Shown in pieces: positions 1-64,000 of a stretch of 64,000 nucleotides of DNA. The DNA lies in assembly GCA_029820565.1 (NCBI GenBank), contig JALGUR010000022.1, positions 17,731 through 81,730 on the forward strand, written 5' to 3'. Source of the stretch: Candidatus Zipacnadia bacterium. GTDB lineage: Bacteria > Armatimonadota > Zipacnadia > Zipacnadales > Zipacnadaceae. Within the stretch, counting starts at the first letter, position 1; each line of letters begins with the position of its first letter. Made by a program: the position numbers and the translations under genes. The notes under the pieces are model-generated. The model did no database searches, was not told where the DNA came from, and worked only from the letters and a program-made list of their open reading frames with translations.

Positions 1-6
1 AAGTGT

Positions 7-861
7 TTACGGCATGATGGTCAGTTTTTTGCCTACTCCAACTCTGATGAAATCGTCGCCGTAGGCATCTTCAAACATCTGGCGCGTACGGTCGCCCGAA
101 CAGTGACAGGGAGCGGCCTTCTGCACTCCCAACTGCTGGAAGTCTCGGATGACTTGATTTACTTGGGTATTAGAGAAGCCACTCATATGAAATCCGCCCA
201 TTACCAAGTAGACCTCTTTATCCAGAACCTGTTTGGCCCGGCGAACCATATTAACCACGCCAGGGTGGGCACAACCGGTAATCACTACCAGACCCTGACC
301 GGTTTCTACGATCAAGGCTTGTTCCTTGATGGCCCTACCCAGTTCACCAGTGGAGAAAGCGTGCTCGCAGATCTGAGTGCTCTCCCCTACTTCCACATAC
401 TCGGCACCGACCTGAGTTACTGTGCGGCTGAAATCTGGCGGAAATGACTGAGGAGCAAATACGGTTACCTGAGAGTTTTGGCCAAGGAAAGCCGAGAGGC
501 CGCCGGTGTGGTCCCAGTGGACATGAGAGAGCACGATGATATCTACCTGCTGGGGGTCAATCTGAAGTTTAGTCATATTGTCCAGCAAGATGCTGCCGTC
601 AGCGCCGGTATCGAACAAAATGGTTTTCTCCAGGCCCTCTATCAGACAACTGAAGCCCCAATCAGTTTGCAGATCGGGGTTGTGTGGATAATTATCATAG
701 ACAATCGTCACTGTGATAGCCTCCTTCTTGCCCAGTAAACGCGGAGGTAAAGAAGTCCGCATAGGTGCAGTTGGTGGTGGCGAATCAGATTGGTGGACAG
801 GTTCACACGCCCCACCACCAGCAGCCACAACCAAGACCCCGACTGCCAGGCACCTGAGCAT
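7..861 (-). CDS. MBL-fold metallo-hydrolase, probably a lipoprotein
   Basis: TDWGFSCLIE, LFDTG, SHVHWDHTGG, ITGCAHPG, MGGFH and PCHCSG motifs; N-terminal hydrophobic stretch ending GGGAC. Start placed at ATG 861 (ORF track starts at 891). Confidence 0.85.
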   Translation of the reverse strand: MLRCLAVGVLVVAAGGGACEPVHQSDSPPPTAPMRTSLPPRLLGKKEAITVTIVYDNYPHNPDLQTDWGFSCLIEGLEKTILFDTGADGSILLDNMTKLQIDPQQVDIIVLSHVHWDHTGGLSAFLGQNSQVTVFAPQSFPPDFSRTVTQVGAEYVEVGESTQICEHAFSTGELGRAIKEQALIVETGQGLVVITGCAHPGVVNMVRRAKQVLDKEVYLVMGGFHMSGFSNTQVNQVIRDFQQLGVQKAAPCHCSGDRTRQMFEDAYGDDFIRVGVGKKLTIMP

Positions 862-936
862 TGACGTATTCACTAAGATCATCGCTCCCAATCAATGTCT
901 AATCGGCCCAATTGCTGCCCGGGCAAGCCAGGCTGA

Positions 937-1314
937 CTATTGCCCGGCTTGTTGGAGCTGCTGGATTTCGGCATTGATCTGCTCAAGTTGCTGCTGGAGC
1001 ATCTGGGCCTGCTGCTGGAGCATCTGCAGTTGCTGCTGGCGAGCCTGCTGCGGATCTCCGGCCATCGGAAACTGAGAGGGCATACCCATCATAGGTGCTT
1101 GGTAACCCATTGGTCCTATGGGCGGCTGACCCGTCTGCATTCCCTGCCAGGCCATCTGCATCTGAGGGGTAGGCCACTGGCCGGTCATAAGATATTGAGC
1201 GCCCGGCGGCATTCCCGTGGGGCTGCGGCCCACCCAGCCGGGACTGTAGCCGAAGCGCATCCAGCCGGGTAGTCCTGTTAGATAGTACATATTACGGTTT
1301 CGCATATCGTTCAC
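937..1314 (-). CDS. DUF5320-like protein with Gln/Pro/Met-rich C-terminus
   Basis: YYLTGLPGWMRFGYSPGW motif and terminal coiled coil (LQQQAQMLQQQLEQINAEIQQL); sits next to a NifB/NifX gene as this family usually does; AAGGAG RBS. Confidence 0.7.
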   Translation of the reverse strand: MNDMRNRNMYYLTGLPGWMRFGYSPGWVGRSPTGMPPGAQYLMTGQWPTPQMQMAWQGMQTGQPPIGPMGYQAPMMGMPSQFPMAGDPQQARQQQLQMLQQQAQMLQQQLEQINAEIQQLQQAGQ

Positions 1315-1359
1315 TCCTTTTCAATTGGACTGAGTCGCAATAAATCTACTATTGCCTAT

Positions 1360-1689
1360 TTAGTGGACACATTGATCCTCGCCGCCCACTAATTCAGCGG
1401 CGGCGATCTGAGAAATGGCATCTTCCAACAATCCGGACACTCCCAGGATCGTTTCAATACCCATCTGCGTGAAGTGCTGTTGGGCCATTGGCCCCATGCC
1501 ACCAGCTACCACATAGTCAACATCTTCCCCGTTGAGTAATTCAGGCAGTTGCCCGGGCGCGTGCCCGGGGCTATCCAAACGATAGCGGTTGGTGATTTGG
1601 TCGTCACTGACGTCTATGATTTGATAACACTCGCACCGTCCAAAGTGAGACGCTACCTGGTCGCCGTCAACAGCTATAGCAAATTTCAT
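1360..1689 (-). CDS. NifB/NifX family Fe-Mo cluster-binding protein
   Basis: VASHFGRCECY, GHAPG, VVAGGMG motifs and C-terminal CVH. Confidence 0.9.
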   Translation of the reverse strand: MKFAIAVDGDQVASHFGRCECYQIIDVSDDQITNRYRLDSPGHAPGQLPELLNGEDVDYVVAGGMGPMAQQHFTQMGIETILGVSGLLEDAISQIAAAELVGGEDQCVH

Positions 1690-1742
1690 AGTAAAAGCTC
1701 ATTCCCTTGACCATGTTGACTAACAAACAATTGTACCCCGCG

Positions 1743-2159
1743 TTATGTTTCGCCTTCTTCCCTATTGGGCCGGTTGTCAGTGAGTTGCCGGCACTGCTCC
1801 ACAAAGTTCACCATACCCTGCATACGCTGCTGGATTACCTGCATCCAGCCATCCAACCGTTCCCAGCCCAAATCGGTCAGTTCGTAGAGACGGCGGGCCG
1901 GGCCAGCACCGGCGGTATCCCAGGTGGAAACTACGCACCCACTTGCCTCTAATTGGCGCAGACAGCGATACACTGCGCCCGGGTCAATCTCCATTTCACT
2001 GAGGCCTAATTGATTGGCCGCGGCAGCCAGGTCGTAACCATGGGCGGCCGCCCCGCTGCCCAACAGGTACAGGAGGGCTGGCTCGACCATCCGCGACAGC
2101 CTGCCGGTCAGCCATTCATATCGTCCTGGAGGTCCGCGAAAACCGCCTCTGCGTCTCAT
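1743..2159 (-). CDS. PadR family transcriptional regulator
   Basis: AHGYDL, PGAVYRCLRQLE, GPARRLYELTDLG winged-helix motifs. Confidence 0.9.
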   Translation of the reverse strand: MRRRGGFRGPPGRYEWLTGRLSRMVEPALLYLLGSGAAAHGYDLAAAANQLGLSEMEIDPGAVYRCLRQLEASGCVVSTWDTAGAGPARRLYELTDLGWERLDGWMQVIQQRMQGMVNFVEQCRQLTDNRPNREEGET

Positions 2160-2170
2160 CGGTGTCCACC

Positions 2171-2219
2171 TATATGTTAATCACATATATAGTATACCAC
2201 AAAATAGCCTCTTTGTAAA
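2171..2219 (-). promoter_or_regulatory. sigma70 promoter with a palindromic operator for the padR operon
   Basis: Minus strand TTTACA(2219-2214)-17 nt-TATACT(2196-2191) with TG extension, followed by the inverted repeat TATATGT-N5-ACATATA at 2171-2189. Confidence 0.7.
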
Positions 2220-2402
2220 CCCCTTTGGGGAAATTCTCTGATAGAGTTGACTAACATGCGCTCTATATGATACTCTGTTAGCACGCCGTCAGGTCTGTTT
2301 AGTAGGATGATGCAGAGTATCTCTCATCAACAGCCGCGACAGTAAATATCCACACCCGACTGTGTAGACTACTCAAACCAAATAGTTCGGAGAAATCCTG
2401 AC

Positions 2403-2990
2403 ATGCCTACTTCTACCAGCAACCCGGGTCAGAAACTTGCCAGCGCTGGCAACAGTTCAAGTGTATTAGCCAAAGCCGGTCTTGACGTTGACCTCAAGCG
2501 CATAGCGGTGATGCTGGTGGTCGGTTTGGCTGTGGGACTAATTGCCGATATCTTCACTGGTCAGAATTACCAACAGCGAGTGGCCGGCAGCCAAGCAGCC
2601 CCCCGGCAGGGCCCAAAACCGCCACCGGGCATTGACGCGCGAACGGCTCACGAGTTGAGCAGTACAGGGGAAGCAGTGTTAGTAGATGTCAGGAGTGCTG
2701 GCTCATACCGCAAAGAGCATGCCGCTGCAGCTATTAACCTCCCGGAGTACGTTTTGGCAGCCAAAGAGAAGGATGCCGGCGTCCTGGCCAAGGTACCTAA
2801 GGATACCCACCTGATCGTATATTGCTCTTCGATGCAATGCTCGCAAGCAGCCCGTGGGGCTATGTTATTGAACACGCTGGGATATGCAAAAGTGTCAACG
2901 ATGACCGGGGGTATAGAAGGTTGGAAGAACGCCGGATTGCCTACGGAAAAAGGTCAGGAGAACGACACTACTCGCGAGGAGAAGAAGTGA
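2403..2990 (+). CDS. membrane-anchored rhodanese-like protein
   Basis: One TM segment; LVDVRS, YCSSMQC active loop and MTGGIEGW motifs. Confidence 0.85.
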   Translation: MPTSTSNPGQKLASAGNSSSVLAKAGLDVDLKRIAVMLVVGLAVGLIADIFTGQNYQQRVAGSQAAPRQGPKPPPGIDARTAHELSSTGEAVLVDVRSAGSYRKEHAAAAINLPEYVLAAKEKDAGVLAKVPKDTHLIVYCSSMQCSQAARGAMLLNTLGYAKVSTMTGGIEGWKNAGLPTEKGQENDTTREEKK

Positions 2991-2996
2991 ACTGCT

Positions 2997-3476
2997 GTGG
3001 CACTACTTCGGAGGAGTATAGACAGTGTGTTGGCGAGCCGATGGGTCCTACTAACCTTGCGGCTGGCTATTGGGGCAGTGTTCATCATAGCCAGTTGGGA
3101 CAAAGTGCTGAACCCGGGCCGGTTTGCCGAGATTATCGAAGGTTACAAGATCGTCTCAGGATATCCAGTCCAGGCATTAGCCGTGTGGCTGCCGTGGGTA
3201 GAACTCGGGGTTGGCCTGATGTTGGTTGCCGGGATTTGGATACGAGCCGCGGCGCTACTCTTTTCGGGTCTAACGATAGTGTTTATTGCTGCCATCGCCT
3301 CAGCCTTGGTTCGGGGATTAGACATACAGTGTGGCTGTTTCTCGCTTTCTCTTGGTAGCGACGCTCGGACATGGGTCTCGCTGTGGCAGGAGATTGCCCT
3401 GCTAATGGGTTGCCTATGGCTATGGGTAGCCTCTTGGCCTGCCACCGGAACTCAACCTTCACAGACCGATAAGTGA
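2997..3476 (+). CDS. MauE/DoxX family redox-associated membrane protein
   Basis: LRLAIGAVFIIASWDK, LPWVEL and RGLDIQCGCF motifs; GTG start. Confidence 0.85.
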   Translation: MALLRRSIDSVLASRWVLLTLRLAIGAVFIIASWDKVLNPGRFAEIIEGYKIVSGYPVQALAVWLPWVELGVGLMLVAGIWIRAAALLFSGLTIVFIAAIASALVRGLDIQCGCFSLSLGSDARTWVSLWQEIALLMGCLWLWVASWPATGTQPSQTDK

Positions 3477-3498
3477 CCAGCCGAATACGAAAATCTGT

Positions 3499-3530
3499 GT
3501 CTGCACTCCCGTAGGTCTCAGGGTGCAGAC
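3499..3530. terminator. stem-loop between convergent mauE-like gene and rpoD
   Basis: gtctgcactc ... gggtgcagac inverted repeat between two convergent stops. Confidence 0.5.
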
Positions 3531-3539
3531 GGACCCGCG

Positions 3540-5633
3540 TTAGGTTTCTACCTGCAGGTAGTCGCGCAGTATCTGAGTACGACGGGGATCGCGGAGTTTC
3601 TTGAGCGCTTTGGATTCAATCTGGCGAATGCGCTCGCGGGTGACATCAAAGATGTGGCCTACTTCCTCCAAAGTGCGAGGATAGCCATCCTCCAGGCCAA
3701 ACCGTAGTTTGAGCACTTCGCGCTCGCGTCCCGTGAGGTCGTCCAGCACCCGATTGAGTTGTTCACGCAGTACCAGATTAGAGGCCAGATTAACGGGGGT
3801 TTCTTCTTCTTCATCAGGCACAAAATCGCCGAGGTAATTATCTTCTTCTTCACCGATGGGAGCCTCCAGAGAGAGAGGCTCAGGGGCAATACGTTTGACT
3901 TCGGCGACCCTCTCGACAGGCATATCCATCTCCACAGCGACCTCATCAAGGGTGGGTTCGCGGCCGTATTGCTGGAGAAGTTGTCGTGAGGTCTTGACCA
4001 ACTTGTTGATGGTCTCGACCATATGGACAGGGATACGAATGATGCGGCCTTGGTCAGCCAAGGCCCGGGAGATAGCCTGGCGAATCCACCAGGTAGCATA
4101 AGTGCTGAACTTGTAACCCTTACGATAATCAAATTTCTCTACGGCCCGCATCAGTCCCACATTGCCCTCTTGGATCAGGTCCAAGAAACTCATTGCGGAG
4201 CGCCCGGTATACTTTCGGGCGATGCTAACCACCAGACGGAGGTTAGCTTCAGCCAACGCGGCAACTGCATCTTCGTCTCTGAGTTTCATACACGAGGGGT
4301 CTATGCTGCCGGGATCCACAATGCGAGTGAAAGACGCTTCGATGAGACCATACAAGCCAGCTCCCTCGGTCTCATCAGGCGGGAAAATGGAACCTACCTG
4401 CATGGCAGTGCGGGTCGCGGTCGTAGTGAAGTCAACGGTAACCGGTTCGGGCAAGGGGTAGCCGGTAGTTCCTTTAATACCATCCTCGCCTGCCTTCAAA
4501 GTTAGCGTATAGGCCATCTCAGTGGTCAAAGGATCGCGGGGCAAGAAGCGAATTTGACGGCGCTCAGCGTCATAATAAACCTTTCCGGAGACGGGATTAT
4601 TCATTGCGTCCCGGACTTTGACGGTCTTAGAGGTGACCGTACTGGGGTCTAATTGGCGATCCACAGTAACTGTGATGGGAGCAGCAATGCTAACGTTGGT
4701 AGCCTCCGCAGCAGGTTGAGTATTCACCACCCGAGGGGCCGCCTTCCGATAAGTAGTTTCAAACTGAAACGTGTAATCAGCCGCCAGAGGACGGCCGTCC
4801 TCGGTATTGATGCCTTCCTCATCTCCTCGGACGGTTACAGCAAGTTTGTTGCGATGGCGCAGGGGCTGTTTGGGAGTAAACACCAGCCGCCAGGGGTCAG
4901 GCCCCACTTTGACTCTCCCCAGAACCTGGCGACCTTTGCCATCAATAACTTCTATCTTCTGGGACGTGACCGACGCGGGATCCAGAGCATCATTGAAATA
5001 GATGATGATGGGACTATCCACGTCCACCTGCTGTTGACCGTCAGCCGGATAGGTTCTGGTTATCTGCAACGGACCATCAGCCGCACGAGTTCGGAACGAC
5101 CACATATAGTCAGAAGCCAGCGAGTGGCCAGTAATGTCGTATAAACCATCATCACCGTCACGCAAGATTACGACGTAGAGAGTATCCGGTTCCAGGCGCT
5201 CGTGGGGGTGAAAGCGCAGAGCGTTATGGGCCTTGTCATAGCTCAATTCTCCCTCGCCTTTTTGGACACGTCGAGCTAGTTCTACCTCCTGCTCAGCGGT
5301 CAGCAGAGGCACCTGCCCAATAGCATGTAGATACATACGGACTGAATCATCAACCGGTACACCTTCATCCTCGTCGGCTGTATCTTCTTCTTCCTCCTGG
5401 CGATGTTCCCGGGTGGCCTTTTCATCCTTCGCCACATAAATACCGGCACCGTGTAAGACTCGATATATCTCCTCAATATCCTTGGCGTCCAGAAGTTCAT
5501 TATCAGCCAAGGCTTCCTGAATATCACTATACGTTAGATAGCCCTGCTCGCGTCCCTTGGTTAGCAGGCTTTCCACTTCGTCAATGTCCCGAACGTCAGC
5601 CGGTTTTTTGTCAGTCTGTTCGTCCTCGGGCAA
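3540..5633 (-). CDS. rpoD: primary RNA polymerase sigma factor RpoD with inserted Ig-like domains
   Basis: Region 1.1 ([12 protein letters not shown]), 1.2 ([26 protein letters not shown]), 2 ([31 protein letters not shown]), 3 ([13 protein letters not shown]) and 4 ([23 protein letters not shown]) all intact; directly downstream of dnaG; TTG start after GGGAG. Confidence 0.95.
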
Positions 5634-5639
5634 CTACAC

Positions 5640-7655
5640 TCAACTCCCTGAGTTATGCTCTTCGTCCTCAGCCTGGTCTGAGGACTGCTCGTCGTGAGAC
5701 GGTTTCCTTTGTGTTGCTGCCACGGTTCCATCGGTCTCGACAAAGTCGAATTGACCTTTCCCGTGAAACAGCATTACCAAGCGCAGAAACTTTTGATAAT
5801 CGGGATGCTCGTGAGTCAATTCTCCGGTTTCCGCCAGATTAGCTACTCGCTGCTGGAGTCGGTAAAAATCTTCAATATCGGCTTGACCGTTCTGGTCAGC
5901 GGATAACTCCGTGCCGCGAATCTCGTATTCCTCCTGCAAACCGGCCCCAGACCGATGTTTGCGCAGTTTGGCGGCCGCATCTTGTAGCATCTCCTCGTCC
6001 AGCTCATCAACAGGCGGCACTAATAGTAGTTCTATGCCGCGGTCCCGGGTTCCTTCCTCTTCGGGGAGTTTATCCACTAATCGGCCCGGGTCGTACTGGT
6101 CACCTGCTGCTAACTGGTCGGATATAGCCTGGGCGATCTGGCGATGTTGAGGGATAGCAAAGTCATTGGGATTTATCTGGGCAAAGACTTGTTGGGCCAG
6201 ATCGGGACTTTCCAGCGCGGCAGCCAGCAGTTCCTTCTCCAACTTCTCCCACCACGCCGGTTGCTCCGCGTAGCGAGCCACCGCATCGGTTATGAAACTG
6301 CGGTCGCGCGGCGAGTTGGCAGTAATCTTGGGAGCGCTCGTTCTGCGCCGACTAGCCCGGCGCCGCAATTCCATCTGGAGGGCCCGCTGCATACTTTCGG
6401 TGCGGCCCGGTTGGTCCTGGGCCCACAGATCACCGGCGCGCGCGATAAACTCGTTGCGGCGCGTGAGGTCAGCAACATCGGCCAGCACATCTACCGCGGC
6501 GCGCGCGGCTCGCACCATACCATCAGCGCCTTGATTACGATACTGACCGAACACCATATCCAGGCGATACTCCACTAAACCAACCGCCTCGTTGATCAAC
6601 TGTCTAAACTGCTCAGCACCATGGCTGCGGACGTAATCATCAGGGTCCTGACCTTCGGGCAGGACCAGTATCTTTGCCGCCAGACCGCTGCGCTCAAACA
6701 AATCAATATTGCGCAGGGCCGCTTGCATTCCACCGGCGTCCGCGTCATAACACAATATGACTTCGTCAACATAGCGACCCAGCAGGCTCAAGTGGTCTGA
6801 GGTCATGGCAGTGCCCAGAGTCGCTATCACATTGCTCAGGCCGGCCTGGTGGAGAGCAATGACATCGGTGTAACCTTCCACGACAATCCCATACTTGTCG
6901 GCCACTAACTGCTGACGGGCCAGGTCCAACGCATACAGATTACGGCCTTTGCTAAACAAGGGAGTGTCGGGAGAGTTAAGGTATTTGGCTGGCTCCTCAG
7001 GATCCATAGCCCGGCCGCCAAAGGCAATTATCGTCCCGGCCGCATCAGTGATGGGAAAGATGATGCGGTGGCGAAACACATCGTAGTGGCTGCCGCGATC
7101 GCTCTGCTTAATCAGTCCGGCTTCCTGGGCAATATCAGTACTGATACCCTTGCCAGCCAGTAACTTGAGCAAGTCATCCCACGCATTGGCAGCGTAACCC
7201 AACTCAAACTTATCAATGACCTCATCAGTAAGGCCCCGCTCGTGGACATAGGCAAGCGCGGCGGCTCCCCGGGACTGACCGAGATTGCGCCGGAAATGCT
7301 CAGCCGCCAATTGGAGGGCGCGGTGCAAGAGTTTACGGCGCTGCACCTGGGCCTCGTCTGCCGGCCTCGCCCGCCATGGCAGGCCGACTCGTTGGGCCAG
7401 CCGCTCCCCCGCCTCCGCGAAACTTATTCCCTCTATCTGCATCAAGAACGCGAATACGTCGCCACCAGCACCACATCCAAAACAATGCCAGAATCCACCC
7501 GCAGGGTCTACATAGAACGAGGGATTCTGTTCGGCGTGGAAGGGGCAGCAAGCCTTGAACCGGCGACCCGCCCGTTGCAGAGGGACATATTGAGAGATCA
7601 ACTCAACAATATCAACCCGGCGCTTGATTTCTTCCTTAACGTCGTCCCTATCCAT
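5640..7655 (-). CDS. dnaG: DNA primase
   Basis: CPFHAEQNPSF...HCFGCG zinc-binding domain; KYLNSPDT, VVEGYTDV and CYDADAGG TOPRIM motifs; KDPD-like QDPDD. Start at ATG 7655. Confidence 0.97.
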   Translation of the reverse strand: MDRDDVKEEIKRRVDIVELISQYVPLQRAGRRFKACCPFHAEQNPSFYVDPAGGFWHCFGCGAGGDVFAFLMQIEGISFAEAGERLAQRVGLPWRARPADEAQVQRRKLLHRALQLAAEHFRRNLGQSRGAAALAYVHERGLTDEVIDKFELGYAANAWDDLLKLLAGKGISTDIAQEAGLIKQSDRGSHYDVFRHRIIFPITDAAGTIIAFGGRAMDPEEPAKYLNSPDTPLFSKGRNLYALDLARQQLVADKYGIVVEGYTDVIALHQAGLSNVIATLGTAMTSDHLSLLGRYVDEVILCYDADAGGMQAALRNIDLFERSGLAAKILVLPEGQDPDDYVRSHGAEQFRQLINEAVGLVEYRLDMVFGQYRNQGADGMVRAARAAVDVLADVADLTRRNEFIARAGDLWAQDQPGRTESMQRALQMELRRRASRRRTSAPKITANSPRDRSFITDAVARYAEQPAWWEKLEKELLAAALESPDLAQQVFAQINPNDFAIPQHRQIAQAISDQLAAGDQYDPGRLVDKLPEEEGTRDRGIELLLVPPVDELDEEMLQDAAAKLRKHRSGAGLQEEYEIRGTELSADQNGQADIEDFYRLQQRVANLAETGELTHEHPDYQKFLRLVMLFHGKGQFDFVETDGTVAATQRKPSHDEQSSDQAEDEEHNSGS

Positions 7656-7956
7656 AACCACGATGTGTCACTCACAATTAGTTCGACGAATTACTATATG
7701 TAGAAGTTCTCCTGGGCCAGCAATAATCCTCCTTTGGCATTTGGGCCGGTCTTCCGGGCGGCTGAACTTGCTGAAGTCTACGCTCGACACGGCCCCTGCA
7801 ATGGTCAAGATGGTAAGTCGTGCGGAGGGGCCGGTCGCCGCAGGCCCAGCGAAGCGCAGGCCTGCCAGGCCGGCCCTATTCTTCCAATCTTCACCAAAAG
7901 ACAGCGGCCCCGCCGCAGCGAGGCCGCTGTTACCAATAACCGAGGAGTGGGACAGG

Positions 7957-8880
7957 TCAATCCCAGATATGGATTCTGGTCACCTTCATATTGTGTAAAG
8001 TGAAGGCAATATTGTTATCCTCGGTGTAGCGTAAGATAACATCACGGGAGAACACCCGGCTGGTACCGGCGAAGGACACCGTTACGCTCCCCGTTCCCGG
8101 CGTAGCCTCCCCGGGGCCAGTATTCATAAAAGTGACGGATTCGTCAGCGAAGCCATAGCGGTACAGTACTTGTTTGAAGTCGTCGCCCAGTTTGACGTAT
8201 TTGTGGGGCTGCCACAGGGCGGTGCGGGCGTAGTTGCAGTTTTCGGCGGCCACAGCGATTACCTGTATATAGCCATCACGGTCCAGGACAAAGCCTAAGA
8301 TAACAGGACCCTTTTGATATAGCCATTCCACCTCACCCGGCTCCACCTCCACCCACACTGGCAGAGCCCAGATGGGGAACGGCCCACCCGCAGCGGCACC
8401 GGCAGCAAGTCCACCAGGGCCGGCGGCTCCGCCGGGTCCAGGAAAGGCACCAGGCCCGGCCGGTCCTCCCAGACCAGGCATCGGCGGACCAACCCCAGGC
8501 GGGGCCGCGGCCCGTCCTGGAGGGCCGCCTGGACCCATCGGGCCCATAGGTGGCCCCATCATCATTGGCGAAGGCATTCCCGGAGCACCAGGTGGCCCCA
8601 TAGGAGCCCCGGGCATTCCGCCCATACCTGGCATGCCTGGCATACCAAGCATCCCAGGTGCGCCCGGAGCAGCGGCCGCAGCCGCGGCAAACTCGGGCCC
8701 TTCGCCCACGACGACCCCCTCGGGTTCGCCATAGACATCCAGGAGGTCAATAGCATGCTGGCCCAGGCGCATACCAGCCAACTGTACCTCACGGGCGCAC
8801 ACGATACTGCTACTGGCAACCACTAACACCGCCACTGCACCTATCAACAATATATTGTGAGAGCGAGATATTCGGCTCAT
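7957..8880 (-). CDS. secreted hypothetical protein with a long Pro/Gly/Met-rich segment
   Basis: N-terminal signal peptide, GAAGGGAG RBS, low-complexity middle and globular-looking C-terminal half. Confidence 0.75.
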   Translation of the reverse strand: MSRISRSHNILLIGAVAVLVVASSSIVCAREVQLAGMRLGQHAIDLLDVYGEPEGVVVGEGPEFAAAAAAAPGAPGMLGMPGMPGMGGMPGAPMGPPGAPGMPSPMMMGPPMGPMGPGGPPGRAAAPPGVGPPMPGLGGPAGPGAFPGPGGAAGPGGLAAGAAAGGPFPIWALPVWVEVEPGEVEWLYQKGPVILGFVLDRDGYIQVIAVAAENCNYARTALWQPHKYVKLGDDFKQVLYRYGFADESVTFMNTGPGEATPGTGSVTVSFAGTSRVFSRDVILRYTEDNNIAFTLHNMKVTRIHIWD

Positions 8881-8999
8881 CGCGGCTGTCTCCCTTCAGT
8901 GATGCATTGTAATCTATAGTGTCACGTAAGTTGTTGTGCCACGTTGCTTAGCAGCCGTTGAAGTATAGTATAACATATTATTGGTATATTTTTCAAGTG

Positions 9000-9917
9000 T
9001 CAAGCCGGCACTTCGCACCAGCGGCGACTGCCGCCGGCCTCTTCGGCGAGGCGAGCCAGATAATCCGCCTCTTGACGCAGCACGTGGCGGCGCTGGGGGG
9101 GAGGAAACTTGCCCAGCGACTCATCCTCCATATTCAGTCCGCCCTCATACCCGGCGACCGTTAGGATATCTACAATCTTGCCGTGATCTACATCGCCCTG
9201 GTGGATGGGGGCTACATACTCCCCGTACTGCCAGCCCAATTCCCGACGCTGCTGGCGGTATTGTACTGGATATGCAATATTCTTGCAATGAGTATGGCGG
9301 ACGTGGGCCGCCAAATCCTGCATAATCTCGTAGACAGTATCCAGCGAATGCCCGGCCCAATAGAAATTACCTGTATCTAAGGTTACCCCGAACCGCGGCG
9401 AATTAACCGTCTCCAGAACCTGGTGCAGCCATTGCGGATTATTGCCCTGAGCGCCGTGGTTTTCTATAGCGAGGGGAACCTGACAATCTTCGGTAACTGC
9501 TAACACCTGGCGGACGGCGTCGGCATATATGGTGACCCGTTGCTCAAAGGGCAACTCCTGCTGACCCGTCATAGCACTGTCCACTCTCACCGCGTCAACG
9601 CCCAGCACCTGACCAGCCTGAACCGCGCCTACCGCCCATTCAATCTCGGCGTCCAGGGCCTGGGCATTAAAGTTATTGGCCAATAGCAGTCCGGAGATGT
9701 GCAGGTTCCACTGGCTGTAGGCTTCGGCAGCCTCCAGTGCCTGGGCCTCAGAAGCGACAGAGAGTTTGGGATTGCCAGCCGCTCCGTCGGGCGAGGGAAT
9801 CTGCAGCGCCCGTTCCACGGCTACTTCCACACTATTGAGTTCTAACTCCTCCATCGCTTCCAGGATGCTATCATATCCCGCCTGGAAAATGCATACATCA
9901 CGCACTCCTACATACAT
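9000..9917 (-). CDS. sugar phosphate isomerase/epimerase (xylose isomerase-like TIM barrel)
   Basis: LAIENHG, LDTGNF, HTHCKN, GDVD and NMEDE metal-binding motifs; start placed at ATG 9917. Confidence 0.85.
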   Translation of the reverse strand: MYVGVRDVCIFQAGYDSILEAMEELELNSVEVAVERALQIPSPDGAAGNPKLSVASEAQALEAAEAYSQWNLHISGLLLANNFNAQALDAEIEWAVGAVQAGQVLGVDAVRVDSAMTGQQELPFEQRVTIYADAVRQVLAVTEDCQVPLAIENHGAQGNNPQWLHQVLETVNSPRFGVTLDTGNFYWAGHSLDTVYEIMQDLAAHVRHTHCKNIAYPVQYRQQRRELGWQYGEYVAPIHQGDVDHGKIVDILTVAGYEGGLNMEDESLGKFPPPQRRHVLRQEADYLARLAEEAGGSRRWCEVPA

Positions 9918-10214
9918 TGCTCTTGCCTCACTTTGTGATGCGTCGATAAACATCGTTAGGTAGTTCCTTCGCAATACGCAGAATCCTTCTTACTGTACTG
10001 TTGAGTACCCGTGATAAACACCTGCCGCAAGCACTTATCCATATTCCGTATGTGGGACGAGGCGGAGCCTGATGTAACTCACCCAAGACTTGACAGGACA
10101 AGAGACACAACTTATAATTCAAATAACTTGGGCTCCCGTCATACAGAACTTCTGTGTTTGACGATTGTCAATAATAGTAAGTAGCGCCTACCAGACAGGT
10201 GAGGTGTTAATACT

Positions 10215-11225
10215 ATGGCTAAGAATTATATGGTAGTAGCCGTGTTGGTTGCAGTGGTGGTCTGGGCAGGAGCCAGCGCCGTACGCAGCCAGCCCGAGCA
10301 AGTATTGCTGCGTTATGGTTGGGTGGACGGCGACGAGTTGCAGTATGATTTGTCAGTTCGCGGCCAAGGGCAGTTAGTCTTCCACAGTGCGGCTATAGCC
10401 CAAGGACAGGGCGGTGAGACGCCACTGCCGATTGTAATGAGTATGGACACTGTCTATCGCCAACTCGTCAAGGCGATAGACGAAGAGGGCAACGGCACAG
10501 TGGAGATTCACTGGGAGCCAATGCAGATTAGCGTAGATATGATGGGCCAGTTAATGCAGGCGACTGTAGATCTGGAGCAGGGAACCATAAGGTTCAATGG
10601 TCAGGAGCAGGCACTGCCCGGCTTCTCACCTCAGCCAGGAGCGGAGCCGCCTGCAATGAAAATATCGCCGCGAGGTAAAGTGTTGGCAATCACTAATCTG
10701 GAGCGGCTGATGCCTATGATGGGTACGGCCGGGCTGGGTCAGGTAGACCCCAGCCAGATAGTACGTGCCTCTCAGGCTGAATTTCCCGAGGAACCCGTGG
10801 CGGCCGGCGCAGAGTGGGAGCAACTCGTTGCCCTGCCCTTGCCCACTGGCGAAGGTCAGCAGGCCCCACAGATGCGCAGCGCATATGTTCTGAAAGGCTT
10901 CGCCACCATCAATGAGCGCCCCTGTGCGAAGATTAGTACGCGCAGCCATATCCAATTGCAGAATATGACTGTACCCGGTCAACCAGCCGTCGGCATCGGC
11001 GGCGCGGCCGGCTTCGCCACTCAGATTGACGCTATGCAGATGGACATTAACGGTGATTTATATTTTGACCACGAGGTGGGCAGACTCATTAGAGCCTTGA
11101 TGAATATTACGATGAATCTAAACATGAACATAGTTGGGGCTGCAGCCCAACAGCAGCAAATACCTGGTATCCAGTGTGAACTTAGGGACTTTGCTATGGA
11201 AGTGCTGATGAATCTTAAGGAATGA
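10215..11225 (+). CDS. secreted hypothetical protein
   Basis: Signal peptide, GAGGTG RBS, LLRY-W-GD and FPEEPV-G-W motifs of a beta-rich family seen in cell-envelope proteins. Confidence 0.75.
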   Translation: MAKNYMVVAVLVAVVVWAGASAVRSQPEQVLLRYGWVDGDELQYDLSVRGQGQLVFHSAAIAQGQGGETPLPIVMSMDTVYRQLVKAIDEEGNGTVEIHWEPMQISVDMMGQLMQATVDLEQGTIRFNGQEQALPGFSPQPGAEPPAMKISPRGKVLAITNLERLMPMMGTAGLGQVDPSQIVRASQAEFPEEPVAAGAEWEQLVALPLPTGEGQQAPQMRSAYVLKGFATINERPCAKISTRSHIQLQNMTVPGQPAVGIGGAAGFATQIDAMQMDINGDLYFDHEVGRLIRALMNITMNLNMNIVGAAAQQQQIPGIQCELRDFAMEVLMNLKE

Positions 11226-11337
11226 ATTGGCGAGATAGATTAGCAAGCAGGAGAAACCGAATAGACGACGAAACTATAACTGTGATAGTGACAAACTCTT
11301 TGCCTGATTCTACCAATGTGTTCTCAGAAAGGAGATT

Positions 11338-12285
11338 ATGATAATGTCTAAGAATACGATAGTGGCATCTGTGATAGCAGTCGTGATGGTAGCGGTGATA
11401 GTGGGTCTTAGCAGTTGTGGCGGGGGTGGTGACACCGGGATGTACTTCAACATCAGCGAGCGAGCCTCCTGGTCGGCAGATGGTAGATTCGCGTTCGCCT
11501 CTTTCGGGGGCAATGGGCTGCTGTATACCTACAGTGTCAATGAGAGTGGCGGCGGGACTGTACTCCTTACGCCTTCGGATAATGATGAGGACCTGGCCGA
11601 TGAGGGCGGCTGGCATCCGGCCTATAGTCCCGATGGTGGCCTCATCGCCTTCGCCTCGCGTCGGGGACCGAGTCCGGCTATCTGGATTATGGATGGAGCG
11701 GTAGGCGACCGCACAGGACTCAGCCGCCTAACCGATGACAGCGGCCTGGGCAGCGATGAACAGCCCAGTTGGAGTCCCGACGCCAGCAGCATTGTCTACA
11801 CCAGCACCCGCAGCAATAATAATCACGATATCCGAGTGATAAATGCTGATGGCAGTGGCCAGGCAGATCTGCTGGCGACCGCCGCTGAGGAGCAGTGGGC
11901 TTCGTATAATCCCCAGAACGCTGACCAGATAGTGTTTCAGTCCGACCAGGACGCCGCGGCCAACGGTGATACTGACATTTTTGTTTATAGCATCTCGACT
12001 CAGATCTATCAGAAGCTGGCCGATAGTCTCTATACTGACTCGGCACCCGCCTGGAGCCCTGACGGCACCAAGATCGCTTTCCACTCCAACCGCAGCGGGG
12101 ACTTTGACATCTGGGTGGTGGATGCCACGGGGGGCGACCCCACCCCGTTAACCACTGATGCCCGTTCTGATGGTTTCCCCATCTGGAACTCCGACGGCAC
12201 TCGTATCGCCTTCACCCGCAGCCGGGAACTATGGTCAATGGCTGCCGACGGCACCGACGAGGAGCAGATTACGCGACGGTTCTAA
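11338..12285 (+). CDS. TolB-like PD40 beta-propeller lipoprotein
   Basis: Lipobox LSSC; repeated P-WSPDG-IAF-S-R units. Confidence 0.9.
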   Translation: MIMSKNTIVASVIAVVMVAVIVGLSSCGGGGDTGMYFNISERASWSADGRFAFASFGGNGLLYTYSVNESGGGTVLLTPSDNDEDLADEGGWHPAYSPDGGLIAFASRRGPSPAIWIMDGAVGDRTGLSRLTDDSGLGSDEQPSWSPDASSIVYTSTRSNNNHDIRVINADGSGQADLLATAAEEQWASYNPQNADQIVFQSDQDAAANGDTDIFVYSISTQIYQKLADSLYTDSAPAWSPDGTKIAFHSNRSGDFDIWVVDATGGDPTPLTTDARSDGFPIWNSDGTRIAFTRSRELWSMAADGTDEEQITRRF

Positions 12286-12407
12286 ATAGCACGAACCGTC
12301 CCTACCCAAGCAGCATAGCGATACACAACAGTAGAAGAGGATATACTGGCCGGCCGCCGAACAGCCACATATCGGCGTGTCGGCCTTGGCGTTGTAGGCC
12401 TGCTACT

Positions 12408-13101
12408 ATGATTCCTCTACGCGACAACATTCGCTCGGTTCATTTTCCGGTGGTGAATATCGCCATTATTGCCACTTGTGGGGCGATATTTGTCTACCAA
12501 CTTACCGCCCCGGCGGCAATAACCCAATATGCCTTCCGCCCTGTCTATCTGGCCTCGCCAAGTGAATTTCGTGAGGTCGGTTACCAACTGGCACTGGGGA
12601 GTTTGATCCTGTCAATATTCATGCATGGCGGTTTGTTACATATTGGCGGAAATATGCTGTTTCTGTGGGTGTTCGGCGATAATGTGGAAGACAGAATGGG
12701 GCATTTGCGCTACCTGGTCTTCTATCTGCTGTGCGGAGTGCTGGCCAGCCTGGCCCATACTTTCATCACTCTGGCCAGTACGCCCATTACTGGAGGAGAG
12801 GCACTGACAGTTCCTATGGTGGGAGCAAGTGGGGCTATTGCCGGTGTGTTAGGGGCGTACTATTCACTATTCAAGGGAGCCTATGTTCGTGCTCTGGTGC
12901 CCCTCTTCTTCATATTTACTACTGTAGACTTACCGGCGGGACTATTTATCATAATCTGGTTCATTATGCAGTTGTTCTCCGGTGTAACATCGCTGGGAGT
13001 GGGTACGGGGATAGCCTTCTGGGCCCACATTCCTGGTCAAGATTTTCGTTCGTCGGCGGCGTCGGCCCCGGCCCCGGGTATTAGACCTGCGCATAGACTA
13101 A
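12408..13101 (+). pseudogene. rhomboid intramembrane serine protease, frameshifted just after the catalytic His
   Basis: MIPLRD start, FMHGGLLHIGGNMLFLWVFGDNVE, VGASGAIAG and FWAHI motifs; the expected GGF..G after AHI is missing and a plausible C-terminus (LVKIFVRRRRRPRPRVLDLRID*) lies in another frame at 13033-13101. Confidence 0.7.
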
Positions 13102-13994
13102 TGTTCATTAGGGCGGGGCGCGAATACTCGTTGTAGGTAGGTATGCCCAATCAGCAGCACAGCGCGCAGCCATACTCCTATCGAGATAAGCCAACGCGTG
13201 GCGAAGCAGCGGGCTTGGTGCTTGCAGTAAAGCCGGTACATACTGCAGTGAGAATTGATTATGGTGGGGATGACCGCTTTATCAGAGCTGCGGCCTACGG
13301 CGTGAATAATCTCGGGCTGGGGAGTGTAGAGCACCTGCCATCCAGCCTTGTGAGCGCGCCAGCAGTAGTCAACGTCCTCCGAACCCCAAAAGAATTGCTC
13401 ATCCAACAAGCCTATCTGTTCTATTAGTTCTCGGCGCAATAGCATACAGGCCCCGGAGACCCAATCAACTTTGCGCACCTCGTTGTGATCCCAATCAGAC
13501 ATTAAATAGTCGGCGACACTGGCGGCGCGGGGCATAACCCGGCCAAAGAACGTATTACGAAAAATAGCGGCAGTAATTGTGGGAAAGTGGCGGCACGAGT
13601 ACTGGAGGCGGCCGTCGGGATAAAGTAACTTAGGGCCGATAATGCCGGCCTCGGGGTGCTGGTCGGCGAAGTTGACCATTTGTTGTAGCGCTTCCGGCGG
13701 CACAAGGGTGTCGGGATTGAGTAGCAGAATATAGCGGCCAGTAGCCTGCTCAATTCCCTGATTGCAGCCGGCGGCAAAGCCGCGGTTGTCCTCGTTTTCA
13801 ATGACACGCACCTGAGGATAGCGCTGAGCAGTCGCCAGGGCGGTATCGTCAGCCGAAGCATTATCTACGACAATGACCTCAACGGACAGGTCACCGGCAC
13901 CCGAGTAAATGGAGTCCAGACACGCCAGCAGATCATCCCGAACATTCCAACTGACAATACATATGCTCAACTCAAGCGGTTGAGTTTGATTCAC
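13098..13994 (-). CDS. glycosyltransferase family 2
   Basis: LSICIVSWN, VVDNASAD, NRGFAAGCNQG, LLNPD, WVSGACML and EDVDYC motifs; GTG start at 13994 rather than 14159. Confidence 0.9.
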   Translation of the reverse strand: MNQTQPLELSICIVSWNVRDDLLACLDSIYSGAGDLSVEVIVVDNASADDTALATAQRYPQVRVIENEDNRGFAAGCNQGIEQATGRYILLLNPDTLVPPEALQQMVNFADQHPEAGIIGPKLLYPDGRLQYSCRHFPTITAAIFRNTFFGRVMPRAASVADYLMSDWDHNEVRKVDWVSGACMLLRRELIEQIGLLDEQFFWGSEDVDYCWRAHKAGWQVLYTPQPEIIHAVGRSSDKAVIPTIINSHCSMYRLYCKHQARCFATRWLISIGVWLRAVLLIGHTYLQRVFAPRPNEH

Positions 13995-14163
13995 CGGGGC
14001 TCTCCTGGGGCTCTTCGGCTTCTTCAATGAGCATAATGGGGATGCCGTCTCGTATCGGGTAACGCTTGCCGCAGCCGGTACAGACGATTTTGTCGTCTCG
14101 TAGTTCCACCGGCGCTTTGCAGTCTGGACAGGCCAATATCTCCAAAAGGCTTTCATCAATCAT
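13972..14163 (-). CDS. Trm112 family small Zn-ribbon protein
   Basis: LLEILACPDCK ... CTGCGKRYPIRDGIPIML; GGGAGA RBS. Confidence 0.9.
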   Translation of the reverse strand: MIDESLLEILACPDCKAPVELRDDKIVCTGCGKRYPIRDGIPIMLIEEAEEPQESPGESNSTA

Positions 14164-14183
14164 ACGATCATCTCCCTAAACAC

Positions 14184-14311
14184 GTAGGCGGGGTTCTCTC
14201 CTTCGGCAGGCTCAGGACGGTGAGCTTGCCGAACCGCAACCCCGCATTTGGCCGTGAGCTGCACAGGTTGAGACTTCGGCGACCTCAGCCGAGCCGAACC
14301 TGCGCTACGCG
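14184..14311. repeat. composite REP-like palindromic element (copy 1)
   Basis: 14184-14245 is the exact reverse complement of 28098-28159; 14297-14311 matches 28063-28077 in reverse. Confidence 0.9.
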
Positions 14312-14313
14312 AC

Positions 14314-17300
14314 TTACTCGGCGACCTGATTAGATTTACTTAACCCCAAGCGGACGGCTACCTCCTCAAAAACGCTGTATGCTACCGGCACTACTAATAG
14401 GGTCAAGAAAGTAGAGCTAATCAGACCACCGACGGCAGTTAGCGCCAGAGGCTGCCACATCTCGGAGCCTTCGCGCATCGCCAAAGCCATAGGAATCATT
14501 GCAAAGCCGGTGGTAAAAGCGGTCATTAGAATTGGGCGCAGCCTAATCCGCCCGCCTTCAATAATCGCTTCCCGTGTCGGCATACCGCGTTGGCGGAGCA
14601 GATTGATCATTTGTACCAATAGAATTGAGTTACTGACCACAATGCCGGTGAGCAACAATATGCCCAAGAAGACCATGAGGCTGATGACGGTGCCGGTCAA
14701 TAGCAGGAGAATGCTAACTCCAATTATTTCCAGAGGAATGGCCAACATAATAGTCAAAGGGTGCACCAGGGACTCAAACTGGGAGGCTAAAATCATATAA
14801 ATGAGCAGGATGCCCATAATCAGCGCAACAAACATCCCGGCAAAGGCTTCGCGGCGGTCTTCCTCCGCGCCCGCGAATTCATAGCTGTAACTGCTGGGCC
14901 AGTTGTGGCTAATCGGCTTTATGCGGGCGGCTACATCCTTGAGAATATCGGTCAAGGCACGGTCGGGTGACTTACCGGCGGTAACTCTAACTACGCGCTG
15001 CCGTTCGTCTCGGTGAATTTGGCTCGGACCAGCGGCCGGCCTAATGTCAGCAATCTCGGTCAAGGGTATTACCTGGCCGCTATATGGTGATACGATGGTA
15101 GCATCTTTTACGGTCTCAATCCAGTCGCGGTCTGCCTCAGCCGCTCGGACTTTGATGTCATACTCTTCCCCGGCCTCGCGGTACTTGGTTAACTGCTGGG
15201 TCCCCCGAACCAGAGTCTGGAGGGTAGCGGCGACCTGACCGGCAGTTATTCCTAAAGCGCCCGCCTTTTGTCTATCAATGAATACCTGATACTCAGGCTT
15301 GCCGGGCCGCCAATTCAGGTCCAAGTCATGCAATCCGGGCACATCCGCAATTCCATCCATAACCTCATTGCCCAGGCGGCTGAGCACAGGTAGTTCATCG
15401 CCGCTGATAACCACCTCAATATCGGCCCCGCCCATAGCGCCGGGGCCCATTTCGGTAAAGCGAGCGGTAACTCCCGGTACGCGGTCAAACTTCTCACGCA
15501 GCTCAGCCTCAATTTCACCGGCGTGACGCTCGCGCTGACTGCGGGGTGTCAATTTGCCAAACAGAGATGCTGTATTTGTCCCCCCTCCTCCCATACCCAT
15601 CATCATGGCTTCAGCGCCCAGCTCGCCGCCGGTGGCCCCGACCAACTGAAACTCGGGAGTCTGCTGCATTATTCGCTCCAACTCCTGGGTCATCTGGTCA
15701 GTATATTGGATTGATGAGCCGATAGGGGTTTCCACATTAATGAATACCTGATTTTCTTCCATTGTCGGGAAGAATTCCAGGCCCACTAAGCCCATCAGCA
15801 TAAGACTGATAATGAAGGTGCCGCCGGCAATAGCAGTGGTCATAGCCCGGTGGCTCAGGGCCCAGGTTATAGCTCGCAGGTACCACTGGGTCAACCATCC
15901 AAAACCTTGTTGAAATTTGCCCAGTCCCTTCTCCACGAGGCGAGGTAGTATGCCGAAAAGCCTCACCCCTCGTCCCGCTCCGTCGCCATAGCGGCTTGGG
16001 CGCGTCGGTGACGCTCCCGGCGGGAGAGGAAAACCAGATGAATCAAGGGGCTGGGCAGCAGCCATAAACCGAGAGCAAAGCAAGGGAACCAGGGTCAAGG
16101 CAACCAGCAGTGAGGCGGCCAGGCCAAACATTACTACCCAGGCCATAGACGCGAATATCTCGCCCACCAATCCCCCGATAAGCAGTAGCGGGAAGAAAAC
16201 GGCGAAGGTGGCCAGGGTTGTGGCCAGGCACGCTGAGGCCACTTCGCCAGTGCCCGAGAGGGCTGCCTTGGTTACCGTCTCGCCCTGCTCGGTTATATGG
16301 CGATAGATATTCTCCAATACAACAATGGAGTCATCTACCATCCGCCCAATGGCCAGCACCAGGCCGCCCATAGTTATTATATTGAGAGTCATATCGGCGT
16401 AGTACATTAGGACAAAGGTGGCAATTAACGACATCGGTATGGAGACAGCTATCACTATAGTATTGCGGATTGCAGCCAGGAAGAAGAAGATGACAATTAC
16501 TGCCAAGATACCCCCTTCAAGGGCTACCTCATACAAGTTATTCAGCGATTGCTTGATATACTCGGCCTGGTCAAAAGTAGCCTGTAACTCCACGCCCGCC
16601 GGTAGCCTCTCCGGCAGTGTCCCGACAGCCTGATGGACGGCATTGGATACTTCTACTGTGTTAGCTACCGACTCTTTGGCTATCTCTAAGGCCACGCAGG
16701 GCTCGCCATTGAGTCGAGCAAAGCTCCGAATCTCCTTATGACTATCTTTGACCTGGGCCACATCGCGCAGGCGAATGGGAGTGCCGTTATGAGCCGCTAT
16801 GGCGATGTCGGCAATCTCGTCCACGCTCTGGAATTGTCCGATAGTGCGAATTGTGTACTCTTTGGTCCCTTCCGTGGTATATCCCGCCGGAAGATTGAGG
16901 TTCTCACTGCGCAAGATGTTTTCAATCTGTCCCACGGACAGGCCGTAAGCGTCCAGGCGGGCGCGGTCTACCTGGACCAGGATTTCCCGCTGCAAACCGC
17001 CGTAGATGGTGGCCGCCGCTACTCCTTCCAGTTTTTCTAACTCCGGCTTGATGACATCTTCAGTGATTTTTCGCAATCGTTCCATATCCTCCATGCCAGT
17101 GACTTCCATCTCCATCACTGGCATCATTGTGGAGGGGTCCATTTTACCGATGAGGGGCCGGTGGGCGTCTCCCGGTAACCAGTTAATGACCGGGTCCACC
17201 TTTTCGCGAGTGTCAAAGGCCGCATCATCCATATCGGTGCCCCACTCAAACTCTAATATGACCACGGAGAGGCCGTCTTGGGAGATCGACCGAATGCTTT

Positions 17301-17532
17301 TGAGGTCCTCAACGATGGCCGCGGCTTCCTCAATGGGCTTGGTGACAAACTCCTCTACCTCCTGGGGCCCCGCTCCCGGATAGCGGGTCATAACGGTGAG
17401 GATTGGGAAAGTAATATCGGGCAGCAGGTCTATCTTCAGATTGGAAAGCCCCAGCAGTCCCAGCAGCACCACTGCCAGGGCCGCCATATAGGTAGTGACG
17501 GACCGATTTAGTGAAAAACGCGCCGGATTCAC
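14314..17532 (-). CDS. RND efflux permease (AcrB/AcrD/AcrF family)
   Basis: 1072 aa; YPGAGPQEVE, GRMVDDSIVVLENI, GIVVSNSILL and RLRPILMT motifs. Confidence 0.95.
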   Translation of the reverse strand: MNPARFSLNRSVTTYMAALAVVLLGLLGLSNLKIDLLPDITFPILTVMTRYPGAGPQEVEEFVTKPIEEAAAIVEDLKSIRSISQDGLSVVILEFEWGTDMDDAAFDTREKVDPVINWLPGDAHRPLIGKMDPSTMMPVMEMEVTGMEDMERLRKITEDVIKPELEKLEGVAAATIYGGLQREILVQVDRARLDAYGLSVGQIENILRSENLNLPAGYTTEGTKEYTIRTIGQFQSVDEIADIAIAAHNGTPIRLRDVAQVKDSHKEIRSFARLNGEPCVALEIAKESVANTVEVSNAVHQAVGTLPERLPAGVELQATFDQAEYIKQSLNNLYEVALEGGILAVIVIFFFLAAIRNTIVIAVSIPMSLIATFVLMYYADMTLNIITMGGLVLAIGRMVDDSIVVLENIYRHITEQGETVTKAALSGTGEVASACLATTLATFAVFFPLLLIGGLVGEIFASMAWVVMFGLAASLLVALTLVPLLCSRFMAAAQPLDSSGFPLPPGASPTRPSRYGDGAGRGVRLFGILPRLVEKGLGKFQQGFGWLTQWYLRAITWALSHRAMTTAIAGGTFIISLMLMGLVGLEFFPTMEENQVFINVETPIGSSIQYTDQMTQELERIMQQTPEFQLVGATGGELGAEAMMMGMGGGGTNTASLFGKLTPRSQRERHAGEIEAELREKFDRVPGVTARFTEMGPGAMGGADIEVVISGDELPVLSRLGNEVMDGIADVPGLHDLDLNWRPGKPEYQVFIDRQKAGALGITAGQVAATLQTLVRGTQQLTKYREAGEEYDIKVRAAEADRDWIETVKDATIVSPYSGQVIPLTEIADIRPAAGPSQIHRDERQRVVRVTAGKSPDRALTDILKDVAARIKPISHNWPSSYSYEFAGAEEDRREAFAGMFVALIMGILLIYMILASQFESLVHPLTIMLAIPLEIIGVSILLLLTGTVISLMVFLGILLLTGIVVSNSILLVQMINLLRQRGMPTREAIIEGGRIRLRPILMTAFTTGFAMIPMALAMREGSEMWQPLALTAVGGLISSTFLTLLVVPVAYSVFEEVAVRLGLSKSNQVAE

Positions 17533-19178
17533 GGGGTGGCGCCCACCTCCTTATCGCGGACTTCAATAGACTGTCCGGCCTCAAGTCGCTCCTGGCCCCG
17601 AACAACTATGTGGTCGCCCTCCTGTAGCCCGCTAAGAATAGCCACGCGGTCGGCATCCTGCAGCCCTGTCTGCACTTCTTTCTGTATCGCCTGGCCGCCT
17701 TTCGCGATATATACGAGACTCTTGCCTTCTCGCTGTATGACAGCATCGCGGGGAACTACCAGCACATTGCTCTGCTGCTCGGCCACAACTTGTACGCGGG
17801 CGAACATCCCCGGGGTCAATTTGCCTTCTTCATTCGGCACCCATATCTTAACATCAAAGGCCCGCGACTCGGGGTCAGCAGCAGGCAGGATTTCGGTAAC
17901 GGTGCCCACAAACGTGCCCTGCGTCGCGTCCACGACTACCATGGGGGTCTGGCCCTTATGTATCTGTGCGATATTGCCCTCTCCAACCTGTGCCCGCACA
18001 TATACCTGGCGATTGTTCACTAACCTGAACATAGGCAAGCCGGGAGAAGCTGACTCGCCCGGGTCCACGCTACGCTGAACAATTGTACCGGAAGCGGGCG
18101 CGCGAATGTGGGCATAACCAATCTGGGTCTGCAGATAATTGACATTGGCTTTAGCCTGGGAGAGAGCAGCCTTAGCCGCCTGCACGTCCTCCTCGCTCAT
18201 CTGGTCGCGGGCAGCAGCAGCCTGGGCCATCTCCAAGCCAGCGCGGGCCTGGTCAACCTGCTTCTGAGCGGCTTCTACCTCACGCTGGCGGATCTGATTT
18301 TGAGCCTGGTTAGCCTGGGCCAGAGATAGGACTGCTTTAGCCTGCTGGACCTGGGCCTCAGCGATCTGTATCTCTTCGGTACGAGCGCCTTCTTTGATCA
18401 AATCGAGCCGTTGGACCACTGTGTTGTAGCCGGCCAGTGCAATGTCATATTGCAATTTGGCCGCGTCATATTGCTGCTGGGCGATAGCGCCTTGTCCCAG
18501 GAGTTGTTGGGCACGGTCCAAGTTTTTCTGGGCGGTATCCCGGCTGGCTTGCGCCTGACGGACCGCCTCTTGGGCCTGCTGCCTTTCTTGCTTACGAGCG
18601 CCCTGGCGCAGTATATCTAACCGAGCCTGGGCCTGCTTCAGGGCTTCTTCCGCTTGTTGGATAGATGTAGTTGTTTGCGCTGTGGTAATCTCGGCACCGG
18701 TTTGAGCCTGGCGCAGCCGGGCTTGGGCCGCCTGCAACTGTGCCTGGGCACTGGTAATGGAAGTGCTGGTTTGTGCCTCTTGCAAACCGACACCGGTTTG
18801 GGCTTGCTTCAGGCGGGCCTCAGCCGCCGCCACTCCAGCCCGGGCCTGGCGTAGTTGGGAGAGCAAGTCTTTATGTTCCAGCAGGGCCAGTAACTGCCCA
18901 GTTCTGACCACAGCCCCTTCGTCCACATAGATTTTGGTCACCTTGCCCGGGACCTTAGGCACGACACTAATGTCCACCTTAGCCTCTACAGTGCCCGTGA
19001 CAGTGAAAGAGCGCTGAATATCGCCTATCTCCACCGGCTGAGTCTGTACGGGCAGAGCCGGTTGTTCCTCGGCTGCTTGCTGGGCAGCGACTCTTTGCTG
19101 CTGGAGGGATCGAGTTAGCACTAAGCCTCCCAACACCAAAATGACCAGAATAATGGCAGCAATAAGTTTGCGATTCAT
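17529..19178 (-). CDS. RND periplasmic adaptor (membrane fusion protein) with a long coiled coil
   Basis: N-terminal TM, VPGKVTKIYVDEG, IRAPASG and LTPGMFARV motifs. Confidence 0.93.
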   Translation of the reverse strand: MNRKLIAAIILVILVLGGLVLTRSLQQQRVAAQQAAEEQPALPVQTQPVEIGDIQRSFTVTGTVEAKVDISVVPKVPGKVTKIYVDEGAVVRTGQLLALLEHKDLLSQLRQARAGVAAAEARLKQAQTGVGLQEAQTSTSITSAQAQLQAAQARLRQAQTGAEITTAQTTTSIQQAEEALKQAQARLDILRQGARKQERQQAQEAVRQAQASRDTAQKNLDRAQQLLGQGAIAQQQYDAAKLQYDIALAGYNTVVQRLDLIKEGARTEEIQIAEAQVQQAKAVLSLAQANQAQNQIRQREVEAAQKQVDQARAGLEMAQAAAARDQMSEEDVQAAKAALSQAKANVNYLQTQIGYAHIRAPASGTIVQRSVDPGESASPGLPMFRLVNNRQVYVRAQVGEGNIAQIHKGQTPMVVVDATQGTFVGTVTEILPAADPESRAFDVKIWVPNEEGKLTPGMFARVQVVAEQQSNVLVVPRDAVIQREGKSLVYIAKGGQAIQKEVQTGLQDADRVAILSGLQEGDHIVVRGQERLEAGQSIEVRDKEVGATP

Positions 19179-19184
19179 TCTACG

Positions 19185-20570
19185 TCACTCCTGTTCACTG
19201 GCGACGGGCAGATTATCAGCAGAGACATTGATGGCGCTGAGCAATTCAGCCTCTGCTATCTGATACCCATACAATGCATTGACGTGATTGGTGCGCGCCG
19301 CGGTTAGTGCCACGCGGGCATCAGTAACTTCTACTGCCGGACCAACCCCGGCGTTATAACGGACTTCGGCCAGCCGAGAGGCTTCCTCGGCCTGTTGAAC
19401 CGTCTTCTCTGTGGCGTGCAGTTGAGATTTGGCTTCCTCTAATTTCAAGTATGCCTGCCAGACCTCGGCGGACACCTGTTCTTTGAGTTGCTCAACCGAC
19501 AGCAGAGCCTGCTGAAGTTGATAGTGAGCCTGACGCTCCTTGGCCCGCGATGCCCCGCCGTCAAAGATCGGTTTACTGAGACTGACGGTAACATTCCAGC
19601 CATAGTCAGTGCCGCCAAAGCCCCCGGGACGCTGGCGATTGTAGCCGCCAACCAAGTCCAAATTGACGCCACGCTGGGCGCGCCCCAGTCGCAGCGAAAC
19701 CTGGGCCATATTTACCGCTTTCTGTGCGATTGTTATCTCCTCGCGGCGCTGTTGAGCCAGATTAAGACAAGCCACAGGGGCTATGTCGGCTATCTGTGGC
19801 TCCGGAGGCGCTACCAGTTGCACCGGAGTAGTCATATCCACCGCCAGAGTTCTCTTCAACATAGTTTTAGCCAAGTCCACTCCATTTTGGGCAGCAATCA
19901 AATCGTGCTCAGCATTGGCAATATCTACTTCAGCCCGTAGAACATCAAACTGGGGAGCTGCTCCAGCTTCAAAACGGGTTTGAGATATCCGCCAGTGTTC
20001 TCGGGCACTATCCACAGTTTGTTCAGCGACGTCAATTAATTGTTGAGCTTGGATGACTCCTAAAAAGCCTTTAGTAGTGGCCAGTTTTATCTGACGGCGG
20101 ACTATGACGGCTTGAAGTTCAGCGACGTCAACATTCAATCTGCTCAACTGCACCAGGGCCTGGTTGCGACCGGCCGAGTAGAGGGACTTGTACAGGGAAG
20201 CCCCATACTGCCAGTTTTTATCGGGACCAACTTCCACCGACTGGGAACCCTGCGGGGTAGGTATCTCAATGCTGGATGAGGGGCCCAGGCGGGAGTAGCG
20301 GCCTTCCAAGCCAAGTTGACAGCGGTTAGCCGCCTTGGCCTCAATGATACCTGCTTGCCGCTCGTAGATGATCTCGTCAGCGATGCGAACTTGATAATTA
20401 TTTGCAAGAGCCAACGCTACTGCCTCGGGAAGAGTGAGCCGTAGGACTTCGGGGGCAGCCTCTGCCCTATACAACCCCCCGGACAGAAGGATGGCGCCTA
20501 ATATTAGTGCCATAAAGGCAAAAAGGCCGCGCCCTGACCCTTGCGGTAACAGCAGTTGCGCAGTTTTCAC
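19185..20570 (-). CDS. TolC family outer membrane efflux protein
   Basis: LTLPEAVALALANN, RFEAGAAPQFDVLRAE, PIFDGG and RYNAGVG motifs. Confidence 0.93.
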   Translation of the reverse strand: MKTAQLLLPQGSGRGLFAFMALILGAILLSGGLYRAEAAPEVLRLTLPEAVALALANNYQVRIADEIIYERQAGIIEAKAANRCQLGLEGRYSRLGPSSSIEIPTPQGSQSVEVGPDKNWQYGASLYKSLYSAGRNQALVQLSRLNVDVAELQAVIVRRQIKLATTKGFLGVIQAQQLIDVAEQTVDSAREHWRISQTRFEAGAAPQFDVLRAEVDIANAEHDLIAAQNGVDLAKTMLKRTLAVDMTTPVQLVAPPEPQIADIAPVACLNLAQQRREEITIAQKAVNMAQVSLRLGRAQRGVNLDLVGGYNRQRPGGFGGTDYGWNVTVSLSKPIFDGGASRAKERQAHYQLQQALLSVEQLKEQVSAEVWQAYLKLEEAKSQLHATEKTVQQAEEASRLAEVRYNAGVGPAVEVTDARVALTAARTNHVNALYGYQIAEAELLSAINVSADNLPVASEQE

Positions 20571-20830
20571 GATGTCTCCTCCTCGGGTGGAGTGGTTGGA
20601 GATTCATCCATTTCCCGGAGCAATTGGCCTAACAGCGAACTGACCTGTAGCATCGCCTCAAGTTTAACGAACATCACTCCGGACCCGGCTGGATGTACGA
20701 AGGCCAGCAGTTTGTCACCGGGCTCAATACCACAGGTTTCCCGAGCCTGTATTGGGATTACTATTTGGCCTCGTTCCCCGACAGTAGCGGTTCCCTGGAA
20801 AAGCTGCTCAATATTAGTGGATATTTCCAT
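20567..20830 (-). CDS. AbrB/MazE/SpoVT family DNA-binding protein
   Basis: ATVGERGQIVIPIQARETCGIEPGDKL motif; GAGGAG RBS before ATG 20830. Confidence 0.88.
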   Translation of the reverse strand: MEISTNIEQLFQGTATVGERGQIVIPIQARETCGIEPGDKLLAFVHPAGSGVMFVKLEAMLQVSSLLGQLLREMDESPTTPPEEETS

Positions 20831-20902
20831 ACTATTCTCCTCACTCGCCAATAGTTACAAACATCCAGTTAGTTCCCAACTGCAAAAACCTCCGAAATAG
20901 AT

Positions 20903-20957
20903 AATCATACAAATATGATTTGAATGGTATTATATATAATTATGAGAAATTTGTCAA
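20903..20957 (-). promoter_or_regulatory. consensus sigma70 promoter with a downstream palindrome
   Basis: Minus strand TTGACA(20957-20952)-17 nt-TATAAT(20934-20929); AATCATA-N4-TATGATT at 20903-20920. Confidence 0.8.
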
Positions 20958-20984
20958 GGGGCAGTTCCGCTACTCATTGAGGAG

Positions 20985-21022
20985 AGGGCACCTGCTCGGG
21001 AACAGTGATGAGCAGGTGCCCT
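20985..21022 (-). terminator. stem-loop downstream of the CBS gene
   Basis: 13-bp perfect inverted repeat agggcacctgctc / gagcaggtgccct. Confidence 0.6.
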
Positions 21023-21045
21023 TCGGTAGGCTTATTGCTGACAGG

Positions 21046-21408
21046 TCACAGTTTGGCTGCCAGCACGTCGCGCCGACTGACAACACCGACCAGTTTGCCT
21101 TTCTTGTCCACTACTGGTACCCGCTTGATTTTCTGCTTCTTGAGTGTGTCGGATACCGATTTGATGGAGTCGTCGGGGCTGGCTTTGTACACTCGCTTGC
21201 TCATCGCCGATTCGACGTTCTGAGTGGTGCGCGCGGCCAGCAAGTCCGCCTCGGTCAGCAGCCCTATCACTTTGCCGTCGTCATCAACGACAGGCAGCCC
21301 ACTGACTTCGTTCTTTACCATCAGCCCTACTGCCTCTTTGACCTTGGTCTTGGGTGTAACCGTTATTACTTTCTTGGTCATAATGTCTTTTACCTTGTTC
21401 TTAGCCAT
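21046..21408 (-). CDS. CBS domain-pair protein
   Basis: VKDIMT, SGLPVVD and KRVPVVD...VGVVSRRD; GGAGGAGG RBS. Confidence 0.92.
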   Translation of the reverse strand: MAKNKVKDIMTKKVITVTPKTKVKEAVGLMVKNEVSGLPVVDDDGKVIGLLTEADLLAARTTQNVESAMSKRVYKASPDDSIKSVSDTLKKQKIKRVPVVDKKGKLVGVVSRRDVLAAKL

Positions 21409-21496
21409 TGATATTCACCTCCCTCCAAATTTGGTATGAATTGTACTTAACCTAATAGCCCACCGTCCGGCGAGTTATGCCCCCGCCCTGGGGCAG

Positions 21497-22645
21497 TCAA
21501 TAGGCTCCGTATTGGCCCACCAGTTCCAGCACTCGACAGTATCGGTCAAAACCTACGTTGCCAGGCACCGAATGGTCAGAGTGATACAGGTAGCCGCCAC
21601 CTTGCTTAGCAATAGGTATCTTTGTCTTAATCTCTTCTTCAATGACCGCGGGGTCGGGGTGGGCCATCGCCCTGACGTCGATGCCGCCCATAAAGGCGAT
21701 TTGGTCGCCAAAAGTTTCCTTAAGGTCGACCAAATCCATCCCTGCCTTTTGTTCCAAAGGCTGGAGACAATCCAGCCCGTCCTCAATAAATCTGGGGATG
21801 AGTTCTTTGACACAGCCGCAACTATGCAGGATGACCGGCAACCCCTCGGAATGAAAGTAATCCACCAGGCGCTGGAAGGTAGGACGGAGTTGCTCGTCGT
21901 AGTGTTGGGGAGAGAACAGGAGGCCATTGCGGTAACCCAGGTCACAACCGGGCCAAGCCCCATCGAACTGAAACCCCCCTTCTTTCATTATTTCATACAT
22001 CTGGATACTCAGGGTCGCATCAGTCTCGTACATATCCCGGACCCAATCCGGGTCGGTAGCTATGGCTATCAATAGTTGCTCCGAGGCTACATAGGATTGG
22101 ATTTTGTCGTACCCAAAGCTGATCCCGTAGAAAATAAACCGGCCCGCCTCGCGGGCCTGCTGGCAGCCAGGCAACCCCAGGCGCCGCTCGCAGCGCCCCG
22201 TTTCCAGTACTGACTGTTCGCCGCGATCATCTTCTGCCGTCCCCGCCAGCCAACTGCCCTCCCAGTCTACCCGGTCCCGGCTGGGGACCAGATGTTCCTT
22301 GATGCGCTCCCAATCGTCCCGACTCTTGCAAGGATATTCAATAATTTCTGGAGTAGAGGAGTAGTTCTTATGATCCCGGCGCAGTCCGCCGTACTCAGTG
22401 GTTCTAATGATGTATTCCTCATTCTCTTCAACTATCTCAATGGGGAACTGCGGCGAAGTGTCAGCCCGGAAGCCTACCAGTTCAAAGTCAAAATATTCTG
22501 CTGGATTGACCTCACGGGGCAATCCTTCGTTATGCCACCGCTCAATCGCAGATACCCAGGGACTATCGTGCATTGGTATGCGGTCGGCTTCTTGATGGTT
22601 AAGAGCCAACAATACTCGCTCGCGTGCAGTCATCTGTGTCTCCAT
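21497..22645 (-). CDS. uroporphyrinogen decarboxylase / MtaA-like family protein
   Basis: TARERVLLALNHQEADRIP, DLG...FSP, LHSCG, FMGGID and SDHSV motifs. Confidence 0.85.
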   Translation of the reverse strand: METQMTARERVLLALNHQEADRIPMHDSPWVSAIERWHNEGLPREVNPAEYFDFELVGFRADTSPQFPIEIVEENEEYIIRTTEYGGLRRDHKNYSSTPEIIEYPCKSRDDWERIKEHLVPSRDRVDWEGSWLAGTAEDDRGEQSVLETGRCERRLGLPGCQQAREAGRFIFYGISFGYDKIQSYVASEQLLIAIATDPDWVRDMYETDATLSIQMYEIMKEGGFQFDGAWPGCDLGYRNGLLFSPQHYDEQLRPTFQRLVDYFHSEGLPVILHSCGCVKELIPRFIEDGLDCLQPLEQKAGMDLVDLKETFGDQIAFMGGIDVRAMAHPDPAVIEEEIKTKIPIAKQGGGYLYHSDHSVPGNVGFDRYCRVLELVGQYGAY

Positions 22646-22787
22646 GTAATGCACTTGAACTTCTTTACATTCTATCAACTAATTGCTAATATTCTTTGCG
22701 TATCGCAATCCTCCTTCATTAAAGTAAAAAACTTTTGGAAGGAATATGTTTGTCGCTGTGATAGCATAGTCCAAAGGAGAAACACAG

Positions 22788-23624
22788 ATGAGCAGTTCTA
22801 TTCCGACACTTCCCACCATCAGGATAGGCGATTGCGAAGTCAGTAGGCTGATAATGGGCGGCAATCCCTTCTCCGGCTTCTCGCATGTCAGTACGGAACT
22901 GGATTGGGAGATGATTAGTTACTATACGATGCCCAGACTCCAAGACACTCTGGACGAAGCCTGGCGTTGTGGCATCAACACTGTCGTCTCGCGCGCCGAC
23001 CGCCATATTATGCGTATGATGTTGGAGCATCGTCTAAACGGCGGCCAGATGCAATGGATTGCCCAGACGGCAGGTGAGTTTGCTGACATCTCCGCCAATA
23101 TCGCTGAGATTGCCCGCTACAAACCTATTGCTATCTTTCATCACGGCACTTACGCTGACAATGCTTGGCATCGGGGCGAGATGGCTACTATCACCGATAT
23201 TGTCAAGATTATTAAAGATGCCGGGTTGCCCGCCGGAATAGCCACACACATACCGGAGGTCATCGAGTATGCTGAGGAGCACGAGTGGGAGACTGACTTC
23301 TACGCGGCTTGCTTCTATGACTTGGCTCGGGGGTATAAGTCAGCACCAGCCGTGGACCAGGACGCCTACCGCCAGGACCGGTTTCCCGATAGTGACCCGG
23401 CCCGGATGGCAAAGGTAATCCGCCAAGCGTCCAAACCATGCCTGGCCTACAAGATATTAGCGGCCAGTCGCAAGTGCGGCAGCGACGCCGAACTGAGAGC
23501 AACCTTCAAGTATGCCTTTGACAACATCAAGCCGACTGATGGGGTAGTGGTAGGAGTGTACCAAAAGTACAAGAACCAGGTCGCTCAGGATGCGCAGTTC
23601 GTACGGGAGTTATTGGTGGACTGA
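22788..23624 (+). CDS. aldo/keto reductase-like TIM-barrel protein
   Basis: VSRLIMGGNPFSGFSH N-terminus, AGIATHIPE and AYKILAA; AAGGAG RBS. Confidence 0.65.
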   Translation: MSSSIPTLPTIRIGDCEVSRLIMGGNPFSGFSHVSTELDWEMISYYTMPRLQDTLDEAWRCGINTVVSRADRHIMRMMLEHRLNGGQMQWIAQTAGEFADISANIAEIARYKPIAIFHHGTYADNAWHRGEMATITDIVKIIKDAGLPAGIATHIPEVIEYAEEHEWETDFYAACFYDLARGYKSAPAVDQDAYRQDRFPDSDPARMAKVIRQASKPCLAYKILAASRKCGSDAELRATFKYAFDNIKPTDGVVVGVYQKYKNQVAQDAQFVRELLVD

Positions 23625-23689
23625 GCAGGCTAACTTCGCACAGTATGTATGCGCTGAGATCCTGGTCTAAGGCGATGTCTTTGAGTCGG

Positions 23690-24721
23690 CTATAGATCCA
23701 CTGGTTCGCCTTTTCCCGCTGATTCAACCATCGCGGCCAAGGCTTTAGTGATCATCAGACCATCGTATCCGGTAATCAACGGCTCTTGACCGAGCAGCAC
23801 TGAGTTGATGAAGTGTTTGATGCCCTGATTGAAAAAACCGACCGGCTCGCCCATGACATCGCCATATAAGATGCCCCGGTTGGTCTGCTTTTCGTTGGTG
23901 GCACACACATAATCAGGCAGGGCCGCGTCAATGTTGACATAGCCGTCGGTGCATATCAATTCGAATTTGGAATCCACGATAGACGGCATGCTTTCTGGCA
24001 TAATCCAACAGCTTTCAAAGTTGCCGACACAGTCGTTCTCAAACTCCACCGTAGCCTGGTAGAAATCAGGCGTGTCTATGCCCAGGCTCTTCAGTTTGAC
24101 GCTGCGACAGACGGCGTTGACTCGTTGGGCCTCCGATTGGAAGTACCACCGCGCGATGTCATAGCGGTGACAAATGAGCCAGAACGGCAGGCGGGTGTCA
24201 GCGGCCCATGACAGCATCTGGGTAGGTACAAACAGCGTATTGTTGAGCCGGGCATAAGCATATAGTGGCTCGCCCAATTCGCCGGCGTCCAATGCGACTT
24301 TGGTCTGGGCGAAGGCATGCATCCAGCGGTTGGTCCAGTTGACCATTAGAGTCTTACCGGAGGCTTTTTGCGCCGTTAGTATAGCCTCGGCATCGGCGAC
24401 GGAAGTGGCCATGGGCTTTTCTACCAGTACGTGTTTGCCCGCAGCAAAAGCGGCCTCGCAGGCCTCGCGGTGCAAATGGTCAGGCAGCGCCACCGAGACC
24501 GCCTCAATCTCGTCAATAGCCAAAAGAGCACTATAATTTTCAAAGACTTGGCCAACTCCGTACTTGGCAGCCATAGCCTCAGCACGATAAATATCAATAT
24601 CAGCGATGGCCAACAGTGTAGCATTATTCGCCATCGCCACGCACTTAATATGACTTTCTCCCTGTATTCCAGCGCCAATTACGCCGTACCCCAAGTCGCC
24701 TTCAGCATACACCTTTGACAT
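23690..24721 (-). CDS. Gfo/Idh/MocA family oxidoreductase
   Basis: GVIGAG Rossmann motif; PDHLH and HVLVEKPMA. Confidence 0.92.
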   Translation of the reverse strand: MSKVYAEGDLGYGVIGAGIQGESHIKCVAMANNATLLAIADIDIYRAEAMAAKYGVGQVFENYSALLAIDEIEAVSVALPDHLHREACEAAFAAGKHVLVEKPMATSVADAEAILTAQKASGKTLMVNWTNRWMHAFAQTKVALDAGELGEPLYAYARLNNTLFVPTQMLSWAADTRLPFWLICHRYDIARWYFQSEAQRVNAVCRSVKLKSLGIDTPDFYQATVEFENDCVGNFESCWIMPESMPSIVDSKFELICTDGYVNIDAALPDYVCATNEKQTNRGILYGDVMGEPVGFFNQGIKHFINSVLLGQEPLITGYDGLMITKALAAMVESAGKGEPVDL

Positions 24722-24772
24722 TAGAGTCTCCTCTTCAATCTGAGTTTGCGTCTGGCAGTGGCCTACGCGAGA

Positions 24773-26191
24773 CTACAGCATATAGCGGCTGAGGTCCTGG
24801 TCTTCGACGATGTCTTTAAGCTGGTCGTGGACGTAGCCGGCGTCAATTGTAACCTTTTGCTCACCAATGCCTGCAGCCTCGAAAGACAGTTCTTCCAGCA
24901 GCCGTTCCATCAGCGTGTACAGCCGCCGGGCGCCGATATTTTCAGTGGCCTCGTTGACCTGCTGGGCCAGATGGGCGACCTCGGCAATGCCCTCGGCGGT
25001 GAATTCGAGTTGAACCCCTTCGGTGGCCAGCATCGCGGTGTATTGCTTGACCAAGCAATTCTGGGGCTCGACGAGGATACGCTTGAAGTCCTCCTCGGTT
25101 AGACTGTCCAACTCAACTCTCAAGGGCAACCGGCCTTGCAGTTCGGGGATAAGGTCCGAGGGCTTGGAGATGTGGAAGGCTCCGGCGGCGATGAATAAAA
25201 TATGGTTGCTATTCACTGGGCCGTACTTGGTCATTACGGTGCAGCCTTCAACGATAGGCAGAATGTCGCGCTGGACACCCTCGCGGGAAACATCCGGGCC
25301 GTGAGTGCTTTCCCGACCGGCGACTTTGTCAAGTTCGTCAAGGAAAACAATTCCGCCCTCTTCTACCCTCTCAACCGCCTCGCGGGCTATCTCAGCGCTG
25401 TCAATTAATTTCTCGGCTTCCTGGTAGGCGAGGATGCGGCGTGCCTCGGCCACGGTGGTGCGCTTAGTGGTCTTGCGGGAAGGGAACATATTGCCCAGCA
25501 TCTGCTGCATATCAAAGCCCATCTCCTCCAGACCTGCCGAAGAGAATATCTGCATGCTCTGAACACTTGACTCTTCGACCTCAATCTCAATCTCCTGCTC
25601 TTCTAATTCCCCTGTCTCCAGGCGCTGACGAGTGAACTGGCGAATACGCTGGTTCTGCTCGGCTTGCTGCTCGCGGCGCTGGCTTTCGGCCTCGACCTGC
25701 TCCGGAGAAGGTGAAGACTTCCCCCCAGCGATTAGATCAGCCCATGGCGGCCGGGAATCGCCAGCCTCGGGGCCCACTCCTGCCAGGATATCCACCAAGC
25801 GCTCTTCGGCACGACGCTGGGCCTCCGGCTCAACTTCGGCAAGGGCTTCCTCCTCAACCATACGATAGCCAATGTCCACCAAGTCACGGATAATGGCTTC
25901 CACGTCGCGGCCCACATAACCGACTTCGGTGAACTTGGTCGCCTCCACCTTAATAAACGGGGCATTGGCCAGGTTAGCCAGTCGCCGGGCAATCTCGGTC
26001 TTGCCGACACCCGTCGGTCCAATCATCAAGATGTTTTTGGGAATTATCTCATCGCGTAGGTCGTCGTCAACCAAGCGCCGTCGGCTCCGATTGCGTAGGG
26101 CAATGGCCACCGACCGCTTAGCCTTATCCTGGCCAATGATGTACTTGTCCAACTGTTCCACTATTTCCCTGGGCGTCAAATCGTCAATCAC
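24773..26191 (-). CDS. hslU: ATP-dependent protease ATPase subunit HslU
   Basis: MIGPTGVGKTEIARR, ATKFTEVGYVG, FLDELDK and ENIGARRL motifs. Confidence 0.98.
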   Translation of the reverse strand: MIDDLTPREIVEQLDKYIIGQDKAKRSVAIALRNRSRRRLVDDDLRDEIIPKNILMIGPTGVGKTEIARRLANLANAPFIKVEATKFTEVGYVGRDVEAIIRDLVDIGYRMVEEEALAEVEPEAQRRAEERLVDILAGVGPEAGDSRPPWADLIAGGKSSPSPEQVEAESQRREQQAEQNQRIRQFTRQRLETGELEEQEIEIEVEESSVQSMQIFSSAGLEEMGFDMQQMLGNMFPSRKTTKRTTVAEARRILAYQEAEKLIDSAEIAREAVERVEEGGIVFLDELDKVAGRESTHGPDVSREGVQRDILPIVEGCTVMTKYGPVNSNHILFIAAGAFHISKPSDLIPELQGRLPLRVELDSLTEEDFKRILVEPQNCLVKQYTAMLATEGVQLEFTAEGIAEVAHLAQQVNEATENIGARRLYTLMERLLEELSFEAAGIGEQKVTIDAGYVHDQLKDIVEDQDLSRYML

Positions 26192-26721
26192 TTCACTACC
26201 TCCACGGTTATATTTTCATTGGTATAGACGCATATCCCGGCTGCAATTCTTACTGCCTCTTCCGCGATTTCGGCCGCTGACATATCCGTGTATTTCAGCA
26301 TCGCCTGCGCCGCCGCCTGAGCATAGCCGCCCCCGCTACCGACACCAATAAGATCCCCATCCGGCACTATTATATCACCAGTACCCGATACCAGCATCAG
26401 GTTGTCCTTGTCGCTAACTATCATAAGGGCCTGCAACTGACGCAGCACCTTGTCAGTCCGCCACTCCTTGGCTAACTCAACCACGGCTCGCTGCAAATTG
26501 CCGCTGTACTCGTCCAATTTAGTCTCCAATCGCTCAAACAGGGCCATAGCATCGGCCGCCGCTCCCGCGTAACCCGCCAGTATCTTCCCGTCACGCATCG
26601 TCCGCAATTTGGTGGCGGTGGACTTGAAGATAGTGTCCTCAATACTTACCTGCCCATCCCCAGCCAGCGCCGTCTCCCCACCCCGACGCACTGCAATTAC
26701 CGTTGTGGAACGTATTTTCAT
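26188..26721 (-). CDS. hslV: ATP-dependent protease peptidase subunit HslV
   Basis: STTVIAV (catalytic Thr), AGDGQV, KEWRTDK, GSGG and ICVYTN; true start ATG 26721. Confidence 0.97.
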   Translation of the reverse strand: MKIRSTTVIAVRRGGETALAGDGQVSIEDTIFKSTATKLRTMRDGKILAGYAGAAADAMALFERLETKLDEYSGNLQRAVVELAKEWRTDKVLRQLQALMIVSDKDNLMLVSGTGDIIVPDGDLIGVGSGGGYAQAAAQAMLKYTDMSAAEIAEEAVRIAAGICVYTNENITVEVVK

Positions 26722-26875
26722 TAACCAATCACATCCTCTGATTATATTATGAATCCGAAAACGTTCATAAACCGGTTGCGCGGCCTGTACCCTTTCGGCG
26801 TGCAACCCCACATCCCTTCCGCCTTCGCTGCTGAAACAGCTTTGGCGGACAAGTCCGGCAAAAACTTTTGAAATT

Positions 26876-27035
26876 GTAGGAGCGGCATCCCTGCCGCGAT
26901 CGCCTTGCCCCCGCGTCGGGACAAGAATGTCCCTCCTACCAGCGTGTGAACGTTGGCGCGTCCGCCACATCACCCACCCCCCTGGTAGGAGCGGCATTCT
27001 TGCCGCGACTGCCTTACCCCCGCTCCTCGCGTAGC
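26876..27035. repeat. cluster of GTAG-type REP-like palindromes
   Basis: gtaggagcggcatccctgccgcga and gtaggagcggcattcttgccgcga plus an inverted gggacaagaatgtccctcctac. Confidence 0.7.
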
Positions 27036-27065
27036 ATGTTGATGGCCTCTTCGGGTACTGAGCGC

Positions 27066-27878
27066 CTAACGCAGCCGCCGCGGCAAGCGGTCAATGAGTT
27101 TCAAGGGTTCCCAAACGGCCCGGCCGGCGGCCGTGACCTCCCGGATCGGTAGGTCAGCCAGCAGGTTGATCACTTTGTACTGCGTCGGGTTTTGCTCAAA
27201 ACTGGACCGCTGAAAGCAGATGGTTCCCTGGCCTTCCCAGGCAGCCGTGCAGGTTCCGGACGAGGGATAGACCGTCGCATAGGAGACGTCGGCCCCGTCG
27301 TTTTCTAAGCGGGGAATGTATTTATAGTTCAACCAATTGCCTTCGCGCCGGGCCCGTTCCAACTCACCTCTGGCTTCAGCGGCCAGCGGGGTCAGATCGG
27401 AGACGGCCATTTCCATAATCGGATAGCCGAAGTGCGATGTGCTACCGTGCCAGGTGCCTGCCTCTTCGGTGGGGTCCGGGATGTCGGCGAAGACTTTGGC
27501 GACACCGCTGTGGTCACGGCCGCCGAGGATAGGCTCGGTCATATTCTCCCACATTATGACGCAGAAGTTACCGTGAACATCGCGATCCACCTCCCCGTCA
27601 AATATCGCGGCCACATCCACACCCACGAGGTTGTAGGCGCGTCCGGCCAGCCAGTCCACGTCCTCGCACACCGCCAGCGACACGCTGATCACAGGCTCGT
27701 CGGCGGGACGAAAAGGCTCGGGCAGCAGGCGGGCGGCCGCGTCGGGTTCGGTGAGAAAAGACACGCTGAGCGCGGTCACCTTGCCATAGTGCATGCCGCC
27801 GTGCTCCCACGGACGGGGCTCGCGAAACCAACTGGCCGTCGGCATCGTATAGGGAAAGTCGGGTTCAAGAGTGTACAT
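27066..27878 (-). CDS. acetoacetate decarboxylase-like family protein
   Basis: F-TEP-AAARLLPEPF, WLAGRAYN, MWEN and ILGGRDHSGVAKVFADI (Schiff-base Lys region). Confidence 0.8.
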   Translation of the reverse strand: MYTLEPDFPYTMPTASWFREPRPWEHGGMHYGKVTALSVSFLTEPDAAARLLPEPFRPADEPVISVSLAVCEDVDWLAGRAYNLVGVDVAAIFDGEVDRDVHGNFCVIMWENMTEPILGGRDHSGVAKVFADIPDPTEEAGTWHGSTSHFGYPIMEMAVSDLTPLAAEARGELERARREGNWLNYKYIPRLENDGADVSYATVYPSSGTCTAAWEGQGTICFQRSSFEQNPTQYKVINLLADLPIREVTAAGRAVWEPLKLIDRLPRRLR

Positions 27879-27924
27879 TTGATTTCCTCCGTTCCTTGTG
27901 ATGTGGAGTTCGGTTGGTCCGCAG

Positions 27925-28027
27925 CAACTCCAACCACCCCACCTTCGTTATCATAGTCAACTGCCCGGTCCCCAGTCAACTTCTTAGGCCAACCCATCCG
28001 TCTCGCAGCTTAATACAGAGAGCATCA
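27925..28027 (-). pseudogene. degenerate partial duplicate of the DUF2283 gene
   Basis: Reads DALCIKLRDG / LTGDRAVDYDNEGGVVGV versus intact DALYIKLRDG / LTEDLAVDYDSEGGVAGI; frameshifted and lacking both ends. Confidence 0.75.
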
Positions 28028-28358
28028 CTCTTGCCTCGACCGCCGTTGCGAAAGCCCCCCCTCGCGTAGCGCAGGTTCTTAACCTGCGCCAGGCCAAGCG
28101 GGGTTGCGGTTCGGCAAGCTCACCGTCCTGAGCCTGCCGAAGGAGAGAACCCCGCCTACGCGGTGAAGAATATACAGAGTATGACTCTTGCCGCGACCGC
28201 CGTTTGGAGGGGCCGTGTCGAGCGAAGCGAGGCCGGCCCGCTCTGGCAGTTTTTACTTCTTAGCCGCTGCATCCTCACCCCGACCGCTGATTAGTGGCAC
28301 GGGCTTCCAGCCCGTGATAGATTCAAGTAGGGCCACAGGCAGGATGCCTGTGCCACCA
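28027..28358. repeat. composite REP-like palindromic cluster (copy 2)
   Basis: cgcgtagcgcaggttcttaacctgcgc (28063-28089), the 62-bp unit shared with 14184-14245, and gtggcacgggcttccagcccgtg ... cacaggcaggatgcctgtgccac. Confidence 0.85.
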
Positions 28359-28369
28359 CATCCTTACAA

Positions 28370-28585
28370 TTACTCACCAGCCGTCACCAGTTTCTCGAAA
28401 CTAACCTCCAGGGCATCGCTAGCCGCAAAGGCGGTGTCCTTCGCCCGCAGAAGCTCAATTCCAGCTACCCCACCTTCGCTGTCATAATCAACCGCGAGGT
28501 CCTCAGTGAGCCGCTCAGTGCGCGCCACTCCGTCTCGCAGCTTGATATAGAGAGCATCAACTTCCGGATCATAGGTTATCTTCAT
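28370..28585 (-). CDS. DUF2283 domain protein
   Basis: MKITYDPEVDALYIKL ... VDYDSEGGVAGIEL signature. Confidence 0.88.
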   Translation of the reverse strand: MKITYDPEVDALYIKLRDGVARTERLTEDLAVDYDSEGGVAGIELLRAKDTAFAASDALEVSFEKLVTAGE

Positions 28586-28859
28586 TCCTGCCACCCCTTA
28601 CTGAAGAGTAGTAAGCGTACACCGTAATTACAACTATACACGCGTCCTCTTCTGTAAACACACACCTTACGGTTTTGTGTTCATAGAATTGTCCTTGCCA
28701 CAAACTGTTATACTCAAAAGTCTTCTCGCACTCAAGCCGATTGTAGCGCGCCGGCAACCATTCCGATTCCCTGATGGCCCCGATTACCTCGTCTTGTGTC
28801 GCTCCCCGATCGGCGAGTCGCTGACTGGCATGGGTTGAGAATTTGATCGGCTTTGTCAT
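28569..28859 (-). CDS. DUF4258 domain (RelE-like) protein
   Basis: IKFSTHASQRLADRG ... VVITVY signature; overlaps the DUF2283 start. Confidence 0.8.
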   Translation of the reverse strand: MTKPIKFSTHASQRLADRGATQDEVIGAIRESEWLPARYNRLECEKTFEYNSLWQGQFYEHKTVRCVFTEEDACIVVITVYAYYSSVRGGRNEDNL

Positions 28860-28876
28860 TTGGGTAAGATAGGCGC

Positions 28877-29131
28877 CTAAGGGGCACTGGGCACCTCGGC
28901 CTCAAAGTGGACTATCGTAGGCTGCTCAGTTGCGCGAGGTTCTTCAAAGTATAGTTCCACCGCCTCGCGCAGCATTCTAATAGCCTCATCGGCAGAGGAG
29001 CCCTGGCTGGCGACGTCAACCTCCACACATTGGGCTACATACAGGTCGTCCTCCTGCCAAACCATCGCCGTGAATCCCCGCATAACTGGCTTAATATCCT
29101 CGTGTTTAGACTTATCCAGTTTCTTTGCCAT
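28877..29131 (-). CDS. HicB family antitoxin (RNase H-like fold only)
   Basis: WQEDDLYVAQCVEVDVASQGSSADEAIRMLREAVELYFE. Confidence 0.85.
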   Translation of the reverse strand: MAKKLDKSKHEDIKPVMRGFTAMVWQEDDLYVAQCVEVDVASQGSSADEAIRMLREAVELYFEEPRATEQPTIVHFEAEVPSAP

Positions 29132-29190
29132 TGTTCTTCTCCTACCCTAATATTATAACCAGCCTTAGCCTGCGGTCAACGCCTCTGCCC

Positions 29191-29346
29191 TCAGAACGGC
29201 CACTTCCAGACCTTGCTCACCAACTTCCTGCCGATATACTTGTTCTTCAGCCTGGTCGCTATGCGCCGGGGCTTGAAACTCAACAGCGTCTCAATATCAT
29301 TAGCCACCCGCGCTAATTTGTATAGAGAACTAACTAATTTGCTCAT
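29191..29346 (-). CDS. 51-aa basic small protein (below the ORF-track cutoff)
   Basis: Translated by hand: MSKLVSSLYKLARVANDIETLLSFKPRRIATRLKNKYIGRKLVSKVWKWPF*; fills the intergenic gap and is co-oriented with its neighbours. Confidence 0.7.
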   Translation of the reverse strand: MSKLVSSLYKLARVANDIETLLSFKPRRIATRLKNKYIGRKLVSKVWKWPF

Positions 29347-29377
29347 AATGGCCCTGGTCTGCTGACAAGCACCGATC

Positions 29378-30304
29378 TCAGAACTCTTGAATGTCGGTTA
29401 CGCTTAGGGCCGATAACAAAAGGTTATGCGCCGCCACTTCTTTCGGACAGATACGACCAATCCCAAAATGGGTAGCGTATGGGAATATCGGCTGCCTGAA
29501 GTTGGTGTCCGAGATAATTTCTCTCTTCTTGCGGCCTTCAATGTCGGTTACGGCGAGCTTCATGCCCTTCGGTCCCCACGTCATACCGACCTCATACCAG
29601 CGTTGTGGTCCGAGCGCCGTGTCGTGCGTAATATCCACCCAATCCCCACTTGAGTCACCCAAGTGCCGTTTGTACGCAAGCTTCAAGTGCCAATCAGTAT
29701 CTACTTTTAGATATAAATCAGGCATGGGCTCTTCTTCCCAGTTGCCAGTCGACAAAATGATACCCGCGATGAACTGATCCGGCTGAGGGAATTTAACACA
29801 CAAGGTTATGGTACCCTGGGCTAGCGGCAGTGGCTTCCAGTACCTGATGAACCCATTCTCACCGATCTGGACAACTTTACCCCTGATACCATCCATTTCT
29901 GCGTACATTCGCTCATATTCCTTCGGTATATAGCCACCCGCATTCGTCTCCAGCCCTTCTAGAGTATCATGAAGCACCACCGACGTCGCAGCCCATCTAT
30001 ACGTATCTATGGTAATCCTGGGAACTCGCAGGATCCGATACCAGATTGCCTGCCCGACTAGGAACAGGCCGATCCCCAGGAATATCCACGGTAGCAAACT
30101 AGCCAATAGTTGCCAGACCAAGCTTGCCACTGCTACGCTCAGTACCAGTAAAGGGAACGTCAACTTCAACAGCAATCCTGCGGCTCGCGGCCAGGCTCGT
30201 CGCAGCGAGGTTTCGATTGCTTTCCCCCACAAGCCGTACATGATGAGACTAATGAAGGTCGCGGCAACGGTGACGACGGAGGTGACGACGCCATCTGAAG
30301 TCAT
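29378..30304 (-). CDS. membrane protein with a LamG/concanavalin-like C-terminal domain
   Basis: Three N-terminal TM helices; QGTITLCVKF and RWYEVGMTWG..GMKL beta-sandwich motifs. Confidence 0.6.
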   Translation of the reverse strand: MTSDGVVTSVVTVAATFISLIMYGLWGKAIETSLRRAWPRAAGLLLKLTFPLLVLSVAVASLVWQLLASLLPWIFLGIGLFLVGQAIWYRILRVPRITIDTYRWAATSVVLHDTLEGLETNAGGYIPKEYERMYAEMDGIRGKVVQIGENGFIRYWKPLPLAQGTITLCVKFPQPDQFIAGIILSTGNWEEEPMPDLYLKVDTDWHLKLAYKRHLGDSSGDWVDITHDTALGPQRWYEVGMTWGPKGMKLAVTDIEGRKKREIISDTNFRQPIFPYATHFGIGRICPKEVAAHNLLLSALSVTDIQEF

Positions 30305-30409
30305 CTTTCAACACCCCTTCATTCAGAAAGTCAGCTTCGTGTGTTAATCAAGCGCTGTGTCCTCCCAAGTAGCTGAAGGGACAATGCAACCTATCCTTCA
30401 GCGTCTAAC

Positions 30410-31450
30410 CTATTTCTCGCCGACCGCCTTACTTTCCTCTGCCGCCAACGGATGGGCGTTTTGGTAGGCTTCTTTGAGGCGCTGGGTGGTGACGTGAGTG
30501 TAGATCTGGGTGGTGGCCAGGTTCTTGTGGCCTAAGAGTTCCTGGATGCTGCGCAGGTCGGCGCCCCGGTCTAGCAGGTGCGTGGCGAAACTGTGGCGGA
30601 GGCTGTGGGGGCTGATATTAGCACTCGCCGCGGTCTGTAAGACGTACTTGCGGACGATATTCTGGATGCTGCGGGCGGAGAGGCGGTTTCCGTAGCGATT
30701 TAGCAGCAACGCCGGTTCATCCGCCACATCGGCGGGCTCGCCCCCCACCGGCTGCGGTTCGACAGGCTCACCGTGATAGAAGCCGGTGCCACTGGACGAC
30801 CGCCTCGCCCCCTCCTCTCCCCCACCAGTGCGCTGGCGCAGCAGCAGTTGGCGGCCGCCGTCAATATACCGGCGCAAGGCGGCCAGGGCGGGCTGGCCGA
30901 AGAACACCAGCCGCTCGCGGTTGCCCTTGCCCATTACCCGAATCTGCCGCTGGTCCATATCAATATCATCCAAATCCACGCTGACCATCTCCGAGACGCG
31001 CATGCCGGTGGCATAGAGCAGTTCCAGGATTAGGCGGTCGCGCTGGCCGGCAGGGGTATCTTCGTCGGGAGCCAGCAGCAATTGCTCTACTTCGTATTCG
31101 TACAGTACCTCGGGCAAGCGCTGGCGCTGCTTGGGTACTGAGGCGGCCGCCGCCGGATTGTGGCCGATTTGCCCGTCGTCCACTAAATATCGGTATAGCG
31201 CCCGCAGCGCCGCTAACTTGCGGCCAATGGTGCTGGAGGCATACTCCATACGATTGAGGTGAGCCAGATAGCGGCGGATGGTGGGATAGTCAACCTCCGC
31301 TAAAGCCCAGGCTTTCTCCTCACCCCAGAGCCGGGCCAGAAAGCTGCAGAACTCAACTATATCGTGGGCATAGGCCTCAGCGGTGTTGGGCGAGACCCCC
31401 TGGACATCGGTCATATAGCCCATAAAGGCGTCAATCTGCTCAGCGGGCAT
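30410..31450 (-). CDS. xerC: tyrosine recombinase XerC (with an in-frame repeat-derived insertion)
   Basis: ELLYATGMRVSE, VMGKGNRER, SPHSLRHSFATHLL, IQELLGH and TTQIYTHV; upstream of hslVU. Confidence 0.9.
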   Translation of the reverse strand: MPAEQIDAFMGYMTDVQGVSPNTAEAYAHDIVEFCSFLARLWGEEKAWALAEVDYPTIRRYLAHLNRMEYASSTIGRKLAALRALYRYLVDDGQIGHNPAAAASVPKQRQRLPEVLYEYEVEQLLLAPDEDTPAGQRDRLILELLYATGMRVSEMVSVDLDDIDMDQRQIRVMGKGNRERLVFFGQPALAALRRYIDGGRQLLLRQRTGGGEEGARRSSSGTGFYHGEPVEPQPVGGEPADVADEPALLLNRYGNRLSARSIQNIVRKYVLQTAASANISPHSLRHSFATHLLDRGADLRSIQELLGHKNLATTQIYTHVTTQRLKEAYQNAHPLAAEESKAVGEK

Positions 31451-31486
31451 TGCTATGTCCTGTGTTGCGGGTTTGGCAACAGTGCT

Positions 31487-32428
31487 TCAAAGCGCTACGA
31501 CCGCCTTTATGAAGTCCGGTGTGGCTGCCATCTGCGGTATGCGCGTTATTTCTTCCAGGGGTATCACGTGAGTAATCAGTGGCTGCAAGTCAAAGATGCC
31601 GTCAGCCAGCATTTCCAACCCCTGCGCCATCAGCCGCTTGTACTTAGTGTCGCTACTGGGGTGTGAGTTGATGACGGTGAGTTCTTTGGCATGCCACACA
31701 CCCAGGTCCACCTCGGCGCCGCCACGATAGTAGCCGTGGATAATCAGAGTACCCTCGGCCCGCAGAATGCTGGGGGCTTGAGCCAACGCGGCTGGGTTCC
31801 CGGATGCCTCAATGCAGTTGCCGACTCCCCCACCAGTAAGTTGTACAATCGCTGGCACGGTCTGGGTATCCCGCGGATTAAAGCAGGCAGTAGCACCCAG
31901 TTCTAAAGCGCGCTGGCGTCGGTGCGGCTGCGGTTCGGTGACGATAATGCGCCCGGCATGCTGTGATCGCAGACCCTGCATAATCAGTAGTCCCATAAAG
32001 CCCGCGCCGAGGATGGCGATGTCTTCGCCGGGTGCGATGGCAGTATGGTCTAAAGTGTTGACAACAACGGCCAAGGGTTCGGCCATCGCTGCATCCATCA
32101 ACGGCAGTGAATCAGGGACGCCGACCGCCCGCGCCGGGTTGACCAGCGCCTGTTCGGCATAGCCGGGTCCCAGGTAGGCGATGCGGTCGCCCGGCTCGAA
32201 TTCCTCAGCGCCTTTCAGCACCGTACCGCAGCCTTCGTGGCCAAAAAACGAACCTTGCGACATTACCGGATAGTCACCTGAATAGTGTTCGGAGAGATAG
32301 CCCTGGTTACTCGGTAGGTCAACGCCACACGCCCGTACCTGCACCAGCAAGTCGCCGGCCGACGGCTGAGGCGGCGGGATATCCTCAACGCGTACCTCAC
32401 CGGGGCCGTGAATTACTGCTGCTCGCAT
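31487..32428 (-). CDS. zinc-binding (MDR) dehydrogenase
   Basis: CGVD, GHEGCG, AMAEPL and LGAGFMG motifs; no structural-Zn lobe. Confidence 0.9.
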   Translation of the reverse strand: MRAAVIHGPGEVRVEDIPPPQPSAGDLLVQVRACGVDLPSNQGYLSEHYSGDYPVMSQGSFFGHEGCGTVLKGAEEFEPGDRIAYLGPGYAEQALVNPARAVGVPDSLPLMDAAMAEPLAVVVNTLDHTAIAPGEDIAILGAGFMGLLIMQGLRSQHAGRIIVTEPQPHRRQRALELGATACFNPRDTQTVPAIVQLTGGGVGNCIEASGNPAALAQAPSILRAEGTLIIHGYYRGGAEVDLGVWHAKELTVINSHPSSDTKYKRLMAQGLEMLADGIFDLQPLITHVIPLEEITRIPQMAATPDFIKAVVAL

Positions 32429-33300
32429 TAGTATCCGCTCCTTGCTAACTGCCGGCGCAGCATCTCAGCGGCGCGGGGAATAATGTCCAGCGGGTTCTCC
32501 AGTGTGAAATTCTCAATGCTCAAGTATCCGTTAAAGCCCGCATCGGCGAAAATCCTCAGAATGCGTTCATAGTCCAAAACTTCATCATTGCTGTCGTCGC
32601 CGGCCAGTTTATATATTTTGCAATGGCTAAAAATCATACTGGGCGCAAGGCGCGCCATACTCTCATAAGGGTCCTCTATAAGTGGCACTTCACTAATACC
32701 GTCTCCCGCCGCCAGCGTTTGGCGGACCTTTTCACAGTCGTCCCAGAAATTGCCGGTGTCAATGTTGACCCCCATGTTGGGTGCACCCACGCAGCGGATG
32801 AATCGGAGTGTATCCTCACTGGTTCGCGTGAGACCATAGTGGTTCTCCATCGCCAACTGCAATCCCCACCTTTGACCGGCGGCGGCCAGAGTCCGAAATC
32901 CAGCCACGGCACGCTCAAATACCAGAGCCTCTGTGGCGCCTGGTTCAGTCACCTGGTGCATCCCATTGCCAGGTTGAGCCGTGTTGACACGCCAAATGGG
33001 TGCTCCGACCTCTCTACACATCTGGCCCCACTGTAAGCAGCCTTCCACTTCTTCCTGTACACCCGAAAGGGTGGGCTGGTAGACCTGTGTCTCCGAGGCA
33101 AATGCCGAGATGGCCAGCCCACACTCGGCGGCTAAAGCCCTAATCTCGGCTGCCCTCATCTCATCGGCGGCGACGTAGCCATCGTTAAGTTCAATAGCAT
33201 CCAGTCCCATCTGGGCACAGGTGCGAATACATGTGGCGATGTCCATACTGCCCTCAGCAAAGCATTGGGCAAACGAGAAAGTAGCCGCCGATATTTTCAT
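32428..33300 (-). CDS. sugar phosphate isomerase/epimerase
   Basis: LAMENHYG, NIDTGNF, SHCK and GYLSIE motifs. Confidence 0.88.
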   Translation of the reverse strand: MKISAATFSFAQCFAEGSMDIATCIRTCAQMGLDAIELNDGYVAADEMRAAEIRALAAECGLAISAFASETQVYQPTLSGVQEEVEGCLQWGQMCREVGAPIWRVNTAQPGNGMHQVTEPGATEALVFERAVAGFRTLAAAGQRWGLQLAMENHYGLTRTSEDTLRFIRCVGAPNMGVNIDTGNFWDDCEKVRQTLAAGDGISEVPLIEDPYESMARLAPSMIFSHCKIYKLAGDDSNDEVLDYERILRIFADAGFNGYLSIENFTLENPLDIIPRAAEMLRRQLARSGY

Positions 33301-33393
33301 ACTCCACCTTTCTTCTCCACAATAATACTTGTGTTCGGAGTTATGGAGCGCGGGTTCGCACCGGTGTCGGCCCCAAGCAATGTCAGAGATTTG

Positions 33394-33639
33394 CTATGGC
33401 TGCCAGGTGGGATGATTGCGCAAGTAGACTTCCAGGTCAACCCAATCGGTGGATACTGGCTTAATCTCGGGTGGCGACGGGGCAGGCAATTGGGAGACCG
33501 ACTCAGTCGGGCTGGGCTGGACGATTCCTGTGATTAGAAATACGTGGTTCCACAACAGACCAATACCCACGAGCAGAATGACTACTGCGATGAGCCTGAA
33601 GGCCGGATTGGACGCGAGTTTTGCCCTCATTTGGTTCAT
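33394..33639 (-). CDS. small single-TM hypothetical protein
   Basis: Hydrophobic helix plus Pro-rich tail; preceded by minus-strand TTGACA-17 nt-TAAGAT. Confidence 0.55.
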   Translation of the reverse strand: MNQMRAKLASNPAFRLIAVVILLVGIGLLWNHVFLITGIVQPSPTESVSQLPAPSPPEIKPVSTDWVDLEVYLRNHPTWQP

Positions 33640-33766
33640 CCTTGCCTTCACTGTGATAACCATATTCAATCTTACCAGCCCTGGGGCGGGATGTCAACCG
33701 CTGAGGGGGCTTCGGTAGCGAGCCGTATTGTGCTATAATCTGCGAATTAGGCAGAGCAGGTGATGA

Positions 33767-34867
33767 GTGATGATAGACTATCGCAGTCGGTGGCAGCGTC
33801 AGCGACGGCGACGAATTCAGATTCGCCTGGGAATTGTGGCCGCTGCCATAATCTTCATCGCCGCCACCATTGCTATAATATGTGGTTACCGGCACGGAAG
33901 GGTAGTCTGGACACATCGGCCGCTTAACCATGGCCTGCCGCGGTTGTGTACCGATGATAGCCGCCTGTACGTCGCCTGGGCGGACGGGAATGTCAAAGGC
34001 ATAGACCCTCGCACGGGCAAAGCCCTGGGGCTGGTAGACTTCACCCGCCCGGTTGCCTTTCAGGCCATTCCCACTATAGCCGGCGAGCAGTTGATAGTAG
34101 GCGGCGATGATTTTCATATTCGGGCGATCTCCACCGATGCCGGGCAGCAAATATGGGACTACCAGACCGGCGGGGCAGTGCGGGCCCAGCCAGTAGTTGA
34201 TAAGAGGCAGATATTGGTAGGCTCCGATGATGGATGGTTGTACTGTCTGGATGCGGAGAAGGGGCGCGGTCTGTGGCGAGTGTACTGTGGCAGTGCTATT
34301 GGAGCCAGGGCGGCGGTTACTGAGACGAGGGTGGTCGTGGGTACGGCGGACGGTAAGATTGTGGGAATTGATCGCGCCGCGCAGCGGATTGCTTGGAGTA
34401 GGTCTACGGAAGGTCCAGTATTAGCGCCGGCCAGGCCAATAGGCGACGGGCTGGTAACGGTCGGCTGCGACGATGGAAAGCAGTACATTGTAGATGCAGA
34501 AAGCGGCCAGGTGAAGTTCAAAGTTGAGCTGGCCGGTCTTATCAGGCGCGAACCAATCGTGGAACACCACCGACTGTATCTGGCCAGCAACAGTGGTGAG
34601 ATAGTGGCAGTTGACGTGCCCTCCCAGGAGGTAGTGTGGCGGCGAACAATTCAAGCGGCGCTGACTTCGGGTCTGACGGATAAAGGTCAGTACTTGTATG
34701 CCGGCACTGAAACCGGCCAGATCGTGGCCGTGGACAAAGATAGCGGATTGGTTCGGCACAGTTGGCAAATCGGAGCACCTGTTACCGGCTCAGTAATAGT
34801 CAGCGGCGAAGTAGTAGTGGCGGGACTAAGCGATGGTCGAGTGGTAGCGATTTCGGCTCTGCAGTAG
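33767..34867 (+). CDS. PQQ-like beta-propeller (BamB-like) membrane-anchored protein
   Basis: Repeated GSDDG-LY-LD--G--W units after one TM helix. Confidence 0.88.
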   Translation: MMIDYRSRWQRQRRRRIQIRLGIVAAAIIFIAATIAIICGYRHGRVVWTHRPLNHGLPRLCTDDSRLYVAWADGNVKGIDPRTGKALGLVDFTRPVAFQAIPTIAGEQLIVGGDDFHIRAISTDAGQQIWDYQTGGAVRAQPVVDKRQILVGSDDGWLYCLDAEKGRGLWRVYCGSAIGARAAVTETRVVVGTADGKIVGIDRAAQRIAWSRSTEGPVLAPARPIGDGLVTVGCDDGKQYIVDAESGQVKFKVELAGLIRREPIVEHHRLYLASNSGEIVAVDVPSQEVVWRRTIQAALTSGLTDKGQYLYAGTETGQIVAVDKDSGLVRHSWQIGAPVTGSVIVSGEVVVAGLSDGRVVAISALQ

Positions 34868-34921
34868 TGAATTGTCCAGTGTGTATCCTTCTTTAGATTT
34901 ATGATCAGTTAATCATACATT

Positions 34922-36232
34922 ATGAATCATCAAGACACGCAACTGTCGGTGCGCAATCTCATTTTGGGTGTCAGTAATGGCGCCATCCTTTGGTTAGCCA
35001 CAGCATTTCTGGATCCGGAGACAGTGCTACCAGCCTTTGCTATGGAGGCAGGCAAAGGCAACATACTGTGGGTGGGAATTGTAGTGGCGATGATAGGTTC
35101 CGGCTCATTGTGGCCGCAAGCGTTTTTGCCCAGTATTCTGGCGACCAAGCCCCGCTATCTACCTTACTATCGCCTATCAGCGCTGCTGCGCGTCATAATC
35201 CGCTTCGTCATATGGGCCACCATTATCCTAATAGCGGGAAGGTCGCCGGCGGTAGGATTAGCCGTTGTGGCCATCTTACTGTTCATCTATACCTCCAGTG
35301 GCGGGGTAGGAATGATACCGTTTATGAGTATCATACGCGACACGATCCCAGCCACGTGGCGGGGCAAGTTCTTCGGAGGACGATTCTTTTGGGGCGGCCT
35401 GCTGGGGTTTGGCGCCGGATTTATTGTTAAGCATGTTCTTAGCCCTGACAGTAGATGGGACTTCCCCTATAACTATGGACAATTGGCATTGTATTCGGCC
35501 CTATCCCTTACCGTTTCGCTCGGGTTGTTCTGTCTTGCTGAAGAGCGACCGCATCGTGTCTCGTCCCATCAACTACCACTGAGACTGCAACTGGCTCGGG
35601 GCGTGCGGTTTTTTCGCCGAGACCCTAACTTTCGTCGGTTAGTGCGGGCCCGCGTCTTCTATGCGTTAGCGTATGGGCTTTGTGTGCCCTTCATTGTTCC
35701 TTTCGCTCTGCAACGGTTTGGTGTGACTAAAGCAGCAGTGGGAATATTCTTAATGGCGCGAGTACTAAGCTTTTCCGGAGCCAACACGCTGTGGAGCTAC
35801 ATATCTGACCGCATTGGCAATCGGCTGGTACTGCTGATATCGGGAGTGGCGACGACAGTGCTTCCGCTGATGATGGCCCTGGCGCCCCGGATTCCGCAGA
35901 TCCAATTGACGACTCCGGTGGGCGGATCTGTGAATACAATTCTGGCATACTTTGTGGTCGGCTTCATACTGGTAGGATTATGCAGATCGGGACAAATGCT
36001 GGGGCAAACCAACTATCTACTGGAGGTTGCTCCGTCTCGGGTGTTAACTACCTATTTGGGTTTCTACTACATCGTACTGTTGCCCCTGGCCGCGGTGCCC
36101 GTTGCGGGTTCGCTGATAATCGGCCAGGAGGGCCGTTATATACTTGGTTTTGCCCTCAGTATGATAATGGGCCTGGCTATGCTCATCAACGTGGTCAAAC
36201 TCGGCGAGATTCGCGAACTACTTCATGATTAA
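34922..36232 (+). CDS. MFS transporter
   Basis: About 12 TM helices; FLDPETVLPAF, WRGKFFG and SDRIGNR motifs. Confidence 0.85.
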   Translation: MNHQDTQLSVRNLILGVSNGAILWLATAFLDPETVLPAFAMEAGKGNILWVGIVVAMIGSGSLWPQAFLPSILATKPRYLPYYRLSALLRVIIRFVIWATIILIAGRSPAVGLAVVAILLFIYTSSGGVGMIPFMSIIRDTIPATWRGKFFGGRFFWGGLLGFGAGFIVKHVLSPDSRWDFPYNYGQLALYSALSLTVSLGLFCLAEERPHRVSSHQLPLRLQLARGVRFFRRDPNFRRLVRARVFYALAYGLCVPFIVPFALQRFGVTKAAVGIFLMARVLSFSGANTLWSYISDRIGNRLVLLISGVATTVLPLMMALAPRIPQIQLTTPVGGSVNTILAYFVVGFILVGLCRSGQMLGQTNYLLEVAPSRVLTTYLGFYYIVLLPLAAVPVAGSLIIGQEGRYILGFALSMIMGLAMLINVVKLGEIRELLHD

Positions 36233-36462
36233 GCAAAAAAACACCGCCAGCGACACAAATGCTGTTTCCGACCATCTGTGCGTCTGACGGCTGCTCCTTC
36301 ACCGGCAGGTTGGGCTGGATTAGCCGAAAAAGCCCCTGCCATAGAGCATGGCAATTCTATTCCCGTGTTATATTTAACGTCTAAGTGACGAAAAAGTTCC
36401 ATAATTCTTTGAGGTTTTGTGCCTGTGGCTGGCTACCGGGGGCCGGGCGGCCATCTGTAGTA

Positions 36463-36491
36463 TTGACGCGATCTCTAATGTGGAATAGAAT
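36463..36491 (+). promoter_or_regulatory. sigma70 promoter upstream of larA
   Basis: TTGACG-17 nt-TAGAAT. Confidence 0.6.
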
Positions 36492-36539
36492 AGTTGCACG
36501 CTTTGTAGTCCATTTGCTGTCACCACCCATGGCATTAAG

Positions 36540-37880
36540 ATGGAACTGACCCTTCGCTACGGCAAACAGGGATTGGCAGTTCGGCTACCTGACGATAATG
36601 TAGCCGAGGTGTTGCACTTAAATGAAGTGCCCACACTCTCTGACCCTCCGGCGGCAGCGCAGAAAGCCTGCCACAGTCCTATAGGCACACCACCGCTGAC
36701 TGAACTGGCCCGCGGGCGGAAGGACGCTTGTATAGTTATCTCAGACATAACTCGGCCGGTGCCCAATAGGGTGCTGGTATCGCCGATTCTGAAGGCCCTG
36801 CACACAGCCGGGTTGGATGCTGACCATATCGTCATATTGGTGGCTACGGGCCTGCACCGCGCCGCCACGGACCGGGAACTGCGCGAGATGCTGGGCGCCG
36901 ACATTGTTGATGGTGGTTATCACATCCATAGCCATATTGCTCATGACCGCGACAGTCATCACCACCTGGGTAGAACCAGCCGAGGCACTGAAATTTGGAT
37001 AGACTACCGCTACTTAGAGGCCGACTTGCGCATCCTGGTATCGTTGGTTGAGCCCCACGTGTTTGCCGGCTATTCCGGCGGTCGTAAGGCCATCTGCCCC
37101 GGCATTAGTGGTGCACAGACCATAATGGGCTTTCACAGTCCAGCAATGATTGAAGCGCCTCGCGCTATAGCGGGTAATATCGCCAACAATGAGTGCGACC
37201 AGGAAGCCCATGCAGTCGCCAAGTTGGCCGGGCGGGCCGACTTCACCGTCAACTGTACTCTCAACGAGCAGCGGGAATTAACCGGTATCTTCGCCGGCGA
37301 CTTCTTCCAGGCACCGCTGGCGGCTATGGAACTGGCCGAGAAGCAATCTAAAGTGATTATTGAAGCACCGGTAGACATTGCCGTGACCACCAATGCCGGC
37401 TATCCCCTGGACTTGACCTTCTATCAGAGTCCTAAAGGCATTAGCGCCGCCGCGGCTATTGTCAGGCCCGGCGGCACCATCATCATTGCCCAGGAAAATG
37501 CGGAAGGCATTGGCAATACCGAGTTCGCCGAGTTGATGCTGCGAGTTGATAACCCCCATGAATTCGTGCAGAAGGCTTTGGAAACTGGCCAAAATCAAAT
37601 AGACCAATGGGGACTGCACCAACTGGAAAAGACACTGCGTCATCACCAAGTGTACAACTGCTCTGCGGGTCTTGCACCTGAGGTCCAGAAACAATTATTT
37701 GTGGAGCCAATAAGCAGCGTAGAAGAGGGGGTGGCCCGGGCCCTGGCCGAGCATGGTTCCCAGGCTACCATAGCCGTCATTCCCGAGGGGCCCTACGTAA
37801 TGCCCTGTGTGCGGACCGATCCACTCGGGCAAATGAATGTGCGGCAGATGGCTCAGAAAGCCGCAAATGACTACTGTTAA
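36540..37880 (+). CDS. larA: nickel-pincer-dependent lactate racemase family protein
   Basis: SDITRPVP, VATGLHR, EPHVFAGYSGGRK and YQSPKG motifs. Confidence 0.9.
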   Translation: MELTLRYGKQGLAVRLPDDNVAEVLHLNEVPTLSDPPAAAQKACHSPIGTPPLTELARGRKDACIVISDITRPVPNRVLVSPILKALHTAGLDADHIVILVATGLHRAATDRELREMLGADIVDGGYHIHSHIAHDRDSHHHLGRTSRGTEIWIDYRYLEADLRILVSLVEPHVFAGYSGGRKAICPGISGAQTIMGFHSPAMIEAPRAIAGNIANNECDQEAHAVAKLAGRADFTVNCTLNEQRELTGIFAGDFFQAPLAAMELAEKQSKVIIEAPVDIAVTTNAGYPLDLTFYQSPKGISAAAAIVRPGGTIIIAQENAEGIGNTEFAELMLRVDNPHEFVQKALETGQNQIDQWGLHQLEKTLRHHQVYNCSAGLAPEVQKQLFVEPISSVEEGVARALAEHGSQATIAVIPEGPYVMPCVRTDPLGQMNVRQMAQKAANDYC

Positions 37881-38634
37881 GTCAACCCAGCAGCGATGGG
37901 CTGTGCGGTTTGAGGAGAGGTCGGTGGTGGGGGGCTTCACCGCGCGCCACGCCGGCAATCTGTGCTTCAAGGGCCCCGACCACAAGGCCGTCAGTGCGGC
38001 TCGGAGCAGTGCGCTAACCGAGTTGGGGGTGGCCGACTTTCCCCTGGTGGAGGCTCAACAAGTCCACGGCAACAAAGTCTTTGCAGTGACAGCAAATACT
38101 TTGCCGCAGATTAGACGGCCTGACGGCCGCTGGGTAGCGCCGGCCAGCGATGCCTTGATAACTGTCCAGCCCCAAATAACTTTGTCTTTATACTACGCCG
38201 ATTGCGTACCGATATTCTTGTGGCTACCTGAGGGCAATGCCATCGGATTGGTTCACGCCGGCTGGCGGGGAAGCCTGAAAGATGTAGCGGGTAAGGCTGT
38301 AGACCAACTGTGCCAGTTGGCTGATGGCTCACCGGCGCAATTGCGAGCCATAATCGGGCCGGCTATCTGCCCAAGTTGCTACGAGGTTGGGCAGGAAGTA
38401 GCCGAAACTGCCAGGAAATTGCCCCACCCCGAGACTTTCCTGGACCACAGGAATGATCACTGGCACTTAGACCTCAAAGCGCTCAACAACAAACTGCTGG
38501 TAAGAGCGGGGCTACTGCCAGGGAACATAGAAGTCAGCCCTTTATGCACCCGCTGCCGAACGGATTTGTTCTTCTCCTATCGAGCCGAAGGCACCGGTTG
38601 CGGGGAAATGGGCGCGTTCATTGCGATTTTGTAA
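37867..38634 (+). CDS. pgeF: PgeF/YfiH family polyphenol oxidase-like (purine nucleoside phosphorylase) protein
   Basis: QVHG, ADCVPI, VHAGWRG, IGPAICPSCYEVG and FFSYR motifs; ATG 37867. Confidence 0.9.
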   Translation: MTTVKSTQQRWAVRFEERSVVGGFTARHAGNLCFKGPDHKAVSAARSSALTELGVADFPLVEAQQVHGNKVFAVTANTLPQIRRPDGRWVAPASDALITVQPQITLSLYYADCVPIFLWLPEGNAIGLVHAGWRGSLKDVAGKAVDQLCQLADGSPAQLRAIIGPAICPSCYEVGQEVAETARKLPHPETFLDHRNDHWHLDLKALNNKLLVRAGLLPGNIEVSPLCTRCRTDLFFSYRAEGTGCGEMGAFIAIL

Positions 38635-38669
38635 GTGGTGACTCAACAGGAATTGCTACCTAACAAGTT

Positions 38670-38699
38670 TTGACAACGGCAGAGCAAAACGCCTATAAT
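38670..38699 (+). promoter_or_regulatory. sigma70 promoter upstream of pyrF
   Basis: TTGACA-18 nt-TATAAT. Confidence 0.65.
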
Positions 38700-38790
38700 T
38701 CTCCCAACTAACTGTTTTGTCGCGGGGGCCAGGTTCTCCAACCTCGGCGCATCGTGCCGCGAGTAGGCCTGCGGGAAAAGTGAGTTACCT

Positions 38791-39681
38791 ATGCCGAATT
38801 TCGCCGATAGACTATGGGCAGCAGTTAAAGATAAGAGCAGCCGCGTCTGTGTGGGTTTGGATCCGCGCTTGGATCGCCTGCCAGCTCACCTTGAGAAGCA
38901 GAACGACACGCCGGCTCAGGCAGTGGAGCAATTCTGTTGTCAAATTGTAGACGCCGTTGCGCAACATTGTGTGGCCACAAAACTACAGGCCGCCTATTTT
39001 GAAATACTGCAGGATGAGGGCTTGCGTGTGCTATGGTCGGTGGCCGAGCATGCTCGGCGCCAGGGCCTGATAGTGATAATTGATGGCAAGCGCAACGATA
39101 TCGGCTCAACCGCGCAGGCTTATGCCGAAGCGTATCTGCACCAATACAGTCCTGCTGATGCTATTACGGTGAATCCTTATCTGGGTATTGACGGGGTCAA
39201 ACCGTTCATTGAAATGGCGGCCGAGACAGGGCGCGGCTTATTCGTGCTGGTGAAGACGTCAAATCCATCGTCGGGCCAACTCCAGGATTTACCCGTGCAG
39301 ACTGAAAGCGGTCAGAAACTGGTCTACGAGCATATCGCTGACCTGGTCGGTGAGTGGGGCGAGCCGCTCATTGGCGAGTCTGGCTACTCGTCGGTGGGAG
39401 CGGTAATAGGCGCTACTTATCCTCAGCAGTTGGCGGAACTGCGGGAACGCCTACCCCACGTGCCATTCCTGGTGCCTGGCTACGGAGCTCAGGGCGCCAC
39501 GGCAGAAGATATCGCTTTAGCCTTTGATGACAACGGCCAGGGAGTGATTGTCAATTCGTCACGGGGCATAATATTTGCTTACCAGCAGTCGGAAGCGCCG
39601 CCCGAACGGTTTGCCGAGGCCGCCGCCCAGGCAGCGGCAAAGATGAAGCAGGAAATTAACTACGTCGTGAAGGAGATATAA
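38791..39681 (+). CDS. pyrF: orotidine-5'-phosphate decarboxylase (type 2)
   Basis: VCVGLDP, DGKRNDIGST, VKTSNP, LVPGYGAQG and NSSRGI motifs. Confidence 0.96.
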   Translation: MPNFADRLWAAVKDKSSRVCVGLDPRLDRLPAHLEKQNDTPAQAVEQFCCQIVDAVAQHCVATKLQAAYFEILQDEGLRVLWSVAEHARRQGLIVIIDGKRNDIGSTAQAYAEAYLHQYSPADAITVNPYLGIDGVKPFIEMAAETGRGLFVLVKTSNPSSGQLQDLPVQTESGQKLVYEHIADLVGEWGEPLIGESGYSSVGAVIGATYPQQLAELRERLPHVPFLVPGYGAQGATAEDIALAFDDNGQGVIVNSSRGIIFAYQQSEAPPERFAEAAAQAAAKMKQEINYVVKEI

Positions 39682-39682
39682 G

Positions 39683-41077
39683 ATTATTAAATGTGGAATT
39701 CGCCTTCTATTAGCCTCGGCGATTGTGGGGGCCCTGGTCGTTGCCAACATCGCCACCGCCCAAGCGGATGCTTTGCAAGACGCTCTGAACAAGCAACGAG
39801 ATTTCAATGCGGTGCAGGTCATATATCGCCACGGTGTCCCGCACACGGACAGGCGGGGCCGGCTCATGACGGCATATGATCCCGACCGGTCCTTTTTCCA
39901 GATCGCCGTGTGGGGTACGCCCTTGGACAAAGTGTACGGACATGAATACGACCTCACCGTCCTTAAGGAGGCTGGTTTGAACACGGTCTGGCCCTGGCCT
40001 ATGTACTCGCCGGAATCGGCTCTTGAGTTGGCTCAGAAAGCCGAACTCCAGGTAGTTCTAATGAACAAACTCAATGAAGAAGAACTGGAACAGGTAAAAG
40101 ATCATCCCCATCTGCTCGGGAATATGTGGATGGATGAACCGATCGGCAGACTGGGGTCCGTGGATATGGACGAACTGTTCGGCGAATTCCTAGCCTATAA
40201 GGAGACAGCGAATCGGATAGCGCCGGACATACCGGTATTCATCAATGACGCACCCTGGATAATGGCACCGGCAACTGCCTGGTGGGTGAAGTGGAATACC
40301 GCGGGCGATGTTTCCTGCCACGACAACTACCCGGTAATGCACCGCCGCGGGCGTGTCAAGTCTATAGGAGCTGAGCCCAACGGCGTCCCTCAGTCCGTGT
40401 CGCTGGCTGTAGCTGCTAATCAGGAGCAAAAACCAGTCTGGCTAATTGTCGGCGCTTTCGATACTCCCAGTTCCTGGGGCGCTGCCTTCCCATTCCGTTA
40501 CCCGACCCCAGAGCAATTGTGTGCTTGCGTATATGCCGGCATAATTCATGGCGCTACGGGCATTATCTACTTCACATGGGATACTTACATTTCCCGTGAT
40601 GGAGCTGTCATCGGAATGTCGCCGGACCCACAGGTCGCCTATGTCCCCAATCCTCGGCAAGAGAATTATCCGCATCCGACGCCCGCCACGCCACTGCAAA
40701 TGGTCAAGGGCCGGTCCCTGTGGGAGACCGCCACGCAAATCAACAAGGAACTGAGGGACCTAACCCCTGCCATTCTGTCACCAACCGTAGGAGACGAGGT
40801 CAAGTATACGGTAAACGTGGAGGGAGAGTCGCCCACGGAGATGCCCATACGGTGCCTGCTCAAGCCTCATCCAGATGGCGGGTACGTGCTGCTGACGGTC
40901 AATATTGACGACGCGGTGCTAAACGTCACCTACAGTTTCCCCCAGCCGCTGGCGCAAGTGCACGTGCTTTACGAGAACAGACAGCCGGAAAAGCTTGAAC
41001 CCGACTCCAGCAGCTTTACTCTGATGTACGATCCGTTTGCCACCCACGTCGTTCGTATTCATTTGGGCGAATCTTAG
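39683..41077 (+). CDS. secreted glycoside hydrolase-like TIM-barrel protein, apparent ATT start
   Basis: AGLNTV, MDEP, HDNYP and IIHGATGIIYF motifs; the signal peptide extends upstream of the track's GTG (39725) to ATT codons behind AAGGAG. Confidence 0.65.
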   Translation: MIKCGIRLLLASAIVGALVVANIATAQADALQDALNKQRDFNAVQVIYRHGVPHTDRRGRLMTAYDPDRSFFQIAVWGTPLDKVYGHEYDLTVLKEAGLNTVWPWPMYSPESALELAQKAELQVVLMNKLNEEELEQVKDHPHLLGNMWMDEPIGRLGSVDMDELFGEFLAYKETANRIAPDIPVFINDAPWIMAPATAWWVKWNTAGDVSCHDNYPVMHRRGRVKSIGAEPNGVPQSVSLAVAANQEQKPVWLIVGAFDTPSSWGAAFPFRYPTPEQLCACVYAGIIHGATGIIYFTWDTYISRDGAVIGMSPDPQVAYVPNPRQENYPHPTPATPLQMVKGRSLWETATQINKELRDLTPAILSPTVGDEVKYTVNVEGESPTEMPIRCLLKPHPDGGYVLLTVNIDDAVLNVTYSFPQPLAQVHVLYENRQPEKLEPDSSSFTLMYDPFATHVVRIHLGES

Positions 41078-41124
41078 CAGCAGGATGATCGCAAGCCCGT
41101 CTCAACTCAGAGGAGAATGCGAAT

Positions 41125-42111
41125 ATGGACACCCTGGCCGGGCGGAGTTTGATATCAATACAGGATTTTTCTAACGAGGAAATCCTCAGTCTTCTGGGCC
41201 TCGCCGAGAAGATGGCTGAAGCGCTGGGTTGGGAGAACACTGATGATCGCCAGGGCCCTGAACCGCTGGACGCCATCTTGGCCACTCTGTTTTTTGAGCC
41301 CTCCACCCGTACCCGGATGTCCTTTGAGTCGGCGATGCTGCGTCTGGGTGGTGGCGTGATCAGCATGGCTGAGGCCAAGGCCACCTCAGCGGCCAAGGGC
41401 GAAAGCCTCGCCGATACGGCCCAGATCATCAGTGGTTACTGTGATATTATTGTAGTCCGCCACTCCGAAGCAGGCTCAGCTCAGATAGTGGCCGATAATG
41501 CCACCGTGCCGGTGATAAATGCTGGCGATGGCACCCGCGAACACCCCACCCAGGCGCTGACTGACCTGTTCTGCCTACGGCGCCATAAAGGCACTCTCAG
41601 CGGGCTGAAAGTGGGACTATGCGGGGACCTGAAGTATGGGCGAACGGTGCATTCCCTGGCCCCGGCCCTGGCCCGAATGGGCTGCGAGTTGGTGTTCATC
41701 TCACCACCGGCGCTGGCTATGCCGCCTGAGATTGTCAATGACGTCCAGCAACACAGTAGTGCGTCACCAGTTCAAAGTGAAGAATTACAAGGCGCTCTGG
41801 CCGACCTGGATATGTTGTATATGACCCGCATTCAACGAGAGCGGTTTGAGGATCCCGCCGAGTACGAGCGATACAAGGGCGTATACGTGTTGGATAAAGC
41901 AACTATGAAGCAGGCCCCGGATGATATGCTAATAATGCACCCCTTGCCCCGGGTGGACGAGATTAGCCCCGAAATTGACGATGACCCCCGCGCCCTATAC
42001 TTTGAGCAGGCCACTGGTGGCGTACCAGTGCGGATGGCCTTGATTGCCCTGTTGTTAGGGATAATCGAGCAATCCGAGACCCGGAGATCCGGGCTAACTG
42101 AACCCACTTAG
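41125..42111 (+). CDS. pyrB: aspartate carbamoyltransferase catalytic subunit
   Basis: FFEPSTRTRMSFE, NAGDGTREHPTQAL, YMTRIQRER and MHPLPR motifs. Confidence 0.97.
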   Translation: MDTLAGRSLISIQDFSNEEILSLLGLAEKMAEALGWENTDDRQGPEPLDAILATLFFEPSTRTRMSFESAMLRLGGGVISMAEAKATSAAKGESLADTAQIISGYCDIIVVRHSEAGSAQIVADNATVPVINAGDGTREHPTQALTDLFCLRRHKGTLSGLKVGLCGDLKYGRTVHSLAPALARMGCELVFISPPALAMPPEIVNDVQQHSSASPVQSEELQGALADLDMLYMTRIQRERFEDPAEYERYKGVYVLDKATMKQAPDDMLIMHPLPRVDEISPEIDDDPRALYFEQATGGVPVRMALIALLLGIIEQSETRRSGLTEPT

Positions 42112-42157
42112 GGTTTTATCAGAGTGGTTAGCATCTCCGGGCCTTCACTTGCTACAT

Positions 42158-42946
42158 CTACGTATTCGCAAACTTCTCGGGCAGGGCGCTCTTGACTCCC
42201 TGCACCATTCCCACCGCCGCTTCCCAGTAGGTATCGATATCCTGGCTCAGCGGTATGAAAGTGGAGCCCATCCTGATCTGCTCTATGGCCGCCTCCACGC
42301 TCATCACATGGCGCCCGTAGGGAATGTTGGCGTGGCGACATGCTTCAAATACTCGCCCGATGGCCGCCGTCACCTCGGGGTGATCGCTGTTTCCCCGGTG
42401 CCCTATGGAGGCCGCCAGATCATCGGGGCCAATCAGCACCGCCTCAATGCCCTCAATCTCCAGTATCTGCTCAATGTTTTCTACGGCCTTGCCCCGCTCG
42501 ATCTGGGCAATAACCATAATCATGTCGTTGGCTCCGGCCGTGTACTCGTCGAATTCCATATCCCAGCGATTGGCCCGCGCTGAGCAGATACCCCGCACTC
42601 CCTCAGGACCAAAGCGTGTAGCCGCCACTGCTTCCCTAAACTGCTCGGGCCTCTCCAGCATCGGTATCACCACACCCTTCACCCCCGTGTCCAGAGTTCT
42701 TTTCATGATGCCCCGGTCAGGTGTGGCCACGCGCGCCAACGGTACGGTGCCCGTGCCGGCGCAGTCTATCCCCTGGCAGATGTGCACCAGGTCATCGTAC
42801 GAAATCGTGGAGTGTTCACAGTCCGCCACGATCCAGTCATACCCCACCGAAGCCATCAGCTCCGCCAGAGAACTGTTGTTCAGCGTCAACCAGCCTCCGA
42901 TAGTGGGCATGCCCGCCTTCAGCTTTTCGCGAAGGGGATTAATCAT
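42158..42946 (-). CDS. HpcH/HpaI aldolase family protein
   Basis: DWIVADCEHS, LDTG, AQIE and IGPDDL motifs. Confidence 0.92.
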   Translation of the reverse strand: MINPLREKLKAGMPTIGGWLTLNNSSLAELMASVGYDWIVADCEHSTISYDDLVHICQGIDCAGTGTVPLARVATPDRGIMKRTLDTGVKGVVIPMLERPEQFREAVAATRFGPEGVRGICSARANRWDMEFDEYTAGANDMIMVIAQIERGKAVENIEQILEIEGIEAVLIGPDDLAASIGHRGNSDHPEVTAAIGRVFEACRHANIPYGRHVMSVEAAIEQIRMGSTFIPLSQDIDTYWEAAVGMVQGVKSALPEKFANT

Positions 42947-43206
42947 AGTCCCTACCTCCTGTTTGGTCGTGAGTGTGTGGTCATGCTATTGGTTCTCCGA
43001 ACCCCGTCCGATGGCCTTCAACCTCGCTTTGTCATTCAATACTATTGCCCAACCTACCTCTCACAATTGCGAGGCCGTTGCGAAAGCCACCTGTCATTGT
43101 TGCAGGGCGGGCTTGATGTCAACACAGTGGTGTGCCAGAATCATCGGTAGTAGTTGGACGATTGTTCTGTGGCAAGAGTGATGTGACTAATGCAAGGTAA
43201 GCCTGT

Positions 43207-44535
43207 TCAGGAAATGCTGATGCGGATCAGTTCGTAGTGTTGGTTGATAACATCCAACTGCGCGGTTAGAGTTTTAATGTCCTGCTGGATCTGAGAGGCC
43301 GAGCGCTGGTTCATCAAGTCGCATACTATCGCTAATCCTCTTGTAGACTGAGGGATGTCCTTGTCCAGCGTGACACTAACTTGGACTGTTCGTCGGCCGG
43401 GAACCGCCGCCAGTTCATAGCCAAGTTGAATGGGCACCGAGTCGCCATTGCTGCCCTCATAAACAATTACCGGAAGGGCCCTAACAGTCACCACCCCTGC
43501 GTTGTGAAGTGATACCGCCACCCGGGGAGGAGGCCCGGGTAGAAATCTCACCTGCTTGATGGATAGTTCAGCCTCTACGCGGTTCACCTTCAAAGCGGAT
43601 AGCGGGTCAACCAGACCCCAGCCCCGCTTGAGTGACCAAGTCTGATCACCAGCAGTTGCCGTCAGGACGGTCCGCACTTGGCCGGCATCCCATTCGGGAT
43701 GCTGCGAGAACAGTAGAGCAGCAATTCCCGAAATGTGGGCAATTGCCGGACAGCCGCCGCTGATCTCTTTGTAGCCATGATCGCTTGAAATACAGGAAAG
43801 TACGCCATAGGCGCGGGCACCCGGCTGCGCACTGCTGCCCCAGGCTCCGGGAGGATAGTCGCGGAAGCCGCCCGGGGCCATGATCTGAGTCACCGGGCCA
43901 TAGTCCGCAAAATCAGACGCATTGCCTTGTTTGTCACAGGGCGCTACGTTGAAGACCCCGGGATACACCGAAGGATATCCCAAGCAGCATTGAGCACCGT
44001 TGCCTCCGGTAGCCGACACTATCAGTACGCCATAATCGGCGGCATGCTGACAGGCGTTGAACAGGTCATCGGCGGACGGAATGGTCCACGAACCACGAGG
44101 GGCATCTCGCCCTCGGGCAATGTCCTTCTGGTAGCCAGCGTCGCTCAGGTTTATTACGCGGGCACTTTCCTCCACCGCGATGCGGATACCACAGACCAGG
44201 TGTTGGTCATCATAAGAGTTACAGCGTATAGGCAAAATGCGACACTCTGGGGCAAGCCCGCAGATGCCCATGCCATTATCAATCTGGGCCGCGATGATGC
44301 CGCACATCTGGGTGCCGTGGTCAGCGAATTTCGGCTCTGACCACTGGTTCCACAGGTCAATTGGCTTCAGCATAACGCGTTGGAGGTCTGGGTGTGTCAG
44401 GTGCACACCCCGCTCAATAACTGCTACGCTGACCTCTGCCCTGCCCCGCTGGATTGCCCACACTTCAGGAAATCCTAACATGTGTAGGTTCCACTGCTGC
44501 TCGAAAAGCGGGGCATTGGGCCAGAAACTCGCCAT
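43207..44535 (-). CDS. S8 subtilase-fold protein with an atypical Glu-His-Cys catalytic site and a CARDB-like C-terminal domain
   Basis: PNAPLFEQQW, VAVIERG, HPDL, HGTQMCGIIAA, VINLS, ATGGN, IMAPGG, SGGCPAIAHISGIAALL and GWGLVD motifs. Confidence 0.85.
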   Translation of the reverse strand: MASFWPNAPLFEQQWNLHMLGFPEVWAIQRGRAEVSVAVIERGVHLTHPDLQRVMLKPIDLWNQWSEPKFADHGTQMCGIIAAQIDNGMGICGLAPECRILPIRCNSYDDQHLVCGIRIAVEESARVINLSDAGYQKDIARGRDAPRGSWTIPSADDLFNACQHAADYGVLIVSATGGNGAQCCLGYPSVYPGVFNVAPCDKQGNASDFADYGPVTQIMAPGGFRDYPPGAWGSSAQPGARAYGVLSCISSDHGYKEISGGCPAIAHISGIAALLFSQHPEWDAGQVRTVLTATAGDQTWSLKRGWGLVDPLSALKVNRVEAELSIKQVRFLPGPPPRVAVSLHNAGVVTVRALPVIVYEGSNGDSVPIQLGYELAAVPGRRTVQVSVTLDKDIPQSTRGLAIVCDLMNQRSASQIQQDIKTLTAQLDVINQHYELIRISIS

Positions 44536-44617
44536 AAGTTACCCCTTTGCGCCCTGCCGTAGAGACTATGTCCTCGGCTCTTTACCCACTTCCACACTCA
44601 GCACGACAGTCCTGCCT

Positions 44618-45820
44618 CTACAACATACAGCACTGCTTGTATTTGCGGCCGCTGCCGCAGGGGCAGGGATCATTGCGGTCGGGCGGACCGGCTGTGATAT
44701 GGAGTTGGTCAAGGGGCCGGCGTTCAACCGCTACTTGATGGGCCAGTTGCGCCATACGGCTCTTGCTATAGGCAAATAATGCCCGATAAGCGCGACAGAG
44801 ATAGGTCGGTTGGGCGGGATTGTCAGCAAAGAGAGTGCGATACTTCACACAACCTCCGTGACATATATCCAGCCATCCGCATTCCTGACACTGCTGACTA
44901 TACTGGCTTTTGCGGGCTGCAAATTCTTGGCGGTGGGTAGAAGATAAGATCTCGGATAAGGGCTGCTCGGTAATATTGCCCAGACGCCACTGCGGGTCAC
45001 AGAAAAAGTCGCAAGCGTAAATGTCGCCGTTGTACTCGCAAACAACGTAGTCCGAACAAGAGTCTTTGAATTTGCACGAAGGGATAGTTTCTTCGGCATA
45101 GGTGATGAGAAGTTCGTCAAATAACCGGACATACAGCGAACCAGGCTCAGCGACCCACAGGTCAAACATTTCACACTGGAAATGACCATACTGTCGGGCG
45201 GTTATGGAAAAATCAGCAATCGCCGAGCCGTCCGGGGTAGTCTCCACGCAGGGAATGAATTGCAGATAAGTCAAATCATTGTGCAGGAAGAACTCAGCCA
45301 GCGCCTGGGGATAATCTACATTAGCCTCAGTAAGCAGGACCAAGATATTGAATTCTACCTGGTATTGGCGAAGAGCCTGGATCTCCGCCATCACTTGGCG
45401 GTGCGAGCCCGAGCCGTTGGCGAATGTCCGATAACGGTTATGCATCGGAGCCGGCCCATCCAGGCTGACCCCCACCAGGAACCGATTCTCCGCCAGGAAA
45501 GCAGCCCAGTCCTCATCAATGATGATAGCGTTGGTCTGGAGACTGTTGGTAATCTGCTGGCCTGGTGCTGCCATCTTTTGCTGGAATTCTATTGCCCGCC
45601 GGTAGAAGTCCAGCCCAGCCAGAGTAGGTTCCCCGCCCTGCCAGCAGAATGAGACCGGCTCACCAAAGTCTATCGTCTGGCCTATCAACTCCTCCAGCAC
45701 AGCCTGTGACATTCGGTGGCGCGCAATTTCGGGGTACAGGACAGCCTTGGGGCGATAAAAGCAATACTCGCAGGCCAGGTTACAATCGGCGGAGACTGGC
45801 TTGACCAGGATCTGAACCAT
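44618..45820 (-). CDS. anaerobic sulfatase maturase-type radical SAM/SPASM protein with C-terminal SEC-C motif
   Basis: VKPVSADCNLACEYCFY, WQGGEPTL, QTN, GVSLDGP, SPASM cysteines and RNDPCPCGSGRKYKQCC. Confidence 0.92.
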   Translation of the reverse strand: MVQILVKPVSADCNLACEYCFYRPKAVLYPEIARHRMSQAVLEELIGQTIDFGEPVSFCWQGGEPTLAGLDFYRRAIEFQQKMAAPGQQITNSLQTNAIIIDEDWAAFLAENRFLVGVSLDGPAPMHNRYRTFANGSGSHRQVMAEIQALRQYQVEFNILVLLTEANVDYPQALAEFFLHNDLTYLQFIPCVETTPDGSAIADFSITARQYGHFQCEMFDLWVAEPGSLYVRLFDELLITYAEETIPSCKFKDSCSDYVVCEYNGDIYACDFFCDPQWRLGNITEQPLSEILSSTHRQEFAARKSQYSQQCQECGWLDICHGGCVKYRTLFADNPAQPTYLCRAYRALFAYSKSRMAQLAHQVAVERRPLDQLHITAGPPDRNDPCPCGSGRKYKQCCML

Positions 45821-45934
45821 TGAGTTAATAGTTGGCTAACAGCCTATGTACCACCAATTTAGTCCTGATAAGGTAATAATCACTAAGACTCGGCAGTAGT
45901 CTCCACCAACTCTCGTCCCCAGCCGACGGTGGCC

Positions 45935-46028
45935 AGGCACAACCGATGAGCAAATAGACAATCGGTGCTTTCTTAAGTTCTTTAGCCAACTGCCCCACAT
46001 GAAGCTGCTCATATTGTCTGTTGGACAT
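45935..46028 (-). pseudogene. N-terminal remnant of a creatininase-family gene
   Basis: MSNRQYEQLHVGQLAKELKKAPIVYLLIG resembles the creatininase start that normally continues into xxEWHG; similarity stops there. Confidence 0.5.
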
Positions 46029-47739
46029 TACTGTTTCTCCGAGAATGCGACAATATGTTTTACCATCTGGGCACGGATATCTTGAATGGATTCTGTCTCG
46101 CTGATCAACTGATCCCGTTCCTTCAGGTCGGCCAGCCAATTCTCAGCCTGTTTTATGGCCACGGCATCCGGATTGGTCTTCTTGGCGGCTTCCAGACAGT
46201 CAAGTAGAGTAGATAAGTAGCGCAAATCATCCTTGGCCTCACGCATGGTCTCCCACTTGATAGTCGGCACCGGCTCGCCCTTGCTCACCGGCACCGTCCA
46301 AGCCAGAGACCGCGCCTCGAGGAAGTCCCAACTGTTGGCGGCGAAGCGCCATTGATAGGCGAAATCACAAGAGCCATCAAAGCCTCGACGATGACCCGCT
46401 TGCCGGCCTGGTGCCACTTGGCAACCTCTGTGCGGGCCTCTTCGTCTCCATAGGCCTCGCCGAACAGGTTGGGCAGGTCTATCCAATCCAGCAGGTACTC
46501 GCTTGCCGGAACGATGACGCTCAACGCGGTCCAGGCCTTAACCCCGAGGCTGTGGCGCTGCTCGCAGTCCTGCCGAACACGGTCCAGGTCGGCCATCTTG
46601 GGCTCGTCCTGCAGCATGATGTAGATGTCGTCGTAGCCGGCGGCGCGCAAGTAGGCCACAGACTCCTCATTGGCGTAAGCCTGTACTACACTGACATAAG
46701 TGTGGCCGTTGCCGAAGCCGGTCTGCTTCATGAGGCGCACGGCTCGTTCTGGTGGGCAATACCAGCCCACATTACCAACGCCGTGCGCGGCCATATCCCG
46801 GATATCGGCAATTATCTGTTCATCGGTTTTGTAAAACGGGTGCACAAACGTACGACCACCATTCATCCAATGCTGATAGACTGAGGGGCTCTCATTTCTG
46901 ACCCGCTCCCTCAGTTCCGGTTTCTCTTCCCTCAAATAAGCGTCTTTGTAACCACCAGCATAGTACAGCCAACAAAACCACCGCGACTCCGAGAGACGGA
47001 AGGGCAAAACTTGCACTTTCAAAGGCAGGGAAATGCTGGAGACATTGGCAGCCTTGATGGTCACCGTCCCCTCATATATGCCTGGGACGGCGTCTTCGGG
47101 CACGTGCACTGTCAGCCAGAACTGCTTGAGCTCTTGGGCAACCAAATCAACCGGCAGCAAGGCTGAAGAATCGTGCATATCATGGCGCGCATACTTCAGG
47201 ACGTTGTAGCCTACGCTGTACCTGCTGCCGAAGTGCACCGAGGTCAGCAGCTCATCGTCACGCAGCAGCAGGAGCGGCACGTACACCCAATTTTTTACCA
47301 AGTCGCCGCCGGTGTGGTCGGGAACAGTGACATACGCCCACTTGACGACCCGAATGTCCACCGTCGAGGAAGGTATGGTGTTGGTGGCGCAGCGCAGTGC
47401 GCTGACCTCCAACGTCACGCCTTGCAGGTCTTTGGTGGGCCAGATAGCCAGGCTGCCTGGCTCGTATTCGCCGGGAGCCGCGAAGATGCACATGTCCCTG
47501 CAAGTTGATTCCTTGGGAGGGGTCACGGCTGGCTGCTCAAGGGTCGGCTGATTCAGACCCCACCACCAGCCGCCCTCCTGCCCATAGTTGTACGGAGCAA
47601 CGCCGAATACCACGATCTGCTCATTTTGCGGTAGCTCCTCCCAGGGCACAGCCGTACTGCGCACCACTTCGGACCTCTGGGCCGGCCCCGGTAGGGCGGT
47701 GATAAGCAATACCATCGCCGCCATAATCCAGGTTATCAT
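46028..47739 (-). pseudogene. large secreted glycoside hydrolase-like (GH123/DUF4091-style) protein, frameshifted near 46385
   Basis: Signal peptide; AAPGEYEPGS, QFWLTVHVPEDA-PG-Y-G and QDEP in frame 1; GFDG..DFAYQ and PTIKWETMREAKDDLRYL in frame 2. Confidence 0.7.
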
Positions 47740-47823
47740 TTTCCCGCACTCGTCCTTTGCTAAGCGCTCTCGCATTTAAGGCACCTCTATATGGTAGCAT
47801 GCGGGAATTGGTGGGGTAGACTG

Positions 47824-48828
47824 CTAACTATTCAACTTTACAACCTGGCCAGTTTTGACCGACTCCAGTGCGGCCAGAGAGACCCGCAACGCAGCCAAGC
47901 CATCCTCGCCTGAGGCGAAGGGTGGCTTATCCTCGCGTATGGCTGCGGCAAAGGCGGCAATCTCATCTACATACATGTCGTTCTCCGCTCGCTCCAGGAC
48001 GGTCTCCTCTTCCTCCCGGGTGCGGAGCACAACGCGCTCCCCCTCAATCAGTTCTATGACGCCGTCTGGGCCCATGATGTGCTCCACAGAAGAGGTGGAA
48101 GTGCCCCGCGGTAGGCCCCAACTCAGCGAAAGCATGCCAATATCCCCCGAGGCGAACTGGACAATGATTGTGGCTGTGTCTATCTCGGAGTCAATGCCAG
48201 CAAGCTCCGCCGCACCCGCAGAGAAGGTCTGCCCCATAGCCATCACGGTGGTCGGCTCCGATTTAAACAACTGTCGCCACTGGTCAAAATAATGAGGGCC
48301 TATGTCAACCAGCGGTCCACCGCTCATCACCTTGTCATGAATCCAGGACTTGTAGCGAATTTCTATGCCCGAGACCACGCGATACATGGTCGGGCGTCCG
48401 ATGGTTCTATCGTTTACCAGTTGCGCAATCTTTCTGCCCGGTTCCCAGAACCGCTTACACAGGGCCACGCCGAATTTCACCCCGTTGCGCTCGCGGGCGG
48501 CGATCATCGCCTTAGCACCGTCTATAGTCGTGGCTATTGGTTTCTCGCAGAAGACGTGATAGCCCAAGTCCATCGCGGCCACACTCATCTCTGAGTGCAG
48601 ATAGTTAGGCACGCAGACCGATACCACGTCAACACCGGGCTGCTGGAGGCCCTCGCGGTAGTCAGTGAACCACGCCGGGAAGCCGAAGTCAGCATAGGCG
48701 GCCTTCGCTCGGTCTTCCTGAATATCTACCGTGGCTGCCAACTCGGCACCTTCCACCTGTTGCCAGCACTCGGCGTGCTTGCGCCCCAAGTCACCAGCGC
48801 CAATCACGCATACTCCGATTGGTTGCAT
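47824..48828 (-). CDS. Gfo/Idh/MocA family oxidoreductase
   Basis: VIGAG, HVFCEKP and GGPLVDIGPH motifs. Confidence 0.92.
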   Translation of the reverse strand: MQPIGVCVIGAGDLGRKHAECWQQVEGAELAATVDIQEDRAKAAYADFGFPAWFTDYREGLQQPGVDVVSVCVPNYLHSEMSVAAMDLGYHVFCEKPIATTIDGAKAMIAARERNGVKFGVALCKRFWEPGRKIAQLVNDRTIGRPTMYRVVSGIEIRYKSWIHDKVMSGGPLVDIGPHYFDQWRQLFKSEPTTVMAMGQTFSAGAAELAGIDSEIDTATIIVQFASGDIGMLSLSWGLPRGTSTSSVEHIMGPDGVIELIEGERVVLRTREEEETVLERAENDMYVDEIAAFAAAIREDKPPFASGEDGLAALRVSLAALESVKTGQVVKLNS

Positions 48829-48862
48829 TCTGTTTCACTCCTTATTCCGTCATTTATCTTCC

Positions 48863-49612
48863 CTAATGCGTATCAGGGAAGAACTTGGCCAATTGCTGGA
48901 TCGGAGCAGGACGGTTGAACCTCGCACACAGGGCAAAAGCCTCAGCAAAGGTGATGCCGCAAGCCGCGCCATAGTGGCGCGCGGTGGCCTCCACCTGAGC
49001 GAATATATCGGTCCGGTGGTGATCCTGAAGGAACTGGTGTTGGCTCTTATGAGCCTGCAATGCTTCTATTTTCAGGTCAAAGGTGGCGGTTATATCCGCA
49101 TAGATTGAAGGGACAAATGGTGTGCCGGGCAGCGGAGCGTAGTAAAAAGTCCAGGGAATCATTGAAGACGGAGGATATTCGCTCTCTCTTTCGGCATTGC
49201 TGGCATTCAGGCTGGCATTAAGAGCGAGTTCGGCGACGCAGCGATGGTGGTGGTGGTAATCATCTAGGACACCAACGAATAACAAGTGAGGGTCCGCGCG
49301 GCGAAACAAGTTACGGAAATCCATCTCCAGTGCCTGATAGTCATTGTGATAACGGTCCATAAAATCGTCATCGCCATACCCCAGCCACTCCAGTGTGACG
49401 CCTAATATCTGACAGGCTTCAAGCATCTCCTGGTGGCGGACTTCGGCTCTTTTTTCACGTGTAGCGCCGGGCAAGCCCCCCATATTCCCATTCAGTGCCA
49501 CCCCTACCGTCACGTCAAGCCCGGCCTGAGCCTGCAAGGCGAGTGTACCCGATACCATCATCTCATCATCAGGGTGCGCCACTACCGCTAATACGCGTAG
49601 GTTTTCGGCCAT
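48863..49612 (-). CDS. PIG-L family deacetylase
   Basis: AHPDDE, R..E...A..ILG, DYHHHH, AHKSQ and AEAF motifs. Confidence 0.9.
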   Translation of the reverse strand: MAENLRVLAVVAHPDDEMMVSGTLALQAQAGLDVTVGVALNGNMGGLPGATREKRAEVRHQEMLEACQILGVTLEWLGYGDDDFMDRYHNDYQALEMDFRNLFRRADPHLLFVGVLDDYHHHHRCVAELALNASLNASNAERESEYPPSSMIPWTFYYAPLPGTPFVPSIYADITATFDLKIEALQAHKSQHQFLQDHHRTDIFAQVEATARHYGAACGITFAEAFALCARFNRPAPIQQLAKFFPDTH

Positions 49613-49713
49613 CTAAATCACCGTATGCTGCAGTCTCACTGGAAGTTTGATTCTTTGATACGCTACGGACCAATTCCTGTCAAATCGTGCCTTTTGTGTC
49701 AGGTTATTCCATA

Positions 49714-50541
49714 CTACTGCAACTGAGGCGCAGGCAGTTCCGCGACATACGAGGCAATCGTCAGCACGCAGTCGGGATGCTCCTGGAAGAAGGAAGCGGG
49801 AACCTGCGGGGTAATCGGACCATGAACTACCTTGCGGATGATCGCCGACTGCCAGCGGCGGTTGAGATAAAAATGAATCTGCCGCGCACCCAGTATCTCC
49901 TTCATACCAATGGTAACGGCTCGCCGGGGGATGATGTCACGGTTGCCGCGGGCACAGGTTACTGAGTTAATCAACCGGGTCTCTCGCGTCAAACTTAGGA
50001 CGCGGGTAGGCAAGTTTTTGAACACTTGGGGGGGCACGTCTTCGCCTGGTTCCGGTGGCTCGTTGAAAGCAATGTGCCCATTGATACCAATGCCGCCAAA
50101 GGCAATGTCAATCCCGCCTAAGTCATCAATTCTCTGTAGAACAGTCTCCGGGCAATGCGGATCAGGAAAGATAGTGTTTTCCTTCGGTATGCGCTTGTCT
50201 TCGTCCAGACGCGAATAGAGTTCCCTGTCCATAAAGGCTCTAAAACTGAGGGGATGATCCAGGGGCAGCCACTCGTCGTTGTCGTCAAGGTACTCGTCCA
50301 TATTGAAGCAGACGAGGTTCTCGCAGCTTATGCCTTCAGTATTGCACAGACGAGCAAAACGGCGGTACTGGCCAACCGGTCCGACCGGGACGATGAATGT
50401 GGTCGGCCGGTCCGCCGCGTTGTTCTCGCGCACCTTGTTAGCCATAACCCGAGCGAAATCGTTGTAGAGGTCTTCTTCGGTCTCCAGGATTTCGATTTTG
50501 ATGGGGCTACCCGTGCCCAGTTGATGTCCAGGAATCTCCAT
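49714..50541 (-). CDS. glucosamine-6-phosphate deaminase/isomerase-like protein
   Basis: PVGPVGQY, FNMDEY, GGIGINGHIAFNEP, AVTIGM and VPASF motifs. Confidence 0.88.
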   Translation of the reverse strand: MEIPGHQLGTGSPIKIEILETEEDLYNDFARVMANKVRENNAADRPTTFIVPVGPVGQYRRFARLCNTEGISCENLVCFNMDEYLDDNDEWLPLDHPLSFRAFMDRELYSRLDEDKRIPKENTIFPDPHCPETVLQRIDDLGGIDIAFGGIGINGHIAFNEPPEPGEDVPPQVFKNLPTRVLSLTRETRLINSVTCARGNRDIIPRRAVTIGMKEILGARQIHFYLNRRWQSAIIRKVVHGPITPQVPASFFQEHPDCVLTIASYVAELPAPQLQ

Positions 50542-50765
50542 TATTTCGATTGTAGTTCACTCTCCTTGATTGACTGTACCATTTACTATACATATCAGCA
50601 CTCGGTCAGTCAAGGTTGCAAACCCAGACACCGCTCAACTGGAGAAGTCTGTTTAAGTTACTACTTGCCCGTCATGGCAGATTGTACTTGACAAGACCGC
50701 TACTAATCTGGTATCATAAGAGACACTGGGGGCATACAAGTTGCTTCGGCGTGGACTTGCATAGT

Positions 50766-50794
50766 TGACAAATCCCCCCTATTATTGTAAACTT
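50766..50794 (+). promoter_or_regulatory. sigma70 promoter upstream of the porin gene
   Basis: TTGACA-17 nt-TAAACT; a second TTGACA-18 nt-TATCAT starts at 50688. Confidence 0.55.
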
Positions 50795-50976
50795 GCAGAC
50801 CAGCGTGGGCAGTTACACGGAGAGAAGATGATTCTGGCCGTGTGGAAATCAAAAAGTAAGTCTGGCCGCAGCGGGACATTAGCCGACCTCGTGGGCCAGG
50901 CCTGCTTTATTTAATAAATCGCCGTCGCCGTATGATGACGGCACCGAGGGATATTCCAAACTATGGGAGGGATACT

Positions 50977-52104
50977 ATGAAGAAGTACACGCTGCTAATG
51001 GTAGTTGCAGTAGCATTGGCTGTTGTGTATCCTGCTATTGCCCAGCAGACGGCACAGGATATTGACGCTAAGCTACAAGAACTGGACGCAAAGATGCAAG
51101 AAATGGAAGAACTCAAGCAGGACTTAGAGGCGCTGCGAGGGGAACTGGAGGCGGCCCCGGCCAAGCCCAGTTGGGCGGACCGGGTCAGCATTAACGGCTA
51201 CTTCCAGACCCGGTATACGGCACGCGACTGGCCTAACGCCCAGGACGACTTTAGCCTGCGGCGGATGTACATCAACATGATCATCAAGGCTAATGAGCGC
51301 ACCAATGCGGTGATTAGCTGGACACGCATTGGTCCCGACCCTATCGCGACCTCGAGCACCGACTGGTGCAACGTCTTCGTGGATTACAAGTTGTCGGATT
51401 TGTGGACGACGCGTATCGGCCAGGCTCCGGACTGGTTTGGTCTGGAGACCATGCAGGGCTCCTCAGCCCGTATGGCTCTGGAGCGGGCACGAGTTCTGGA
51501 GGCAGGCTTGTTGGCAGACGCGGGTGCTCCTACCCAAACCCCGGGGCTGTACTTTGCTGGACCGTGGGACCGGGGGATATGGTTCATCCGCAACCCGCGA
51601 GGCAACGAGCCCCAGGCTATATTCGGGGTGATGAACGGTCAGTTCCGTGGCAACGATGCGAACACTAACAAAACCGTGTCAGTGGACCTGAAGTGGAACC
51701 GCCCCTGGGGGCAGTTCGGCGCCAGTTGGTTGGACGGCGAGTTCACCGGTGCAGCTACCAATGACCGCAATGCCCTGTTGGGCTATGCACGGTGGGACCC
51801 GCCCGACACCCGTTGGGCTTTGCAGGGGGAGTACGTTGAAGGCGAAATATGGAGTAACGATATTGATGGCTGGTATGCTCAGGCAGAATATGCCGGTGCC
51901 ACGCCTGGGGGTACGGCGTTTCTGAAGTGTGAGGAATTCGACCCGGATGACGCCACCGCTGGGGACACGTACGACGCCTGGCACCTGGGCTACGCCCAGT
52001 GGCTGGACCAGAATAATGAAGTGACCCTGCAGTATACCGACGCTGAGGTGGGAACTGCCGGTCGGGACGAAGTCGGTCTGCAGTGGCAGTTCGGGTTCAG
52101 ATAG
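50977..52104 (+). CDS. outer membrane porin (OprO/OprP-like)
   Basis: Signal peptide, N-terminal coiled coil, INGYFQTRY, F-LRR, DRG and terminal LQWQFGFR beta-signal. Confidence 0.8.
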   Translation: MKKYTLLMVVAVALAVVYPAIAQQTAQDIDAKLQELDAKMQEMEELKQDLEALRGELEAAPAKPSWADRVSINGYFQTRYTARDWPNAQDDFSLRRMYINMIIKANERTNAVISWTRIGPDPIATSSTDWCNVFVDYKLSDLWTTRIGQAPDWFGLETMQGSSARMALERARVLEAGLLADAGAPTQTPGLYFAGPWDRGIWFIRNPRGNEPQAIFGVMNGQFRGNDANTNKTVSVDLKWNRPWGQFGASWLDGEFTGAATNDRNALLGYARWDPPDTRWALQGEYVEGEIWSNDIDGWYAQAEYAGATPGGTAFLKCEEFDPDDATAGDTYDAWHLGYAQWLDQNNEVTLQYTDAEVGTAGRDEVGLQWQFGFR

Positions 52105-52165
52105 TGGTTAGTGGTCGAGCGAATTGGCGAGTAGTGTGAGTGATTACACCATCGGTAGCTAATTG

Positions 52166-52239
52166 CCTCGTCCGGGGAGGTCAGTGGCCGAGCACCGGGT
52201 GCAAATGTCCCGGCGGATTGCTGATTTCACCGGACGAGG
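52166..52239. other. long imperfect hairpin between the porin gene and iorA
   Basis: cctcgtccgg / ccggacgagg outer stem with further internal pairing and a ccggg/cccgg apical stem. Confidence 0.6.
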
Positions 52240-52296
52240 TTCTGTATCAGTACCATTACTCAAAACCGCACATGCGCATTGAGTACCATATCCCCA

Positions 52297-54042
52297 ATGA
52301 CGGAAACCGTGACCTCCGTACTGTTATCAGGCAATGAAGCCATCGCCCAGGGCGCCTATGAGGCGGGCGTGGCATTTGCCTCAGGCTATCCCGGGACGCC
52401 CTCCTCAGAGGTCTTAGAGACCCTAAGTAGACTGACCGCTATACCGGTAGAGTGGGCCCCTAATGAGAAGGCAGCCCTGGAAGCGGCTGTCGGGGCTTCA
52501 TTAGCCGGCGCCCGCGCTCTGGTTACGATGAAGCACGTGGGTCTGAATGTGGCCGCCGATCCTCTATTTACTGCCGCTTATACCGGAATTGAAGGCGGAT
52601 TAGTGGTCATAACCGGCGACGACCCCGGGATGTACAGTTCCCAGAATGAGCAGGATAACCGCCACTACGCGTTCGCCGCTCAAGTCCCGATGCTGGAGCC
52701 GGCCGATTCCCAGGAGGCTCTGAACTTCGCTCGGCAAGCGTTTGAACTCAGCGAGCAGTTTGATATTCCCGTACTGGTGCGCAGCACCACTCGCCTCAGC
52801 CATACCAAGTGTGTCGTCCATCCAGAAACTCCCGAATTATTACAAAGAACTTACGAGCCGGCTGAGAATCGCCCCAAGTATGTGATGATACCGGCTCATG
52901 CCCGCGAGCGCCATCGCGATTTACTGGCACGCATCAGGCGACTGAGACAAGTAAGTAACACAGAGCAGTTTAATCGTATTGAGCCGGGAGATACCAGGCT
53001 CGGTATCATCGCCTCCGGCATTGCTTACCAGTGCGCCAAGGAGGTTGCTCCCCAGGCCAGTTTTCTGAAGATCGGAATGCCGTTTCCGTTCCCGGGCGAA
53101 GTAGTACAGCAGTTCGCGGCCAGTGTTGACCGACTGGTCGTATTTGAGGAACTTGACCGCGTCCTGGAGCAGCAAGTACGGGGGCTGGGACTGGAGTGTG
53201 AAGCTAAGCCGGACTCAATGCTCACCGGAGAACTGTCAGTGCAAAGCGCTGCTCAGGTCATCCGGGATGAGCAGGCGCAGCCAACCACAGACGCGTTAGT
53301 GCCAATCCGGCCGCCGATAATGTGCGGTGGCTGCCCCCACCGGCCGGTTTTTTATATTCTGAAGAAGTTGAAGGCATATGTTACCGGTGATATCGGCTGC
53401 TATACTCTGGCAGTTCTCCCTCCACTGGAGATACTTCAGACCTGTCTGTGTATGGGTGCTGGTGTCGGTCAAGCCCATGGCATCGCCCAGGTCTATGACG
53501 GCGACCGTCCTATCGTGGCGGTCATTGGCGATTCTACATTTGTCCATTCGGGAATTACCGGACTCATCAATATGGTCTATAATCAGTCAGCCGCTACTGT
53601 GGTCATTCTGGACAATGGCACCACGGCGATGACCGGCGGGCAATATCACCCAGCCACGGGACTGAACTTGCGTGGGGAGCCTGCTCCCCAGTTAAACATG
53701 GTTGCTTTGTGCCAAGCGATAGGCGTAGAGCGAGTGCGAGTCGTTGATCCTTACGATTTACAACAGTTGGAAGAGACACTCAGGGAGGAAACGACCACTG
53801 AAGAGTTATCCGTAGTCATTGCCCGCCGGCCCTGTGTACTGCTGGAGCGCAAGTCGCTGGGGCGGTTAGAATTTGATGCCGATGCTTGTGTGGCCTGTGG
53901 GTTGTGCCTGGATTTGGGGTGCCCCGCATTAGTTCAGGACAGTGAAACTGAACAGCGACAACCTGCAATTCATGCGACTTTTTGCAATGGCTGTGGAGTG
54001 TGTGCGCAAGTCTGCCCGCGGCAGGCGCTAAACATAACTTGA
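52297..54042 (+). CDS. iorA: indolepyruvate:ferredoxin oxidoreductase alpha subunit
   Basis: LSGNEAIA, GYPGTPS, MKHVGLNVAADP, SSQNEQD, CGGCPHR, GDIGCY, IGDSTF and two ferredoxin Cys clusters. Confidence 0.95.
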   Translation: MTETVTSVLLSGNEAIAQGAYEAGVAFASGYPGTPSSEVLETLSRLTAIPVEWAPNEKAALEAAVGASLAGARALVTMKHVGLNVAADPLFTAAYTGIEGGLVVITGDDPGMYSSQNEQDNRHYAFAAQVPMLEPADSQEALNFARQAFELSEQFDIPVLVRSTTRLSHTKCVVHPETPELLQRTYEPAENRPKYVMIPAHARERHRDLLARIRRLRQVSNTEQFNRIEPGDTRLGIIASGIAYQCAKEVAPQASFLKIGMPFPFPGEVVQQFAASVDRLVVFEELDRVLEQQVRGLGLECEAKPDSMLTGELSVQSAAQVIRDEQAQPTTDALVPIRPPIMCGGCPHRPVFYILKKLKAYVTGDIGCYTLAVLPPLEILQTCLCMGAGVGQAHGIAQVYDGDRPIVAVIGDSTFVHSGITGLINMVYNQSAATVVILDNGTTAMTGGQYHPATGLNLRGEPAPQLNMVALCQAIGVERVRVVDPYDLQQLEETLREETTTEELSVVIARRPCVLLERKSLGRLEFDADACVACGLCLDLGCPALVQDSETEQRQPAIHATFCNGCGVCAQVCPRQALNIT

Positions 54043-54045
54043 GAA

Positions 54046-54645
54046 ATGAACAGCCCAGAGTCCGGTTCAATAATATTAGTGGGAGTGGGCGGGCAAGGCG
54101 TGTTGACGGCGGCAGAAATTGTCGCCCAGGCCTGCCTGCAGGAAGGATATGATGTAAAGAAGAGCGAAGTACACGGTATGGCCCAGCGCGGCGGCAGCGT
54201 GGTCAGCCATGTGCGCTATGCTCACAACGGGTCGGTCGCTGCACCGCTACCCAGGCCCGGAACCGTCAATTTAATAGTGGGCTTTGAACTAATAGAGGCA
54301 GTGCGGGCCCTTAGTTGGCTAACACCAAAGGGTCAGGCAGTGGTGAACGACGTGCTGCTGGCCCCGCCTTCGGCTAATCGGGCCCAGGTACCGAGTAAGC
54401 AATATTGTTTAGCAAAGGTCAAAAAGCATACCCAGCGGATAGTAGTAGTGGATGGGGAGGAATTGGCCCAGCAGATAGGGAATATACGCACTATCAACAC
54501 AGCCATTGTCGGAGCCGCGGCGGCTTTGCTGCCCATATCGTGGCATACTTGGCGCGAAGCAATGGAGCAATCAGTACCCGCCGGTACGGCTGAAATAAAC
54601 TGGCAGGCCTTTGAACTGGGGTACGCGAAAGCCGCCCGTGTGTGA
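54046..54645 (+). CDS. iorB: indolepyruvate:ferredoxin oxidoreductase beta subunit
   Basis: GVGGQG and SEVHGMAQRGGSV motifs. Confidence 0.95.
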   Translation: MNSPESGSIILVGVGGQGVLTAAEIVAQACLQEGYDVKKSEVHGMAQRGGSVVSHVRYAHNGSVAAPLPRPGTVNLIVGFELIEAVRALSWLTPKGQAVVNDVLLAPPSANRAQVPSKQYCLAKVKKHTQRIVVVDGEELAQQIGNIRTINTAIVGAAAALLPISWHTWREAMEQSVPAGTAEINWQAFELGYAKAARV

Positions 54646-54725
54646 ATACTGAATTAAAAGTAGCTGGGGCAGGAACTGGCCAGCGCCAGGCGAATATTCG
54701 TTAGTAAGTGCGAGGTGACAATAGA

Positions 54726-55013
54726 GTGGAAGAAACTGTCGGACCAATGATTGGCCTTGCCTTTGTGGCATTCTACTTCCTGTTCATTGGGACGATGGTG
54801 CTGATGACCCTAGGCAGTTTGGTGGTTACAATCCTGGCCGTCTGGGACTGCGCGCGGCGTGACTTCCCTGATCCCAACACGCGGGCGCTATGGTGTGTGC
54901 TCATTGTAATGACCAAGTGGCTCGGGGCACTGATCTACTACATAGTTGTCTACCGTACGAACAACCCGCCGTTGCCGGCGCGGGTCGCGCCTGCATCTGC
55001 TCAATCTAAGTAG
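54726..55013 (+). CDS. small membrane protein (PLDc N-terminal-like)
   Basis: W-DC-RR-F...ALW..LI...LGALIY pattern; GTG start after GAGGTG. Confidence 0.7.
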   Translation: MEETVGPMIGLAFVAFYFLFIGTMVLMTLGSLVVTILAVWDCARRDFPDPNTRALWCVLIVMTKWLGALIYYIVVYRTNNPPLPARVAPASAQSK

Positions 55014-55100
55014 GGTGCAGACGGTGGGCGGCCAGACCAGAGGTGTGATAAGGTTTACTGCACAAAAGCAAGCTGAGGATTAGCAGAAGGACGATCAGCC

Positions 55101-56396
55101 ATGATTTGGGATGTACGCAATGAGTGTATGAGTGTTGACGAACGCGAGGCTATTCAAGTCAAGCGCCTGCGGGCGATGATAGGGCGGGTCAAAGCGACGG
55201 TTCCGTTCTACCACCGCGTCCTGGCCGACATTGACCCCGCCGATATAGAAAGCCTGGACGATCTGCCCAGGTTACCATTCACCACCAAAGAGGACTTGCG
55301 CCAGAATTATCCCTACGGAATGTTTGCCGTACCAATGGAGGATGTCGTGCGAATTCATGCGTCCTCAGGCACCACCGGTAAGCCCACGGTGGTCGGCTAT
55401 ACGCGCGCTGATATCGCGTTGTGGGCTGATATGATAGCCCGATCACTGTGCCAGGCAGACGCCATCCCCGGTGATATTCTCCACAACGCTTATGGTTACG
55501 GTATGTTCACGGGGGGCCTGGGCTTGCATTATGGTGGTGAACGGCTGGGGGTAGCGGTGCTTCCGATGTCCGGTGGCAATACCAAGCGTCAAATTATGAT
55601 GGCCCAGGATTTCGGGAGCACTTTGCTATCATGCACCCCTTCTTATGCTCTGCGGCTGGCCGAAGTAGCCGAGGAGATGGGTGTGGACATCACCAGCCTA
55701 CCACTACGTAGCGGAATTTTCGGGGCAGAGCCGTGGACTGAGGCAATGCGAACCGAAATTGAGCAGCGCGTCGGCCTTAAGGCTTACAATATCTACGGTC
55801 TCAGCGAAGTAACTGGCCCGGGTGTGTCCAATGAATGTGAGTACCAGAATGGCTCTCACATCAACGACGACCATTTCATTCCCGAAGTCATAGACCCCGA
55901 TACTGGCGAGGTTCTACCCGATGGCGAGGAAGGCGAGTTAGTCTTCACTTGCGTTACCAAGGAATGCCTACCCCTAATCCGTTACCGCACCAGTGATATG
56001 TGCAGCATTACTCACGATCTCTGCCCATGTGGCCGCACCACGCCGCGCATGAGTTTGGTGACCGGCCGCACCGACGATATGTTAATAATTCGAGGCATCA
56101 ACGTCTATCCATCACAGATTGAGCAAGTGCTACTCAGTTTTGAGGAAGTTGAGCCTCACTACCTAATTGAAGTAGATCGGAAGGGAACCTTGGACCAACT
56201 AACTGTGCAGGTCGAGATCTCTCCTGACTTCTTTGCCGACCGAGTCGGCGAGTTAGAAGACCTGAACCGAGGAATTCGCGGAGAAATTGAGAGTGTTCTG
56301 GGGCTAAGTATCGAAGTACAACTAATGGAGCCAAAGTCTATTACCCGCGGCGAAGGTAAAGTACAGCGAGTGGTAGACAAGCGACAGACCGATTAG
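55101..56396 (+). CDS. paaK: phenylacetate-CoA ligase family protein
   Basis: [30 protein letters not shown] and [16 protein letters not shown] motifs. Confidence 0.93.
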
Positions 56397-56448
56397 TAGC
56401 GGACGACTCAGACTAATGCAGTCAATCAAACTGAGCGGAGGCAGTACA

Positions 56449-56889
56449 ATGAATGCGGTGCAGCAAACCTCGGTGTTCTTGGAGAATAAGTCGGGCCGCT
56501 TGGCTGAGGTCACTCAAATAATAGCCGAGGCGGGCATAAATCTGATAGCACTATCAATCGCGGAGACCTCTGATTTTGGTATTCTGCGGTTCATCTGTGA
56601 CCAGCCCGACAAGGCGGCGCAAGTTCTGCGCGAGGCAGGTTTTTCAGTCGGGGAGACGGAAGTCCTGGCAGTGCAAGTGCCCCATCAACCCGGAGGACTC
56701 GCTGAAGTAGTAGGGCTAATCAAGCCCCTGGGTATCAACATTGAATACCTGTATGCCTTCGCCGGACGCACCGGCCAGCAGGCTGTAGTAGTACTGCGGC
56801 CGGAGAACGGCCGCAACCAGGAGGTGGCCGGAGTTCTGCAGCAGGCCGGTTATGTATTGCTCACCCCCGAGCAGGCGTACGACTTCTGA
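56449..56889 (+). CDS. tandem ACT domain protein
   Basis: QTSVFLENKSGRL, ETSDFGILR and NIEYLYAF motifs. Confidence 0.9.
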   Translation: MNAVQQTSVFLENKSGRLAEVTQIIAEAGINLIALSIAETSDFGILRFICDQPDKAAQVLREAGFSVGETEVLAVQVPHQPGGLAEVVGLIKPLGINIEYLYAFAGRTGQQAVVVLRPENGRNQEVAGVLQQAGYVLLTPEQAYDF

Positions 56890-57004
56890 ACCAAGTTATC
56901 TCAAAAAATCCCGGCCGACCAGAAGGTGGGCCTTGACCAATTCGACGAATTGACTTAGTGGGCAAACTGAACCCAAATCACACTTACAAAGGGAGGTCGT
57001 AAAG

Positions 57005-58243
57005 ATGAAAGTAGTATCAAGCAGATGGATGCAGGTCGTAGGAGTTAGTTGTCTGGTGGTAGTGGTGGCGGTGGCGTTTTCCTTGAGCGGGTGTCCGCCC
57101 AAGCCAGAACCCACGCCGCCTGGCCCAATGCCGCCAGGTCCCGTCAAACCGGCCAAGCCCGCCCCAACCGGCGAGCCGGTAAAGATTGGGGCAATCTTCA
57201 GTGTTACAGGTCCTGCCTCACCGTTAGGCGACCCCGAAAAGAAGACTGTCGAGTTGCTGGTAGAACAGATCAATGCGGACGGCGGGGTATTGGGCCGACC
57301 ACTGGAGGTCATCGTCAAGGATGACAAAAGTGAGCCGACTGAAGCGGTGCTGGCCGTCAAGGACCTGATTGAGGGTGAAGAGGTAGTGGCCGTCATTGGT
57401 CCGTCACGGACCCCGACCACGATGGCCATCAAGGACATATGCCAAGAAGCGGCGGTGCCCCTGGTCTCCTGTGCCGCCGGCAGGACCATTACTGACCCGG
57501 TGGCCACATATGTATTTGCGGTGCCCCAGACCAATACTCTGGCGGTCGAGGCGTGCTTCGACTATCTGGAGAGAGAGGGCATCGACCAGGCGGCTTTCAT
57601 CTACGCTGCCAACTCCTACGGCGAAGATGGCTACAACAATGCCAAGGTCATCGCTGCCGAACGTGGTGTCGAGCTGGTAACTGTTGAGACCTTCGGCGGC
57701 GAAGATACTGATATGACCGCCCAGCTCACCAAAATCAAGGCCAAGTCGCCCGGTGCCATCGTCTGCTGGGGAACCAATCCGGGGCCGGCTATCGTCTGCA
57801 AGAACGCTCAGACTCTGGGGATAGACGTGCCCATGCTGCAGAGCCACGGCGTGGCCAATATGAAGTTCATCGAATTGGCCGGCGACGCCGCTAATGGAGT
57901 GCAACTGCCTGCAGGCCGGTTGATCGTCTACGATCAGATTTCGCCTGATGACCCCCAGAAGGCCGTATTGGATGAGTTCGCGGCTGCCTACAAAGCCAAG
58001 TACGACAAACCGCCCAATACTTTCGCCGGGCATGCCTACGATGCTTTGTGGATAACGGTCAACGCTTTGGAAGCGGCCGGTGAAGTGGACCGCGCCAAAG
58101 TTCGCGACGCTGTTGAGCAGACTGAGGAGTTTGTGGGAACGGCTGGCATCTTTAACTACTCCGCCGAAGACCACAACGGTCTGACCGCCGAGGCCTTCGT
58201 CTGGGTGAAGATAGTAGACGGCAACTGGATGCTCAGCGAATAG
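57005..58243 (+). CDS. branched-chain amino acid-type ABC transporter substrate-binding lipoprotein
   Basis: Lipobox LSGC; VKIGAIFSVTGPAS and INADGGVLGRPL motifs. Confidence 0.92.
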   Translation: MKVVSSRWMQVVGVSCLVVVVAVAFSLSGCPPKPEPTPPGPMPPGPVKPAKPAPTGEPVKIGAIFSVTGPASPLGDPEKKTVELLVEQINADGGVLGRPLEVIVKDDKSEPTEAVLAVKDLIEGEEVVAVIGPSRTPTTMAIKDICQEAAVPLVSCAAGRTITDPVATYVFAVPQTNTLAVEACFDYLEREGIDQAAFIYAANSYGEDGYNNAKVIAAERGVELVTVETFGGEDTDMTAQLTKIKAKSPGAIVCWGTNPGPAIVCKNAQTLGIDVPMLQSHGVANMKFIELAGDAANGVQLPAGRLIVYDQISPDDPQKAVLDEFAAAYKAKYDKPPNTFAGHAYDALWITVNALEAAGEVDRAKVRDAVEQTEEFVGTAGIFNYSAEDHNGLTAEAFVWVKIVDGNWMLSE

Positions 58244-58525
58244 ATAGAGTGAATCGCTGGGCAAATACCAGGGGCTTGTAGCCGGGCCGTCACACGCCTG
58301 GAGTGTCTGTTGGGTAGTCCAGAACGAACTTCCCTGTCGCGAGATGCGGTCGGGGCGGAGTTGTGGTGGCAGGGGCGTTGTCGGTTGTAGGTTACTACAG
58401 GAGGGCCACCCATAGCCCGAATATCGTCGGGAAGCCGTCGGTATGAGACCATGGGCGGTAACCGCTTGTGGTACGGTGCGTTCGGTCTGACAAAGCAACT
58501 ATCGAAGCAAAGGTTGGCCTCATAA

Positions 58526-59398
58526 ATGAGCCTGGCTGACCAGTTATTGCAGTATCTAATCACCGGCGTCTCCGTAGGTATGGTCTATGGGTTGGTGGGG
58601 CTGGGGATTACTATAATCTTTAACGCCACCGGCATTATCAATTTCGCTCAAGGCGAGTTCGTGATGCTGGGCGGGATGATTGCGGTAGCCCTGACGGCGG
58701 CCCGACTGCCCTTGGCAGCAGCAGTCATATTAGCGGTGGCCGCCGTGACAATGGTAGCTCTGGTCACCGAAAGGCTTGCGATTCGCCCACTGCGAGGCGC
58801 CTCGGTGATACCCCTGATTATCGCGACTATTGGCGTCTCCCTGATATTGCAGGGAGGCGCCAAGTTAGTATGGGGACCCGAAGCCGTTAGACTACCCGCC
58901 TTTAGCGGGGAGCAGCCGATTAGAATTGGCGGTGGTGGTATAGACCCACAAAGGTTATGGGTAATGGGTCTGGCGGCTTTGAGCGTAGCGGCGGTGCAAC
59001 TATTCTTCAAGTATACGCTGGCGGGTAAGGCAATGCGCGCCTGTGCCATTAATCGGGCGGCGGCACGTCTGGTTGGCATTAGCATTGACCGGATGGTCCG
59101 GCTAAGTTTTGCTATGAGTGCGGCTCTGGCGGCCTTGGGAGGGGTGGTGCTGACACCGGTCGCCTTGATGCAGTGTTCTCAAGGCACTCACTACACCCTC
59201 ACCGGCTTTCTGGCGGCGGTACTAGGCGGACTGGGCAGTGGTTTAGGAGCTGTCCTGGGGGGAATTTTGTTAGGAATTGTCGAGAGCCTATCGGCTGGTT
59301 TTATCTCCTCTGGATATAGCAAGGCTATTGCATTGGCTGTCGCCTTAGTAGTGCTATGGTGGCGTCCTGAAGGGCTGGTTAGGCGACGGCAAGCCTAG
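58526..59398 (+). CDS. livH: branched-chain ABC permease
   Basis: INFAQGEF, GKAMRA and AAVLGGLGS motifs. Confidence 0.9.
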   Translation: MSLADQLLQYLITGVSVGMVYGLVGLGITIIFNATGIINFAQGEFVMLGGMIAVALTAARLPLAAAVILAVAAVTMVALVTERLAIRPLRGASVIPLIIATIGVSLILQGGAKLVWGPEAVRLPAFSGEQPIRIGGGGIDPQRLWVMGLAALSVAAVQLFFKYTLAGKAMRACAINRAAARLVGISIDRMVRLSFAMSAALAALGGVVLTPVALMQCSQGTHYTLTGFLAAVLGGLGSGLGAVLGGILLGIVESLSAGFISSGYSKAIALAVALVVLWWRPEGLVRRRQA

Positions 59399-60427
59399 GT
59401 GCCAGGCCCTGGTGATAAGACACCTACCAATATGATTTACAAACACATGACCAAAGTAATCCGCGCCGTGGGACTGGCCGTTTTCGCAGCCCTAATCGTC
59501 GCGCCGCTGGTGCTGCGTAGTGCATATCTGACCACTACCGGCGTGTTGATCGGCATTCACGCCATTATCGCTGTGGGCTTGGGGTTGCTTATGGGCTACG
59601 CTGGACAGGTGTCACTGGGGCATGCGGCTTTTTATGGTCTGGGGGCCTACTGCTCGGCCATTCTGACCACTAAGGTCGGTCTGCCGCCGCTGGTGGGAAT
59701 AGTTGCCGGGATGGTCATAACGGCCATCATTGCTCTGGTGGTGGGTGCTCCGACTTTGCGACTGCGGGGCCACTATCTGGCAATGTTCACTCTGGGCCTG
59801 GGGATGATCGCTCAGATTATTTTCAACCAAGCCCAGGGCTTGACCGGAGGATTCAGCGGCATTTCCGGAATTCCTCGGTTCAGTGTTGGCCGATTAGTCG
59901 TGGATACCGATGCGGAAGCCTATATTCTGGTATTAGTGGTACTGGCGGCGACCATCATTATAGCGCATAATGTGGTTAACTCACGGACCGGCCGAGCCTT
60001 GCGGGCGCTTCACGAAAGCGAGATAGCCGCCAGTGTCTGCGGAGTCAACGTGGCCCGGGCTAAACTGGAGGTCTTCGTGCTCAGTGCCGTGCTGGCTTCG
60101 GTGGCGGGCAGTCTATACGCTCATTTTATCACCTTCATCAGCCCCGACCCCTTTGGCTTTCGCTTTTCAGTGAACTTATTAGTAATGGTGGTTGTCGGTG
60201 GAGCGAGCAGTGTGTGGGGGCCAGTGGCTGGTGCTACTTTGTTCACGGTATTAGCCCAGTTCCTGCAAAAAGCCGGCGAGCAGGTGCCCTACCTTGATGC
60301 TGTGGATACAATGCTTTTTGGGGCAGTGCTCGTACTGGTAGTAATCTTTCTGCAGCAAGGATTGGTCAGTCTGCCTGCCCGACTGCGAAGTAGACGGCGC
60401 AGTAGTCAGGAGCAGGGAGCCTATTGA
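59399..60427 (+). CDS. livM: branched-chain ABC permease
   Basis: GYAGQVSLGHAAF, LRLRGHYLA and SRTGRALRA motifs; start uncertain. Confidence 0.9.
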   Translation: MPGPGDKTPTNMIYKHMTKVIRAVGLAVFAALIVAPLVLRSAYLTTTGVLIGIHAIIAVGLGLLMGYAGQVSLGHAAFYGLGAYCSAILTTKVGLPPLVGIVAGMVITAIIALVVGAPTLRLRGHYLAMFTLGLGMIAQIIFNQAQGLTGGFSGISGIPRFSVGRLVVDTDAEAYILVLVVLAATIIIAHNVVNSRTGRALRALHESEIAASVCGVNVARAKLEVFVLSAVLASVAGSLYAHFITFISPDPFGFRFSVNLLVMVVVGGASSVWGPVAGATLFTVLAQFLQKAGEQVPYLDAVDTMLFGAVLVLVVIFLQQGLVSLPARLRSRRRSSQEQGAY

Positions 60428-60428
60428 T

Positions 60429-61277
60429 ATGGCGGGGACTCGCACACTTCAACAAACTTATGGGGCGCCGGTACTGTCTATTCAAGGCATCACTAAGGTC
60501 TTTGACGGACTGGTAGCACTTGCCGGCGTCAGTGTAGAGGTCTATGAAGGAGAAATATTGGGCATTATTGGTCCTAATGGGGCCGGCAAGACTACTCTGT
60601 TCAATGTGATAACAGGTATCTTCCCGCCTACCGAAGGGCAGATAGAATTTTGCGATCAAGTCATTACCGGACTGTCTGCTCACCGGATCACCAATATGGG
60701 TATAGCCCGCACTTTTCAGAATATCCGTCTGTTTCGCCAAATGACGGTACTGGAGAATGTGCTGTTAGGGCGACACGGCCAAGGAAGCACCGGAATGCTC
60801 GGGGCTATTCTAAAATTGCCCCGGGTGCGGCGCGAGGAATCTCGTCTGCGCCGCGAAGCCCGTAGTTATCTGGATATGATCGGATTAGCGGATAAGGCTG
60901 AGGCGCTGGCCGCCAGTCTGACCACTGGCCAGCAGCGGCTGTTAGAAATTGCTCGGGCCCTGGCCACTGAACCTCGAGTTATTCTCCTTGATGAAGCCGC
61001 TGCCGGGCTAAATACCAAAGAAACCGAGTCTTTAGCTGAGTTTATCCGGCGTTTACCCGCACAACTAAGTACTACAGTAGGGCTTATTGAGCACGATATG
61101 CGCCTGGTTATGGACGTCTCGGACCGAGTGGTTGTCATTGATCGGGGACAGAAGATTGCCGAGGGAAGGCCGATTGAAATCCAGCGGAATCCCGTGGTGA
61201 TCGCTGCTTACTTGGGCGAGGACTTCGGGAAAGGCGAGGAGTCACGGATCCGCGCTGGAAAGGCACCCCGCCCATGA
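60429..61277 (+). CDS. livG: branched-chain ABC ATPase
   Basis: [20 protein letters not shown] and IEHDM motifs. Confidence 0.92.
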
Positions 61278-62008
61278 GTCTGCTACGGCTGAGTTCTATT
61301 ACTGCCGACTATGGAGGCCTGCAGGCGCTTCGCGGTATTTCTCTGCACGCCAACGAAGGTGAGATTACTGCTCTGCTGGGGGCCAACGGCGCGGGGAAGA
61401 GCACGATATTGAATGTTATCTGCGGGGTGGTACCACCACGTTCGGGTCAGGTGATATTTGATGAAGAAAACATAACCGGCCTGGCCCCAGAACGATTAGT
61501 ACAGAAGGGCCTGACCCAGGTGCCCGAAGGCCGCCAAGTCTTTGGCGAACTCAGTGTGCGCGATAACTTGCTGCTGGGTGCCTACTCGCGGCTGCACCGA
61601 GGCGACCGGTCCCAGGTGCACCAGGACCTGGAAGAGATATGTAGGTTGTTTCCTGTTTTAAGGGAGGCCAGCAGCCGCCGGGCCGGTACGCTCAGCGGTG
61701 GTGAACAACAGATGTTGGCTATCGGTCGGGCGTTGATGTCGGCACCACGCCTGTTGCTGCTGGACGAACCTTCCAGTGGCCTGGCCCCTATGGCCATGGC
61801 TGAGGTGTTTCGCAAAATTGAAGCATTGCGCGAGCTTGGCACTACTATATTGTTAGTGGAACAGAACGTCTCGGCGGCCTTGCAAATCGCCGACCGTGGC
61901 TATGTTTTAGAGGTCGGCCAGATGGTGCTGGAGGGGAGTTGTGACGAGTTGTTATCTAACCGAGACGTGAGGCGAGCCTATTTGGGCAAGGATTATGAGG
62001 AGGTGTAG
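61274..62008 (+). CDS. livF: branched-chain ABC ATPase
   Basis: GANGAGKST, VPEGR, LSGGEQQM and LVEQN motifs. Confidence 0.92.
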   Translation: MSLLRLSSITADYGGLQALRGISLHANEGEITALLGANGAGKSTILNVICGVVPPRSGQVIFDEENITGLAPERLVQKGLTQVPEGRQVFGELSVRDNLLLGAYSRLHRGDRSQVHQDLEEICRLFPVLREASSRRAGTLSGGEQQMLAIGRALMSAPRLLLLDEPSSGLAPMAMAEVFRKIEALRELGTTILLVEQNVSAALQIADRGYVLEVGQMVLEGSCDELLSNRDVRRAYLGKDYEEV

Positions 62009-62012
62009 ACTA

Positions 62013-63311
62013 ATGGCCCCTGGGACTTTCTGGAATCCTGATATTGAGTGTATGCCCCGGACCGAAATAGGGCAACTTCAATTGGAGCGACTCCAGGCTA
62101 CAGTAAACCGGGCCTACCGCAACGTTGCCTTCTATCGCCAGCGCTTTGAGCAATTAGGGTTCACTCCTGAAGATATTCAGTCACTTCAGGACCTGCAGCG
62201 GCTGCCCCTAACTGAGAAGGACGACCTGCGCGCCGGTTATCCGTACGGAATGTTCGCCGTGCCCCTGCGCGAGGTGGTGCGCATCCATATGTCTTCGGGG
62301 ACCACCGGCCACCCCAGCGTGGTGGGATATACGGCCAACGACCTGGTCCACCAGACCGACCTGGTGGCCCGGAACCTGACCGCCGCCGGCATAACCAAGG
62401 AGGATGTGGTGCAAGTATTCTTCGGCTATGGTCTGTTTACCGCCGGCTTTGGTTATCATTACGGCACCGAGGCATTAGGGGCGTCAGTGATACCAGTATC
62501 TCACGGCGATACCCCGCGCCAAGTAGAGGTAATGAGGGACTTTCGCACCACCGTCATCATTGGCACTCCCCATTACGCTTTGCGCATCGCGGCGACTATG
62601 GAACAGATGGGCCTCGATCCCAATGAGTTGTCACTGCGGATCGGCCTGTTCGGTGGCGAAGCCTGGGATGAGACAGTACGCCAGGAAATTGAGAGTCGTC
62701 TGTTTATCACGGCCTCTGATGTTTACGGCCTGGCGGAGATTGGCGGCCCCGGGGTATCGTTTGAATGTGAGCAGCGCGCCGGCCTACACATCGCTGAGGA
62801 CCAGTTCTTAGTTGAAGTCATTGACCCCGACACTGGTGAGCCGCTTGATCTTGGTCAAGAAGGTGAATTAGTATTTACCACGCTGAACAAAGAAGCCTTT
62901 CCCCTGCTGCGCTACCGCTCCGGCGACCTCAGCAGCCTGGACACAGAGCCGTGCACCTGTGGGCGTACTCACGCCCGGATGAGTCGGGTCAGCCGGCATA
63001 CTGACAACCGGATCGTGGTGCGGGGCATTAACATCTTCCCCGGGCAGGTGGAGGGCGTATTGGCAGAAATTGACGGATTAGGCAAGGAATATCAACTGGT
63101 ATTGGATCGCACCACCGCGTTGGAGCGACTCGAAGTGCATGTTGAACTCTCTCCCGATTCCACCCCTGATCAAATGCGCCGCTTGGTAGAGATAGAAGAG
63201 GAAACCCAACAAAAACTCCAGGAAATTCTGAGTCTGGCCGTAGAAGTCAAACTGGTTGAGCCGGGCTCCATACCCCACGACGCTGACCGACTCCGGATAG
63301 TGGATAAATAA
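62013..63311 (+). CDS. paaK: second phenylacetate-CoA ligase family protein
   Basis: RIHMSSGTTG, YGLAE and VRGINIFP; paralog of 55101-56396; ATG 62013. Confidence 0.9.
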   Translation: MAPGTFWNPDIECMPRTEIGQLQLERLQATVNRAYRNVAFYRQRFEQLGFTPEDIQSLQDLQRLPLTEKDDLRAGYPYGMFAVPLREVVRIHMSSGTTGHPSVVGYTANDLVHQTDLVARNLTAAGITKEDVVQVFFGYGLFTAGFGYHYGTEALGASVIPVSHGDTPRQVEVMRDFRTTVIIGTPHYALRIAATMEQMGLDPNELSLRIGLFGGEAWDETVRQEIESRLFITASDVYGLAEIGGPGVSFECEQRAGLHIAEDQFLVEVIDPDTGEPLDLGQEGELVFTTLNKEAFPLLRYRSGDLSSLDTEPCTCGRTHARMSRVSRHTDNRIVVRGINIFPGQVEGVLAEIDGLGKEYQLVLDRTTALERLEVHVELSPDSTPDQMRRLVEIEEETQQKLQEILSLAVEVKLVEPGSIPHDADRLRIVDK

Positions 63312-63521
63312 GCAGGACCACGGCCGTACAGTATGCCACCCTAATAGCCCTGTGTCATTTTTCTGTTGACATTTGTTTGTATTGGTGTTAGTATGGACTA
63401 TATTAACTGGGATTGCAGCCGCTGACAAAACTTCTGCGAGCAAGAAGGAGTTTATCCAGCCGACGGCGTATGTATGTAATCGGTGAGTCCCAGACCAAGC
63501 AGTACATGAGCCAGGGGGGCT

Positions 63522-63860
63522 GTGATAATGTCGACGAAAGGCTACGACGGCGATCTGCAGAAGTCAGCGCCAGGACAAAAAATATCATCGACAGCGGCCG
63601 CGAAATTGAGAGTTGAACGAGATGCAAGACAATATTGCATTAAGATGATAGAACGAGACAGCGAGGGTCAGCACTACTTGGCAACAATGACAGTACCAGG
63701 AGCAAGGCTGCAGGAATTATTATCACTGATATTGCGGTCAGACCTTGCTATGATATGGTCGGGGACCAGAGAAGGCAGCCAATTGGAGGTTATCGACATT
63801 AGGAGTAGACCATGCAAAGACTTAGCAACCGCAGGTACCGATTGGTCCAATACGAATTGA
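63522..63860 (+). CDS. hypothetical protein
   Basis: 112-aa ORF behind TTGACA-17 nt-TAGTAT (from 63367); no motif recognised. Confidence 0.45.
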   Translation: MIMSTKGYDGDLQKSAPGQKISSTAAAKLRVERDARQYCIKMIERDSEGQHYLATMTVPGARLQELLSLILRSDLAMIWSGTREGSQLEVIDIRSRPCKDLATAGTDWSNTN

Positions 63861-63879
63861 GGTCGCATAGGTGGAAGAG

Positions 63880-64000
63880 ATGACTATGACAAAACCAGGC
63901 AAACAATGTAATAACATGCGGGATTCAGCAAACGGTCATCCGCCATTGTTATCCACGAGATTGTGGGCTAAATTCTCGCTATTGGCGTTGCTTATAGCGG
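63880..64000 (+). CDS. partial ORF running off the window, probably exported
   Basis: MTMTKPGK...WAKFSLLALLIA, open to the window edge. Confidence 0.45.
   Translation, partial: MTMTKPGKQCNNMRDSANGHPPLLSTRLWAKFSLLALLIA

Follow-up and report, generated by a model that had tools for sequence, protein, structure and literature searches.

A Big_5-type Ig-like insert with a putatively circularly permuted domain in the housekeeping sigma factor of Candidatus Zipacnadia

The sigma factor RpoD of Candidatus Zipacnadia bacterium (Armatimonadota) carries a 326-residue insert of Big_5-type, Ig-like domains in its non-conserved region (NCR), between regions 1.2 and 2. The architecture is fixed class-wide, and no insert-bearing sigma was found outside the class in the genomes sampled. 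Judged from its repeat pattern, the insert reads as one half-domain, two whole domains and the complementary half, the third domain being circularly permuted. Our full account combines a gain of the insert, a permuted ring, capture from a repeat array and service as a working NCR, and as a whole we would give it an even chance.

Results

RpoD identity and gene context

The window analysed here is a stretch of 64,000 nucleotides (contig JALGUR010000022.1, positions 17,731 to 81,730 of the forward strand). Ca. Zipacnadia have been described as anaerobic sediment bacteria (PMC10290634), and the available part of the main text of that paper makes no mention of sigma, RpoD or Ig-like domains. The features concerned are, in window coordinates:

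3540..5633, minus strand: rpoD, group-1 sigma factor, 697 aa, TTG start (ORF call, Pfam, NCBIfam)
5364..5582, minus strand: sigma region 1.1 (aa 18-90), PF03979, E 1.8e-14
5256..5348, minus strand: sigma region 1.2 (aa 96-126), up to the N-terminal junction, PF00140, E 1.8e-16
5079..5255, minus strand: Big_5 C-half (aa 127-185), one of the two parts of the putatively permuted domain, PF13205 positions 56-105
4743..5078, minus strand: complete Big_5 domain B (aa 186-297), PF13205 positions 3-105, CopC Z 13.7
4410..4742, minus strand: complete Big_5 domain C (aa 298-408), PF13205 positions 3-105, CopC-like Z 13.4
4278..4409, minus strand: Big_5 N-half (aa 409-452), the other part of the putatively permuted domain, repeat-profile positions 3-54; alignable with the first halves of B and C
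3543..4277, minus strand: sigma regions 2.1-4.2 (aa 453-697), intact, Pfam r2, r3 and r4
5640..7661, minus strand: dnaG primase, directly upstream of rpoD (context only)

All conserved regions were matched by Pfam in the 697-residue protein (Sigma70_r1_1, r1_2, r2 at aa 460-530, r3 and r4), together with three Big_5 stretches, and dnaG ends 7 bases upstream of rpoD, giving the dnaG-rpoD order. An earlier note on this DNA had described an intact rpoD that follows dnaG and keeps every conserved region, and had expected this very set of profiles; both descriptions hold. RpoD models are the top-ranked NCBIfam matches of the protein, and the C-terminal RpoD model TIGR02393 scores 361.6 against a cut-off of 354. 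An Atlas search returned a SigA cluster only. When the sigma core was compared by tblastn with the whole source genome (G000, 89.5% complete), rpoD was found along with two distant sigmas of ~30% identity, and it is the sole group-1 match there; the search for another group-1 sigma proposed in the note thus yielded none in this genome. Given the sole group-1 match, the dnaG-rpoD order and the TIGR02393 score, the insert-bearing rpoD appears to be the working housekeeping sigma, as had been supposed, and it is group-1 by every feature that could be tested. A promoter scan gave no signal above shuffles. Just past rpoD, on the opposite strand (window 2403-3476), are found genes labelled by eye as rhodanese-like and DoxX/MauE-like membrane genes, each belonging to a cluster common to nine related loci.

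Boundaries and domain order of the insert

From 4278 to 5255 (minus strand) the reading frame is free of stops over 326 codons and in frame within the 697-residue ORF. In this stretch, residues 127-452, PF13205 matches in three parts (E 9.9e-42, 142.4 bits against a cut-off of 23.6 in Pfam), in agreement with the Big_5 insertion first proposed at these coordinates. The spacing between the anchor motifs is 16 residues in insert-free sigmas compared to 340-352 in insert-bearing ones, hence the junctions originally placed at residues 127 and 452 are correct.

Two to three Big_5 repeats had been counted at first. The three Pfam stretches agree with this number, but these are not ordinary repeats. 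Taken singly, two whole units and the C-terminal half exceed the PF13205 cut-off, the N-terminal half being absent from the list of matches. We then used a repeat profile of 113 positions, built from 400 of the 860 repeats of long non-sigma proteins that had themselves been found with the rpoD insert as query. With this profile the order C-half, whole, whole, N-half was read in 103 of 117 insert-bearing sigmas, and the remaining 14, the source RpoD included, display partial or over-extended matches in the same order, while none of four insert-free control sigmas was matched. In the relatives, the C-half covers profile positions ~54-110 and the N-half 3 to ~52, complementary and without overlap, and the two half-domains align end to end with whole Big_5 domains once their order is swapped. 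The cut falls in a hairpin turn between two beta strands, and the whole domains have a turn at the same place. The reversed order of complementary halves that characterises a circular permutation is thus present in the same 103 of 117 rows, and the pattern indicates an insert made of a half, two whole domains and the complementary half, in which the split unit would be a circularly permuted third domain. A covariation analysis of the two halves, at an effective depth of 66, gave noisy top pairs.

Predicted structure

The AlphaFold model of the full RpoD has a pLDDT of 82, while that of the insert alone reaches a pLDDT of 94.1 and a pTM of 0.86, with every 10-residue block at 87 or above, both halves included. 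Domain B of the predicted model superposes on CopC (Z 13.7, rmsd 1.5 over 94 residues) and domain C on a CopC-like fold (Z 13.4, rmsd 1.8 over 95 residues), and the whole Big_5 domains also match SbsC (Z 12.3), LdtMt2 and alpha-2-macroglobulin Ig domains. The comparison of the model with CopC and SbsC thus shows an Ig-like beta-sandwich, the fold that had been expected from the letters. Conserved His/Met copper sites define CopC, and the insert has a similar fold but lacks this conserved cluster; its Pfam CopC score of 15.9 bits lies below the cut-off.

Residues 92-530 of the full model superpose on solved sigma-2 domains with an rmsd of 3.2-3.6 over 94-115 residues (7xya_F, 110 residues, rmsd 3.3; 5h6x_A, 94 of 94, rmsd 3.2; 3ugo_A, 111 residues, rmsd 3.2). 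The model thus keeps sigma domain 2 intact despite the insert, with region 1.2 packed on region 2, and would bring both insert ends together. The models lend indirect support to a folding of the two halves as one circularly permuted domain and to a closure of the three domains into a ring, which we consider very probable.

Distribution, phylogeny and assembly integrity

Among the best 120 of 312 matches, a protein search gave at least 106 other proteins that combine sigma regions and Big_5; these cover the query region completely at 32-76% identity, and one further protein is partial. Additional deep-branching members came from further searches, the independent insert-bearing proteins exceeding 100 in all, and the named records among them are Armatimonadota. 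In a survey of the class, 74 of 79 genomes had an RpoD match (the five without one are 66-89% complete), and in 73 of the 74 the match reaches into the insert, for several genomes only as contig-end fragments. These 73 genomes span 14 families with no loss among them, and the insert measures 324-339 aa in all 105 aligned rows and 324-341 aa in 41 genome loci. The one class member with a short NCR loop is G227 (L049:4016-5137), whose gene also follows dnaG. Outside the class, the higher RpoD matches listed for a phylum sample of 201 genomes start no earlier than residue 430 and thus leave out almost the whole insert. The insert profile was run over 401 genomes and matched ten outside the class; the eight ORFs read from seven of them (the other three being G163, G215 and G424) have no sigma motif and consist of whole repeats in tandem, and by eye most of them begin with a signal-like N-terminus.

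A tree was built from regions 1.2 and 2-4 only, with the insert left out, from 43 of 62 rows extracted (18 were thinned from well-sampled families and one paralogue was dropped). All 27 rows with the insert fall together on one side of a branch supported at 99/97, with 16 others opposite. G227 lies outside the insert clade on a long branch, and a one-residue indel in region 2 is common to both. From this tree, the simplest reading would be a single gain once the G227 line had split off; a loss of the insert in G227 is less likely. The search for the same architecture that the note had proposed has thus turned up at least 106 relatives, 73 of 74 class genomes and a single clade.

All carriers examined are metagenome-assembled or environmental records, as would be expected if the gene were an assembly chimera or a non-functional second copy. 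Against this stand the more than 100 independent proteins and the 73 of 74 class genomes with the same architecture, and both junctions, for which a check had been called for, are bridged by independent contigs of other studies: 4278 by X1 record 4 and X6 record 29, and 5255 by X1 record 8 and X5 record 23 (drawn from 4 of 24 listed public runs). A second copy is opposed by the sole group-1 sigma found in G000 and by the strong purifying selection on its core. The presence elsewhere, the class-wide distribution and the bridging contigs already refute a chimera, and chimera and spare copy together retain a probability close to nil. In base composition the insert matches the downstream part of rpoD, with GC and GC3 contents of 0.54 and 0.57 compared to 0.54 and 0.59.

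Several other observations were made on the sigma genes of these genomes. In G016 (67% complete), three insert-bearing rpoD pieces occur on C262, C11 and C35, possibly through strain mixing. Other Armatimonadota families (f25, f27 and f30) have a second, unrelated NCR of ~250 aa (L057:2415-4403, L059:2695-4536, L061, L064-L066), of helical-looking composition, without a Pfam match in the two scanned, and forming its own clade (100/99). Finally, in L068 (G230:C35) a frame of 659 aa seems, as judged by eye, to unite an ECF-type sigma, a domain resembling DUF151 nucleases and group-1 regions 1.2-3.

Selection and conservation

In the four closest of the listed pairs (L013/L018, L009/L013, L009/L018 and L032/L034), dN/dS is 0.15-0.19 for the insert, 0.09-0.14 for region 1.1 and 0.006-0.04 for the core. 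The 343 distant pairs that passed the filter, with an insert median of 0.74, have saturated synonymous sites and were left out. These values indicate that the insert is under purifying selection. Mean pairwise identity among 105 relatives is 33-46% for the insert pieces compared to 82-91% for regions 2-4, and that of the insert drops to 27-34% between deep branches. By unit, the sigma-proximal permuted domain is the best conserved (0.39 compared to 0.31 and 0.34).

Among 86 conserved insert positions, 26 have residues that seldom occur at the corresponding profile position of non-sigma repeats, and the other 60 are generic Big_5 fold residues; most of the underlying alignment comes from one order, and deep families lack several of the sigma-specific residues. 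Some of the 26 may be contacts between the ring domains. The conserved basic residues near aa 261 and 297-301 stem from this one-order-dominated alignment and are not kept in deep-branching families. Across 41 inserts the net charge varies between -33 and +16, a spread that is hard to reconcile with a single conserved face for DNA binding. Together, the dN/dS, identity and charge data suggest that the insert is kept folded, and a class-wide binding face is only a candidate.

Discussion

Comparison with known systems

Like the NCRs of large-NCR group-1 sigma70 factors (E. coli, PF04546-type; Thermus SigA), the insert occupies the 1.2/2.1 position, with the same flanking regions and the same dnaG-rpoD order. 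The E. coli sigma70 NCR is helical, whereas the Zipacnadia NCR is predicted to be all-beta, with three Ig folds, one of them permuted, from an exported-protein repeat family; Sigma70_ner (PF04546) had no Pfam match in the RpoD insert at E up to 0.1. NCR length is 247 aa in E. coli, 72 in Thermus and ~30 in mycobacteria (10.1101/256826; PMC4598750). NCR size and structure are said there to vary by lineage, and the available text names no Ig form (PMC4598750).

With Big_5/SbsA-type exported arrays (PF13205) the insert shares the fold, its units having 22-27% mean identity to non-sigma repeats, but it is cytoplasmic, lies inside a presumably essential transcription factor and is fixed at three units. 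In contrast to the exported location of Big_5 surface proteins, its domains are enclosed in a sigma whose N-terminus is the acidic region 1.1. In the eight non-sigma arrays examined, every unit is whole and follows directly on the last, whereas the insert has one split, putatively permuted unit. Thermus beta-prime i2 and actinobacterial beta-prime i1 are likewise domains gained once, fixed in a lineage and located at a spacer between conserved segments; however, they lie in core subunits and are sandwich-barrel hybrid or helical, while the present insert lies in sigma and has a surface-protein-type Ig fold. Thermus i2 has repeated domains, a complex topology and a role in SigA binding (PMC5511352).

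Origin of the insert

The closest relatives of the insert are tandem Big_5 arrays in long non-sigma proteins, and donor-type arrays of whole repeats are present in the same phylum and widespread overall (8,298 matches). The note had seen here an extracellular-type module domesticated on the polymerase. The tandem arrays of non-sigma proteins among the relatives and the class-wide retention go some way to bear this out. Sequence comparison makes it likely that the NCR was replaced once, early in one Armatimonadota class, by three units of a tandem-repeat exported protein. Internal triplication is a further candidate origin: the insert units are 24-26% alike, compared to the 22-27% between each of them and non-sigma repeats, which does not separate triplication from capture, and the joint grouping of the three units has a support of 0.21. 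One donor-type array, encoded by the lipoprotein-like frame L131:1790-4456, combines six whole Big_5 repeats with an ice-binding-like domain.

We think it probable that three units were excised in phase from such an array, for instance as a circle arising by repeat recombination, and put into rpoD. A cut of this kind would give exactly C-half, whole, whole, N-half, and its ends would reseal as the permuted domain. Ig domains have their N and C ends at opposite poles, so that an in-phase cut would suit a short loop: the segment would enter it without pulling helices 1.2 and 2.1 apart, the opened hairpin turn of the ring holding these two sigma helices. A closed ring would thereby let 326 residues fit a short loop and keep the unit number constant.

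Proposed function and alternatives

The ring would give sigma domain 2 a rigid arm lying next to the promoter spacer and the beta-prime clamp, and could tune open-complex formation or promoter escape, either through contact with DNA or core or by docking of a lineage-specific regulator. That it now serves as an NCR touching DNA, core enzyme or regulators is the likeliest of the functions considered, with an even chance of being right. There are precedents at this site: in E. coli the NCR makes contact with DNA at -16/-17 and helps opening, and RbpA acts as an NCR extension (10.1101/256826), while NCRs are contacted by RbpA, GcrA and GrgA and influence promoter escape (PMC7403470). Moreover, RbpA, Crl, GcrA and GrgA are there described as binding or occupying the same face of sigma domain 2 (PMC7403470), and by analogy the insert may work like a built-in version of such sigma-2-binding activators; these, in contrast, are separate, regulated proteins, and Pfam and fold searches of RpoD returned no likeness to any of the four. 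The more specific proposal of a built-in activator or docking ring for regulators in the holoenzyme of the whole class remains tentative, falling somewhat short of an even chance. Against such a function, the insert is dispensed with in G227, the sister lineage, and elsewhere in the phylum.

Two other candidates were rejected. Compensation for a loss of CarD was tested through its C-terminal domain PF21095, matched in 1 of 79 genomes of the class; the phylum sample gave 6 matches among 201 genomes, all six of them weak (21-25 bits). This scarcity is phylum-wide, and G227, without the insert, is also without a PF21095 match, so the insert is not explained by CarD loss. Co-variation with a beta-prime insertion was set aside since the acidic insertion occurs in insert-bearing and insert-free genomes alike (13 of the 15 loci listed). 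In the source genome, this long acidic insertion lies near the beta-prime N-terminus (rpoC, L105:1747-2523, G000:C26), and its middle is longer and more acidic in class members, G227 included.

The insert could instead be an entrenched passenger that landed by accident in a tolerant loop and has no job of its own. Partial deletions would open the ring and unfold it beside the essential sigma domain 2, a clean full deletion would be rare, and selection would act only on fold and solubility. This explanation would suit a dN/dS 4- to 30-fold above that of the core in the four closest pairs, a wandering surface charge (-33 to +16), the 60 of 86 conserved positions that are generic fold residues, a unit number that the ring alone accounts for and a sister lineage, G227, without the insert. 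It is harder to reconcile with the absence of loss in 73 genomes of 14 families, although one deletion would suffice and the insert nearly doubles the protein length, and with the 26 positions specific to the sigma copies. We consider a mere passenger rather unlikely, though it remains the strongest of the competing explanations.

Two further roles would give the ring a job other than that of an NCR. A shield against phage proteins and a tether had been suggested in the note, alongside binding to a regulator or DNA, and all of these remain conjectural. As a steric shield, it would keep phage or host anti-sigmas, appropriators or proteases off sigma domain 2. Crl cannot bind sigma70 owing to a clash with the NCR (PMC7403470), and a variable insert surface would fit a role in conflict. 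However, close pairs show no nonsynonymous excess. AsiA and other prominent phage inhibitors target sigma region 4, far from this site, and a shield is in our opinion improbable. Slightly more improbable still is a sensor or tether, in which CopC-like domains would bind a metal or small ligand or would attach the holoenzyme to a membrane or polymer. Among solved structures, CopC copper chaperones (Z 13-14.6) are indeed nearest in fold, together with S-layer and peptidoglycan-enzyme Ig domains, and M344 and M373 are conserved in ~80% of rows. Nevertheless, identity to CopC is only 13-22%, a shared fold is no proof of function, and there is no conserved His/Cys/Met cluster, only four such positions reaching at least 40% (C138 0.56, H260 0.50, M344 0.79, M373 0.82).

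Significance

Literature searches for an Ig-like insert in a sigma found no description, most subscription journals and supplements being outside their coverage, and the class-wide Ig-insert variant of the housekeeping sigma is apparently undescribed. The note had known of no precedent; it had missed the fixation in 73 of 74 class genomes and the probable circular permutation. Standard annotation gives a plain RpoD, which may be why the architecture went unremarked.

Across the class, an unrelated all-beta surface-protein module fills the NCR slot, and a surface module has turned into a fixed part of the core transcription machine. The short-loop sister lineage, the families with an NCR of ~250 aa and the Ig ring offer a natural three-way swap on the role of the NCR, in which the short NCR of G227 is the natural control. 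The permuted ring suggests a general route by which repeats with distant ends could enter a tight loop of an essential protein, and this bears on domain evolution and protein engineering. If the account is true, the basal bacterial transcription machine of this class would contain an Ig-fold module, and its sigma factor would show that, in nature, circular permutation can close a ring and thereby make the insertion of domains possible.

Follow-up and report, generated by a model that had tools for sequence, protein, structure and literature searches.

The housekeeping sigma factor of a Candidatus Zipacnadia bacterium carries, as we think highly probable, an out-of-phase module of Big_5 domains that is closed by a permuted third domain and was likely captured in one step from a tandem-repeat gene. 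The gene lies in a 64,000-nucleotide stretch of contig JALGUR010000022.1 (assembly GCA_029820565.1), termed the window in what follows, and all positions below are those of this stretch. Few bacterial proteins are as conserved as the primary sigma factors, whose single variable site is little understood outside Proteobacteria. In this lineage an Ig-like module, of a fold unreported at that site, fills it across a whole class. Its order, half domain, two whole domains, half domain, offers a testable answer to the problem of inserting a domain with far-apart ends into a tight turn. As a natural, long-lived circular permutation made from repeat units, the module could serve as a guide for engineering domain insertions; the surface of RNA polymerase that it marks is specific to this lineage and would be worth a structure.

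The gene and its surroundings

The rpoD open reading frame occupies window positions 3540..5633 on the minus strand; from a TTG start it encodes 697 aa, a primary sigma factor with a Big_5 insert. In a Pfam scan of the whole protein, sigma region 1.1 is found at aa 18-90 (window 5364..5582, minus strand; PF03979, E 1.8e-14) and region 1.2 at aa 96-127 (window 5253..5348, minus strand; PF00140, E 1.8e-16). Regions 2.1-4.2, together with the stop codon, take up aa 453-697 (window 3540..4277, minus strand), with region 2 at aa 460-530, region 3 at aa 540-615 and region 4 at aa 629-681 (PF04542, PF04539 and PF04545). Regions 1.1, 1.2, 2, 3 and 4 are therefore all present in the order of a group 1 sigma-70 factor, each above its Pfam cut-off, and between regions 1.2 and 2 the same scan places Big_5 (PF13205) in three stretches.

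The curated RpoD model TIGR02393 (RpoD_Cterm) matches the protein at 361.6 bits, above its cut-off of 354. The full-length RpoD equivalog models stay under theirs (NF004208 scores 491.8 against 555), as is expected with a foreign insert, and from aa 453 onward the protein aligns to solved SigA and RpoD chains. A match to the NCBIfam model MzaA was rejected, at 354.5 against a cut-off of 800.

Upstream of rpoD lies dnaG, encoding primase (window 5640..7661, minus strand; DNAG_N, Zn_ribbon_DnaG and Toprim domains), in a dnaG-rpoD arrangement with 7 bases from the end of dnaG to rpoD. The other sigma matches in the source genome are two open reading frames of 277 and 243 aa with regions 2-4 only. 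Because the 697-aa frame has all regions, matches the RpoD model and adjoins dnaG, and because the other sigma matches have only regions 2-4, it is very probably the housekeeping sigma factor of the source genome, which is 89.5% complete, such that a second RpoD copy is possible. Downstream of rpoD, on the opposite strand (window 2997-3476, plus strand), is an ordinary gene for a 159-aa MauE/DoxX-type membrane protein.

Organization of the insert

The insert comprises aa 128-452 (window 4278-5252, minus strand), 325 residues in all, and is three repeat units long (59+48, 111 and 107 residues). It was divided into four pieces that were scanned one by one against Pfam. The first piece, H1, is a C-terminal Big_5 half with the linker to the following domain (aa 128-186, window 5076..5252, minus strand); the slice aa 127-186 matches only positions 58-105 of the 105-position PF13205 profile, at 25.1 bits against a cut-off of 23.6 (E 3.1e-5). 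Two full Big_5 domains follow, D1 (aa 187-297, window 4743..5075, minus strand) and D2, which has the intact loop (aa 298-404, window 4422..4742, minus strand). Both match profile positions 4-105 above the gathering score, D1 at 50.2 bits (E 4.8e-13) and D2 at 71.4 bits (E 1.2e-19). The last piece, H2, is a linker with an N-terminal Big_5 half (aa 405-452, window 4278..4421, minus strand). The slice aa 405-455 of the source RpoD, scanned alone, had no Pfam match; the H2 slice of its orthologues matched PF13205 at E<=1 in 26 of 34, always at profile positions 1-45, with two of these matches above the cut-off. Weak Pfam matches to bMG1 and CopC fell below their cut-offs and are read as fold likeness only.

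The relation of the halves to the whole domains was established by profile-profile alignment (hhalign) on slices of a 34-sequence alignment, with 40 column-shuffled controls for each half. Homologues had been collected as 12 sequences from the protein database and then 33 orthologous genes from the genomes of relatives. H1 aligns with positions 53-110 of D1 (E 7e-19) and 53-107 of D2 (E 8e-20), and H2 with positions 1-43 of D1 (E 4e-11) and 1-44 of D2 (E 2e-12); H1 and H2 gave no hhalign alignment with each other (score 9.7). The real halves score 53-97, against maxima of 21.9 and 15.4 for their shuffled controls. When the halves are rejoined with H2 leading, they align along positions 1-110 of D1 (score 141.0) and 1-107 of D2 (score 148.8), and D1 itself aligns with D2 along positions 4-107 with a score of 147.9. 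In the native order of the halves, one half alone aligns to D1 or D2. Intact repeats of unrelated giant Big_5 proteins are likewise matched by an HMM built on the rejoined halves, along HMM positions 4-106 and at up to 65.1 bits.

By these alignments, H1 and H2 are exactly complementary, without overlap. The sole part of the intact repeat missing from them is a six-residue loop, AMNNPV. The split unit (aa 405-452 plus aa 128-186) is assigned to Big_5 through the slice matches and the rejoined-profile alignments rather than through a rejoined Pfam scan. It has the same structural elements as an intact domain in rotated order, with the C-terminal half first and the N-terminal half last, and is in this sense a circular permutation.

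An earlier note, made by reading the sequence, had described a circularly permuted Big_5 insert at 4278-5255, a span that corresponds to aa 127-452 of RpoD, and all the peptides that it quoted are present in the protein. Its order of a C-terminal Big_5 half, two full Big_5 domains and a complementary N-terminal half inside RpoD is confirmed at the sequence level by the Pfam slices and the profile-profile alignments. The note had also put the break in a short loop of the intact repeat, and the stretch of D2 matched by neither half is indeed that loop, AMNNPV(S).

Insertion point

Query residues 127 and 453 align to one shared residue of SigA, residue 150 in 7l7b_F and residue 128 in 8x6f_E, both of which are solved SigA chains lacking the non-conserved region. 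An insert-free RpoD of the same class (L040) reads ...RGD-REAKRKL... at the insertion point. Taken together, the shared SigA residue and the insert-free sequence indicate that the insert is a clean addition at one peptide bond, in the turn between regions 1.2 and 2.1. Residue 375 of Escherichia coli sigma70 aligns to query residue 456, just past the insert.

Distribution and sequence conservation

Among 41 genomes of relatives, 34 have the full-length form in one piece, five have it cut by contig ends, and two, which are 80% and 89% complete, show no RpoD. For the whole class (79 genomes) the count is 64 full-length forms, nine fragments with parts of the insert, one insert-free form, and five genomes without a match (66-89% complete). 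The insert-free form is a 378-aa RpoD (L040, at G180:C2:1431800-1433300) from genome G180, reported as 100% complete; a sigma factor can therefore function as such without the module.

In a sample of 151 genomes from the phylum the insert was found in 14, all from the source's own class; one genome had no match, and in the remaining 136 each listed match spans C-terminal sigma regions only. Among the matches listed, 9 of 79 loci have the full-length form, under the titles Armatimonadota, uncultured Armatimonadia, Candidatus Zipacnadum and Candidatus Zipacnadia, and a search for proteins of near length returned 13 sigma factors of 674-699 aa. In the best 150 of 1.84 billion representatives, three match the whole insert profile in one stretch, and these three are Big_5-bearing RpoDs of 699-717 aa (by Pfam, with 12 of the 150 scanned); Big_5 repeat proteins longer than 1000 aa make up 56 of the same 150.

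The order and breakpoints of the module are identical in all 38 inserts read (the 34 aligned and four more), down to 35% identity. In 31 of the 34 sequences the slice corresponding to aa 120-460 is 339-343 aa long; the three exceptions measure 348, 351 and 355 aa. In the four further sequences the distance from the region 1.2 motif to the region 2.1 motif is 368-383 aa, against 42 aa where the insert is absent. Slice lengths or motif spacings thus agree within about 16 residues across the 38 inserts. The earlier note had suggested a search for relatives with a different number of repeats and the same breakpoint; none was found among the 38 inserts, the 79 genomes of the class and the best 150 of 1.84 billion representatives.

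Averaged over pairs, sequence identity is 0.45 in H1, 0.36 in D1, 0.40 in D2 and 0.32 in H2, compared with 0.86 in the sigma core and 0.54 in the N-terminal part. By the Nei-Gojobori method, the eight closest pairs have dN/dS values of 0.00-0.30 in the insert segments, 0.00-0.04 in the core and 0.03-0.23 in the N-terminal part. From these comparisons the module appears old, fixed and under purifying selection that is much looser than that on the sigma core. The long-term selection that had been proposed for it is upheld by this dN/dS range and by a layout that is kept across the class.

Three RpoD genes of other Armatimonadota classes (L015:615-2603, L016:695-2536 and L017:205-2145, with open frames of 614-663 aa) have 235-258 residues without a Pfam family between regions 1.2 and 2, which points to a different, unannotated insert at the same site in those classes. 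Other members of the phylum (L018 and L040) have no insert. Second long sigma-like open reading frames, of 505 and 791 aa, were seen in genomes of relatives (G010:C103:800-1618 and G019:C96:66638-66940); they have 52-57% identity to RpoD regions 2-4 and may be paralogues.

Structure prediction

When AF2 was run on the whole protein, pLDDT came out at about 85-95 for residues 125-455 (78-91 in H1). The region 1.2 helix (113-124) is followed by three residues and then by a strand (128-133); at the other end a strand (449-453) runs directly into the region 2.1 helix (454-476). Strand lengths and spacings of H1 and H2 equal those of the matching halves of D2. The sigma core of the model is poor, with pLDDT under 50 and an overall pTM of 0.54, so the seat of the module on sigma or on RNA polymerase is not readable from it. 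As a side observation, this model, made with a 13-sequence alignment, left the highly conserved sigma regions 2-4 under 50 and gave the insert about 90; the poor model of the sigma regions is probably due to a shallow alignment of near-identical sequences.

For the insert alone, with 34 sequences, AF2 gave a mean pLDDT of 93.4, no residue under 70 and a pTM of 0.86. We read this pTM as placing the four pieces of the predicted model in one fixed frame, that is, as a rigid body, since a model in which D1 and D2 were rigid and both halves loose would scarcely score above roughly two thirds. The earlier note had named an AlphaFold model as a check on its reading, and in the event neither half is predicted to be disordered. 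AF2 tends to complete familiar folds.

The two halves were also submitted to a two-chain test as separate chains (127-186 and 405-455). The score was 0.35 in three of three runs, with 0.00 for the best of three controls, and is rated a weak pass. The pass mark is reached by 58 of 80 solved complexes and by 2 of 110 mismatched pairs, and scores of 0.60 or less include 7 of the 80 solved complexes and both of the passing mismatches. Between runs, at least 93% of contacts recur, and the partner has a pLDDT of at least 67. A pass of this kind may reflect the likeness of the halves to solved Ig folds, and it shows that the halves can lie together, not that they pair within the same chain.

Fold comparison with the PDB (VIA-align) matches D1 to the CopC structure 2c9r (Z 14.7, rmsd 1.6, 95 aligned residues) and D2 to the CopC structure 5icu (Z 12.9, rmsd 1.7, 97 aligned residues). 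Foldseek and VIA-align together match D1 and D2 alone, to CopC, to the Ig-like domains of LdtMt2 and to SbsC. No listed PDB row, each of which states just the first and last residue aligned, has the split domain as one unit; model residues outside 65-289 are barely covered in these rows, which accordingly have no bearing on that domain.

The prediction strongly implies, by indirect evidence, that H1 and H2 would pair into a third Big_5 domain. The earlier note had proposed that the halves fold together to close a ring of three domains. The halves are complementary, they score as a full domain when rejoined, and AF2 is confident of them, all of which speaks for the predicted third domain and for closure; the two-chain test adds a weak pass.

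The halves might instead be atrophied leftovers that do not pair. They would then pack on their neighbours (H1 on D1, H2 on D2) or on sigma, or hang loose, leaving the insert as two domains on an open chain that is frayed at both ends. H2 would suit this description in lacking a Pfam match in the source protein and in being the least conserved segment of the insert; the two-chain pass is weak, and the pairing is drawn from confidence scores and secondary structure. Decay of this kind would hardly leave two exactly complementary halves that have lost a six-residue loop and nothing else, and both halves have high pLDDT inside a module of high pTM. H1 and H2 are moreover under purifying selection as D1 and D2 are, and no slack separates entry from exit at the insertion site. 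We therefore regard unpaired halves as very unlikely.

Pairing could also take place between molecules, with H1 of one sigma completing H2 of another in a domain-swapped dimer or chain, and the two-chain test cannot separate contact within a chain from contact between chains. Entry and exit at one peptide bond put the halves of the same chain side by side, and AF2 is confident of the single chain. A primary sigma factor must also bind core polymerase 1:1, and exchange between molecules is on these grounds exceedingly unlikely.

Proposed closure of the module and possible roles

By strands, the order of the module is C'-G of one domain, two whole domains, and then A-C. Under the preferred reading, pairing of the halves within one chain, H1 and H2 would most likely pack as a third, circularly permuted Big_5 sandwich. 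The cut C-C' hairpin of this sandwich would be the point where the chain enters from sigma and returns to it, through two neighbouring antiparallel strands, and D1-D2 would bridge the far-apart native N and C termini. The result would be a closed, rigid body of three domains with its two ends side by side, and it is this position of the ends that would suit the module to a turn without slack and keep the flanking sigma helices next to each other. An ordinary Ig domain, or a series of whole domains in phase, would have its ends at opposite poles and would not fit without long linkers.

Its position, like that of the non-conserved region in E. coli sigma70, would put the module on the exterior of the holoenzyme beside sigma2. 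From there it might influence promoter opening or escape, or it might offer a docking surface. The insert segments are near neutral to acidic (pI 4.6-6.8) and so offer little to suggest DNA binding; docking or a steric effect seems as likely.

Comparison with other inserts

The non-conserved region of E. coli sigma70 is likewise a large lineage-specific insert, of similar size and at the same site between regions 1.2 and 2.1. The two showed no relation in sequence, and the Zipacnadia module is in the AF2 model a set of three beta-sandwiches, whereas the E. coli region is helical. The Pfam family for the Sigma70 non-essential region is not listed in the scan of the whole RpoD, where the insert is matched by Big_5.

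Other parts of the transcription machinery have comparable additions. Lane and Darst are said to have described, in 2010, lineage-specific insertions in RNA polymerase beta/beta' made of repeats of sandwich-barrel hybrid motifs. These too are beta-rich repeat modules at surface sites of the transcription machinery, fixed in whole lineages; they differ from the RpoD insert in subunit and in fold, and we know of no permuted closing domain among them.

In main texts of the openly accessible literature, no sigma factor was found described as carrying an Ig-like or Big_5 insert, and the main text of PMC10290634, which names Ca. Zipacnadia, mentions sigma, RpoD and RNA polymerase zero times. We consider the Ig-like sigma insert new; lineage-specific sigma inserts and natural circular permutations are kinds already known.

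Probable source of the repeats

D1 and D2 are full members of Big_5 (PF13205), a family of tandem-repeat proteins with the CopC-like Ig fold. The giant Big_5 proteins among the matches are long repeat arrays, whereas the RpoD insert has exactly three out-of-phase units, one of them split across its ends, and, unlike those arrays, sits in a cytoplasmic transcription factor. The insert profile is collinear with giant Big_5 proteins in one stretch (profile 124-440 against residues 1294-1607 of P0017). Its units score up to 65-88 bits against outside repeats, and against each other their medians are 45-70. Because the insert fits tandem Big_5 arrays collinearly and its units resemble outside repeats no less than one another, the simplest and most likely reading of the sequences is the one-step capture of an out-of-phase piece of exactly three repeats from a tandem Big_5 gene.

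The module might alternatively have been built in place, from one permuted domain to which D1-D2 was added later by internal duplication or by a second insertion. All three units are Big_5 and lie about equally far from each other, which would agree with such a history. The native termini of an Ig domain lie at opposite ends of the sandwich, and a lone permuted domain would have to bridge them. No relative with zero or one full domain was found among the 38 inserts, the 79 class genomes or the best 150 of 1.84 billion representatives, and stepwise growth would leave it odd that the units match outside repeats as well as they match one another. Assembly in place is on this evidence very unlikely.

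Under the preferred reading, one-step capture, the form of the captured piece can be considered. The earlier note had suggested a DNA circle looped out of a tandem Ig-repeat gene. The tandem Big_5 source fits; the circle is not needed, as a linear out-of-phase piece of three repeats gives the same order. A circle excised by recombination between repeats could explain the exact length of three units, and selection among linear pieces could equally do so, since only a self-closing piece would fold. The sequences are too diverged for the two to be distinguished.

The folding step is physically plausible, in that tandem homologous domains form circular-permutant domains from their C-terminal and N-terminal parts, as described in the review PMC6863430. 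The likeness to the RpoD insert is that a C-terminal part and an N-terminal part of homologous repeats make one domain. The RpoD insert differs in that it would join the native termini by two whole domains, not by a short linker, in that its new termini are welded into a host protein, and in that the permuted form would be a conserved native state and not a misfold.

It is possible, though we hold it doubtful, that a tandem Ig-repeat gene gave up in a single event an out-of-phase piece of three repeats, linear or circular, which closed on itself through its complementary ragged ends and could so lodge in an essential protein at a turn too tight for an ordinary domain, and that the module is now a working part of the holoenzyme of this class that contacts promoter DNA or docks a regulator. 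If true, beta-sandwich arrays would have a general route for seeding insertions.

The source genome has four other open reading frames with Big_5 matches, one of them of 3370 aa. This long frame, with its Big_5 match at G000:C119:24789-25121, is a possible example of a repeat gene of the donor type.

What the first reader, a model, noticed from the sequence alone, without database searches (positions are those of the whole stretch)
43207..44535. Natural thiol-subtilisin with a subtiligase-like active site (Glu41-His73-Cys262, Ala at the Pro225 position)
Seen: canonical VAVIDSG is VAVIERG (E41), HGT is kept (H73), the oxyanion Asn is kept (ATGGN, N179), and GTSMASPHVAG is GGCPAIAHISG (TGT codon at 43752-43750). 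Aligned to subtilisin BPN' this is S221C, M222P and P225A. Established: S221C/P225A is the engineered peptide ligase subtiligase, which favours aminolysis over hydrolysis. There is no signal peptide or propeptide: the protein starts at the mature-type PN-PLF-QQW motif. Inference: coordinated triad changes point to a repurposed cytoplasmic enzyme (cysteine protease, acyltransferase, ligase or macrocyclase) rather than decay.
Basis: partly seen in the sequence, partly recalled or inferred. Interest (0 to 1): 0.85.

Follow-up and report, generated by a model that had tools for sequence, protein, structure and literature searches.

The report
Natural cysteine-nucleophile subtilase (Glu-His-Cys)
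This gene encodes a subtilisin-fold enzyme whose catalytic serine and aspartate are replaced by cysteine and glutamate, and it belongs to a small conserved family that appears to be a natural counterpart of laboratory-made thiol-subtilisin.

Summary
ORF 43207-44535(-) encodes a 442-aa Pfam S8 protein with no signal peptide or propeptide. E41, H73, N179 and C262 (TGT 43752-43750) occupy the subtilisin Asp32/His64/Asn155/Ser221 columns.

It is not decay. All nine aligned relatives (33-45% identical to it) keep E/H/N/C. They form one starred clade, nested in a 16-row clade that holds every Cys-bearing sequence in the tree. Orthologues in Chloroflexota MAGs have dN/dS of 0.06-0.12. None of the 349 Ser-subtilase rows has Cys or Glu at these sites.

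Thr220 is lost in all 27 Cys rows, so it is the family-wide companion change. Pro222/Ala225 ("subtiligase-like") is peculiar to this protein. That pair also co-occurs in ordinary Ser subtilases (8 of 8 with Pro222). Most clade members keep Pro225.

The adjacent anaerobic sulfatase-maturase radical-SAM gene is probably incidental. In two same-genus genomes it abuts pyrB directly. Five Chloroflexota genomes with orthologues have no such maturase.

Best reading: an active cytoplasmic cysteine peptidase on a subtilisin scaffold, working through a thioester acyl-enzyme, substrate unknown (about 0.6). A natural ligase or transpeptidase is not excluded (about 0.15). Six literature searches found no description of a natural Cys subtilase.

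The parts
43207..44535 (-). Complete CDS, 442 aa: subtilase-fold protein with a Glu-His-Cys active site (P0001)
   Evidence: ORF and translation. Pfam PF00082 E 1.1e-32, 114 bits, residues 34-307. AlphaFold2 model has pLDDT 90.5 and pTM 0.92.
44542..44546 (-). AGGGG ribosome-binding-like motif 6 nt upstream of the ATG; an in-frame TAA at 44541-44539 closes the frame
   Evidence: Read directly from the sequence.
43576..44523 (-). Catalytic subtilisin-fold domain (about residues 5-320), starting where mature thermitase starts
   Evidence: Foldseek matches to subtilisin BPN', Carlsberg and thermitase: TM (target-normalised) 0.87-0.91, rmsd 2.1-2.6 A. phmmer alignment to thermitase runs from residue 2 of the mature chain.
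44413..44415 (-). Codon of Glu41, in the column of subtilisin Asp32
   Evidence: Alignments A1, A2 and A5. Invariant in the 9-row E-H-C alignment.
44317..44319 (-). Codon of His73, in the column of subtilisin His64
   Evidence: Invariant in A1, A2, A3 and A5.
43999..44001 (-). Codon of Asn179, in the column of the oxyanion-hole Asn155
   Evidence: Invariant in A5. The key 'EHNC' is shared by 21 rows.
43750..43752 (-). TGT codon of Cys262, in the column of the nucleophile Ser221; motif GGCPAIAH
   Evidence: Sequence read directly. Aligns to Cys221 of the peptiligase structures 7AM3-7AM8.
43213..43566 (-). C-terminal all-beta domain (residues 324-441), specific to the family, Ig/Fn3-like sandwich
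   Evidence: Strands in the whole-protein model, pLDDT mostly 92-97. Conserved N345, G347, Q370, D406, S412 and Q415. No Pfam match at E<=5. Only weak, generic beta-sandwich matches by fold (TM 0.31-0.51).

Best explanation
The gene encodes a cytoplasmic member of a small, apparently undescribed clade of subtilisin-fold (S8) enzymes with no propeptide. In this clade the nucleophile Ser221 has become Cys, and in the inner clade Asp32 has also become Glu. His64 and the oxyanion-hole Asn155 are kept.

The most likely mechanism is that of a cysteine peptidase. Glu41 orients His73. His73 activates Cys262, or forms an ion pair with it. Cys262 attacks a peptide (or ester) carbonyl whose oxyanion is stabilised by Asn179 and the Cys262 backbone NH. 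The resulting thioester acyl-enzyme is then resolved by water.

Shown here: the fold, the residue identities and columns, their conservation, purifying selection, and the absence of export and pro-sequences. Inferred: catalytic competence, the thioester chemistry, and that the substrate is a peptide. The substrate cleft is remodelled relative to ordinary subtilases. There is a 4-residue deletion in the 99-104 loop, an insertion of roughly 18-21 residues after the 125-128 strand, and a 20-45 residue insertion after the APG strand. This suggests a narrow, specialised substrate rather than bulk proteolysis.

The gene stands alone in G000. It lies in a stretch that is missing at the same site in two same-genus genomes.
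For: Fold and family: Pfam S8 at 114 bits. The AF2 model has pLDDT 90.5 and superposes on subtilisins at TM 0.87-0.91.

Conservation: E41, H73, N179 and C262 are among 65 invariant columns in the nine-row E-H-C alignment (33-45% identity to the query). A tenth member, a paralogue in genome G416, has the same E/H/N/C.

Phylogeny: a quick IQ-TREE of 70 rows puts the nine E-H-C rows in one clade (SH-aLRT 96). That clade sits inside a 16-row clade (support 100) holding all Cys rows in the tree.

Selection: dN/dS is 0.06-0.12 in seven orthologue pairs.

Coupled change: Thr220 is present in 344 of 349 Ser rows and in 0 of 27 Cys rows.

Location: no signal peptide or propeptide across the clade. A reducing cytoplasm suits a thiol nucleophile (established chemistry, recalled).

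Precedent: Glu in place of Asp is catalytically competent in S8. The E-H-S subtilase SprP is an active protease (PMC3937732, passages read).

Weak context support for peptide catabolism: in Chloroflexota, M14-like carboxypeptidase-family genes lie 2-5 kb from S8-EHC genes in three contexts. That accounts for 2 of the 3 M14 hits in G416 and 1 of 3 in G418.
Against: No activity has been measured for any member.

Passages of PMC7921005 report that the activity of laboratory thiol-subtilisin is drastically reduced compared with wild-type subtilisin. A Cys swap alone therefore does not guarantee a good peptidase.

I could not measure the Cys-His-Glu geometry because model coordinates are not exposed.

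Genomic context gives no substrate. The four contexts (G000, L018/L052, L019-L025, G416 paralogue) share no gene immediately adjacent or clearly co-transcribed. G000 has no M14-like gene in the window.

P0049, inside the wider clade, has lost Asn179 and has Gly at the nucleophile column, so some relatives may be degenerate.

The tree used a short search, with the triad columns left in and several long branches.
Confidence: 0.6

Rival explanations
1. It is a natural peptide ligase, transpeptidase or macrocyclase. The thioester acyl-enzyme would be resolved preferentially by an amine rather than by water, as in engineered subtiligase, peptiligase and omniligase.
For: This protein carries all three engineered ligase substitutions: S221C, M222P and P225A. 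Its active-site helix matches peptiligase structures better than any natural subtilisin in the PDB. In peptiligase M222P/L217H, Ala225 gives 67% synthesis with a synthesis/hydrolysis ratio of 4.5, against 6% and 0.2 for Pro225 (PMC7921005 Table 1, passages read).
Against: Pro222/Ala225 is not a family trait. Twenty-two of the 27 Cys rows keep Pro225 and one has Gly. The Pro222/Ala225 pair also occurs with Ser in 8 of 8 Pro222 rows. None of the four contexts has a precursor peptide gene, a RiPP tailoring enzyme or a transporter tied to the gene. There is no PatG-like insert between the first two triad residues; the spacing is 32 residues, as in ordinary subtilases (the PatG feature is recalled). 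The PatA/PatG model scores 49 bits against a cut-off of 421.
Confidence: 0.15
2. It is a non-catalytic pseudo-subtilase (a binding or regulatory protein), like the Csp pseudoproteases of Clostridioides difficile. The changed triad would then be tolerated rather than used.
For: S8 pseudoproteases with mutated triads exist (PMC7200643; only the search listing and the start of the abstract were seen). Laboratory thiol-subtilisin has drastically reduced activity (PMC7921005). P0049 in the wider clade has lost Asn179 and the nucleophile.
Against: A dead site would not keep Glu, His, Asn and Cys invariant down to 33-45% identity, together with a correlated loss of Thr220. Purifying selection is strong. 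Both replacements are chemically conservative and keep triad chemistry possible.
Confidence: 0.12
3. It is a thiol acyl-hydrolase or acyl-transferase for a non-protein substrate, for example an amide or ester in an imported glycoconjugate or amino-sugar compound.
For: The substrate-binding loops are heavily remodelled. Neighbourhoods in G000, L018 and the G416 paralogue are rich in glycoside-hydrolase-like, GFO/IDH/MocA, aminotransferase, esterase and solute-binding genes.
Against: Such genes are common in these genomes, and none is consistently adjacent. I know of no S8 member acting on non-peptide substrates in nature (recalled, not searched).
Confidence: 0.1
4. Cys262 is a target of the neighbouring radical-SAM anaerobic sulfatase maturase and is converted to formylglycine. 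This would create a new cofactor on a subtilisin scaffold.
For: The maturase-type gene (413 bits against a TIGR03942 cut-off of 349) ends 82 nt upstream on the same strand. Cys262 is followed by Pro-Ala, loosely like the sulfatase C-x-P/A-x-R motif (motif recalled).
Against: The Arg of the motif is absent; the sequence is C-P-A-I-A. This is the only maturase above the cut-off in a genome with 12 sulfatase-family matches, so it has an ordinary job. In same-genus G001 and G002 the maturase abuts pyrB with no subtilase between them. None of the eight Chloroflexota loci has a homologue within 10 kb. Five of those genomes have no TIGR03942 match at all at E<=0.001.
Confidence: 0.02

Closest known systems
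Classical D-H-S subtilases (subtilisin BPN'/Carlsberg, thermitase; MEROPS S8, clan SB)
   Same: Same fold (TM 0.87-0.91). Same order of catalytic columns, with the His and the oxyanion Asn retained. The N-terminus coincides with the mature thermitase N-terminus.
   Different: The nucleophile is Cys rather than Ser, and the acid is Glu rather than Asp. Thr220 is lost. There is no signal peptide or propeptide. The 99-104 loop is shortened and two insertions are present. A family-specific C-terminal beta-sandwich is added.
E-H-S subtilases (Siezen et al. 2007 subfamily; SprP of Pseudomonas aeruginosa)
   Same: Glu replaces the catalytic Asp, and SprP is an active protease (PMC3937732, passages read).
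   Different: Those enzymes keep Ser, and SprP is secreted with an extra DUF domain. No E-H-S row appeared among the 349 Ser rows nearest to this protein, so its Glu probably arose separately. The Siezen 2007 paper itself was not readable here; its content is recalled and known through citing papers.
Engineered thiol-subtilisin, subtiligase, peptiligase and omniligase
   Same: S221C on a subtilisin scaffold. This protein also has Pro222 and Ala225, and its active-site helix aligns best to 7AM3-7AM8 (PMC7921005).
   Different: This protein is natural. It additionally has D32E and T220G, which are not among the ligase substitutions named in the PMC7921005 passages I read. Most family members keep Pro225. 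No ligase activity has been shown.
Picornain 3C-type cysteine proteases (chymotrypsin fold with a Cys-His-Glu/Asp triad)
   Same: The same evolutionary move on the other classic serine-protease fold: Ser to Cys, often with Glu as the third residue (recalled, not tested here).
   Different: Unrelated fold and origin. Those are viral polyprotein-processing enzymes.
Csp pseudoproteases (CspA/CspC) and other S8 homologues with altered triads
   Same: S8 fold with substituted catalytic residues (PMC7200643; search listing and start of abstract only).
   Different: As I recall, their substitutions destroy triad chemistry (not checked in a call). Here both substitutions preserve it, and all four residues are invariant.
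Secreted D-H-C subtilases in genomes G035 and G039 (same order as the window's genome)
   Same: The GGCMATPH motif, with Cys in the Ser column and Gly at 220. They fall in the same 16-row clade.
   Different: They keep Asp. They carry a signal-peptide-like N-terminus, and G039 has a long C-terminal extension. They are only 33-34% identical to this protein.

Membership tests
Peptidase S8 (Pfam PF00082), by sequence and fold | Profile match above the gathering score, and a subtilisin alpha/beta fold | tested here: met
   114 bits against a cut-off of 21.8, covering residues 34-307. Foldseek TM 0.87-0.91 to subtilisins.
Peptidase S8 as a serine peptidase family | Asp-His-Ser catalytic triad | tested here: not met
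   Glu41, His73 and Cys262 occupy the triad columns.
Peptidase S8 as a serine peptidase family | Oxyanion-hole Asn (Asn155) | tested here: met
   Asn179 is invariant in the clade.
E-H-S subtilase subfamily (Siezen 2007; SprP) | Glu in place of the catalytic Asp, with Ser kept as the nucleophile | tested here: not met
   Glu is present but the nucleophile is Cys. No E-H-S sequence was found among the nearest 349 Ser rows.
Type VII secretion mycosin (TIGR03921) | Score above the curated equivalog cut-off | tested here: not met
   172.4 bits against a cut-off of 278.75.
PatA/PatG cyanobactin protease/macrocyclase (TIGR03895) | Score above the curated cut-off | tested here: not met
   49 bits against a cut-off of 421.
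QhpE subtilisin-like protease paired with a radical-SAM maturase (NF049966) | Score above the cut-off, and a conserved partnership with a radical-SAM/SPASM gene | tested here: not met
   45 bits against a cut-off of 165. The radical-SAM neighbour is not conserved.
Subtiligase-type active site (an engineered design, not a natural family) | S221C together with P225A | tested here: met
   Cys262 and Ala266 align to Cys221 and Ala225 of peptiligase 7AM3. Ala225 is found in only 4 of 27 Cys rows.
Subtiligase-type active site (an engineered design, not a natural family) | Preference for aminolysis over hydrolysis | not testable with these tools
   This needs enzyme assays.
Substrate of an anaerobic sulfatase-maturating enzyme | C/S-x-P/A-x-R motif, and co-occurrence with the maturase | tested here: not met
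   The motif is C-P-A-I-A, with no Arg. Zero of five orthologue-bearing Chloroflexota genomes have a TIGR03942 match.
Anti-phage defence subtilases (PADLOC) | Specific match to a defence-system model and a defence-type neighbourhood | tested here: not met
   Only a generic 'subtilase' model match, at E 3.7e-13 and 48 bits. The neighbours are metabolic genes.

The most novel reading that the evidence does not exclude
Nature has already made a subtiligase. This protein, the one clade member combining Cys221, Pro222 and Ala225 with Glu32 and Gly220, would be a cytoplasmic peptide ligase or transpeptidase that resolves its thioester with an amine. That would make it the first natural thiol-subtilisin ligase and a new scaffold for enzymatic peptide synthesis.
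Probability: 0.13. Interest if true: 0.92.

Novelty: new variant of a known kind. Interest (0 to 1): 0.72.

Why it matters
The subtilisin clan is the textbook example of a purely serine-based protease fold. The chymotrypsin fold, by contrast, has both Ser and Cys members. A 2024 structural survey describes subtilisin-like proteins as using only Ser-His-Asp or Ser-Glu-Asp triads; in the passages I searched it contains no mention of cysteine (PMC11593635).

Thiol-subtilisin has been a laboratory construct for about 60 years and is the basis of commercial peptide ligases. A conserved natural Glu-His-Cys clade would add several things:
- It would show that the nucleophile switch also happened on this fold.
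- It would show which second-site changes nature used: loss of Thr220 and Asp to Glu, rather than Pro225Ala.
- It would give enzymologists a test case for how a triad is re-tuned for a thiol.
- It would offer new starting scaffolds, free of a propeptide, for ligase engineering.

All of this rests on sequence, phylogeny and a predicted fold. No member has been assayed.

Tried and rejected
- **Radical-SAM partnership:** rejected.
- **Shared operon partner:** eight Chloroflexota loci, one metagenome contig and the G416 paralogue were compared. No gene is consistently adjacent. L052 is syntenic with L018 and L019-L025 are close kin, so there are only four independent contexts.
- **HpcH aldolase neighbour:** no homologue within 10 kb of the Chloroflexota orthologues.
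- **Recent transfer by composition:** GC is even at 0.52-0.58 across 36-50 kb. Nothing can be concluded from this.
- **Promoter and terminator scan:** counts were at or below the shuffled expectation.
- **Word-index protein searches:** searches missed the true relatives. The index-free HMMER search found them.
- **The search for related loci with alignment A3:** failed because no stretch was conserved enough. I then used the single protein P0188, and alignment A5 on metagenomes.
- **C-terminal domain:** no Pfam match at E<=5. The fold search gave only generic beta-sandwich matches.
- **PADLOC:** generic subtilase match only.
- **ESM Atlas:** the nearest clusters are generic S8, some with CARDB domains. 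This is a lead only.
- **Sequencing runs:** no RNA holder is listed.
- **Literature:** searches returned no paper describing a natural Cys-nucleophile subtilase. The library lacks most subscription journals, and MEROPS could not be consulted.

Full report
**The observation.** ORF 43207-44535 (minus strand) encodes 442 aa. An in-frame TAA sits two codons before the ATG, and an AGGGG motif lies 6 nt upstream. No N-terminal extension, signal peptide or propeptide is therefore possible. Residue 5 aligns with residue 2 of mature thermitase.

Pfam assigns residues 34-307 to Peptidase_S8 (E 1.1e-32, 114 bits). The Cys codon TGT is at 43752-43750.

I searched the 76-residue active-site segment against 177,635 distinct PDB sequences. 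Five of the six best matches, and six of the best eight, are engineered peptiligase variants (7AM3-7AM8). They align SG(G/T)CPA(I/S)AH and rank ahead of wild-type subtilisin BPN'. This confirms the S221C/M222P/P225A mapping.

**Fold.** An AlphaFold2 model built on a 42-row alignment has mean pLDDT 90.5 and pTM 0.92. The 10-residue blocks holding residues 41, 73, 179 and 262 average 91-98. Foldseek superposes the catalytic domain on subtilisin BPN', Carlsberg and thermitase at target-normalised TM 0.87-0.91 and rmsd 2.1-2.6 A.

Residues 324-441 form an all-beta domain. It has no Pfam match and only generic Ig/Fn3-like fold matches. Coordinates are not exposed. The placement of the triad residues therefore rests on alignment columns and the overall superposition, not on measured distances.

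**Is it decay or a family?** Word-indexed searches found nothing closer than 32% identity, and all those hits had Asp/His/Ser. The index-free HMMER search gave 60,308 hits at E<=0.001, of which the best 150 were listed. It found P0038-P0041 (37-42% identity, 444-468 aa), which align from their first residues.

These four proteins carry Glu, His, Asn and Cys in the four catalytic columns, and so do eight Chloroflexota MAG loci. In a nine-row alignment (33-45% identity to the query), E41, H73, N179 and C262 are among 65 invariant columns. A further paralogue in genome G416 has the same four residues.

A quick IQ-TREE of 70 catalytic domains places the nine E-H-C rows in one clade (SH-aLRT 96). 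That clade sits inside a 16-row clade (support 100) containing:
- every Cys row in the tree;
- three Asp-His-Cys rows (P0042 and two secreted proteins from genomes G035 and G039 of the window's own order);
- one Ser row (P0044);
- one degenerate row (P0049).

Caveats on the tree: it used a short search, it has long branches, and the triad columns were not removed.

Seven orthologue pairs among the Chloroflexota genes give dN/dS of 0.06-0.12. I aligned 386 rows from the four searches, not de-replicated. Of these, 349 have Ser and 27 have Cys; the Cys rows collapse to roughly ten lineages. None of the Ser rows has Glu at the Asp column.

**What goes with the cysteine.** Thr220 is present in 344 of 349 Ser rows and in none of the 27 Cys rows, which have Gly, His or Gln. 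The G416 paralogue has Asn. Loss of Thr220 is therefore the family-wide companion of the Ser-to-Cys change.

Ala225 is found in 4 of the 27 Cys rows: this protein, its twin P0187, P0040 and P0041. Pro222 is found only in this protein and P0187. In ordinary Ser subtilases Pro222 always comes with Ala225 (8 of 8), and Ala225 occurs in 29 of 349. So CPAxA is a natural covarying pair that happens to coincide with engineered ligase mutations.

Those mutations do matter in the engineered enzymes. In peptiligase M222P/L217H, Ala225 gives 67% synthesis and a synthesis/hydrolysis ratio of 4.5, against 6% and 0.2 for Pro225 (PMC7921005, passages and Table 1 read). By analogy only, this protein would be the most ligase-prone member of its clade.

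**The neighbour.** The gene 82 nt upstream on the same strand (44618-45820) is a radical-SAM/SPASM protein with a SEC-C tail. It passes the anaerobic sulfatase maturase model (413 bits against a cut-off of 349).

I tested whether it is a partner, and it does not appear to be:
- It is the only such gene above the cut-off in a genome with 12 sulfatase-family matches.
- In the same-genus genomes G001 and G002 its orthologue (80% and 72% identity) ends about 27 nt from the end of pyrB. The order there is pyrF, pyrB, then the maturase on the opposite strand, with no subtilase or aldolase between.
- None of the eight Chloroflexota loci has a homologue within 10 kb.
- Five of those genomes have no match to the model at all at E<=0.001.

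The subtilase and the HpcH aldolase gene (42158-42946) thus occupy a stretch that is absent at this site in the sister genomes.

**Distribution.** No orthologue was found in 16 same-family genomes; the best non-self hit there is E 1.1e-16. In 400 genomes sampled from the window's phylum, the only hit at E<=1e-30 is the secreted D-H-C form in G035. In the Chloroflexota class of G418, 17 of 98 genomes have the gene at E<=1e-50.

The distribution is patchy and spans at least two phyla, which suggests transfer. GC content gives no sign of a recent event.

**Context elsewhere.** The four independent contexts share no gene immediately adjacent or clearly co-transcribed. One recurring feature is an M14-like carboxypeptidase-family gene 2-5 kb away in three Chloroflexota contexts. 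In G416 (3.0 Mb), two of only three M14 hits lie beside its two S8-EHC paralogues, and those two M14-like proteins are 54% identical. In G418 one of three M14 hits does. G000's single M14 hit is on another contig. This is a lead pointing to peptide catabolism, not a demonstration.

**Mechanism.** I commit to an active cytoplasmic cysteine peptidase (about 0.6). Glu41 orients His73, His73 activates Cys262, and Asn179 stabilises the oxyanion. The thioester acyl-enzyme is hydrolysed.

Glu in place of Asp is known to work in S8, in the E-H-S subfamily. SprP, with predicted E262/H299/S499, is an active protease (PMC3937732, passages read). The same pair of changes defines the 3C-type cysteine proteases on the chymotrypsin fold (recalled).

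The substrate cleft is remodelled. There is a 4-residue deletion in the 99-104 loop, an insertion of roughly 18-21 residues after the 125-128 strand, and a variable insertion of 20-45 residues after the APG strand. From this I infer a narrow substrate range.

The rivals are:
- a natural ligase or transpeptidase (0.15);
- a pseudoenzyme (0.12);
- an acyl-hydrolase for a non-protein substrate (0.10);
- a formylglycine-bearing product of the neighbouring maturase (0.02).

**Novelty.** Six full-text searches returned no paper describing a natural Cys-nucleophile subtilase. [quoted passage not shown] The library omits most subscription journals. Siezen et al. 2007 could not be read and is cited from memory and through citing papers. 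MEROPS could not be consulted.

I rate this a new variant of a known kind: a Glu-His-Cys clade within the subtilase fold. It is real and conserved, but it has not been assayed.

Noticed in passing
window 44618-45820 (-): The anaerobic sulfatase-maturase-type radical-SAM/SPASM protein carries a C-terminal SEC-C zinc-binding motif (Pfam E 7.6e-11). Orthologues in same-genus and same-family genomes align through to residue 398-400, so the tail is conserved there.
   Followed up: partly
window 46028-47775 (-): The GH123-N-like gene looks split. ORFs 46285-47775 and 46028-46486 overlap in different frames, which suggests a frameshift or an assembly error.
   Followed up: no
window 39725-41077 (+): A 450-aa ORF with a weak GH42-like match (E 0.003) lies between pyrF and pyrB in this genome. 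In same-genus G001 and G002, pyrF and pyrB are neighbours with no such ORF between them.
   Followed up: partly
L018 5438-6481; L132 3936-4982; L020 13264-14436: Cytoplasmic M14-like carboxypeptidase-family genes lie 2-5 kb from S8-EHC genes in three Chloroflexota contexts. Two of the three M14 hits in G416 flank its two S8-EHC paralogues. In the alignment, the HxxE-like 'GMHAAE' of the G416 proteins reads 'TMQPAE' in the L020-type protein.
   Followed up: partly
L005 141-1052 (G035) and L018 16998-19073: An AAC(3)-family (Antibiotic_NAT) acetyltransferase-like gene lies directly upstream of the secreted Asp-His-Cys subtilase in G035. An AAC(3)-domain protein lies 5.6 kb from the S8-EHC gene in L018. 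None is present in the window or in L019-L025.
   Followed up: partly
G000:C137, about 6500-19300: Three radical-SAM/SPASM-like ORFs lie within 13 kb on another contig of the same genome (weak TIGR03942 matches of 55-60 bits). This may be a peptide-maturation cluster.
   Followed up: no
G000:C25 38315-42041 and many genomes of the same order: ORFs of about 1100-1300 aa match P0001 only weakly, mostly over its first ~50 residues and in some genomes also around residues 70-135. They often occur in tandem and recur across the order.
   Followed up: no
G416:C2:1916698-1918026 (L132 7975-9375): One Chloroflexota genome carries two S8-EHC paralogues that are well diverged (60% and 42% identical to the L020 protein). 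The stop of the second overlaps the start of a GH38/GH57-N-like ORF by 4 nt.
   Followed up: partly
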